Assembly (NCBI GenBank): GCA_003194425.1
Contig: PQXB01000001.1
Coordinates: 880,444-912,443 of the forward strand
Direction of reading: 5' to 3'
From: Candidatus Methanophagaceae archaeon
Lineage (GTDB): Archaea > Halobacteriota > Syntropharchaeia > Alkanophagales > Methanospirareceae
Length of the DNA: 32,000 bases
The notes beneath the pieces were generated by a model. The model searched no databases, was not told where the DNA came from, and saw only the letters and a list, made by a program, of their open reading frames with translations. The position numbers and the translations under genes are program-made. Shown here piece after piece: positions 1 through 32,000 of the stretch (the first letter of the stretch is position 1; each line of letters begins with the position of its first letter).

Positions 1-1770
1 GTTAGAACACATCAAGTACTCCAAATACGGATTCCTTGCGATTCTGCTCCTTATTTCCTGGCTTATTTCCTCCTCCCACCCCCTAATGTCCTCCTCTTCA
101 CCCAGAAGTCGCACAAGAACCTCCCTCCTTCTTCCCCCCCGCCCGTCCCTGCTTCTCGACTCGTGCAGAAAGACCACCACCGCACTCGGTCGCCTCCCGA
201 GTTCAGGGTACTGCTCAAACAACCGCATATATTCCTCCGCACTCGGCGGCCCCATATCTATTTTTATCTTCGGCGCCCGATTTATCGTTATCTTGTTCCA
301 ACTCAACGCCGCGTCCTCGAACCCCGGCACCGCCGCCAGCCGCACCCGCAATTCCGCTCTCGAACCCTTCGGCGGAGACAACAAAGCCTCCCCTAACTCC
401 TCTTCAGTCAGTAGCCGCACCACGCCCACTCGGTCCGCTACTTGCTCGTACAAGTCGTGTTCGCCGAGATTGGTAAACTCGAACGAAGCCGCTATTTCCT
501 TCTCCGCCTGCTCGTCCATTTTATAAAGGCTTCGGTAGTCGAACCGCCCCTTTGGTCTCTCTTCGTACTCAAAATCCGCGAGTTCATTTTTTAACACCCA
601 CCACTTCAGCACCCACTCCAAACGCCGCACCACAAACGGGTCCTCAAGCAGCCCCTGACCAAACTTGTCGCAAAGCCTCTTAAAAGTGTCCAGCACATAT
701 TTGTCCCAGTAGGAAGTCTCCCTCTCTGCGAACAACTCCTCAATCGCCGCGAGGTAGTGAGAATTGAGGTAGTCGATCGCTGACTCGGTCCGCCTGTTCA
801 TCAATTTTATCCGCCACCCGCCTTCCCCGTTCGTGTTCGCCGAGATCTCCTTGAAAGTCTGAAGAGGGTTCCAAATCTCCTCGATGTGTGTAATTTTTCC
901 GCACTCGATCGCGTCAATTACGTACGAAGTGAGTGCGTTGTTGAGCAGTCGTGTTACTTCAGACCGAACACCCTCACCAGAAGTAACATGCACACGATAA
1001 AAATCCTTCGTACTCAAGGGCTCGTCCCGCGTCGACAAAATCGGCCACTGCGACGGCGACTCTGTGAGAACGCGCTTCGAAACCATCGCTTTCGGCGAAA
1101 TTACATATTTTAAACCTCCTCTCACTCCTCTTTCTCCTCTCCCTGCCCCCCTCTCTCCACCTGCCTTCTCCGCCACGAACCCGCCAGCGCCAAAGAAAAT
1201 CTTACGAAGCACCAAGAACGGCACGAGCAGACCCTCTTTGCCCACGAATTTCTTCCGCTTCACAATGTAGGACTCGTGCGTGCCTCTACTGTACCGCTTG
1301 TCAATCTCGACATTCGCCTTCCAGCACTGAATGCTTACGTGTGTTGCGTGTGCGGAGCCTCCTCGTCCCCCTTTCCCTCGTCCCTGTCCCTGCTTCCCCA
1401 GCCTCTTTCTGAGCCTCTCGTTCGCTTCCTCAACGCCGATTTGCATAAACAACTCCGCCGCCTTGTCGTACTTCAGCACCTCAAACGCGTCCCTGCACTC
1501 CGGCGTCGCGATTTCAAGGTGACCTCCAGTGCAGATGTAAATCCGCGAGCCGTTCCGCAAGAACCCATCGTTCCGCCGCCGCAGCTTCGAGCAGACCGCT
1601 GCCGTGCCGTCAAAAAAAGAGTAATTCTCAAGCGCACGAATCACTTCGTCCACGTGGTAAAATCTGGCGTACCTGTACAACCCCGGCGATTCCGAACTTA
1701 TTCCGACCCTGAATTCGTGCTCCAACCCCTGCCACCTGCTCAAATCCCCTTCCATCTTTTTTCCTCCCAT
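1..1770 (-). CDS. Pup-ligase/deamidase family protein (PafA/Dop-like carboxylate-amine ligase); the 3' end runs off the left edge of the window
   Basis: The gene is absent from the ORF track because no stop codon lies inside the window. I translated the reverse strand by hand from ATG 1770, and the frame stays open to position 1 (590 codons). An alternative ATG at 1755 has GGAGG about 8 nt upstream and is probably the true start. The family motifs occur in order: GLEHEFRV, FLRNGSRIYICTGGHLEIATPEC, SRGTHESYIV, LLVPFLVLRKIFFGAGG, WPILSTRDEP, YRVHVTSGEGVRSE, WNPLQTFKEIS, RLEWVLKWW. These match my recollection of M. tuberculosis PafA ([91 protein letters not shown]). G/R-rich inserts are GKQGQGRGKGGRGG and EKAGGERGAGRGERGVRGG. 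Confidence 0.85.
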   Translation of the reverse strand, partial: MGGKKMEGDLSRWQGLEHEFRVGISSESPGLYRYARFYHVDEVIRALENYSFFDGTAAVCSKLRRRNDGFLRNGSRIYICTGGHLEIATPECRDAFEVLKYDKAAELFMQIGVEEANERLRKRLGKQGQGRGKGGRGGSAHATHVSIQCWKANVEIDKRYSRGTHESYIVKRKKFVGKEGLLVPFLVLRKIFFGAGGFVAEKAGGERGAGRGERGVRGGLKYVISPKAMVSKRVLTESPSQWPILSTRDEPLSTKDFYRVHVTSGEGVRSEVTRLLNNALTSYVIDAIECGKITHIEEIWNPLQTFKEISANTNGEGGWRIKLMNRRTESAIDYLNSHYLAAIEELFAERETSYWDKYVLDTFKRLCDKFGQGLLEDPFVVRRLEWVLKWWVLKNELADFEYEERPKGRFDYRSLYKMDEQAEKEIAASFEFTNLGEHDLYEQVADRVGVVRLLTEEELGEALLSPPKGSRAELRVRLAAVPGFEDAALSWNKITINRAPKIKIDMGPPSAEEYMRLFEQYPELGRRPSAVVVFLHESRSRDGRGGRRREVLVRLLGEEEDIRGWEEEISQEIRSRIARNPYLEYLMCSN

Positions 1771-1836
1771 TTTTCTTTTACTAAAGCTTTTCCTCCTAAG
1801 AAAAAGTGTTAAGAAAAAAAACTTTAAGAAAAGCTT

Positions 1837-3612
1837 TTAATAATGCATTCCCGTCTCCTCGTCAGGCATCTCGCCGTAGCCCGACGCCAAAATCTCCTCC
1901 GCCCTTCGCTGCACGAACTTGTCAAAACCCTCTTTCAAATGCCGCATATTCACGCCAATCTCCTCCACGCGTTTGTACCGCCGCTCCAAATCCGCAGTCT
2001 TCCTTTCAGCGTCCAATATCGCCGCAATTCCTTCCTTGTCCCACATTTTTCTAATCTCCTCTTTCTTCTCGTCGTTGCTGATCGTCCCGCGTTTTAGCAT
2101 CAGCAGTGTCCGCTCCTCCAACGCCTTGTCGCGTGCGTAGTTGAATATTTGTGCAATGAACCGTCCGGTAATTGTGTCTGCCCGCTTTATCCTTCCTATT
2201 TCGGTCTCGACATAATTTTCACTGCACATATAGTCAACAATCTCGCTCACCAAACGCGCCCTCGCCTCTTCTTCTCCAGCTCCTTCTGTTCTTCCCTTTC
2301 CTTCTTCTCCTGCACCCTCGCCTCCTCTTCCTTCTTCTCCTCCTCCTGCTTCCTTTATCAAGAGGTGGTCAATCGGAATCTTTCTGGCGTAGAGCGAGGC
2401 GATAGAACGCACCGCTTCCTTGTCAGGCTTCGGAACCTCGATTATTTTGTCAAACCTCGCCCTGAACGCGGAATCGATGAGGTGCAGCCTGTTCGTCGCT
2501 CCGATCACCGTGAGGTGCGGGTGCAAGGCGTGAAAGCCCTCTAACAAGTCCAGCAACTGCCCCGTTACCCGTTCAGGCGCCCCTGAAGAGCCTGAGTACA
2601 TTCCTCGCTCCTGTGCAAGTGCGTCAATTTCATCGAAGAAAATCACGCCGTAGTCGTTCTCACCCTCCACCAATTTCGCGTTCGCCGACTCGAAAATCAT
2701 CCGCACATTCTTCTCCGACTCGCCGAGCCACATACTGAAAAGCTCGCCTGCCCCCACCTTCACGAATTCGCAGTTTGGCAGCGCCGACGCCAGCGCCTTC
2801 GCACACATCGTTTTCCCGCAGCCTGGCAGCCCGTACATCAAAATCCGCCGCGAGCACTCCCCGTATTTCGCGTAGTCCTCGGGGTTCAGCATCGGTAGAA
2901 TAACGCTCTTCACCAACTCCTGCTTCACCTCTTTCAACCCGCCAATCTCGTTAAAACTCACACCCGGACTCTTCGTGACCTCGTAGTGTGAGATCTCGGT
3001 CTGCTTGAAACTCCTTTTTATGTCAAACGTGCCAGGCAGAAGTCCTACCTTCGTCCCTACTTTCAGTCCCTCCTGCTGCTCTTCGGTCAGCCTTTTGAAA
3101 ATCCTGCCTCGTCCCCTGCCTGTTGAGATTTCCGCTACCCAACCGCCGCTACCTCCGCCGCTACCTCCGCCGCCGCGTCCGCGGCCACTGCCGCCACCAC
3201 TGCTGTCGTCGCCGTCCTCGTCCTTCCGCAGTTCCTCTACCTCTCCGACCTCCAAATCCACAAACCTGTCGTACACCTTCGTGATGCCCACACTGAACCC
3301 GTTTGGGCTGTTACGGTCTGGAATTCGCCCGATGAAAACATATTTCCCCTCCTCCAACTCCGCAACCTCCCTCGCAGTAAGCGTGCCGTAAGGTAAAGCC
3401 TTTAAAGCACCGTTCAAATTCACAATCGCACCCTCTTCTGTCTTTTCAACCACGAACCCGCAGTCCAGAGGAGGCGACCTCGCTTTCGAGACAAGCCGCT
3501 CCAAATCCGCCTTGTACGCCTCTGTCTCCTCGTACTTCCGCATCAGCCGCCTGTAGTCGCTCTCCAACTGCTCGTACTCGTATCTTGGAATATATTCCTC
3601 CCTCTCTTCCAT
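1837..3612 (-). CDS. AAA+ ATPase, proteasome-associated type (Mpa/ARC-like or PAN-like unfoldase)
   Basis: This is a 591-aa ORF. It has an N-terminal coiled coil (EYEQLESDYRRLMRKYEETEAYKADLERLV) followed by a PP-containing linker and OB-like segments. Walker A is GLPGCGKT (nt 2809-2832) and Walker B is VIFFDEID (nt 2623-2646); the ATNR sensor region is present. A long C-terminal helical extension contains the insert YVETEIGRIKRADTITGRFIAQIFNYARDKA, which resembles the Mpa/ARC-specific insert. Low-complexity inserts are DGDDSSGGGSGRGRGGGGSGGGSGG (3142-3222) and GGGEEGRGGEGAGEEGKGRTEGAGEEE (2263-2352). The AAA+ call is secure; the subfamily call is moderate. Confidence 0.85.
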   Translation of the reverse strand: MEEREEYIPRYEYEQLESDYRRLMRKYEETEAYKADLERLVSKARSPPLDCGFVVEKTEEGAIVNLNGALKALPYGTLTAREVAELEEGKYVFIGRIPDRNSPNGFSVGITKVYDRFVDLEVGEVEELRKDEDGDDSSGGGSGRGRGGGGSGGGSGGWVAEISTGRGRGRIFKRLTEEQQEGLKVGTKVGLLPGTFDIKRSFKQTEISHYEVTKSPGVSFNEIGGLKEVKQELVKSVILPMLNPEDYAKYGECSRRILMYGLPGCGKTMCAKALASALPNCEFVKVGAGELFSMWLGESEKNVRMIFESANAKLVEGENDYGVIFFDEIDALAQERGMYSGSSGAPERVTGQLLDLLEGFHALHPHLTVIGATNRLHLIDSAFRARFDKIIEVPKPDKEAVRSIASLYARKIPIDHLLIKEAGGGEEGRGGEGAGEEGKGRTEGAGEEEARARLVSEIVDYMCSENYVETEIGRIKRADTITGRFIAQIFNYARDKALEERTLLMLKRGTISNDEKKEEIRKMWDKEGIAAILDAERKTADLERRYKRVEEIGVNMRHLKEGFDKFVQRRAEEILASGYGEMPDEETGMHY

Positions 3613-3650
3613 TTTTTCTTTTTTCCCTCTTTTTTCCTTCTTCTTTCCCT

Positions 3651-3745
3651 CTACTCTCCCTCTACTCTCCTCTACTCTCCCTCTACTCTCCTCTACTCTC
3701 CCTCTACTCTCCTCTACTCTCCCTCTACTCTCCTCTACTCTCCCT
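3651..3745. repeat. Tandem repeat, 21-bp unit (ctactctccct + ctactctcct) in about 4.5 copies, in the divergent intergenic region
   Basis: Direct reading shows 'ctactc' recurring at alternating 11/10-bp spacing nine times. The + frame translation has a 7-aa period (PLLSLYS). The tract is polypyrimidine on the + strand, so it is polypurine on the leader side of the AAA gene. Confidence 0.9.
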
Positions 3746-3774
3746 CTTCTTCTCTCTCCTCTCTAAAAAAGAGT

Positions 3775-3839
3775 TAAGTTTATAAAAATCTAATTATCTC
3801 AAGATTTTATAATATATAGAAAGAATAGGAGTAAGTAGG
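3775..3839 (+). promoter_or_regulatory. Putative archaeal promoter and SD for the phoU-like gene
   Basis: This is an AT-rich block with TATA-like boxes 'gtttataaaaatc' (about 3777-3789) and 'ttttataatatata' (about 3804-3817). 'aggagtaagtagg' lies directly before ATG 3840. Confidence 0.45.
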
Positions 3840-4907
3840 ATGAAAGAAGAGACGAGAAAAGTACAACTAACCGGCGGTTCTACGCTCACCGTTTCGCTTC
3901 CGATAAAATGGGCGAGAGAAGCAGGGATAAAACAGGGCGACGAAATCTCCTTGATTCAACGCAGCGACAAGTCTTTGGTCTTAACGCCTACTAAAAAGGA
4001 GGGCTGGAAATTTAAATCCGCAGAACTTGAACTCTCGACGGCAGAGTGTTTTGAGGACAATTTCAGGTACCTCATTGCCTACTACCTCGTGGGCTACGAC
4101 CTCGTGAGGCTCTTGACACCCAGCGGTTTCAAGGCGGAAGAGCGGAAGCGGATAAAAGAGGAGGTGCGGAAACGGCTGATTGGAATGGAGGTCGTTGGCG
4201 AGTCGTCAAGGGAAATCGTGCTCCAAAGTTTCTTGAAGTACGAGGATTTTACGCTGCGCGACGCGATTCGGAGTATGTCAGAAATAATTCTCTCAATGCA
4301 GGGCGACGCGATTTCGACGCTTGAAAACCGCGACCTGAAACTTGCGGAGGATGTTGCTGAGCGGGACAACGAGGTTGACAGGTTTTACCTGCTGATTGTG
4401 AGGCAGCTCAAGGCTGCGATGAGCGACCCCGAACTTGCGAAGAAGATTGGCGTGGGCAGGCAGCGAGACAGCCTGGGTTACAGGATTGTAGTGAAAAGTA
4501 TGGAACGAATCGGCGACCACGTGGAGAACATTGCGAGGAATTCATTGTTTCCCTCCTCCCTGTCTGTGTCTTCTTTGAAGGTTTTGGAAGGCGTAAAAGA
4601 GGCGGGCTCGCGTGCTGAACGCCTCTTTGCCAAGACGCTGTCGTCGTTGTCAGAAATAGATCTGTCGCAGAGAGAGGCGATGAAAACGGCGAACGAGACG
4701 ATAAGGGACGCGAATGCGTTGGTAGCGGAGTTAGAGCGGTTAAACGAGCGGGTTCTGGCAGAGACAGAAGAAGAGCTGAGCGTTACCGATAAAATACAGG
4801 TCCTCTCGATTTTGGACAGTCTGGGCAGAATCGCGAAGTACTGCACCGACATTGCAGAGGTGACGATAAATATGAGCACGAAAATAGCGGGGGAATGGGC
4901 GTTCTGA
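3840..4907 (+). CDS. Phosphate uptake regulator, PhoU family with an N-terminal AbrB/SpoVT-type domain
   Basis: The 355-aa product starts with VQLTGGSTLTVSLPIKWAREAGIKQGDEISLIQRSDKSLVLTP, a swapped-hairpin AbrB-like domain. Two PhoU-type helical repeats follow (RDNEVDRFYLLIVRQL ... ERIGDHVENIA ... GRIAKYCTDIAE). Confidence 0.85.
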   Translation: MKEETRKVQLTGGSTLTVSLPIKWAREAGIKQGDEISLIQRSDKSLVLTPTKKEGWKFKSAELELSTAECFEDNFRYLIAYYLVGYDLVRLLTPSGFKAEERKRIKEEVRKRLIGMEVVGESSREIVLQSFLKYEDFTLRDAIRSMSEIILSMQGDAISTLENRDLKLAEDVAERDNEVDRFYLLIVRQLKAAMSDPELAKKIGVGRQRDSLGYRIVVKSMERIGDHVENIARNSLFPSSLSVSSLKVLEGVKEAGSRAERLFAKTLSSLSEIDLSQREAMKTANETIRDANALVAELERLNERVLAETEEELSVTDKIQVLSILDSLGRIAKYCTDIAEVTINMSTKIAGEWAF

Positions 4908-4934
4908 ATTTCCTGTGTTTTAGGAGGTGTCAAG

Positions 4935-6449
4935 ATGTTAGAAAAGTTAGGCAGTTCGCTGAAGGAGACTTTTCGGAAAATAGCGAAGGCGAAGCGGATT
5001 GACAAGCAGACAGTGGACGAGCTCGTGCGGGACATTCAGCGGGCACTGATTCAGGCGGATGTCAAGATTTCGCTGGTCAAGGAACTCTCAGCTCACATCC
5101 GCGAGCGGGCGTTGAAGGAGAAGTTGGTGCTGAACCCGCGAGAGCACGTGATTAAGGTTGTCTACGAGGAGTTGGTTCGGATAATTGGGCGGGGAGTGAC
5201 GGTTCCGTTGGCGTCGCAGAAGATAATGCTGGTGGGCTTGAACGGGGCTGGAAAGACCTCCACCTGCGCCAAGCTTGCGCGGTATTTTCAGAAGAAGGGC
5301 TTGAAGCCTGCGGTTGTTTGCGCGGATATTTACAGACCCGCAGCGTCTGACCAGCTGCGGCAGTTGTGCGAGAAAATCGGCGTTCCGTTTTACGACGGCA
5401 GCGGTGCAGGCAGTGCAGGTAGTGCGGGCAGTGCAGGTAGTGCGGGCAGTGCAGGTAGTGCGGGCAGTGCAGGTAGTGCGGGCAGTGTGGGCAGTGCGGG
5501 TCTTCTTGATGCGAAAGATGTGCTGGGCATAGTGAAGGAGGGGGTGAAAGAGTTTAGGAAGTACGATGTCAGGATAATTGACACCGCGGGGAGGCACGCA
5601 CTTGAGGAGGAGATGATAAATGAAATACGCGAAATTGAAGAGGCGGTAAAGCCGGAGCAGCGGTTTCTTGTTCTTGACGCGAGCATTGGACAGCAGGCGG
5701 CGGTGCAGGCGAGGGCGTTTGACGACGCGGTTGGAATCAGCGGCATAATTATTACCAAAATGGACGGGACTGCGAAGGGCGGCGGGGCTCTCTCCGCGGT
5801 CTCGGAGACGAACTCAGGGGTTGCGTTTATCGGGACAGGTGAGAAAGTGGACGATTTGGAGCGGTTCGAGTCCGACAGGTTTCTCTCTCGCCTGCTCGGA
5901 ATGGGGGACCTAAAGGGCTTGATTGAGACGGCGGAGGAGAGTCTGAAAGAGGAGGATCTGGACGCTGAGGAGTTCTTGAGAGGCAGGTTCACGCTGAAGG
6001 ATTTGTACAAGCAGTTGGAGGCGGTGAGAAAAATGGGGCCGATGAAGAAGTTGCTGCAGATGCTTCCTTTGGGCAGTTTAGCGGGTTTGGGCAGTTTAGC
6101 GGGTTTGGGCGGTTCAGGCAGAGGCGGGCAGGAGTTGAAGTTGGACGATGCAATGTATCAGGTCACCGAGGAGAAGCTGAAGAAGTTCAAGGTGATGATG
6201 GATTCGATGACCGAGCAGGAGTTGAGCGAGCCGAAAATAATCGACGGCTCGCGGTTGCGGCGGATTGCGAGGGGCTCGGGGACGACGACTGCGGAGGTGA
6301 ACGAGCTGATAAAATATCACAAGATGATGCAAAAAATGATAAAGAGTTTGAGCAGTGGAGGGTTGAGAGGAATTGGAATGGGCAAGATACAGGGGATGAT
6401 GAAAGGAATGGCACCGCTGGGCAAGATGATGAAAAAGCGAGGAATGTAA
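4935..6449 (+). CDS. srp54: Signal recognition particle protein SRP54
   Basis: The 504-aa product has an N domain and a G domain with GLNGAGKTST (G1), IIDTAGRH (G3) and ITKMDGTAKGG (G4). It ends in a Met-rich M domain (MGPMKKLLQMLP ... MMQKMIK ... MMKGMAPLGKMMKK). AGGAGG lies 8 nt upstream of the ATG. It contains (GSA)n and GSLAGL repeat inserts. Confidence 0.95.
   Translation: MLEKLGSSLKETFRKIAKAKRIDKQTVDELVRDIQRALIQADVKISLVKELSAHIRERALKEKLVLNPREHVIKVVYEELVRIIGRGVTVPLASQKIMLVGLNGAGKTSTCAKLARYFQKKGLKPAVVCADIYRPAASDQLRQLCEKIGVPFYDGSGAGSAGSAGSAGSAGSAGSAGSAGSAGSVGSAGLLDAKDVLGIVKEGVKEFRKYDVRIIDTAGRHALEEEMINEIREIEEAVKPEQRFLVLDASIGQQAAVQARAFDDAVGISGIIITKMDGTAKGGGALSAVSETNSGVAFIGTGEKVDDLERFESDRFLSRLLGMGDLKGLIETAEESLKEEDLDAEEFLRGRFTLKDLYKQLEAVRKMGPMKKLLQMLPLGSLAGLGSLAGLGGSGRGGQELKLDDAMYQVTEEKLKKFKVMMDSMTEQELSEPKIIDGSRLRRIARGSGTTTAEVNELIKYHKMMQKMIKSLSSGGLRGIGMGKIQGMMKGMAPLGKMMKKRGM
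5412..5501 (+). repeat. In-frame tandem repeat inside srp54: 18-bp unit agtgcaggtagtgcgggc, 4 perfect copies plus 1 degenerate copy
   Basis: Direct reading. It encodes GSAGSAGSAGSAGSAGSAGSAGSVGSAG between the 'GVPFYDG' strand and the helix preceding DTAGR. A second 18-bp x2 repeat (ggcagtttagcgggtttg) lies at about 6072-6110 in the M domain. Confidence 0.95.
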
Positions 6450-6526
6450 AAGATGGGCAGGAGATTTGATACGAAGAGGGCAGCCAGGGAGAAGGGAAAC
6501 GGTGAAGAAGAGGCTGCGGGGTCGAA

Positions 6527-7849
6527 ATGAAAGCGTTGGTCTTCGAGCCGTTTTCGGGTGCTTCTGGGGATATGGTAATCGGCAGCCTGCTGGATTTGGG
6601 GGCGGACGAGTCGAAAGTAAGAGACGCTGTCTCTGGTCTTGGTTTTGACCTCGAGCTGGAGGTGAAAGAAGTGAAGAGGCGCGGGGTAGTGGCTAAAAAG
6701 GTGGAGTTCGTGAGTGAAGGCGAGAGCAGTGCTGAAAGGAAAAGAAACAGAAGCGAGAGGTCTTACAAGGAAATTGCGAACGCGATAAAAGACAGCGGAC
6801 TGACAAAAGAGGTAAAAGAGAACTCGTTGGGTGTTTTTGAAAAAATCGCGACTGCCGAGGCGAGGGTGCACGGCGAGCCGAAGGAGAGCCTGACCTTTCA
6901 CGAACTCGGGGCTCTCGACACGCTCGGCGACCTCGTAGGGAGCAGCACGGCGTTCCTTGACCTTCGCCCCGAGACCGTCGTGAGCACGCCAATTTCAGTG
7001 GGCAGTGGCTTCGTGGAGACCGAGCACGGGCTTCTTCCCGTCCCCGCACCCGCAGCACTCGAAATCTTGAAAGACACTTCTTTGTTGTTTCAGGGTGGTG
7101 GTTCTGCAGGAGAACTGCTCACGCCGACGGGTGCGGCGATTTTCGCACATTTTGTTCAGCGTTCTCAACCGTTCTTGCCGCGAATGCGCGTCGAGAGGAC
7201 GGGCTACGGAGCAGGGTCAAAGGACTTGCCGAGAACCCCGAATGTCTTGAGAGCGATTTTTGGTGAAATTGAAGTTGAGGAGCCTGCACCGCCGCTGCTG
7301 TTAAGGGACGAGGTGGCGGTTCTGGAGACCAACCTCGACAATGTTACTGGCGAAGTGCTGGGCAATTTGGTGGAGGTTTTAATGGCAGAGGGCGATGCAG
7401 AAGCGGGAGGAGTAAAAGATGTGGCGGTCGTGCCTGCACAAATGAAGAAAGGCAGAAGCGGACAGATCGTAAAAGTAATCGTCGCACCGCAAGACGCCCC
7501 CAGAATTGCTCACCGAATAATGCAAGAGACCGGCTCGTTGGGCGTTCGTGTTATGCAAGTAAAGCAGCGGTTCGTTGCCGAGAGGGAACAACGGAAGGTG
7601 AAGGTGAAAATCGGAGGCACGGAGAAGGAGCAGGAGAAGGAGAAGGAGCAGGAGCAGGCGAAGGAGAAGGAGCAGGAGAAAGAGGTAGAAGTAGAAGTAG
7701 GGGTAAAAATCGGGAGGGACGCGAGGGGAAATTTGCTGAGCGTGGCTGCGGAGTTTGAGGATGCGAAGCGGGTCGCGAGGGAGCGGAAAGTTCCGCTAAA
7801 GGAAGTGCAGAGGCTTGCGGAAGAGACCGCGAGGAAAAGTTTAGTTTGA
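6527..7849 (+). CDS. larC: LarC-family nickel insertion protein (DUF111; nickel-pincer cofactor biosynthesis)
   Basis: The 440-aa product has the N-terminal signature FEPFSGASGDMVIGSLLDLGAD and later HELGALDTLGDLVG, LLPVPAPA, LTPTGAAI and RTGYGAG, all typical of DUF111/LarC. An EKEQ/EVEV low-complexity insert is encoded at about 7619-7700. Confidence 0.85.
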   Translation: MKALVFEPFSGASGDMVIGSLLDLGADESKVRDAVSGLGFDLELEVKEVKRRGVVAKKVEFVSEGESSAERKRNRSERSYKEIANAIKDSGLTKEVKENSLGVFEKIATAEARVHGEPKESLTFHELGALDTLGDLVGSSTAFLDLRPETVVSTPISVGSGFVETEHGLLPVPAPAALEILKDTSLLFQGGGSAGELLTPTGAAIFAHFVQRSQPFLPRMRVERTGYGAGSKDLPRTPNVLRAIFGEIEVEEPAPPLLLRDEVAVLETNLDNVTGEVLGNLVEVLMAEGDAEAGGVKDVAVVPAQMKKGRSGQIVKVIVAPQDAPRIAHRIMQETGSLGVRVMQVKQRFVAEREQRKVKVKIGGTEKEQEKEKEQEQAKEKEQEKEVEVEVGVKIGRDARGNLLSVAAEFEDAKRVARERKVPLKEVQRLAEETARKSLV

Positions 7850-8002
7850 GTTAGAGCAGATTTGAGGAAGAAACCCAACGGCTTTAGTGCGGTCGTTGGA
7901 TAATATGCAAGCCTTAAAATTTTATGCAAAGATAATTTCAAAGATATTGGGGATGACATTTAGAAGAGAGTAGATGAAAAAGGGCAGATTCGGGGAGTAG
8001 CA

Positions 8003-8185
8003 ATTCTTAACTTCAGGAGAAGAGCGGAGAAGGGGGAAATAGAACTGCCGTACAAGTTGAGCCTTTCAAAGTCGGTTTAGCAAGAAAATATTTGATGTCT
8101 ATTTGATAGTTTATGATAACGAAGGCATATTTATAATAACAAGCATATAAAGTAAAGACTAAAAGGGAGAGGAAGAGAAAATGAA
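8003..8185. repeat. Direct repeat copy 1 (about 180 bp): promoter/leader module upstream of the TA cassette
   Basis: This copy aligns by eye with 8840-9023 at an offset of 837-838 bp. Long identical blocks include attcttaacttcaggagaagagc, gagaagggggaaatagaac, cctttcaaagtcggtttag, aagaaaatattt, tttatgataac and ataaagtaaaga. It contains the TATA-like 'gcatatttataataac' and runs into the ATG (atgaaaaa). Confidence 0.9.
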
Positions 8186-8435
8186 AAATTCGCAAAATTT
8201 CGCTCATGTGAGGATGAAGGCGCATTCAGTTATTGAAAGATTGTCTGAAAGCGAAATTGAAGAAATCTTGTCCCTTTTTGAGCAGGTCTTGGGGGAGAAA
8301 AGAGTTGGTTCGGCTGAAGAGGGGTGGAGAGCTTTTATGGAAATGGGCGAAGATGGTCTCGGCAGCAAATTGCAGAATGCCTCTGAAGAGCATGATAAAT
8401 ACCTCTACAGGAGAAAAGAGGGTGATTTTTATTGA
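8181..8435 (+). CDS. Putative antitoxin (VapB-like by position)
   Basis: This 84-aa acidic ORF lies immediately upstream of, and overlaps, the PIN-domain gene. I recognise no family signature, so the call rests on context only. An alternative start is M12 at 8214. Confidence 0.5.
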   Translation: MKNSQNFAHVRMKAHSVIERLSESEIEEILSLFEQVLGEKRVGSAEEGWRAFMEMGEDGLGSKLQNASEEHDKYLYRRKEGDFY

Positions 8436-8838
8436 CACTGGAGCCTGGATTGCCTTAGAAGATGTGAATGACAGAAACCACGCTGAAGCGGTGAAGTTCA
8501 GAGATAAACTCAGGAACGAAAATGAACGGCTTATTACCTCTTCTTATGTATTGGATGAAACTTACACTTTCCTGCTCCTCCACATTGGCTACGAGAAGAC
8601 GCTACTTTTTCATAATAGAATTCAAAGAATGAAGTTAGGTGGCGGCGTACTTGAGGTTTTTCATATCTCTGAGCAGACAGAAGAGGAAGGCTGGGTGGTC
8701 TTCAAAAGATTTAACAGCGATAAAAAGTGGTCTTTTACTGACTGCACGAGTAAAGTGGTGATGGACTCATTAAGGATTCACGCGGTGTTCACTTTTGACT
8801 ATCATTTCGAGCAGATGGGGTTTGCCCGAAAGCCATAA
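8392..8838 (+). CDS. vapC: PIN-domain ribonuclease toxin (VapC-like)
   Basis: The product contains VIFIDTGAWIAL (first acidic residue), SYVLDETYTFL, WSFTDCTS and FTFDYHF, which is the conserved PIN acidic quartet pattern. The ORF-track start at 8233 is an over-extension into the antitoxin. Likely starts are ATG 8392, or GTG 8422 which is preceded by ggagaaaagagg. Confidence 0.8.
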   Translation: MINTSTGEKRVIFIDTGAWIALEDVNDRNHAEAVKFRDKLRNENERLITSSYVLDETYTFLLLHIGYEKTLLFHNRIQRMKLGGGVLEVFHISEQTEEEGWVVFKRFNSDKKWSFTDCTSKVVMDSLRIHAVFTFDYHFEQMGFARKP

Positions 8839-8839
8839 T

Positions 8840-9023
8840 ATTCTTAACTTCAGGAGAAGAGCTGAGAAGGGGGAAATAGAACCACCGTTTGTGCTGAACC
8901 TTTCAAAGTCGGTTTAGTAAGAAAATATTTAATGTCTATTCAATATATTTATGATAACAAGAGCATATTTTAATAACAAAGATATAAAGTAAAGAATAGA
9001 AGGGAGAATAAAGATAAGATGAA
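8840..9023. repeat. Direct repeat copy 2 (about 180 bp): promoter/leader module upstream of the giant surface protein gene
   Basis: See copy 1. This copy begins immediately after the vapC stop codon (8836-8838) and ends in the ATG of the 1961-aa ORF (atgaagaa). It has the TATA-like 'gcatattttaataac'. Confidence 0.9.
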
Positions 9024-12000
9024 GAAAAGCGAAAGGGGGGAGAAAGGGATAATGAGAAAAGGGGTAGCAATTGCGATTTTGGCGATTGTGTGGTCTGTTT
9101 TTGGCGGTGGCGCGGTCTCGGCGGCGGGAGAGACTGTGTTAGAGGCAGAGGATTTAACGAATAATGCAAGCTTTGAAGAATTGGTTAAATTTAATATTAT
9201 CGCTTTGGATGATGATATCGTAGAAACTCCTCCGTTTGAGTTGGAGTTCTGCGCTACAGGAGAAGTGGCTACATATGGCGGCGATTATTCTCGTGGGGTC
9301 ACTGTTGACAAAAACAACGGCAAGATAGAGTCTTATACTTATGCTGTTAGTGCGTTCCTCGGTTCAAGTGCCGCTATTACAATCGGTGGCACAGGGGACA
9401 CCATCAACATTCCCGCTGACGGCGAGTACAGAATTACTCCTACTTTCCGCATCAAAGGTAAAATTGGGGCTGACGACCTTCAGGTGTTACCCACCTCAGG
9501 CTCAGGCTCCAGTTTTTGCATTTTTTTGTCCGTAGAAGATAAAGAGGATTCAGAGAAATATTCTCAGAATTTTGGGATAGCGGACGCAGATGTCGCAACC
9601 TGCGAGTTGGCAGAAGCCCCAGAAGTCATTCTAAAAGAAATAGCCAGTCTCTTGGTAGAAGGGCTTACGGGAGTCTCTCTCACTCCGCCAAGTCCTGGCC
9701 ACCGAGCCATAAAAATAGACGGAACCGTGAAAAAATCGGTGCAGACATTTCTGCCAAAAGGCGACTACAACATTCTGGGTGCTTGTGAGCTAAGGAGTGC
9801 GTCGGCGACACTTGGTCCTGCAACCTCTTCAACTTATGCAGACTTCTCAAGATCCTCTCTCTCTCTTTTTGACGATGAGCCTTCGGCTGATGAATATGTA
9901 AAACTAACAGAGATTAGAATTGAGAAAGTGGAAGGAGAGAACACACCGCCTCTTGCGGGATTCACACCAACCAAAGCAGAGATTTATGTCGGGCAGTCGG
10001 TTAGCTTTGACGCTTCGGAGAGCAAAGATTATTTCGGCTCTGTAGAAAATTATTACTGGGAGTTCGAAGGTGGCAGCCCCTCTACTTCCACCTCCAAGAG
10101 ACCCACCGTAGAGTGGAACAGTCCCGGAATATACAAAGCCACACTCAAAGTTCAGGACAACGAAGGTGCGTGGAGTGCCCCTGCCAGCGGAACGGTTACC
10201 GTGAGAAACCGCCCTGCGACGGGGAGCATCTCAATGAGTCCAGAAAACCCTGTGAAGAGCCAGTTGATAACATTCACAGCTGATGTGCAGGACCCAGAAG
10301 GAATTACAATTTATCTCTGGAACTTTGGCGATGGCATTTCGACCGCAGTAGGGAAGCAGGCTACACACGCGTACAAATATGCGGGCAGTTATGAGGTCAC
10401 ATTAACAGTAGAGGACAAGTTCAACGGCGTGACCAAGTTCACAAGGACGGTTGAGGTCAGCGAGTGGTCGGGCTCGTCTGAGATTAGGATCGACGAGGTC
10501 TGGGCTGTGGACGGGGTTGACCTTGTGGGAGGGCATCGCCCACATTTGGAAGACCTTCGTGTAGGCTTCAAAGGTTATTCAGACGGCTACGAGTTCTGCG
10601 ACGCTTATGATGTTCGGGTTTTTGACGAGACTCGTGGAATTTTGTTAGGGACGAAGTCGGGTGAAGAGAATATGGAACTCGGGGATCGCGTCTGGTGCGG
10701 GATGGACAAGACACTGTTCAGAAAGACAGGTGCTCGTAACCTCAAGATAATAGCTCATCATTCAGGCGGCAATGAGGCAGAGGCAGTATTGAAAATAAAT
10801 GTGGGGGTTGACAACACTCAAAGCAAATACTACAACAATTTCAACATATTTCCCTCGCGCCCTTATGCCGGCGAGACTGTTACCGTTGACGCCACGCATT
10901 TGAGTGAAGATGCAAGCGGAAATCCGATTTTAGGCTACGACTGGTTCGTTATTCAAGAAGGGCATCAGCCGATATGGAACGAGCCGGGACCCAGTAAGAT
11001 AACTTTCGTCCCTCAGGACACAGGCGAATACTACATCTGCCTGAGTAACACAGAGCAGTACGACGCTTATTTGATAGACGACTTCGACCTTTGGGTGCGG
11101 GAGAGCGGCTACTACGAACCGCATCTGACGATAACAGAATTCACAGTCCCAAGCACAGCGGTTCTGGAGAAGGGGTGCCCTGTAACTACAAAGATAACGA
11201 ACTCTGGGAATGAATACGGGCATTTCATTGTGCGGTACAAAGTAGACGGAAAAATCGTTGATATTGACACTGGTTATGTGTGCGAGAAGGATAAAGAGAC
11301 GCTGAGAAATACGCTTGTCTTGCCTGAAGGCTCGCACACAGTCGCGATTGATTTCATAAACGCAGAGAACCAGTTAGTAACAAAAAGTAAGACAGTGAGT
11401 GTAGTCAAAAATAAGCCGCCGACGGTAGAGGTCGCGAGCATTTCGCCAGCCGAGATTTTTATGGGTGCTCTTGTTACTTTCGTTGCGAGTGCGAGCGACG
11501 CCGACGGTAAGGTCTCAAAAGTGGTTTGGAACTTTGGGAACGGTGCTACCGCCACTGGCGAGACCGTTACTTACAGTTACCCAAAGACCGGGAATTACAT
11601 CGTCCGAGTGGTGGTTACAGACGACTGCGGTGCGACGGCGGAGGACTGTGCAGAGGTTACTGTAAAACCCCTCAACACGCCACCTTACAAGCCGAGTGCC
11701 CCCTCGCCGTCTGACGGTGCTACCGGGGTCTCGGTTGCGGCGGAGTTGAGGTGGAGCGGTGGCGACCCCGAGGGCGATTCTGTGTCCTACGATGTTTTTC
11801 TTGAGAAGGGAGACAGCACGCCGGATGTTTTGGTCTCGGACGACCAAGTCGTCGAGACCTTCACCCCCGCGGGGCTGGATTTCGAGTCGCACTACTTCTG
11901 GAAGGTCGTGGCTACAGACGAGAACGGTGCCACTACCGAGGGGGCTGTCTGGGACTTCTGGACCGAGGCAGCGCCGCCGCCCGCTCCGCCTGCTGTCACT

Positions 12001-14904
12001 TCCTTCGCTCCCCCTTCACCTGTAGCCGACGAAGAAGGGGCGACGAGAACTTTCAGCCTCTCTACTGACCAGACCGTTGAGGTGGTTTGGCAGGTTAACG
12101 GCACGACGGTGCAGAGAGACGCAGGCGTGACCTCTTCCGCCTACACAAACACCAGCGCTGCAGTCGGGGTCTGGAATGTGTCCGCGGTCGCGAGGAACGC
12201 AAACGGCACAGTGAGGCAGACTTGGGTCTGGAGTGTGGCGCCGAAGAACCGACCCCCAACCGCAGATTTCTCCTTCTCTCCTTCGCTTCCTTCTGCGGGT
12301 GAGGAAGTGAATTTTGACGCTTCCGCCTCAAAAGACTCGGACGGCTCAATCGTCTCTTACGACTGGGAGTTCGGCGACGGGAAGAGCGGGACAGGGGAAA
12401 CGACAAAACACTCGTACTCGGAGGGTGGGACTTACGCGGTGAATTTGACGGTAACAGACGACGACGGTGCTACCAACCGAACAACAAAAATCGTTGCGGT
12501 TAGCAAAGTCCCAAAGGTTATTTTCGTGCCCGACGACTACGCGACGATTCAAGCAGCGGTGAACGCCGCCTCGCCCGGCGACACGATTATCGTCCGCGAC
12601 GGGACTTACTGCGAGAATGTAGAAATCAGCACCCCGCACCTGACAATTCGCTCCGAGAACGGCTCTGACCGAACGACTGTTCTGGCTAAGGATCCAAAAG
12701 ACCACGTCTTCAATGTGGCCGGGGATTTCGTTAACCTCTCTGGCTTCACTGCTACTGGCGCTGAAGACTGGAATGCAGGGATTTACCTCTACCACGCAGC
12801 CCACTGCAACATTTCCTTCAACAACGCTGAGAACAACAACAACTACGGCATCTGGCTGGATTATTCGAGCAACAACATTTTGACGGGCAACATCGCTAAC
12901 TACAACAACAACTACGGCATCTGGCTGGATTATTCGTGCAACAACAACTCCCTTACCGGCAACAACGCTGAGAACAACAAGTACGGCATCTGGCTGGATT
13001 ATTCGTGCAACAACAACTCCCTTACCGGCAACAACGCTGAGAACAACGACGTCGGCATCTTGCTGGATTATTCGAGCAACAACATTTTGACGGGCAACAC
13101 CGCTAACTACAACAGGTACGGCATCTTGCTGTATTCTTCGTGCAACAACAACTCCCTTACCGGCAACAACGCTAACTACAACAACAGGTACGGCATCCGA
13201 CTGTATTCTTCGAGCAACAACACGCTCACCGGCAACAAGATGTCAGGAAACCGTCACAACTTTGGTGTCTTGGGGCGTGAGGTTTCTGACTACATCCAAA
13301 AAATAGAAAGAAGCAACACGGTGGAGAGGAGGCCGGTTATTTATTGGGTAGAAGAGCGAGACAAGGAGGTGCCGAGCGATGCCGGTTATGTCGGAATAGT
13401 AAAATCCAAGAATATAACCGTCCGCAACCTAACACTGACAAACAATTCTGAAGGTGTGCTCTTCGTCAACACAGCAGATTCAAGAATAGAGAATGTTACT
13501 GCCTCTAACAACGACGACGGCATCTGGCTGAATTATTCGTGCAACAACAACTCCCTTACCGGCAACAACGCTAACTACAACTACTACTTCGGCATCTGGC
13601 TGTATTCTTCGTGCAACAACAACTCCCTTACCGGCAACAACGCTAACTACAACAACAGGTACGGCATCTTGCTGTCTGATTCGAGCAACAACACCCTTAC
13701 CGGCAACAACGCTGAGAACAACAAGTACGGCATCCGACTGTATTCTTCGAGCAACAACAAAATCTACCTCAACAACTTCTTCAACAACACCTACAGCAAC
13801 GTTGATTCTGATAAGTCAAAGAACAATTGGAGCACGAGCGAGAAGAGAACTTACAAGTACAAAGGAGCGAGTTACGAGAACTACCTCGGGAACTACTGGG
13901 GCGACTACGTAGGGAGCGACGAGGACGGGGACGGAATCGGCGAGACTGCTTACAGCGTAGACGAAGACGACAGAGACGACTACCCGCTGATGGAGCGGAG
14001 TGAGAGTTACTTTAAAGAGGAGGAGAACGAGCCGCCGGTAGCGGAGTTCAGCTACTCGCCGGAGGAGCCGGAGGAAAAAGAGGAGGTGAGGTTCAACGGC
14101 AGTGCATCTTACGACGAAGACGGAGCGGTAGAGGGTTACGAGTGGGAGTTCGGGGACGGGAGAAAAGGAACAGGAGAAACAGCAACGCATTCTTACGGCT
14201 CGGCAGGGAACTACACGGTGAATTTAACGGTAACAGACGACGACGGAGCGAGGAACTCAACAACGAAGACAGTTACAGTAAGCAGCGAGCAAACGCCAAC
14301 AGTGCCAACGGTCTCAATCAGAACAGACAAGACAGAGTACCACCCCGGCGACTTGATGAACAACACAATTCGCCTGAAGAACCCGAGAGAGACCGAAGAG
14401 CAGGTCTTCTTCGGGTGGTATTTTATCCTTACGGACAGCGGCGGTTGGGGCGAGATTTTGAGCACAGAACTAACGCTTCCACCGGGGTTTAACGAGACGT
14501 TCTCGGTGCCGCTGCGGGTTGGGTACTGGGCGCCGGTTGGGTTCAACGCGAGTTGGCGCGTCGTCCTTCTTAACACAACGACTTACGAAATAGTGAGCGT
14601 GGACGGGGCGGATTGGAAGTACGTGCCTGCGGCGAAGGCGAAAGAGGCGGGGAAGGCGGAGGGCGAAGGAGGGGGAGAGCGAGAGGAAAAAGGGGAAGTA
14701 GTGCCTGATGTACAAGTGCAAGTGCGGAACTACGATGTATTGAAAAAGTATCTCACGAAGCCAACGGATTTATTCGTTGGAGCTTCTCACAACAGTTTTC
14801 CCCGGTTCATTATCTCGTTCGGGTCCAGCACCCTGAGGAACTTCTTCCAAACCTCAGCGAGGTGCCCGATCCGCTCCACCGTCGGCTCAATTATCCCCGC
14901 GTAA
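9019..14904 (+). CDS. Giant secreted/cell-surface protein with PKD, CARDB-like and FN3-like modules and a NosD-type right-handed beta-helix
   Basis: The product is 1961 aa. A signal/anchor MRKGVAIAILAIVWSVFGGGAVSAAG follows M12 (nt 9052). Five PKD-type modules carry the F(D/N)ASxS ... WxFGDG ... HxY ... GxYxVxLTVxDDxG pattern (about nt 9943-10206, 10207-10461, 11413-11670, 12244-12504, 14026-14283). A CARDB-like module spans about nt 11116-11400. An FN3-like module (PSPSDGATGVS ... LRWSGGDPEGDSVSYDVFL ... HYFWKVVATDENG) spans about nt 11671-11964. A parallel beta-helix region with 22-23-aa NNxLTGNxAxxNxYGIxL repeats, ending in GNYWGDY ... DEDGDGIGE ... DDYPL, spans about nt 12511-13998. The last roughly 40 codons overlap the convergent gene and look non-protein-like. 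Confidence 0.85.
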   Translation: MKKSERGEKGIMRKGVAIAILAIVWSVFGGGAVSAAGETVLEAEDLTNNASFEELVKFNIIALDDDIVETPPFELEFCATGEVATYGGDYSRGVTVDKNNGKIESYTYAVSAFLGSSAAITIGGTGDTINIPADGEYRITPTFRIKGKIGADDLQVLPTSGSGSSFCIFLSVEDKEDSEKYSQNFGIADADVATCELAEAPEVILKEIASLLVEGLTGVSLTPPSPGHRAIKIDGTVKKSVQTFLPKGDYNILGACELRSASATLGPATSSTYADFSRSSLSLFDDEPSADEYVKLTEIRIEKVEGENTPPLAGFTPTKAEIYVGQSVSFDASESKDYFGSVENYYWEFEGGSPSTSTSKRPTVEWNSPGIYKATLKVQDNEGAWSAPASGTVTVRNRPATGSISMSPENPVKSQLITFTADVQDPEGITIYLWNFGDGISTAVGKQATHAYKYAGSYEVTLTVEDKFNGVTKFTRTVEVSEWSGSSEIRIDEVWAVDGVDLVGGHRPHLEDLRVGFKGYSDGYEFCDAYDVRVFDETRGILLGTKSGEENMELGDRVWCGMDKTLFRKTGARNLKIIAHHSGGNEAEAVLKINVGVDNTQSKYYNNFNIFPSRPYAGETVTVDATHLSEDASGNPILGYDWFVIQEGHQPIWNEPGPSKITFVPQDTGEYYICLSNTEQYDAYLIDDFDLWVRESGYYEPHLTITEFTVPSTAVLEKGCPVTTKITNSGNEYGHFIVRYKVDGKIVDIDTGYVCEKDKETLRNTLVLPEGSHTVAIDFINAENQLVTKSKTVSVVKNKPPTVEVASISPAEIFMGALVTFVASASDADGKVSKVVWNFGNGATATGETVTYSYPKTGNYIVRVVVTDDCGATAEDCAEVTVKPLNTPPYKPSAPSPSDGATGVSVAAELRWSGGDPEGDSVSYDVFLEKGDSTPDVLVSDDQVVETFTPAGLDFESHYFWKVVATDENGATTEGAVWDFWTEAAPPPAPPAVTSFAPPSPVADEEGATRTFSLSTDQTVEVVWQVNGTTVQRDAGVTSSAYTNTSAAVGVWNVSAVARNANGTVRQTWVWSVAPKNRPPTADFSFSPSLPSAGEEVNFDASASKDSDGSIVSYDWEFGDGKSGTGETTKHSYSEGGTYAVNLTVTDDDGATNRTTKIVAVSKVPKVIFVPDDYATIQAAVNAASPGDTIIVRDGTYCENVEISTPHLTIRSENGSDRTTVLAKDPKDHVFNVAGDFVNLSGFTATGAEDWNAGIYLYHAAHCNISFNNAENNNNYGIWLDYSSNNILTGNIANYNNNYGIWLDYSCNNNSLTGNNAENNKYGIWLDYSCNNNSLTGNNAENNDVGILLDYSSNNILTGNTANYNRYGILLYSSCNNNSLTGNNANYNNRYGIRLYSSSNNTLTGNKMSGNRHNFGVLGREVSDYIQKIERSNTVERRPVIYWVEERDKEVPSDAGYVGIVKSKNITVRNLTLTNNSEGVLFVNTADSRIENVTASNNDDGIWLNYSCNNNSLTGNNANYNYYFGIWLYSSCNNNSLTGNNANYNNRYGILLSDSSNNTLTGNNAENNKYGIRLYSSSNNKIYLNNFFNNTYSNVDSDKSKNNWSTSEKRTYKYKGASYENYLGNYWGDYVGSDEDGDGIGETAYSVDEDDRDDYPLMERSESYFKEEENEPPVAEFSYSPEEPEEKEEVRFNGSASYDEDGAVEGYEWEFGDGRKGTGETATHSYGSAGNYTVNLTVTDDDGARNSTTKTVTVSSEQTPTVPTVSIRTDKTEYHPGDLMNNTIRLKNPRETEEQVFFGWYFILTDSGGWGEILSTELTLPPGFNETFSVPLRVGYWAPVGFNASWRVVLLNTTTYEIVSVDGADWKYVPAAKAKEAGKAEGEGGGEREEKGEVVPDVQVQVRNYDVLKKYLTKPTDLFVGASHNSFPRFIISFGSSTLRNFFQTSARCPIRSTVGSIIPA
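12814..13233 (+). repeat. Intragenic tandem repeats, array 1 (66-69-bp units encoding beta-helix coils), near-identical at the DNA level
   Basis: One example is the 69-bp unit tacggcatctggctggattattcgtgcaacaacaactcccttaccggcaacaacgctgagaacaacaag, which occurs twice in perfect succession. Neighbouring units differ by only a few bases. Confidence 0.9.
13507..13773 (+). repeat. Intragenic tandem repeats, array 2 (same unit family as array 1)
   Basis: The block ggcatctggctg.attattcgtgcaacaacaactcccttaccggcaacaacgct recurs here and in array 1. The two arrays are separated by a unique beta-helix segment of about 270 bp. Confidence 0.9.
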
Positions 14905-16235
14905 GGTCTGAACCAGCCGTAAATGCCGAGGTCAAGCAGCCTCTGAAATTGCTTCGCGTTGTAGTTCCTCAACTTCTCCCCTGCCCCCGGCTCGCTCCCG
15001 TCGTAAAAAACATCGAGTTCGAAGTAGCAGAGTTGCCCGTGAAAACTGTAAATTGGGTCGATGTAGAAGTGGACGTGGTCTTGCGGAATTCCGACCTCCA
15101 GCGCGGTCTTCTCGTGCAACGCGTAGTACTCCGCAGCCAGCGTCAAGGGTCCGTAAAGCCCGATGCAGTGGTAGTTCCCCCGCCCCTGCAGCCCAAAAAC
15201 CATACAACTCTTCTCTGCACCGCCCAAACTCTCCTCCTCGAAAGTCCTCGCGAACTCCGCCGGGAACTCCAGCACTCGCCCTCCCGTCCCTCCCGAGTCC
15301 GCCGAGTCTGCCGAGTCTGCCGAGTCTGCCAAGTACTCCTGCACCAACTTCGCCTTCGCCTCAAAAATCCCGTCTACTCCCTCCACGAGCACGCAGAGAA
15401 CGAACTTCGGCAGCTCCTCGTACGGAAAATCAAAGGTCCCGCAAATGCCCTTCAGCCAGCTCTGGTTGTCCACGAGTCGAATGCTCGCAGCCAACTCGTC
15501 GTTCATCAAATTATAAATAACTTTCGTCGCCGCTCCAACTTCGTCAAAGCCAACAAAATAAACTTTTCTGTTGTCGTACAACCTGTAGAGTTTCGCCGTT
15601 AGTTCGGTCACCACACCGCACGTCCCGGGGTGGGCGCTGAAAACGCCGGTGAAATCCGGACCCACACCGTACCTGAAGTAAGGCATTTCGGAGAGCGACC
15701 GCGACCCTGTCTTTAGCGTCTCGCCGTTCGGCAGAATCATTTCGTACGAGAGCGTGTGGTCGTGCCCGTCCGCAGCCGAGGTCTGGTAAATCCCACGCAA
15801 GTAGTAATTCACCAGCACGCTCACGGTAAGCGGTGCGTCGGGAAACGCTGGTCGCAGCTTGTGTTTCCGCGTCTCCTCCAGCAGCATCCCAAAAGTTACG
15901 CCCGGCTCCACCGTCGCAGTCTTCATCTCCGGGTTCACCTCCAAAATCCGATTCATCCTCGAGAGATCTAACAGAACGCTACCCTCGTGCACTGGAATCG
16001 CCAGACCTCGCACATTTATGCCCGTGCTGTAAGGTACCACAGGGACTTTCTCCCGGTTCGCAAGCACCAAAACCTCCCGCACCTCTTCCTTGTCCCCAGG
16101 TCGCACGACAAAAGCTGGATTCTTCGCAGGCACAAAGTGCCAGTGCTGGTCTCTCGAATAAGAGGCACAAATCGCCCGGTCGCTCGTCGCGTTCTCTTCT
16201 CCTACTACCCCCTGCACAAGCTTTAAGAAATTCAT
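14787..16235 (-). CDS. FAD-binding oxidoreductase (FAD-linked oxidase, GlcD / D-lactate dehydrogenase-like)
   Basis: The 482-aa product has an FAD_binding_4-type N-terminus (PAFVVRPGDKEEVREVLVLANREKVPVVPYSTGINVRGLAIP) and a C-terminal LDPNEIMNRGKLL typical of the family. Its ATG overlaps the stop of the upstream Fe-S gene (ATGA at 16232-16235). The (ADS)4 insert comes from a 9-bp x4 repeat at about 15302-15340. Confidence 0.85.
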   Translation of the reverse strand: MNFLKLVQGVVGEENATSDRAICASYSRDQHWHFVPAKNPAFVVRPGDKEEVREVLVLANREKVPVVPYSTGINVRGLAIPVHEGSVLLDLSRMNRILEVNPEMKTATVEPGVTFGMLLEETRKHKLRPAFPDAPLTVSVLVNYYLRGIYQTSAADGHDHTLSYEMILPNGETLKTGSRSLSEMPYFRYGVGPDFTGVFSAHPGTCGVVTELTAKLYRLYDNRKVYFVGFDEVGAATKVIYNLMNDELAASIRLVDNQSWLKGICGTFDFPYEELPKFVLCVLVEGVDGIFEAKAKLVQEYLADSADSADSADSGGTGGRVLEFPAEFARTFEEESLGGAEKSCMVFGLQGRGNYHCIGLYGPLTLAAEYYALHEKTALEVGIPQDHVHFYIDPIYSFHGQLCYFELDVFYDGSEPGAGEKLRNYNAKQFQRLLDLGIYGWFRPYAGIIEPTVERIGHLAEVWKKFLRVLDPNEIMNRGKLL

Positions 16236-17470
16236 TTCCTTCTCCCCTCCAAACCCTTACTCACAAGTTCCACAACATCATAAATTTTCATTCCTTTCCC
16301 CTCCTTCTCCTCTCCCTCTTTTTCTGTCTCTTCTCTTTCCTCTGCCTCTCTCTCCGCCGCTTCCTTCAAATTCCTCTTGCAGAACGGGCAGGCACTGACA
16401 AGTGCTTCTGCACCCGCTGCCCTTGCTTCTTTCACCCGTTCCCCTGCACACCACAACGCGAACTCGTCAAACGCTGACTTCACACCACCGCCGGAACCGC
16501 AGCACCACGCCTGCTCCCGCTCCCTCTTCATTTCCTTCACCTTCTCTCCCGCAACCTCTTTTAAAACCGCTCTCGGCTCTTCGTAAATCCCCAAATCCCT
16601 GCCCAAATGGCACGGGTCGTGGTAAGCCACCGCCATTCCCAACTTCTTCACCTCCAACCCGCCACCACTGCTCTCGTCGCCGTCGCTGCCTCCCTCGCCC
16701 TCTCCCAGCCCTGCCAAGAACTGCGTGGAATGCACCAGCTCAACACCCAGCTCAGGATAATTCTTCTTGAAGGTATTCAAACACCCGGGGCAAGTGAAAA
16801 CAACGGTCTTTGCACCGCTATTTTTTATCACCTCGCTGTTGTGTGCCACGAGTTCCTTCGCGGCTTCTACCTGTCCTGTCCTGAGTAAGACCGAGCCACA
16901 GCACCACTCCTCGCCCAGCACTTGATATTTTATCCCTAGTTTATCAAAAATTTCCAGCATCGCATCTGCAATCTCCGGCACCCGGTAGCGAGCAGTGCAG
17001 CCGATGAAATAAAGAACCTCCGCATTCTCGTTGGTTGATTTCGCACCGTCCCTGTATTTCTGCCTCTCCCCGTACGCATTCCTCGTCTCTTTTATCTTCT
17101 CCGCGATTTCTCTGTGAACGCTAAGAGACCACCCCTTCCTCACCAGCTCCCCCCGCAGTTCCTCAAACAGTTCGGGCAACCGCATTTCCACGCTCGTAAC
17201 CTGCCTACACTTCTCGTAACACGCCCCACAGAGCGTGCAAGCGTAGACTGACTTCAACAGCCCCTCCGAAGACTCGGTCAGCCCGCCTTCCAAAATCTCC
17301 CTGAAAATCTCCAACTTCCCGGGCGCGTAGAACGCCTGGTAGCCGTAAAATTCTCCACTCGGGCACAAAGGCTGCCACTCCTCAGCCGGGTGGAAATTCG
17401 CAATGCTGCAGAGCTTACACTTGACGCAGTGCTGAATTGCACTTAAAATCTCCTCCCTTTCCTGTCCCAT
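16232..17470 (-). CDS. Fe-S oxidoreductase with two CCG domains (HdrD/GlcF/LutA-like)
   Basis: The 412-aa product has two ferredoxin-type motifs, CVKCKLCS...CP and CTLCGACYEKC. Two CCG-type cysteine motifs follow (FIGCTARY...WCCGS and YHDPCHLGR...WCCGSGGG). It has an acidic low-complexity insert (EGEGGSDGDESSGGG) and an acidic tail. Confidence 0.85.
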   Translation of the reverse strand: MGQEREEILSAIQHCVKCKLCSIANFHPAEEWQPLCPSGEFYGYQAFYAPGKLEIFREILEGGLTESSEGLLKSVYACTLCGACYEKCRQVTSVEMRLPELFEELRGELVRKGWSLSVHREIAEKIKETRNAYGERQKYRDGAKSTNENAEVLYFIGCTARYRVPEIADAMLEIFDKLGIKYQVLGEEWCCGSVLLRTGQVEAAKELVAHNSEVIKNSGAKTVVFTCPGCLNTFKKNYPELGVELVHSTQFLAGLGEGEGGSDGDESSGGGLEVKKLGMAVAYHDPCHLGRDLGIYEEPRAVLKEVAGEKVKEMKREREQAWCCGSGGGVKSAFDEFALWCAGERVKEARAAGAEALVSACPFCKRNLKEAAEREAEEREETEKEGEEKEGKGMKIYDVVELVSKGLEGRRK

Positions 17471-17552
17471 TTTCTACTTCCCTCTTAAGTAATTTTACTC
17501 CTCCTTTTAATTAAATTAACTTTTTAATTAAATTATCTTGTTCTATTTTTCT

Positions 17553-18953
17553 TTATTTTCTTCTTTGTCCCCTCCGCCTTCTTCGCCTCGTCCCAACCCA
17601 CCCGAGCAACACAGCGGCGAAGCAAAGACCAAGAACTACGACAAAGAGCATTTGATTCGGTAGCCCTTTCTTCTGCGGCTCTTTCACTTCTACAACCACC
17701 TCGTAGCCCGGGCTTTCGTACCTGTCGTCAGTGTCTGCATCTTTAAAGACCAGTCTGAACGGTATTTTAAAGTCCCCTCTCTGCGAACTGCCTGTGTAAA
17801 GATCAAAGGAAGCCGAGAAAACATCCCCTTCTTCCATATCTCCAATAAAACATTCTGAAGGCAGAATCCTGACCCCGTCTGCCCCTACTCCTGCTCCTTC
17901 TCCTGCCGCTGGCGCTACTGGCAACACAGGAACTACCGAAACCGCCTTAACCTCCTTCGACATACCGTTCGCCACATCAAACTCTAGCTTCGCAATCTCG
18001 CCTCTGAAGACCGACTCGGGTGCGTTCACGAGGATGAGTTTCACATCTGCATCGCTCCTTACCTCAACCGACGACTCAAACTCGTTGGAATGCCGATTTT
18101 CACCGTTCTTGTACTCCACCTCAAACTCAAACCCACTTTTGCTTTTGTTCAAACTTAAACCTTTCCTAAAAGTTTGCAGAGTGAAGTTCAGTTCCCTCTT
18201 TTCAAACGCGCCCAAGTCTCCGACGAAGATTCGCTCGGGCGTGAATTCTAATTCTTCGTTCTCAGATTTCACGAGCACGCTCACGCCACTCACTGAATTC
18301 GGTCGGTTGTTCGCTACAATTATTTTTATTTGCCTTGACTCGCTGGCCGAAATCTCCGACGGAATGTCGCTCTCAAGAATTTCCACGCCACTGCTGTCCA
18401 CTCTTACAGGGACAGGAAACCGCACATCTCTTCCGTTCTTCACTTCTACGCAGACTTCGGGGAAGTAAGTGCGGTCGCCGCGCGCGTGGGCAGCGGCTTT
18501 TATCGGCAGCGAGATTTTAATGCTTTCGTCGGCTCCCAGAGCGCCCAGATTGTAGAATTCGGAGCGTTGCAGACCGTCCCGCAGCCATTCAATCTCTTTA
18601 CTGCTGCTGCTCAGCCGAACAGTCTCTATTTCGGCACTAATGCTTCTGGTTGAGATGGTCGTCTTTTTTGAGGTATAGGACGGGTTCTCAACGGTTTCCT
18701 CGGTCTCTGACGACTGCGTGTCCATATTTTTTATCGTTACGGTAATTGTCCCTCTGTCGCCGGGCATCAAGACCTCCGGCTCCACCTCGTAGCGCGTAAT
18801 CATAACCGCAGGTCCCTCGCCCACCGCAACCGCAGCCGAGACTGAACCCGCAACCGCTGCCACCGCTACAAACAAAAGGACTGCACTAAAGACCGTTGCA
18901 ATCCAAACTTTCGTCTCGCTCATTTTTTCTCTTTTTTCTTCTCTCCATTTCAA
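17553..18953 (-). CDS. Membrane-anchored cell-surface protein of unknown function (repeated beta-sandwich, CARDB/S-layer-domain-like)
   Basis: The 466-aa product has an N-terminal signal/anchor (VWIATVFSAVLLFVAVAAVAGSVSA). Its repeated segments (for example GDRGTITVTIKN, IKIIVANNRPNSVSGVSVLV, EIAKLEFDVANG) are typical of Ig-like surface modules. The C-terminus is a TM helix followed by RRRRRRGQRRK. The function is not recognisable. Confidence 0.6.
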   Translation of the reverse strand: MKWREEKREKMSETKVWIATVFSAVLLFVAVAAVAGSVSAAVAVGEGPAVMITRYEVEPEVLMPGDRGTITVTIKNMDTQSSETEETVENPSYTSKKTTISTRSISAEIETVRLSSSSKEIEWLRDGLQRSEFYNLGALGADESIKISLPIKAAAHARGDRTYFPEVCVEVKNGRDVRFPVPVRVDSSGVEILESDIPSEISASESRQIKIIVANNRPNSVSGVSVLVKSENEELEFTPERIFVGDLGAFEKRELNFTLQTFRKGLSLNKSKSGFEFEVEYKNGENRHSNEFESSVEVRSDADVKLILVNAPESVFRGEIAKLEFDVANGMSKEVKAVSVVPVLPVAPAAGEGAGVGADGVRILPSECFIGDMEEGDVFSASFDLYTGSSQRGDFKIPFRLVFKDADTDDRYESPGYEVVVEVKEPQKKGLPNQMLFVVVLGLCFAAVLLGWVGTRRRRRRGQRRK

Positions 18954-18980
18954 GTCGCTGTCTTTATCTAATAAAAGGTA

Positions 18981-19020
18981 CTTAAATACCTTTCCTAAAA
19001 CTTAAATACCTTTCCTAAAA
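18981..19020. repeat. 20-bp perfect tandem duplication (cttaaatacctttcctaaaa x2) in the promoter region of the surface-protein gene
   Basis: Direct reading. On the gene's strand each copy reads ttttaggaaaggtatttaag, a TATA-like element. The proximal copy lies about 28-47 bp upstream of ATG 18953. Confidence 0.85.
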
Positions 19021-19178
19021 AGAAGACGCAAAAAAGGGATTGTAGGGATTTTGGTAGAGTTTGAGCGACCGGTTGGTTTTGAATTTATGGAACTTGCGGA
19101 CGCTGTTGGGCAAAAGAGTGAACAGGCTCAAAGAAGTCGCAAAATGCGTATTCGCAGCACTGCCAAACTCAATCTAAA

Positions 19179-19239
19179 CACAATTTTATATAAAAAATAA
19201 GAAGGAGGAAGGGAGAGGACAAACCCCTCTCTCCTTTCC
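19179..19239 (-). terminator. Putative terminator downstream of fwdC (hairpin plus T-tract)
   Basis: An imperfect inverted repeat, ggaagggagagg / cctctctcctttcc (19207-19239, about 7-nt loop), lies immediately after the fwdC stop. On the transcribed strand it is followed by TTATTTTTTATAT. Confidence 0.45.
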
Positions 19240-20064
19240 TCACTTCACAAAAAGCACACCCTTCGCCTTCCGCTCGGTCATTGCGAGGTCGCCGATGTAT
19301 TTCTTGTATTCTCCGCCGTCCTCTCCTACTGTCGTCTCTACAAGCCTGAACGAGGGCATTCTGTCCAGCACCTTGCCCTTCACCGTTATTTCACCGCCCG
19401 TCATATCCGCACCAGGCATCACCGCGTCGCCTTCAATTGTTATCTTTCCGCCCTGCATATTCAGCCCTGCAAGCATTCCAGCGTTCCCTTTTATCAGGAT
19501 TTCGCCGCCCGCCATGTACTGCCCGGCACACTCGTCTGCGTTCCCGCCAACGACGACCTTACCGCCCGTCATTCCTGTCATCTCGCCGCGGTACATCGCA
19601 CACAAGTTCGCCCCCGCGTCTCCTTCAATCACTAGCTCGCCTCCTTTCATCTCACGACCTGCCCAGCAGTCTGCGTTCCCTCTTACCGTTATTTTACCGC
19701 CCTGCATCATCGCACCGCAGTGCATATCCACGTCCCCGTTCGCCTCGATCTCGCCTGCTTTCATTCCGTCTCCGATGTGCTTCACCCGCGACAAGTCGCC
19801 CTCAAACACAACCTTCACCTCGTCCGCACTCGCTGCTGCCTCTTCTCCTTCTCCCTCTCCCTCTTCTCCTTCCACGCTCACCTCGAACAGGTCGCCAGTC
19901 TTCTCTTCGCGGTTGCCCCACCAGACCTTCACCGCTTTTATCTCCGCCTCGCTTTTTCCTGCAAGTTTGTCAGGCGTCAGCGAATCCGCCTCTACAGGAA
20001 CTCTCGCAACTCCGCCAACTCCACCCGAAACCTCGTCCTTTAACCTCAATTTTATCGTCTGCAT
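19240..20064 (-). CDS. fwdC: Formylmethanofuran dehydrogenase subunit C
   Basis: The 274-aa product has repeated G-rich beta-helix motifs (GDGMKAGEIEANGDVDMHCGAMMQGGKITVRGNADCWAGREMKGGELVIEGDAGANL ...) characteristic of FwdC/FmdC. It is the last gene of the fwdDBAC cluster. An acidic insert EGEEGEGEGEEAAASADE is encoded at 19819-19872. Confidence 0.9.
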   Translation of the reverse strand: MQTIKLRLKDEVSGGVGGVARVPVEADSLTPDKLAGKSEAEIKAVKVWWGNREEKTGDLFEVSVEGEEGEGEGEEAAASADEVKVVFEGDLSRVKHIGDGMKAGEIEANGDVDMHCGAMMQGGKITVRGNADCWAGREMKGGELVIEGDAGANLCAMYRGEMTGMTGGKVVVGGNADECAGQYMAGGEILIKGNAGMLAGLNMQGGKITIEGDAVMPGADMTGGEITVKGKVLDRMPSFRLVETTVGEDGGEYKKYIGDLAMTERKAKGVLFVK

Positions 20065-20070
20065 TTTTTA

Positions 20071-20142
20071 CTCCTCCTCCTTCACTTCAACTCCTTCACT
20101 TCAACTCCTTCACTTCAACTCCTTCACTTCAACTCCTTCTCT
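20071..20142 (-). repeat. Intercistronic tandem repeat, 14-bp unit (ctccttcacttcaa) in 4-5 copies between fwdA and fwdC
   Basis: Direct reading. On the mRNA strand it gives UUGAAGUGAAGGAG repeated, which is five GAAGGAG Shine-Dalgarno-like motifs before the fwdC AUG. Confidence 0.9.
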
Positions 20143-21867
20143 TCAGCCACTCCACGACGCCTTTATCTCGTACGGGTTCGGCACGTAAGCGTCCTGCACG
20201 GGGTAGTTGTTGAAATTCACCGAGTAGTAGTGCTCGAACTTGTCCTTCAATTTGACCAGCATTTCTTCAGTCAGCCCCTCGTCGCACTCGGGCGTCACGA
20301 AATAAGTCTTACCCGCCGGCGTCGCTACGACCTCGCCGTCCTTTACCACGACCTCACCGCCTTTTATCGTGTACTTCGTGTTCAAGAACGCTTTTTGGAT
20401 TTTCCCCGCGTCTCTCTCTTCTGGTGAAATGTCGTAAATCGCTACATCCGCGTCCGCTCCGACGCCGAGATGTCCTTTCCCGTGCTCGTGCAAGCCCAAC
20501 GCCTTCGCAGTCATTCCACGCGTGATTATCGCGATTTCGTTCAAGTCGTACTCGCGGTCGATTGAGGGCAGTGCCGCTCGCTTGAAGATCGCGGAGTGCA
20601 TCTCTTCTGCAGCCTCGTCCCGCCGTTTCTTGCTCATCAGCATCGAAATGAGAATCGGGTAGCCGATGAACGGCCCCGCGTTCGGGTGGTCGGTCGTGAG
20701 TGCGACTTTCCACGGGTCTTTGACAAGCAGCGCCAACTCCTGCCCAATCGCCCACTGAATCGTGTGCACCGAGACCTTCCCAGAGTAGAGGAACGGAGTT
20801 ATTCCCGAGCCGGTCTCGAGTTCGACATCGTGGTTCGTCCACTTGCGACCCGTCAGTTGGTGAAGGCTGTACTCCATCGGACCGTCCGCGGTCATCGTCG
20901 TCGTGTCGCCCAGAATCACCGAGCCGATGTCAATCGTGGCGTGCTCGTTTTGGTTTATGTAGTCCGAAATCGCGTCCGCTTTGGAGACGAAGTCGCCCCA
21001 GTTCGTGCCGCCGTAGGAGTGGAACTGCGTGTGCGTGGTGTGAATAACTTGGCGGTCTTTCGCAGTTTTTACGCCTTTCACGAGGTCGTAAGTCGCCTTT
21101 GTCACTTCGAAGTTGCCCGGATGCCCAAGCATATTCGTGTGTACGTGAATGCTGTGTGGCATCTCAAACCGCTCGTTCGCCTCTGCCAAACCCTTAATTA
21201 TTTCTGCAGGCGTGACATCAAAAGTAGGCACTGCGTCCGTCAAACCGCAGTTCTTGCCCCAACCCCAAGCCTCAGTTCCGCCCGGGTTCACGATTTTCAC
21301 GCCGAAGCCCTTCGTCGCTTTCATTATCCAGGCAACGTAAGCCGCGAGCAGGTCAGTGTCGCCGGTCTTCACATAATCCATCGTCATCCAGTTGTTGTCA
21401 ATGAGCGGCAGTGCAGCGTTGTCCAGAATCGGAATGTCCACCAACTCCTCGTGCGTGTGCCGTGCCGCGAGCGGTGGCATCGCCGCTTCCATCACGAAAG
21501 TGTAGCCCATCTTCGCGTACCTGTAGCCGGTCGCAAAAGTGTTCGGCACCGAGTAGCCTGACTGCACCCTGCAGACTTTCGTTCTTACTGCTACGCCTTT
21601 ACGACCGTCTTCTGGTCTGAAGAGCCGACCTGAATTGACTTTTCCGCCTGCGATGTGCGAGTGAATGTCCACACCGCCTGGCATCACAACCCTGCCCTCC
21701 GCGTCAATTACTTTCACATTCGGACTTTTCAACTCCGCCACTACTTTTCCGTCGCGAATGCAAATCTCCTTCTTCTCGCCCTTAACCCCGTTTATCGGGT
21801 CAAAGACCACTCCGTTTTTTATTAACAACTCACCTTCAGCCATTTTACTCACCCCTCCTTCAGCCAT
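20143..21867 (-). CDS. fwdA: Formylmethanofuran dehydrogenase subunit A (amidohydrolase fold)
   Basis: The 574-aa product contains MPGGVDIHSHIAGGKVN (a metal-binding HxH motif) and shows overall FwdA-like collinearity. It sits directly after fwdB (TAAAATG junction). A second in-frame ATG at 21843 arises from a 24-bp duplication. Confidence 0.92.
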   Translation of the reverse strand: MAEGGVSKMAEGELLIKNGVVFDPINGVKGEKKEICIRDGKVVAELKSPNVKVIDAEGRVVMPGGVDIHSHIAGGKVNSGRLFRPEDGRKGVAVRTKVCRVQSGYSVPNTFATGYRYAKMGYTFVMEAAMPPLAARHTHEELVDIPILDNAALPLIDNNWMTMDYVKTGDTDLLAAYVAWIMKATKGFGVKIVNPGGTEAWGWGKNCGLTDAVPTFDVTPAEIIKGLAEANERFEMPHSIHVHTNMLGHPGNFEVTKATYDLVKGVKTAKDRQVIHTTHTQFHSYGGTNWGDFVSKADAISDYINQNEHATIDIGSVILGDTTTMTADGPMEYSLHQLTGRKWTNHDVELETGSGITPFLYSGKVSVHTIQWAIGQELALLVKDPWKVALTTDHPNAGPFIGYPILISMLMSKKRRDEAAEEMHSAIFKRAALPSIDREYDLNEIAIITRGMTAKALGLHEHGKGHLGVGADADVAIYDISPEERDAGKIQKAFLNTKYTIKGGEVVVKDGEVVATPAGKTYFVTPECDEGLTEEMLVKLKDKFEHYYSVNFNNYPVQDAYVPNPYEIKASWSG

Positions 21868-21868
21868 T

Positions 21869-23200
21869 TTACTCTCCCTCCTTTCCTTCCTTCTCTTTTA
21901 TCGCCCGCACCTCTTGCAGTATTCGCTCCACAATCTCCTCGTCCGCCAAATACTCCGTCTCCACCAACTTCCGCAGCCTTATCGGGATATTGTCCATTCG
22001 GTAGACGTTCCCCTCTGCTTCTACACCGCTTACAGCAGCCGGAATCACAACATCCGCGAACTCGGTCGTCGGGTTCGGGAACGGGTCAATTTGAATTACC
22101 GGAATCTTGGCAAGGTGCCGCACCGACTCGCCAGGGAAATGCGCTCCGGGGTCGGAGGCGATAATTAACGCCGCGTCGCACTCACGCCGAATCAGGAGGT
22201 CAGTAGCAGAGAGTTCGCCGGGGTTGTACCACGGGTAGCCGCGGGAGAGGTCAACCGCGAACGGAAACCCAGTCTCCCAAGTGCAGACCTGGTTAATTCC
22301 CGCCACATTGTAGTGCCCTCGCATCGGCATTATGCTGAACTTGGTGTGCGTGTGAGCAGCGCGGGTCATTTGAATCGCGTTCACGATGTTGTTGTGCCTG
22401 CCGCCGGTGTGCGTCACACCCATTCCAAAGAAAGTCATTCCGAACTTCGCCTCTTTCATCATCTTCACCACCTCTAACAACTCCTCCTTTGAAACCCCTC
22501 CTACCTCGTCCGGCACCACATCCTCGTAGCCGTAGAGAAGCGCCCGCAGCGCCGAGAAGACCAAGTAGTCCTTGCCCTGCTCGATTTGTAGGAAGACGTC
22601 CGCCATCTTCGCGGTCGCGGTCTTCCGCACGTCAACAACAACGAGTTTCTTCGCCTTCTTCCCTTCCGCAGTCCAAAATCCCTTTGAGATGAACGAGTAC
22701 CGTTTCATATGATTTGCGTGCGCCGCGGCTGGGTTCGCACCCCAGTAAATCACGAGGTCTGCTCGGTTCTTCACCTCTCCAAGCGTGCAAGAAGGCAGCC
22801 CGACGTCCTGAATCGCCAGCACCGACGGACCGTGGCAGACCGAAGCCGTGTTGTCAATTACCGCCCCAATCTCTTCCGCGAGTTCAACGCCAACCTTGTC
22901 CGCCTCGCAGACCGTCGAACTCCAGCCGTACAAGAGCGGTCGCCTCGCAGCAGCCAAAATCTCCGCCGCCTTTTTTATCGCCTCGTCGTAAGAACACTCC
23001 CTCAGCTCGCCACTCTCTCCCTCTCCTTTCCTCTCTCGCACTGCGGGGCTTTTTATCCTTCCGTGCCCCATTAATTTGCTCTTCCCGACTGCACACGCCC
23101 CCTTCTTCACTTTCTTCACTTCGTTGTCCTCGACTTCTACGACGATGTCGTCGCAGACGCACCCGCACAACGAGCACACAACATCCGTAACTTCTCCCAT
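21869..23200 (-). CDS. fwdB: Formylmethanofuran dehydrogenase subunit B (molybdo/tungstopterin subunit, Cys type)
   Basis: The 443-aa product has an N-terminal Fe-S motif VCSLCGCVCDDI and molybdopterin oxidoreductase-like core blocks (NTASVCHGPS, GANPAAAH, DPFPNPT). There is no in-frame TGA, so the active-site residue is Cys rather than Sec. Confidence 0.92.
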   Translation of the reverse strand: MGEVTDVVCSLCGCVCDDIVVEVEDNEVKKVKKGACAVGKSKLMGHGRIKSPAVRERKGEGESGELRECSYDEAIKKAAEILAAARRPLLYGWSSTVCEADKVGVELAEEIGAVIDNTASVCHGPSVLAIQDVGLPSCTLGEVKNRADLVIYWGANPAAAHANHMKRYSFISKGFWTAEGKKAKKLVVVDVRKTATAKMADVFLQIEQGKDYLVFSALRALLYGYEDVVPDEVGGVSKEELLEVVKMMKEAKFGMTFFGMGVTHTGGRHNNIVNAIQMTRAAHTHTKFSIMPMRGHYNVAGINQVCTWETGFPFAVDLSRGYPWYNPGELSATDLLIRRECDAALIIASDPGAHFPGESVRHLAKIPVIQIDPFPNPTTEFADVVIPAAVSGVEAEGNVYRMDNIPIRLRKLVETEYLADEEIVERILQEVRAIKEKEGKEGE

Positions 23201-23306
23201 TTTTCTCCTTCTCCCTTCTTCTCCTTTCTCTTTTCGCCTTCCTTTTTTTGCCTTCCTTTTTGCCTTCCTTCTTTTCGCCTTTCTTTTTTCGCCTTTCTTT
23301 TCGCCT
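23201..23306 (-). repeat. Purine-rich repetitive intercistronic spacer between fwdD and fwdB
   Basis: The + strand is almost pure pyrimidine with reiterated ccttccttttt(g)cc and cgcctttctttt units. The mRNA therefore reads GGCGAAAAGAAA and GGCAAAAAGGAAGG repeats, ending in GGAGAAGAAGGGAGAAGGAGAAAAAUG. Confidence 0.8.
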
Positions 23307-23696
23307 TTACTCTTTGTAAGTCTGCATCAACTCCTTCACTCGCAAAACCTCCTCCTCCGTCTTCTCAACCTCCGCGTCAATTCCCTTGTAACTCGGCATC
23401 CCGGCACCGTGCGTCTCACCGCTAACGACCGCGTTCGCCCACGGTCCCATCGGAATAAAAGCAATCCCAGCTGGCGTCCCAGCGTTCTCCTTCGCCTTCA
23501 CTACCACTTCCCCGAAACTCGTCCGCACTTTCACCCTCGCCGCCGAATCGCCAGCAGCCACGCCCAGTCGCTCCAAATCCTCCTTGCTCATCTCACAGGT
23601 CGCCACCTCGTCAAAGTACTTCTCTGAGAGTTTGTTGTCCAGGTTCTGACCCTGCACAATCGTCCGCCCACTTATCAAATTCACTTTCGTCCCCAT
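23307..23696 (-). CDS. fwdD: Formylmethanofuran dehydrogenase subunit D (molydopterin dinucleotide-binding barrel)
   Basis: The product begins MGTKVNLISGRTIVQGQ and includes VKVRTSFGEVVVKAKENAGTPAGIAFIPMGPWAN. I chose the start at ATG 23696, which has AGGAGG 6-7 nt upstream. The ORF-track start at 23765 adds a basic 23-aa extension that is unlikely to be real. Confidence 0.85.
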   Translation of the reverse strand: MGTKVNLISGRTIVQGQNLDNKLSEKYFDEVATCEMSKEDLERLGVAAGDSAARVKVRTSFGEVVVKAKENAGTPAGIAFIPMGPWANAVVSGETHGAGMPSYKGIDAEVEKTEEEVLRVKELMQTYKE

Positions 23697-23779
23697 TTTC
23701 GTCCTCCTTTTTTCCTCTTTTTTATTTCTCACTGTTCTCTCTTTATTCGCTCTTAATTTATTCACTCACTCTCCTTTTA

Positions 23780-23810
23780 TTCTGACCACTATTTAAATAT
23801 TTCGGAATTT
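23780..23810 (-). promoter_or_regulatory. Putative TATA box region for the fwdDBAC operon
   Basis: On the minus strand the sequence reads gaaatatttaaatagtgg, an AT-rich TATA-like element in the secY-fwdD intergenic region, about 90-100 nt upstream of the fwdD ATG. Confidence 0.35.
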
Positions 23811-23916
23811 TTCTGCTGTGTTGAATAAATCGTAAAGTATTTTTTGTGAAAAGGAAAAAACCATAAAGTAGCCCTTTCAGCCAGCACTCTCGCTCTTCCC
23901 TGTCTCACTCACCCAC

Positions 23917-25383
23917 TCACCCTTCTCCGCCGAAGAACCGTCTCATCATCGGGAACATTTCCATCATCTGCTCCGACGCCACATCCTCGTAGAGCCTGTA
24001 AGCAATGCTCACTGCGAGAAGCAAGCCTGTTCCAGACGCCTGCCCGAGTGTGCCGAACATATTCGCGACCACGCACAGCACGCCCAGAATCGCACCGCCT
24101 ATTAACGCTATTTTTGGAATGTAGCCCTCCATCAACCGCTCAATCGTTGCGGGGGTTCGGCGGTGTCCAGGGATTTGCATTCCAGAGCGGTGAATCTGCG
24201 CCGCCACATCCTTCGCCCCCATTCCTGTCGTGTTTATCCAGAACAGCGCAAAGACCGCCCCCCCAACGACCATAAAAGCGAGGTCAACCCCCAGCCGCGC
24301 AGCAATTTGCCAGCCCGCGTGCGACGTTGTCATTAGACTCGGAAACCAGTCCCAAGGGCTGTAAATCGGGTCAAGGTAGTACATTAAACCCGACAAAGCG
24401 TTCCCGTAGCTGTCGTAAGTCCCGAAAATCGTAACACCGCGAGAGTAGAGCATTCTGCCGAAGCCCTGAATGCTCGCCTGCAACGCCCGCACCAAAATCA
24501 TCGGTAGCACGCTTGCGTAGAGCAGTTTAATCGGAAACCTGCCACGAGCACCCCTCGCCATCGAGTGTGCCAGCGGAATTTCTAACCGAGTAGTCTCGAG
24601 GTAAACGACGATGCAGAAAACCGCGATTGTTGAAATGAGGGCGATTAAGTGGTTTTCAAAGAGGAAGGTCAGTCCGCCCTCCAAGATTTCGTAGGGCGCT
24701 ACTTCTCTCGCAATTTGAATCCAGCGCGGAATTACGCCCACTGCCCACCCTCCGACACGAATCGGGCTGACGAGTCCAATAATTACTTGCTGCGAGACGC
24801 CTGCGAGGATAAAGAGCGAGATGCCCGAGCCGATTCCCCACTTCGAGACCACCTCGTCCATAAAATAAATCAGCATTCCGCCGACGAAGACCTGAACGAA
24901 GAGGAAGACCGAAATGAGCTGCAGAGAGACGTTAAGTTGCGAGGCAATTCCCGGGTCGGGCTTGTAAAATCCCACGACGTAGGTAAGACTAATAAAAGCA
25001 GCAAAGACGAGAACGAGCAGTTTCTGAAGGTTCTGGTAGAACGCTTGGTCGCGGGTGTCGCTCAAGTTCAATTTCAATATTCCCGCACCGGTCAGTAGTT
25101 GCAGGACGATCGAAGCGTCCACAATCGGCATTATTCCGAGCGCGGTCAGCGAGAACCGCTGGCCCGCGAAGAGTGCCCGCCACCTGCCGAAGAGGTCCAT
25201 CGAAGACCCTGGGCTTGTGTCGAGTCCGAAGAGCGGAATATTTCCGAGTGCGAAGAAGAGGACGAGAATTCCAACCGTCCAGGCTAACTTGCTCTTGAAA
25301 TGAATGTGCCAACCCGGGCGTTCAACCATCGGGAATTTGCTTAAAACCTTCGTTACGACTTCTTTGAAATTTATCTCGGTCAT
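23917..25383 (-). CDS. secY: Preprotein translocase subunit SecY
   Basis: The 488-aa polytopic membrane protein has about 10 hydrophobic segments and SecY-typical blocks (LFGLD ... GIMPIV ... LQLL, GSGISLFI). It has the conserved position directly after rpl15, with a 4-nt ATGA overlap at 25380-25383. Confidence 0.95.
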   Translation of the reverse strand: MTEINFKEVVTKVLSKFPMVERPGWHIHFKSKLAWTVGILVLFFALGNIPLFGLDTSPGSSMDLFGRWRALFAGQRFSLTALGIMPIVDASIVLQLLTGAGILKLNLSDTRDQAFYQNLQKLLVLVFAAFISLTYVVGFYKPDPGIASQLNVSLQLISVFLFVQVFVGGMLIYFMDEVVSKWGIGSGISLFILAGVSQQVIIGLVSPIRVGGWAVGVIPRWIQIAREVAPYEILEGGLTFLFENHLIALISTIAVFCIVVYLETTRLEIPLAHSMARGARGRFPIKLLYASVLPMILVRALQASIQGFGRMLYSRGVTIFGTYDSYGNALSGLMYYLDPIYSPWDWFPSLMTTSHAGWQIAARLGVDLAFMVVGGAVFALFWINTTGMGAKDVAAQIHRSGMQIPGHRRTPATIERLMEGYIPKIALIGGAILGVLCVVANMFGTLGQASGTGLLLAVSIAYRLYEDVASEQMMEMFPMMRRFFGGEG

Positions 25384-25850
25384 TTACCAATCTTCACCAC
25401 GCCGCCAGCAGCCTCTATTTTCTCTTTCGCCCGACTTGAAATCTTCTTCGCCCGAACCGTCAACGACAGCCTCTTCGTTACTCGCCCCTTCCCCAATATT
25501 TTTTCTACGCCGAGCCTGCTTGCGTCAAGCATTTTCTCCTCCGCTTTCCCCTCTGCCTTCCCCTCTACCTTCCCCTCTACCTTCCCCTCTGCTGCCAGCG
25601 CTTCCGCTTCCAGCATTTCCTCCAACTCGCCCACATTCAGCGTCCTGTCAACACGGCGATTTGGATTTGGGGAAATCTGTTGTGCCTTGTTTCCGCCTTT
25701 TCGCAGTCCCATTTTCAGGCTCCGCACGAAATGATGTCCGTAGGCGCCTGCGTTGCCTGAACCTCCTTTGCTGCCTTTTCCTCGTCTCTTTTTATGCGAC
25801 CCGCCACCGCAGGTCCTCGTCCCTCTTATTTTTTTTATCCTCTTTTTCAT
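25380..25850 (-). CDS. rpl15: Large-subunit ribosomal protein uL15 (archaeal L15P)
   Basis: The 156-aa product has the N-terminus KKIRGTRTCGGGSHKKRRGKGSKGGSGNAGAYGHHF and the C-terminus KILGKGRVTK ... V.AKKIS..AKEKIEAAGG, both typical of uL15. The (EGKV/EGKA)4 insert comes from a 12-bp x4 repeat at 25545-25592. Confidence 0.9.
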   Translation of the reverse strand: MKKRIKKIRGTRTCGGGSHKKRRGKGSKGGSGNAGAYGHHFVRSLKMGLRKGGNKAQQISPNPNRRVDRTLNVGELEEMLEAEALAAEGKVEGKVEGKAEGKAEEKMLDASRLGVEKILGKGRVTKRLSLTVRAKKISSRAKEKIEAAGGVVKIGK

Positions 25851-25908
25851 CGTCCCTTTTCTTCTTCTCTCTTCGTCCCTTTTCTTCTTCTCTCTTCGTC
25901 CCTTCTCT
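25851..25908. repeat. 23-bp tandem repeat (cgtcccttttcttcttctctctt x2, plus a partial copy) in the rpl15 leader
   Basis: Direct reading, immediately upstream (minus sense) of the rpl15 ATG. The tract is polypurine on the rpl15 mRNA strand. Confidence 0.85.
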
Positions 25909-25914
25909 TTTTAA

Positions 25915-25945
25915 TACTTTAGTTTTTATACAATTTATAAAAAGA
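25915..25945. promoter_or_regulatory. Putative bidirectional TATA region between rpl15 and tbp
   Basis: The only AT-rich block in the divergent intergenic region is ttaatactttagtttttatacaatttataaaaag. TATA-like sequences can be read on both strands. Confidence 0.45.
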
Positions 25946-26037
25946 GAGGGGAGAAAAGAAAGAGTAGAAAGGCGAGAAGAGAAGGGAAAGGGGAAAAAAG
26001 AGGAAAGGAGGGGAAAGGAAAGGAGAGAGGAGAAAAA
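25939..26037 (+). promoter_or_regulatory. 99-nt near-pure polypurine tract forming the 5' leader of tbp
   Basis: I counted directly and found only two pyrimidines (one t, one c) between 25939 and the ATG at 26038. The tract is rich in GGAG, GAGG and GGGGA motifs. Confidence 0.7.
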
Positions 26038-26586
26038 ATGAATGTAAAAATAAAGGTAGAGAATGTGGTAGCAAATGCGAGGATTGCTGACGAGCTGGAC
26101 TTGAACTACATAGAATCGCAGTTAGAAGACGCGGTCTTCACGAAGAAGAAGTTCCCTGGCTTGGTGTACAGGACAAAATATCCGAAGTCGGCTTTCCTAA
26201 TTTTTCGTTCCGGGAAAGTGGTCTGCACGGGGTCTAAGACGAAAGAGGGAGTGCGGGAGGTGATTGACAAGCTCGTTGCAGAGTTTAAAAGAATTGGCGT
26301 GAAGGTGTTTGAGCGGCCGGATTTTAGAGTGCAGAACATCGTCGCCTCCGCAAATCTCGGCAGGGATCTCAACCTTGGAGCGATTGTGGAGGGGCTGAAG
26401 TTGGAGGGGATGGAGTACGAGCCGGAGGTTTTTCCGGGGCTGGTCTTTCGGATTAATGAGCCGAAGAGTGCGATTCTGATTTTCAGTTCGGGTCGGCTGG
26501 TCATAACAGGCGGGAAGACGGTAGCGGACTGCGAGAGGTCGGTTGAGGTTTTGGTGAATAAATTGCAGTCCTTGAAGATAATTTAA
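26038..26586 (+). CDS. tbp: TATA-box binding protein
   Basis: The 182-aa product has two direct TBP repeats (ENVVANARI ... FPGLVYR ... AFLIFRSGKVVCTGSK, and QNIVASANL ... FPGLVFR ... AILIFSSGRLVITGGK). Confidence 0.95.
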   Translation: MNVKIKVENVVANARIADELDLNYIESQLEDAVFTKKKFPGLVYRTKYPKSAFLIFRSGKVVCTGSKTKEGVREVIDKLVAEFKRIGVKVFERPDFRVQNIVASANLGRDLNLGAIVEGLKLEGMEYEPEVFPGLVFRINEPKSAILIFSSGRLVITGGKTVADCERSVEVLVNKLQSLKII

Positions 26587-26601
26587 TGGCTAAGCAGTTT
26601 A

Positions 26602-27048
26602 ATGGCTAAGCAGGGACAGCGGGGACGGAAGGAGGAAGAGGAGTTTGAGCCGAAAATAGTGGCGTTCTGCTGCAACTGGTGCTCTTACACGGGTGCCGAC
26701 CTCGCGGGCGTCTCGCGCTACCAGTACCCCGCGAATGTGCGAGTAGTGCGGCTAATGTGTTCGGGGAGGGTGGAGCCTGTTTTCATCTTTGACGCGTTCA
26801 AGAACGGTGCAGACGGCGTGCTGGTTACGAGCTGTCACCCCGGCGACTGCCACTATGTTTCGGGTAACTTGGAAGCGGAGCGGAGGGTGGAGAAGACGAG
26901 GAAGGCGTTGGAATATTTGGGGCTCGGCGCCGAACGGCTTCGGTTGGAGAGGATTTCCGCGTCCGAGGGGCAGAGGTTCGCAGAAGTGATGCAAGAGTTT
27001 ACGGGGGCGGTAAAGAAGTTGGGGGCTTCGCCTTTGGTAGAAAAATGA
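26602..27048 (+). CDS. mvhD: Methyl-viologen-reducing hydrogenase delta subunit family protein (MvhD/FlpD)
   Basis: The 148-aa product contains IVAFCCNWCSYTGADLAG ... VRLMCSGRVEP ... DGVLVTSCHPGDCHYVSGN, the MvhD signature. It starts 15 nt after the tbp stop and overlaps the next gene by ATGA. Confidence 0.9.
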   Translation: MAKQGQRGRKEEEEFEPKIVAFCCNWCSYTGADLAGVSRYQYPANVRVVRLMCSGRVEPVFIFDAFKNGADGVLVTSCHPGDCHYVSGNLEAERRVEKTRKALEYLGLGAERLRLERISASEGQRFAEVMQEFTGAVKKLGASPLVEK

Positions 27049-28379
27049 GGAAGGTTGTTGTAGTCGTAGGTGCCGGGGTCTCGGGAATGCAGGCGGCGGT
27101 GGACCTCGGAGAAATGGGGTTCCACGTTTATTTGGTGGAGAAGGAGCCGTGGGTTGGCGGGCGGGTGGCGCGGTTTGAGAAGGTCTTTCCAAAGAACGAG
27201 AGTTCTGCTTCCTTTTTGAGACCGCGAGTTGAGGAGGTGGCGTGTAACGAGAAGATTGAGTTAATGTCGTATTCGGAGGTAGTAGCAGTGAGAAGGGTTG
27301 CGGGCGAGTTTGAGGTCACGGTAGAGCAGAAGCCGCGGTACGTGGATGCCGAGAAATGCACGAGCTGCGGGCAGTGTGCGGAGAAATGCCCAGTGGAAGT
27401 GCCGTGCGAGTTTAACGAAGGGTTGGGGACGCGGGGTGCAGTGTACGTGCCTCTCCCGCAGCAGGAGGCTCCGCTTTGTGCGTGTGCGGTAGTCGATTTT
27501 GAGAATTGTTTGCGGGGTAAGGGGAAGGGAGAAGGAGAAAGAAAGGAGTGCGACGCGTGTGTGAAGGCGTGCGAGCGGGACGCGATAGATTTCTCGCAGG
27601 AGAAGAGGCAGAGCAAGGTGAAAGCGGGCGCGATAATTCTGGCGACTGGAGCCGCAACTTACGACCCCGAGCCGAGGAACGACTACGGCTACGGGATTTA
27701 CGAGAACGTGGTAACCGCGATGGAACTTGAGCGGCTTTTGGACAGCTCTGGCTCGGGTCCGACAAGTGGGAAAGTGGTGAGACCTTCGGACTGCAAAGAG
27801 CCGTCGCGGGTGGGGTTCATAAATTGCGTCGGCTCGCGGGACTTGAGGACGAACGCTTACTGCTCTGGCGGGGTCTGCTGTATGTTTAACCTGAAGAACG
27901 CGGTTCTGCTGAAGGAGCGGCGGCCGGAGATTTCGTGCTACATTTTTTATACGGATTTGAGGGCGTCGTTCCGGGGCTACGAGGAACTTTACAACCGTGC
28001 GAGAGAAATCGGCGTGCGGTTTGTGCGCGGGCGACCGGCGGAGGTGGTAGAGAAGGAGGGAAGGAAAGGAGCGTTAGTAGTGCGGGTAGAGGACACTCTA
28101 AAGGGGAAGGTAAGGAATGTAGAAGTGGATTTGGTGGTTCTCGGCACTGGAATCGTTCCGCAGAAGGACGCCGAGAAAATGTCAAAAATGCTGAAGATTC
28201 CGCGTGGCGCAGACGGGTTCTTGACGGAGGCGAACCCGAAGTTGAATCCCGCAGAGACGGTGGCAGAGGGCGTCTTTGTCGCGGGCGGGGCGGCGGGTCC
28301 AAAGGACATTCAGTTCGCAGTCGCTCAGGGCAGTGCAGCAGCGGCGAAGGCGGCGGCGAGGGCGGCGGGATTGAAATGA
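27045..28379 (+). CDS. HdrA-like FAD/Fe-S oxidoreductase (short form: thioredoxin-reductase-like core plus inserted ferredoxin domain)
   Basis: The 444-aa product has the dinucleotide fold VVVVGAGVSGMQAAVDLGEMGFHVYLVEKEPWVGGR and ferredoxin motifs CTSCGQCAEKCP and C..CVKACERDAI. The HdrA hallmark NCVGSRD......YCSGGVCC and the C-terminal GVFVAGGAAGPKDI are present. It lacks the N- and C-terminal extra domains of canonical roughly 650-aa HdrA. Confidence 0.8.
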   Translation: MRKVVVVVGAGVSGMQAAVDLGEMGFHVYLVEKEPWVGGRVARFEKVFPKNESSASFLRPRVEEVACNEKIELMSYSEVVAVRRVAGEFEVTVEQKPRYVDAEKCTSCGQCAEKCPVEVPCEFNEGLGTRGAVYVPLPQQEAPLCACAVVDFENCLRGKGKGEGERKECDACVKACERDAIDFSQEKRQSKVKAGAIILATGAATYDPEPRNDYGYGIYENVVTAMELERLLDSSGSGPTSGKVVRPSDCKEPSRVGFINCVGSRDLRTNAYCSGGVCCMFNLKNAVLLKERRPEISCYIFYTDLRASFRGYEELYNRAREIGVRFVRGRPAEVVEKEGRKGALVVRVEDTLKGKVRNVEVDLVVLGTGIVPQKDAEKMSKMLKIPRGADGFLTEANPKLNPAETVAEGVFVAGGAAGPKDIQFAVAQGSAAAAKAAARAAGLK

Positions 28380-29005
28380 AAATAGTAGTGGGAATAACAG
28401 GTGCAAGCGGCGCCGTCTACGGAATAAGGCTGTTAGAGGTGCTGAACGAGCGAGCAGGCGAAAGAGACCGAGCAGGCGAAAGAGACCGAGCAGGCGAAAG
28501 AGGGAGCGTGGAAGTAGAGACGCACCTCGTTGTCTCCGCAACCGCAAAGCAGATAATTTCTTTTGAGACCGACTACGAGCTTGAGGAAATTTACGGGCTT
28601 GCTTCTCAGGTGCACGACAATTCCAACCTCACCGCAGGGCTGAGCAGCGGGTCAGTGCAGTACGACGGGGCGGTAATTCTGCCCTGCAGTATGAAAACGC
28701 TGGGCTGCGTCGCGGCAGGCGTTTCAACCACGCTAATCACGAGAGTTGCGGAAGTCTGCTTAAAAGAAGGGCGGAGACTTGTGCTCGTGCCGAGAGAGAC
28801 GCCGCTCAGTCTTGTTCACCTCGAAAATATGCTGCGGCTGAAGCGGGCGGGTGCGGTTCTGCTGCCTGCGTCGCCGGGATTTTACCACTCGCCGAGGACG
28901 GTGGTTGAGGTGGTGGATTTTGTCGTTGCGAGAGTGCTTGATATTTTAGGGATAAAAAACATAAATTTAGTAAAGCGGTGGGAACCGCCTGCTGAAAAGA
29001 CGTGA
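28376..29005 (+). CDS. ubiX: Flavin prenyltransferase UbiX
   Basis: The product starts MKIVVGITGASGAVYGIRLLEVL and includes LVVSATAKQII, AVILPCSMKTLGCVAAGVS, LVPRETPLS..HLENMLRL and GAVLLPASPGFYH. The true start is ATG 28376, which overlaps the hdrA-like stop (ATGA). The ORF-track start at 27935 is an out-of-context extension. An (AGERDR)n insert comes from an 18-bp x3 repeat at about 28450-28503. Confidence 0.9.
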   Translation: MKIVVGITGASGAVYGIRLLEVLNERAGERDRAGERDRAGERGSVEVETHLVVSATAKQIISFETDYELEEIYGLASQVHDNSNLTAGLSSGSVQYDGAVILPCSMKTLGCVAAGVSTTLITRVAEVCLKEGRRLVLVPRETPLSLVHLENMLRLKRAGAVLLPASPGFYHSPRTVVEVVDFVVARVLDILGIKNINLVKRWEPPAEKT

Positions 29006-29033
29006 AAAACAACGGAAAAAAGAAGAGGGAAAA

Positions 29034-30269
29034 ATGACGGAGAACACGATTTACATAATTGATGTCACGAACCGGGACGGGGTGCAGACCTCGCGGTTGG
29101 GGTTGGCGAAGTTGGAGAAGACGCTGCTAAACCTTTACCTTGGTGAGGCGGGCGTCTTTCAGAGCGAGTTCGGGTTTCCAGTAACAAGGCACGAGACGAA
29201 CTACTTGAACGCGAATTTGGAGTTGGCTGAGAAGGGAGCGTTGGGCAGAATTCGGCTCGGCGGGTGGCTGCGAGCGGTAAAGGAGGATGTGGAAGAGGCG
29301 TTTCGGCTGGTGCCGAGGTTGAAGCACCTTAATCTGAGCATCTCAACATCCGAGCAGATGATAAACGGCAAATTCCGGGGCAGATTCTCGTGGCGTGATA
29401 TTCTAACAAAGACCTCCGAAGCCGTTGACGCTGCCAAAGAGCACGGTGCCAAGAGCGTAGGTGTTAACGCAGAGGACGCCTCAAGGACCGAGCTCGGGAG
29501 GTTGGTTGAGTTCGCGGAGGCTGGAAAAGAGCGCGGTGCCGACCGTGTAAGGTACTGCGACACGCTCGGCTACGACGACCCCTTCACGATTTACGACCGC
29601 GTGAAAGCGATTGCAGAGGCGGTAAAAATCCCTGTCGAACTGCACTGCCACAACGACTTGGGAATGGCGGTCGCCTGCTCGGTCGCAGGAGCAAAAGGAG
29701 CGGTAGACGGTGGCGTAGACGCCTACATCAACACGACCGTTAACGGACTGGGCGAGCGAGCCGGGAACGCCGACCTCGTCGCCACAATCCTCGCAGTAAA
29801 GAAAGCGAGCGGTTTTGAGGGCAAATACCGTCTCCAACAAATCGACTTGAGCCAAGCCTGGAAAATATGCAACTACGCTTCGCTCGCTTTCCGTGTCCCT
29901 ATTCCCGTCAACCAGCCCGCGGTGGGCGAGAACGCCTTCGCACACGAGTCCGGCATTCACGTCGACGGCACGCTGAAGGACAGCAGAAACTACGAACTCT
30001 ACCACTACTCCGAGGTCGGCAGGGGACACATCGAGCAGATTGAGACCGGCAGGCTCATCACAACCGGCGAATACTCGGGAATTAAAGGCTTCAAGAACGT
30101 GGCGGGAAAATACGAGTTGGAATTTCGGGACGACGAGGAAGCCCGCGAGATTTTGGAACTCGTGCGCTACGCGAACGTTCACACGCAGAAGCCCGTGACC
30201 GAGGACGAGATGAAGTTCATCGCGAACTACCCCGAGCAGGCAAGAAAAATTATGTCGGTGCAGCCGTAA
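29034..30269 (+). CDS. HMGL-like / pyruvate carboxyltransferase family synthase (homocitrate / isopropylmalate / citramalate / Re-citrate synthase-like)
   Basis: The 411-aa product contains IIDVTNRDGVQT (a variant of the DTTLRDGEQ motif), RYCDTLGY, LHCHNDLGMAVA and HESGIHVDG, which are TIM-barrel metal-site motifs of this family. The substrate cannot be assigned from sequence alone. Confidence 0.75.
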   Translation: MTENTIYIIDVTNRDGVQTSRLGLAKLEKTLLNLYLGEAGVFQSEFGFPVTRHETNYLNANLELAEKGALGRIRLGGWLRAVKEDVEEAFRLVPRLKHLNLSISTSEQMINGKFRGRFSWRDILTKTSEAVDAAKEHGAKSVGVNAEDASRTELGRLVEFAEAGKERGADRVRYCDTLGYDDPFTIYDRVKAIAEAVKIPVELHCHNDLGMAVACSVAGAKGAVDGGVDAYINTTVNGLGERAGNADLVATILAVKKASGFEGKYRLQQIDLSQAWKICNYASLAFRVPIPVNQPAVGENAFAHESGIHVDGTLKDSRNYELYHYSEVGRGHIEQIETGRLITTGEYSGIKGFKNVAGKYELEFRDDEEAREILELVRYANVHTQKPVTEDEMKFIANYPEQARKIMSVQP

Positions 30270-30330
30270 TTTTTTTGTTTTTGATCAAACTTTTTCTTAA
30301 AAAATTGACTCCAAAAAAACAAAAAAAGTT
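30270..30330. terminator. Putative bidirectional oligo-T terminator region between convergent genes
   Basis: On the + strand, TTTTTTTGTTTTTG lies directly after the synthase stop. On the - strand, CTTTTTTTGTTTTTTTGG lies directly after the K+ channel stop. The two tracts are inverted copies of each other. Confidence 0.55.
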
Positions 30331-31332
30331 TCACTCTAACTCCTCAAACTCCTCCAACGACGCCCGGCTTCCAATGACCACGAGAGTGTCGCCTTCACGA
30401 ATCTCGTTCTCTGCACCTACATTTAAGATAATTTTTTCACCCCGAATAATCGCAAGAATCGTCGCCCTTCCTCCTCCTCCTCTCTCCTTCAACCTTAACT
30501 CCCCCACCCTCTTGCCCGCAAGTTTCGCACCGTGCTCGACCTTCAAACACTCCAACGAGGTCTCTCCTGTCTTTGTCGCGGACTCCAAGAAATCAACGAC
30601 CGCGGGTTTCGTCAGGCTCTTCGCCAACCTCCGACCACCGATTTCCTCCAGCAGAACCACCTTCTTCACTCCAACGCTGCACAACCTCTTCGCAGCCTCT
30701 TCAGAACTCGCCCGCGCCACAATATCCAAACTCTTGTTGAGGTCTCTCGCGGTGATCGCGAGCAGTAAATTGCTGCAATCCGAGGGCAGAGTAGAGACCA
30801 GCCCCGACGCCCGCTCCACTCCCGCTTCTCTCAAAACCTCGCCTCTCGTCGCGTTCCCTTCCACCACCGGCACCTCCTGCCTCCTCAACTCTTTCACCAC
30901 CTCTGCCTCGCACTCTACTACTACAAACTTCAAACCCTCTTTTCTAAACTCCTCTACAATCACTTGCCCTGTCCGCCCGCCGCCGCAAATTATCAGGTGC
31001 TTCTTCATCTTCGCCACGCTCCTCTTCTGCCTCACCAACCCAAACGCCTCGCTCAACCTTCCTTCCAGCACAGATTCCATTATCTCAACCAGCACATATA
31101 AGGCTACTCCAACGCCCGAAATAATCAGCCCCACCGTAAATATTCGCCCAGCAAGTGTCTCAGGTACAATATCGCCGTATCCGACCGTGGTAACCGTGGC
31201 GACGGTCAGGTACAAAGCCTCGAAGAGCGAGAGTTCTTGCTGCGCCTCGAGGTACCAGAACCCCACCGTCCCGACCACTACCACCATAAACAATAAACTG
31301 ACTGCGATCAGTACGTGCCTTATCGGCTCCAT
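30331..31332 (-). CDS. MthK-like potassium channel (2-TM pore plus RCK/TrkA-N and TrkA-C domains)
   Basis: The 333-aa product has two TM helices flanking the selectivity filter TVTTVGYGD. A Rossmann motif KHLIICGGGRTGQVIVEEF follows, and a C-terminal TrkA-C-like segment ends ...REGDTLVVIGSRASLEEFE. Confidence 0.9.
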   Translation of the reverse strand: MEPIRHVLIAVSLLFMVVVVGTVGFWYLEAQQELSLFEALYLTVATVTTVGYGDIVPETLAGRIFTVGLIISGVGVALYVLVEIMESVLEGRLSEAFGLVRQKRSVAKMKKHLIICGGGRTGQVIVEEFRKEGLKFVVVECEAEVVKELRRQEVPVVEGNATRGEVLREAGVERASGLVSTLPSDCSNLLLAITARDLNKSLDIVARASSEEAAKRLCSVGVKKVVLLEEIGGRRLAKSLTKPAVVDFLESATKTGETSLECLKVEHGAKLAGKRVGELRLKERGGGGRATILAIIRGEKIILNVGAENEIREGDTLVVIGSRASLEEFEELE

Positions 31333-31402
31333 CCTTCCCTCTTTAACGAATTTTCTTATACATTGGCATAAGTAGTTTTCCCTTTTAAATTGCTGTTTTT
31401 AG

Positions 31403-31960
31403 CGGCACCAGTGTTTGCGGCGGTGCAGAACGCGAAGGCAAGCCCAGCTCGAGCAGGCGTTAAAGGGACGAATTATTCCAGTCCTGCACGGCGACATTAT
31501 TTTTGACGAGGAGCAGGGGTTTCGGATTTTGAGCGGCGACCAGGTGGTAGTGTACGCGGCGAAAGAGGTGGCGAAGGTGTTCGGAGCGAGGGCGGTAAAG
31601 GTCGGCGTGGGCAGCGATGTCGACGGCGTTCTGAGTGGGGGTAGGGAAGGGGAAGGAGAAGTGGTGAGAGAGTTAACGCCTGCCGACGCGGAGAGGGAGA
31701 GGAAAAGAAAGAGCATAAAAGGGTCGGGGAGTTTGGCTGAGATTGAGTTTGAGGTTAAGGGAAAGAGCGGAGAGACAAGCGAACTGGACATTTCCAACGG
31801 GCTGCTTGTGGATGCCGAAGCGAGAGAAATCGTGGCGAACTGGCACGACGACGAGGTTACAGTTGAACACGAGATACCTTCAGTCATAAAGCGAGGTATT
31901 TCCTGGGCATCGGCTACCTCGCGAAGTGAGGTCAAAATATTTTATCCGCTGCCCCAGTAG
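31403..31960 (+). pseudogene. Isopentenyl phosphate kinase-like (amino-acid-kinase fold) fragment lacking the N-terminal third, with a degenerate C-terminus
   Basis: LEQALKGRIIPVLHGDIIFDEEQGFRILSGDQVVVYAAKE ... GSDVDGVL matches my recollection of the central part of archaeal IPK (M. jannaschii: LKRNLVPVIHGDIVIDDKNGYRIISGDDIVPYLANEL ... ATDVDGVL). The frame is closed by TAG at 31400-31402, and only 70 bp separate it from the divergent K+ channel start. There is therefore no room for the KLGGS / HGGG N-terminal region. DVTGGM is replaced by DISNGL and the tail is unrelated or low-complexity. The ORF-track start is a TTG. Confidence 0.45.
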
Positions 31961-32000
31961 TGAGAACTTTACCACTCAACGAGGGAATCCTGATAAAATG

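Follow-up and report, generated by a model that had tools for sequence, protein, structure and literature searches.

At its edge, the window, the whole stretch of 32,000 nucleotides analysed here, carries two genes of an operon of four. The operon most likely encodes an analogue, in archaea, of the Pup system of bacteria, and appears to be a so far undescribed counterpart of pupylation. Its genes are all co-directional and follow the order AAA+ ATPase, ligase 1, ligase 2 and small tag, with gaps of 66, 15 and 62 bp. Only the ATPase and ligase 1 genes lie in the window, the other two being located just past its edge. We read the sequence beyond the edge from a relative at the strain level (98-99% nucleotide identity to the contig), where a second Pup_ligase paralogue precedes a 97-aa acidic ORF with the end ...IMPYEIYATSGE. 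The window contains the following parts of the operon:

3613..3839, minus strand: divergent intergenic region upstream of the ATPase gene (from the sequence)
1837..3612, minus strand: gene of the Mpa-like AAA+ ATPase, the operon's first (591-aa ORF; Pfam AAA, E=1.9e-33)
1771..1836, minus strand: spacer between the ATPase and ligase 1 genes (66 bp, from ORF coordinates)
1..1770, minus strand: ligase 1, a Cys-type Pup_ligase paralogue (residues 1-590 of 637, cut by the window edge)

These results support the core reading of the first-pass annotation, namely that a genuinely archaeal chromosome carries a pupylation-type module, and partly confirm its observation as a whole. The two minus-strand genes it described (ORFs 3612..1837 and 1770..1) are indeed exactly 66 bp apart. 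It had also expected a Pup-like small ORF or 20S genes off the window. The small ORF exists and ends in G-[E/Q], but only after the second ligase gene, and no 20S proteasome genes were found within 8 kb of the cassette. The canonical order mpa-dop-pup-prcBA-pafA, which it had invoked, does not hold, and both prcBA and pafBC are absent from the archaeal cassette. We found no published description of the system. Databases label the ligases “PafA2 family,” and GenBank auto-annotation already names the uncharacterised ligase 1 “PafA2 family protein” or “Pup--protein ligase.” Upstream of the ATPase gene, an AT-rich TATA-like element at ~3775-3790 marks the intergenic region as a putative promoter region. 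A purine-rich 21-bp tandem repeat (5.5 copies, 3648-3763, TRF score 202) is probably in the 5' leader of the gene.

The tag is conserved across loci. It was found in 68 of the 76 ANME-1-type loci with enough downstream sequence, with the termini SGE (64 tags), SGQ (2) and AGE (2); in the background, 0.7% of ORFs have a G[EQ] end. Purifying selection acts on the tag and its terminus: pN/pS is 0.12 over the last 45 codons (pS 0.65), and at the terminus Gly is encoded by each of its four codons and Glu by both of its own. The N terminus of the tag, ~75-97 aa long in all, is variable, strongly acidic and probably disordered; a basic helical middle follows, and then the invariant end ...IMPYEIYATSGE. 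Most tags are within 50-90 aa (range ~73-115). Adjoining a PafA paralogue, ending in G[EQ] and mostly having this length, they come close to the operational definition of Pup given by Iyer et al. 2008 (PMC2588565). Sequence similarity of the tag to Pup or UBact could not be detected in Pfam, NCBIfam or PDB, and the curated Pup model did not recognise the tag. At E<=10 nothing matched in NCBIfam or Pfam, which would include any Pup and UBact models that these libraries contain. Some lineages (Alkanophaga, L006 and L018) lack a tag gene in cis.

The four genes occur together repeatedly, in MAGs across the methane-oxidising ANME-1 archaea and of related archaea. Independent distant cassettes follow the same logic and carry tags with the termini KSGE (L063), GGE (L068) and SGQ (L070). 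About 45 further loci, which we call group 2, encode two ligase paralogues and a mini-tag with the terminus APPG[E/Q], and have no ATPase within 4-6 kb.

Both ligases belong to the PafA/Dop family (Pfam PF03136: ligase 1, E=1.2e-52; ligase 2, E=5e-66). The frame of ligase 1 stays open over 590 codons and runs off the window; its full length, read from P0001 (99% identical), is 637 aa. The protein is thus atypically long, with the G/R-rich inserts and C-terminal extension noted in the first pass. In the AF2 model (pTM 0.80) the inserts are low-confidence loops (131-142 and 204-217), and the C terminus carries a conserved additional module (...F[DN]ELDGWDEE...) with a long helix. Foldseek matched this model to Dop (2e-27) and PafA (2e-26), with the next family only at 2e-5; the matches to Dop and PafA span E values from 1e-27 to 1e-18. 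The profile and fold searches do not place the product in GCS2 or glutamine synthetase, with YbdK ~13 orders of magnitude worse. Within the family, the two ligases branch outside the clades of PafA and of Dop (split bootstrap 66) and score far beneath the cut-offs of the curated PafA and Dop equivalog models. Neither of the two can be called an orthologue of PafA or Dop.

The first-pass annotation credited the ligase with every hallmark motif, and this fails at the catalytic aspartate:

1531..1533, minus strand: codon of Cys80, which aligns with the catalytic PafA D57 and Dop D94 (translation GSRIYICTGGHL)

Ligase 1 reads RIYICTGGH where PafA and Dop read RLY[LV]D, and the replacement is column-exact against 4b0t (LYLDVGSH) and 4bjr (LYLNVGSH, a D57N mutant). 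The cysteine is invariant in the clade: it is present in 102/102 close homologues in which the motif was found, and in 26/26 ANME-1-type metagenome sequences of ligase 1 aligned at that column. By comparison, 129 of 150 superfamily representatives have Asp there. Ligase 2 retains the catalytic Asp (in the Arg-Tyr-Asp strand) and Arg, scores nearer Dop, and lacks the H-E Glu that 137 of 150 family representatives carry. Since ligase 1 has lost the Asp and ligase 2 this near-universal Glu, either of them could be inactive or do other chemistry.

These substitutions raise the question of whether the operon encodes one enzyme and one pseudoenzyme. Ligase 2 would then perform ligation, deamidation and removal, as a promiscuous ancestor of PafA and Dop is proposed to have done, and a catalytically dead ligase 1 would act as scaffold, tag receptor or ligase-ATPase adaptor. 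The missing Asp is essential in both PafA and Dop (PMC3511204, PMC13091356), the ligase-1-like paralogue of group 2 has also lost the phosphate-binding Arg (L/V-Y-H), and the additional C-terminal module with its long helix could be an interaction domain. However, ligase 1 of ANME-1 retains every other tested active-site residue (E17, E19, R76, Y78, E86, H165 and E166). Furthermore, the substitute is an invariant Cys, or His in group 2, both chemically competent, which is unlike the drift expected of a dead site, and ligase 2 has itself lost the Glu. We therefore regard a dead ligase 1 as unlikely and favour two active paralogues.

The ATPase has the coiled coil, OB-like segments and single AAA+ module first described from the sequence:

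3481..3585, minus strand: N-terminal coiled-coil helix, residues 10-44 (AF2 model; RYEYEQLESDYRRLMRKYEETEAYKADLERLVSKA)
2971..3465, minus strand: two successive OB-like beta-domains, residues 50-130 and 158-214 (DSSP on the model)
2809..2832, minus strand: Walker A GLPGCGKT of the AAA module (translation and alignment)
1840..1854, minus strand: C-terminal tail ...TGMHY, a variant of GxYx/HbYX (translation)

Downstream of Walker A, both Walker B (IFFDEID) and the M-W-L-G pore loop are intact. A G-rich insert between the beta-domains (135-155) is strain-specific and missing in the aligned orthologues; tandem 12-bp repeats lie in this region of the gene (3132-3200). The model (pLDDT 74) ends in a helical domain with a small beta-hairpin at residues 467-476, as the first reading had proposed. 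The top 24 Foldseek matches were all M. tuberculosis Mpa (E~6e-21, ~550 columns), with PAN first appearing at rank 42. By HMM score the AAA module is closer to PAN (169 bits) than to Mpa (135 bits), and every score against the curated Mpa and PAN models is far under cut-off (500 for PAN); the placement outside PAN and Cdc48 therefore stands. Full-length homologues are confined to the cassette-bearing lineages, i.e., ANME-1, Alkanophagales and relatives. Helix 10-44 is strongly conserved; the helical part of the tag may dock there, by analogy with Pup, which binds the coiled coil of Mpa (PMC8223512).

Among the ~54 ANME-1-type orthologues listed, almost all have the C-terminal tail E[ED]TGMH[FY]; one ends in MHL. 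Tails of the GxYx/HbYX type dock on the 20S proteasome, and the ANME-1 tail has His at the Tyr position of this motif. Three relatives end in PFYV, GFYA (L068) and SVYT (L070), which are canonical. The tail of Mpa is GxYx (PMC6466877).

Where does the cassette come from? Pup systems have otherwise been reported from bacteria only (PMC2588565, PMC7947786), and a few loci, such as L042, carry bacterial bin names, so one may ask whether this is a recently acquired mpa-dop-pup fragment or a mis-binned or mis-joined bacterial contig. Yet GC content and skew are uniform over the junction, the window is colinear with an independent MAG contig (98-99% identity), and other genes of the window (SRP54, LarC and Fwd subunits) indicate an archaeal host. 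The same synteny occurs amid archaeal genes in >100 archaeal loci from many samples and studies. The orthologues found are between about 56% and 99% identical, as is typical of a gene set that has long been resident and is diverging. With the position of the ligases outside the known clades, the lack of prcBA and a gene order unlike the bacterial locus, a chimera or recent bacterial transfer is extremely improbable and effectively refuted. The system looks vertically conserved within its clade. Between the horizontally acquired module and the unrecognised archaeal variant offered by the first-pass annotation, the second is probably right; recent bacterial acquisition is not. All 61 genome loci are on ANME-1 or related contigs. 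A few loci have apparently mislabelled bin names, e.g., “Desulfobacteria bacterium” for L042.

We infer that the operon probably encodes a Pup-like tagging and unfolding pathway. The side-chain carboxylate of the C-terminal Glu of the tag would be activated by ATP-dependent phosphorylation in a Pup_ligase-fold enzyme and then joined to lysines of target proteins, with the rare Gln-ended tags requiring prior deamidation. One paralogue may ligate and the other deamidate or remove the tag. Tentatively, ligase 1 could be the ligase, with its intact ATP/metal site and PafA-like spacing, yet with Cys for Asp, and ligase 2, with its Asp, Arg and Dop-like score, the deamidase or remover. The ATPase would act as a hexamer whose coiled coil recognises the helix of the tag, the W-L-G pore loops would thread it and unfold the substrate, and the product would be handed to the archaeal 20S proteasome, docked via the conserved C-terminal tail.

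Tagging might also serve no degradation at all. The small protein could be a carrier or precursor, its C-terminal Glu being ligated to a small amine as in LysW/LysX or a peptide natural-product pathway, or a non-degradative modifier coupled to proteasome-free remodelling by the ATPase. The unlinked proteasome genes, the deviant ANME-1 tail and the ATPase-free group 2 loci fit such a role. But the tight, conserved linkage with the gene of an Mpa-like unfoldase that has a coiled coil and two beta-domains, the canonical tails of the three relatives, the E/Q alternation that is a hallmark of Pup, and a long, acidic, disordered N terminus suited to threading argue for degradation. No conserved biosynthetic genes were found in the neighbourhoods of ANME-1-type and distant loci. 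We thus consider a non-degradative role improbable and prefer the proteasomal pathway.

How does the cassette compare with known systems? Single-copy PafA/Dop-like proteins occur in Planctomycetes and Deltaproteobacteria (Iyer 2008, PMC2588565; Hecht 2020, PMC7947786). Like the archaeal ligases, they are divergent Pup_ligase members outside the PafA/Dop clades and unlinked to proteasome genes, but they are bacterial, single copy and often have membrane insertions, with no report of an Mpa-like ATPase partner or a Cys/His at the catalytic position. Among archaeal systems, PAN joins one AAA module to a coiled coil, an OB domain and an HbYX tail, and SAMPs, which have the beta-grasp fold, are activated through adenylation by an E1 (UbaA). 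The cassette shares with them the archaeal host, and PAN models score highest for the AAA module. However, its ATPase carries a second beta-domain and, at the C terminus, a helical extension of ~150 aa, and scores far below the PAN cut-off, whereas its tag is of low complexity and paired with glutamine-synthetase-fold ligases. UBact, reportedly described by Lehmann et al. in 2017, is said to comprise divergent Pup-like tags of Gram-negative phyla, with a [ST]-G-[EQ]-like C terminus, encoded with Mpa, Dop and PafA homologues in the bacterial order with prcBA kept. If so, its end resembles the ATSGE of the archaeal tag, and the lack of prcBA sets the archaeal cassette apart.

The reference remains the bacterial Pup-proteasome of Actinobacteria and Nitrospirae (Mpa/ARC, Dop, Pup, PrcBA and PafA). 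The archaeal system differs in its host, its gene order and its lack of prcBA and pafBC, in ligases that are not PafA/Dop orthologues and carry Cys for Asp in one case and no H-E Glu in the other, in a tag without detectable homology to Pup that ends in SGE instead of GGE/GGQ and whose helical region is basic where that of Pup is acidic, and in the GMH[FY] tail of the ANME-1 ATPase in place of the GxYx of Mpa. Both systems nevertheless combine, in clusters of genes with the same direction, two paralogous PF03136 enzymes beside a small tag of low complexity with a G-[E/Q] end, and an ATPase with a coiled coil, two beta-domains and a conserved C-terminal tail, which in the archaeal case is structurally nearest to Mpa.

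The first-pass annotation had described two co-directional minus-strand genes 66 bp apart at the left edge of the window, and this reading holds. They open an operon of four genes, of which the last two lie past the window edge and were read from L001 (contig JAOQIL010000012.1, assembly GCA_026133975.1), a strain-level relative.

Genes of the operon, in order
3612..1837, minus strand: ORF of 591 aa, the Mpa-like AAA+ ATPase
1770..1, minus strand: open frame of 590 codons that continues past the window edge, ligase 1 (637 aa in L001)
15 bp further on, in L001: second Pup_ligase protein, ligase 2 (564 aa; Pfam E=4.7e-66)
62 bp after ligase 2, in L001: ORF of 97 aa, the tag candidate, MGVEIMVSEGMDEAEEEGVEEEVEETEGGYASEKAEGENGCSAEAERGKEKEMASIMERLKKREQKKKAADLVSRLKGKKKVNKKIMPYEIYATSGE

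The canonical mpa-dop-pup-prcBA-pafA order invoked in the first-pass annotation is thus replaced by ATPase, ligase 1, ligase 2 and tag. Its expectation of a Pup-like small ORF or 20S genes past the edge was borne out for the small ORF, which follows ligase 2, and not for the proteasome, since L001 has no proteasome genes within 8 kb of the cassette.

Could the pair result from an assembly error? Neither GC content nor strand-linked skew changes across the gene-pair junction, the nearest homologues of ligase 1 are proteins of Methanophagales (ANME-1) MAGs, and L001 is colinear with the window at 98-99% nucleotide identity, barring a 6.9-kb insertion at about 7855-14791. Hence, a chimera or bacterial mis-join is ruled out. 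The same colinearity makes L001 usable as a proxy for the sequence past the edge, which was reached through its ligase 1 (P0001), 99% identical to that of the window. NCBI names the homologues of ligase 1 "proteasome accessory factor PafA2 family protein" or, in one genome, "Pup--protein ligase." The other genes of the window encode SRP54, LarC, a PhoU/AbrB regulator, Fwd-type subunits, and a large PKD/NosD surface protein.

The region around the operon has several features of its own.

Side features of the window and of L001
7855-14791: segment of about 6.9 kb missing from the otherwise colinear L001, apparently a strain-specific insertion; GC is as low as 0.39 at 8-9 kb
8233-8838, in this segment: PIN-domain gene
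9019-14904, in this segment: gene for a PKD/NosD beta-helix surface protein of 1961 aa
3648-3763: purine-rich 21-bp tandem repeat (5.5 copies, TRF score 202; coding strand GGAGAGTAGAGGGAGAGTAGA-like), located between the start codon of the ATPase and an AT-rich, TATA-like element, probably in the 5' leader of the operon
3132-3200, 2299-2352, 5404-5500, 7621-7684: in-frame tandem-DNA-repeat inserts encoding low-complexity stretches rich in G/S/A/E/R
L001 13959-15164, minus strand: gene fusing an N6/N4 DNA methyltransferase to an Mrr-like nuclease, convergent with the tag gene and overlapping its last 22 bp

The low-complexity inserts of this strain hit unrelated proteins, namely, the ATPase, ligase 1 (residues 131-142 and 204-217), SRP54 ("GSAGSAGSA..."), and LarC; those of the ATPase are not found in the orthologues of other ANME-1. 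In L001, the methyltransferase-Mrr gene is followed by an MBL-fold gene with a match to the Anti-Pycsar Apyc1 Pfam family, and both neighbors are probably unrelated to the operon.

The operon is conserved in its clade. Our scan of one genome per species yielded 61 loci, all from ANME-1/Methanophagales, Alkanophaga, Methanoxibalbensis, Methanospirareceae, or wrongly labelled bins of that clade, and the same gene order, from the ATPase through the two ligases to the small ORF, recurs across them. Some loci have 0.6-1.1 kb extra between the ligase genes, versus 15 bp in L001 (L009, L012, L021, and L055), and in others ligase 2 is absent after ligase 1 (L011, L019, and L030); insertions or breaks in the assemblies may account for this. 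Among ANME-1-type loci from genomes and metagenomes in which ligase 2 is followed by 450 bp or more, 68 of 76 had a tag, ending in SGE (64), SGQ (2), or AGE (2), and only 0.7% of background ORFs in the same loci end in G[EQ]. The other eight loci, both Alkanophaga genomes among them, have no tag gene in cis. The acidic N terminus of the tags varies and the C-terminal end is near-invariant (...KAADLVSKLKGKKK.NKKIMPYEIYATSGE). The last 45 codons have a pN/pS of 0.12 (pS 0.65), and the final two positions draw on each of the four Gly codons and on either Glu codon. The low ratio and this synonymous variety show that the tag is a real gene whose C terminus is strongly constrained. It is apparently unannotated in most assemblies, which makes the pathway invisible to routine annotation.

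Is this tag a Pup? The operational definition of Iyer et al. 2008 is a protein of 50-90 residues with a C-terminal G-[EQ], encoded beside a PafA paralogue (PMC2588565). Our tags fit it, with about 73-115 aa, SGE, AGE, SGQ, or GGE termini, and a position directly downstream of ligase 2. The alternation of E and Q at the end is itself a signature of Pup, whose terminal Gln has to undergo deamidation by Dop before it can be ligated (PMC3511204, PMC2588565). The tag of L001 has a net charge of -16 in its first half and +9 in its second, and is probably disordered. Homology to Pup or UBact was undetectable in Pfam, NCBIfam, and PDB searches: the 97-aa ORF has no Pfam or NCBIfam match at E<=10, be it to the Pup profiles (PF05639 / TIGR03687) or to any UBact model in those libraries, and the tag profile recovered no Pup chain from the PDB.

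The assignment of the 1-1770 product to the Pup ligase family is confirmed by profile and by fold. Both ligases score far above the PF03136 gathering cut-off of 25 bits (ligase 1, 179.8 bits, E=1.2e-52; ligase 2, 224 bits). A Foldseek search with the predicted model of ligase 1 (pLDDT 76.8, pTM 0.80) retrieves Dop (best E 2e-27, target TM 0.76-0.80) and PafA (best E 2e-26), these matches spanning E 2e-27 to 4e-18 and target TM 0.69-0.86; the next family is YbdK at 2e-5. Since nothing other than Dop and PafA does better than 2e-5, membership in GCS2, GS, or GCL is ruled out. The equivalog models give a different picture.

NCBIfam scores (bits) and curated cut-offs
Dop (TIGR03688, cut-off 492.3): ligase 1, 139.7; ligase 2, 192
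PafA (TIGR03686, cut-off 551.3): ligase 1, 135.2; ligase 2, 143.6
Mpa/ARC (pup_AAA, TIGR03689, cut-off 504.75): ATPase, 135.4
PAN (NF003069 / TIGR01242, cut-off 500): ATPase, 169.1 and 153.4
CdvC (cut-off 650): ATPase, 149
Cdc48 (cut-off 803): ATPase, 141

All these scores are far under the cut-offs. We regard the families of ligase 1 and the ATPase as correctly assigned from their sequences, yet neither protein as typical of any named subfamily. Ligase 2 scores nearer to Dop than to PafA (192 versus 144 bits in NCBIfam, 130 versus 59 bits in the PDB) and has, like Dop, two residues from the Asp to the next His. The scores of ligase 1 are ambiguous, and its spacing from the equivalent position is three residues, as in PafA. 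For the Dop-loop, compared by length only, the distance from GxExE to NGxRIY is about 53 residues in both paralogues, against rough estimates of about 38 in PafA and about 75 in Dop. In a neighbor-joining tree of 160 sequences, the ligase 1 and ligase 2 clades have bootstraps of 82 and 96, and both split from the PafA and Dop anchors with a bootstrap of 66, which is weak support from a crude method. Given the mixed scores and spacings and this weakly supported split, neither ligase is called here an orthologue of PafA or Dop. The Dop-loop, conserved in Dop, has 40-65 residues and precedes strand beta2 (PMC8599861).

Ligase 1 is also atypically long, as had been noticed within the window, and its clade shares a conserved C-terminal module at about residues 590-637 (L001 about 11770-11911, past the window edge), reading ...KTYRFDELDGWDEE.I..KIEEI... 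and followed by a long helix. A stand-alone protein of 111 aa (P0490) matches the C-terminal region of ligase 1 alone (profile positions 489-580). This may be an interaction module.

Where the first-pass annotation had seen every hallmark motif in ligase 1, we find that the catalytic Asp is replaced. In a profile alignment to solved structures, Cys80 (GSRIYICTGGHLEIATPEC) falls exactly on D57 of Corynebacterium glutamicum PafA, a column that also holds the Asn of the D57N crystallization mutant. The strand R-L-Y-[LV]-D, which provides D57 in PafA and D94/95 in Dop, thus ends, in ligase 1, in a Cys that is invariant in the clade. Each of the 102 close homologues with a recognizable motif has this Cys, as do 26 of the 26 ANME-1-type metagenome ligase 1 sequences aligned there, and also relatives with 44-55% identity. 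In the superfamily, the position is Asp in 129 of 150 representatives, drawn from 2,851 sequences with E<=1e-3. The Asp is essential in PafA and Dop; it is the proposed base in PafA, and the base or even the nucleophile in Dop (PMC3511204, PMC13091356). The main rival to a catalytic role is that ligase 1 would be a non-catalytic partner. On the one side stands the substitution of this residue, and on the other the retention of the remaining conserved active-site residues (E17, E19, R76, Y78, E86, H165, and E166). Ligase 2 keeps the Asp and R-Y-D-E-H, has Gly for the Glu of "H-E-N-Y" (Glu in 137 of 150 representatives), and reads STPSY, not TPEC. Tentatively, ligase 1 could be a Cys-type ligase and ligase 2 a Dop-like deamidase or remover.

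The Mpa/ARC-like nature of the ATPase, proposed from the sequence, stands for its architecture and fold and not for the TIGR03689 cut-off. Pfam finds a single AAA module (E=1.9e-33), and the predicted model combines a coiled coil, two OB-like domains, and one AAA module.

Predicted model of the ATPase (pLDDT 73.9), by residue
10-44: long helix
50-130 and 158-214: beta-domains, with a G-rich insert between them in this strain
227-420: AAA module
425-442: second, disordered insert
C-terminal domain: helical, about 130 aa, with a small hairpin at 467-476

The best 24 Foldseek matches are all Mycobacterium tuberculosis Mpa (E 6e-21 to 6e-18, about 550 aligned columns), followed by Rpt subunits at about 1e-17 and by PAN at rank 42. 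The TM-scores to Mpa are modest (0.4-0.56), as expected of a flexible multi-domain chain, so we judge the likeness to Mpa by how these matches rank and by the length over which they align. The claim that the ATPase is neither PAN nor Cdc48 is upheld by these ranks, by the scores, and by its two beta-domains, PAN having a single OB domain. Searching the PDB with a profile of the ATPase family gave no useful ranking, as Cdc48-type proteins come out on top only by virtue of their two AAA modules. Full-length homologues occur only in cassette-bearing lineages, and elsewhere only the AAA module is matched (e.g., Cdc48, 34% coverage). The ATPase preserves Walker A, Walker B, the Arg fingers, and a pore loop of the aromatic-hydrophobic-Gly type (M-W-L-G). 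For docking on the 20S, Mpa uses a C-terminal GxYx tail (PMC6466877). In ANME-1, the tail is instead G-M-H-[FY], in which His takes the place of the Tyr: nearly all of the about 54 ANME-1-type orthologues listed end in E[ED]TGMH[FY], and one in MHL.

Two other roles have to be weighed against a degradative one. A carrier-protein or otherwise non-degradative role of the tag system is conceivable but fits poorly with the linkage to the ATPase. A defense role has no support: PADLOC finds nothing for the ligases or the tag, and matches the ATPase to IetA and TRIP13 through the generic AAA module only.

More distant cassettes extend the picture beyond this clade. Three loci keep a tag and an ATPase, whose tails match GxYx (GFYA) or HbYX (PFYV and SVYT).

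Distant cassettes with an ATPase
L063: archaeal context (Sec61beta, Csl4, Mch); compact cassette, 73-aa tag ending in ...IMPYEIHAKSGE; ATPase tail PFYV
L068: PRK04302-type TIM nearby; the same four genes, 73-aa tag ending in ...VVSTGGE, the canonical Pup terminus; ATPase tail GFYA
L070: 115-aa tag ending in ...RGTSGQ; ATPase tail SVYT

A metagenome scan with the distant ligase-2-like proteins revealed about 45 loci of a second type, which we call group 2 (L066, L067, L071-L110, L113, L114, L132, and L143). They encode two ligase paralogues and an ORF of 35-45 aa overlapping the ligase 2 stop, a mini-tag with the consensus ...LFPSFKKRKLKR.K..IKKEH.EVVAPPG[E/Q], E and Q both being frequent; an ATPase was not found within 4-6 kb. 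The reciprocal pattern of the ANME-1 ligases recurs here: the ligase-2-like paralogue is always R-Y-D-E, and in the ligase-1-like one the Asp is mostly replaced by His and the Arg is gone. The flanking genes of L066, L068, L070, and group 2 are metabolic and not diagnostic of the taxonomy of the host; L066 and L068 include a TIM matching PRK04302, a model that we take to be of archaeal type. Directly downstream of one group 2 cassette (L076 7853-8908, minus strand) lies a gene for a MoeB/ThiF/UbaA-type E1-like adenylyltransferase, which scores 213 bits with the SAMP-activating E1 model, under its cut-off. Finally, two loci (L064 10001-11488 and L065 5714-7201) have a stand-alone Cys-type ligase-1-like gene (495 aa, RIYLCD) between two GH57 glycoside-hydrolase genes, and neither has an ATPase, another ligase, or a G[EQ] tag close by.

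How new is such a system? The founding comparative study names bacterial lineages only (PMC2588565), and a 2020 phylogenetic study covers bacterial phyla only (PMC7947786). Reviews up to 2026 and comparative studies treat pupylation as bacterial, mainly actinobacterial and nitrospiral, and credit archaea with SAMP and ubiquitin-like tagging. In agreement with the first-pass annotation, which knew of no characterized archaeal Pup system, the literature searched, which omits most subscription journals, holds no description of one and no mention of pupylation together with ANME, Methanophagales, or related terms; a large paper on ANME comparative genomics is silent on proteasome, PafA, Pup, and ubiquitin. 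The ligases themselves are in plain view in GenBank, where their genes carry automatic annotations. What appears undescribed is the tag, the system of four genes, the exchange of the Asp for Cys or His, and the resemblance of the ATPase to Mpa.

Such a system would bear on several questions. A Pup-like operon occurs in ANME-1, the main anaerobic methane oxidizers of marine sediments, and in Alkanophagales, and probably in further uncultured archaea. It could give the archaeal proteasome a third pathway of protein tagging, and it reopens the question of the origin of the Pup system and of Mpa, as well as that of the direction in which proteasome parts were transferred between archaea and bacteria. 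The Asp of PafA and Dop, whose role is contested, occurs here in the natural variants Cys and His, which could settle whether it acts as base or nucleophile. The pathway can be tested in existing ANME metaproteomes, where modified lysines would gain +1354.61 Da (1354.6115; tryptic remnant IMPYEIYATSGE).

Taken together, the gene set reproduces the logic of Pup systems: a G-[E/Q] tag, two paralogues of the Pup_ligase fold, and an Mpa-like unfoldase with a docking-type tail. By this logic, the terminal Glu of the tag would be ligated to lysines, the coiled coil of the ATPase would recognize the tag, and the tag would direct substrates to the archaeal 20S; proteasome components are stated to be encoded by all archaea in general (PMC12288473). 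A bolder proposal, which we regard as a long shot, is that archaea have Pup-type pathways, so that pupylation is no bacterial invention, and that in ANME-1 the gamma-glutamyl phosphate of the tag, made first as PafA does, is captured by the ligase Cys as an enzyme thioester and passed from there to lysine. If so, the mini-tag systems would solve this step in another way, with their His, and the chemistry of the ANME-1 system would be part Pup-type and part ubiquitin-type.
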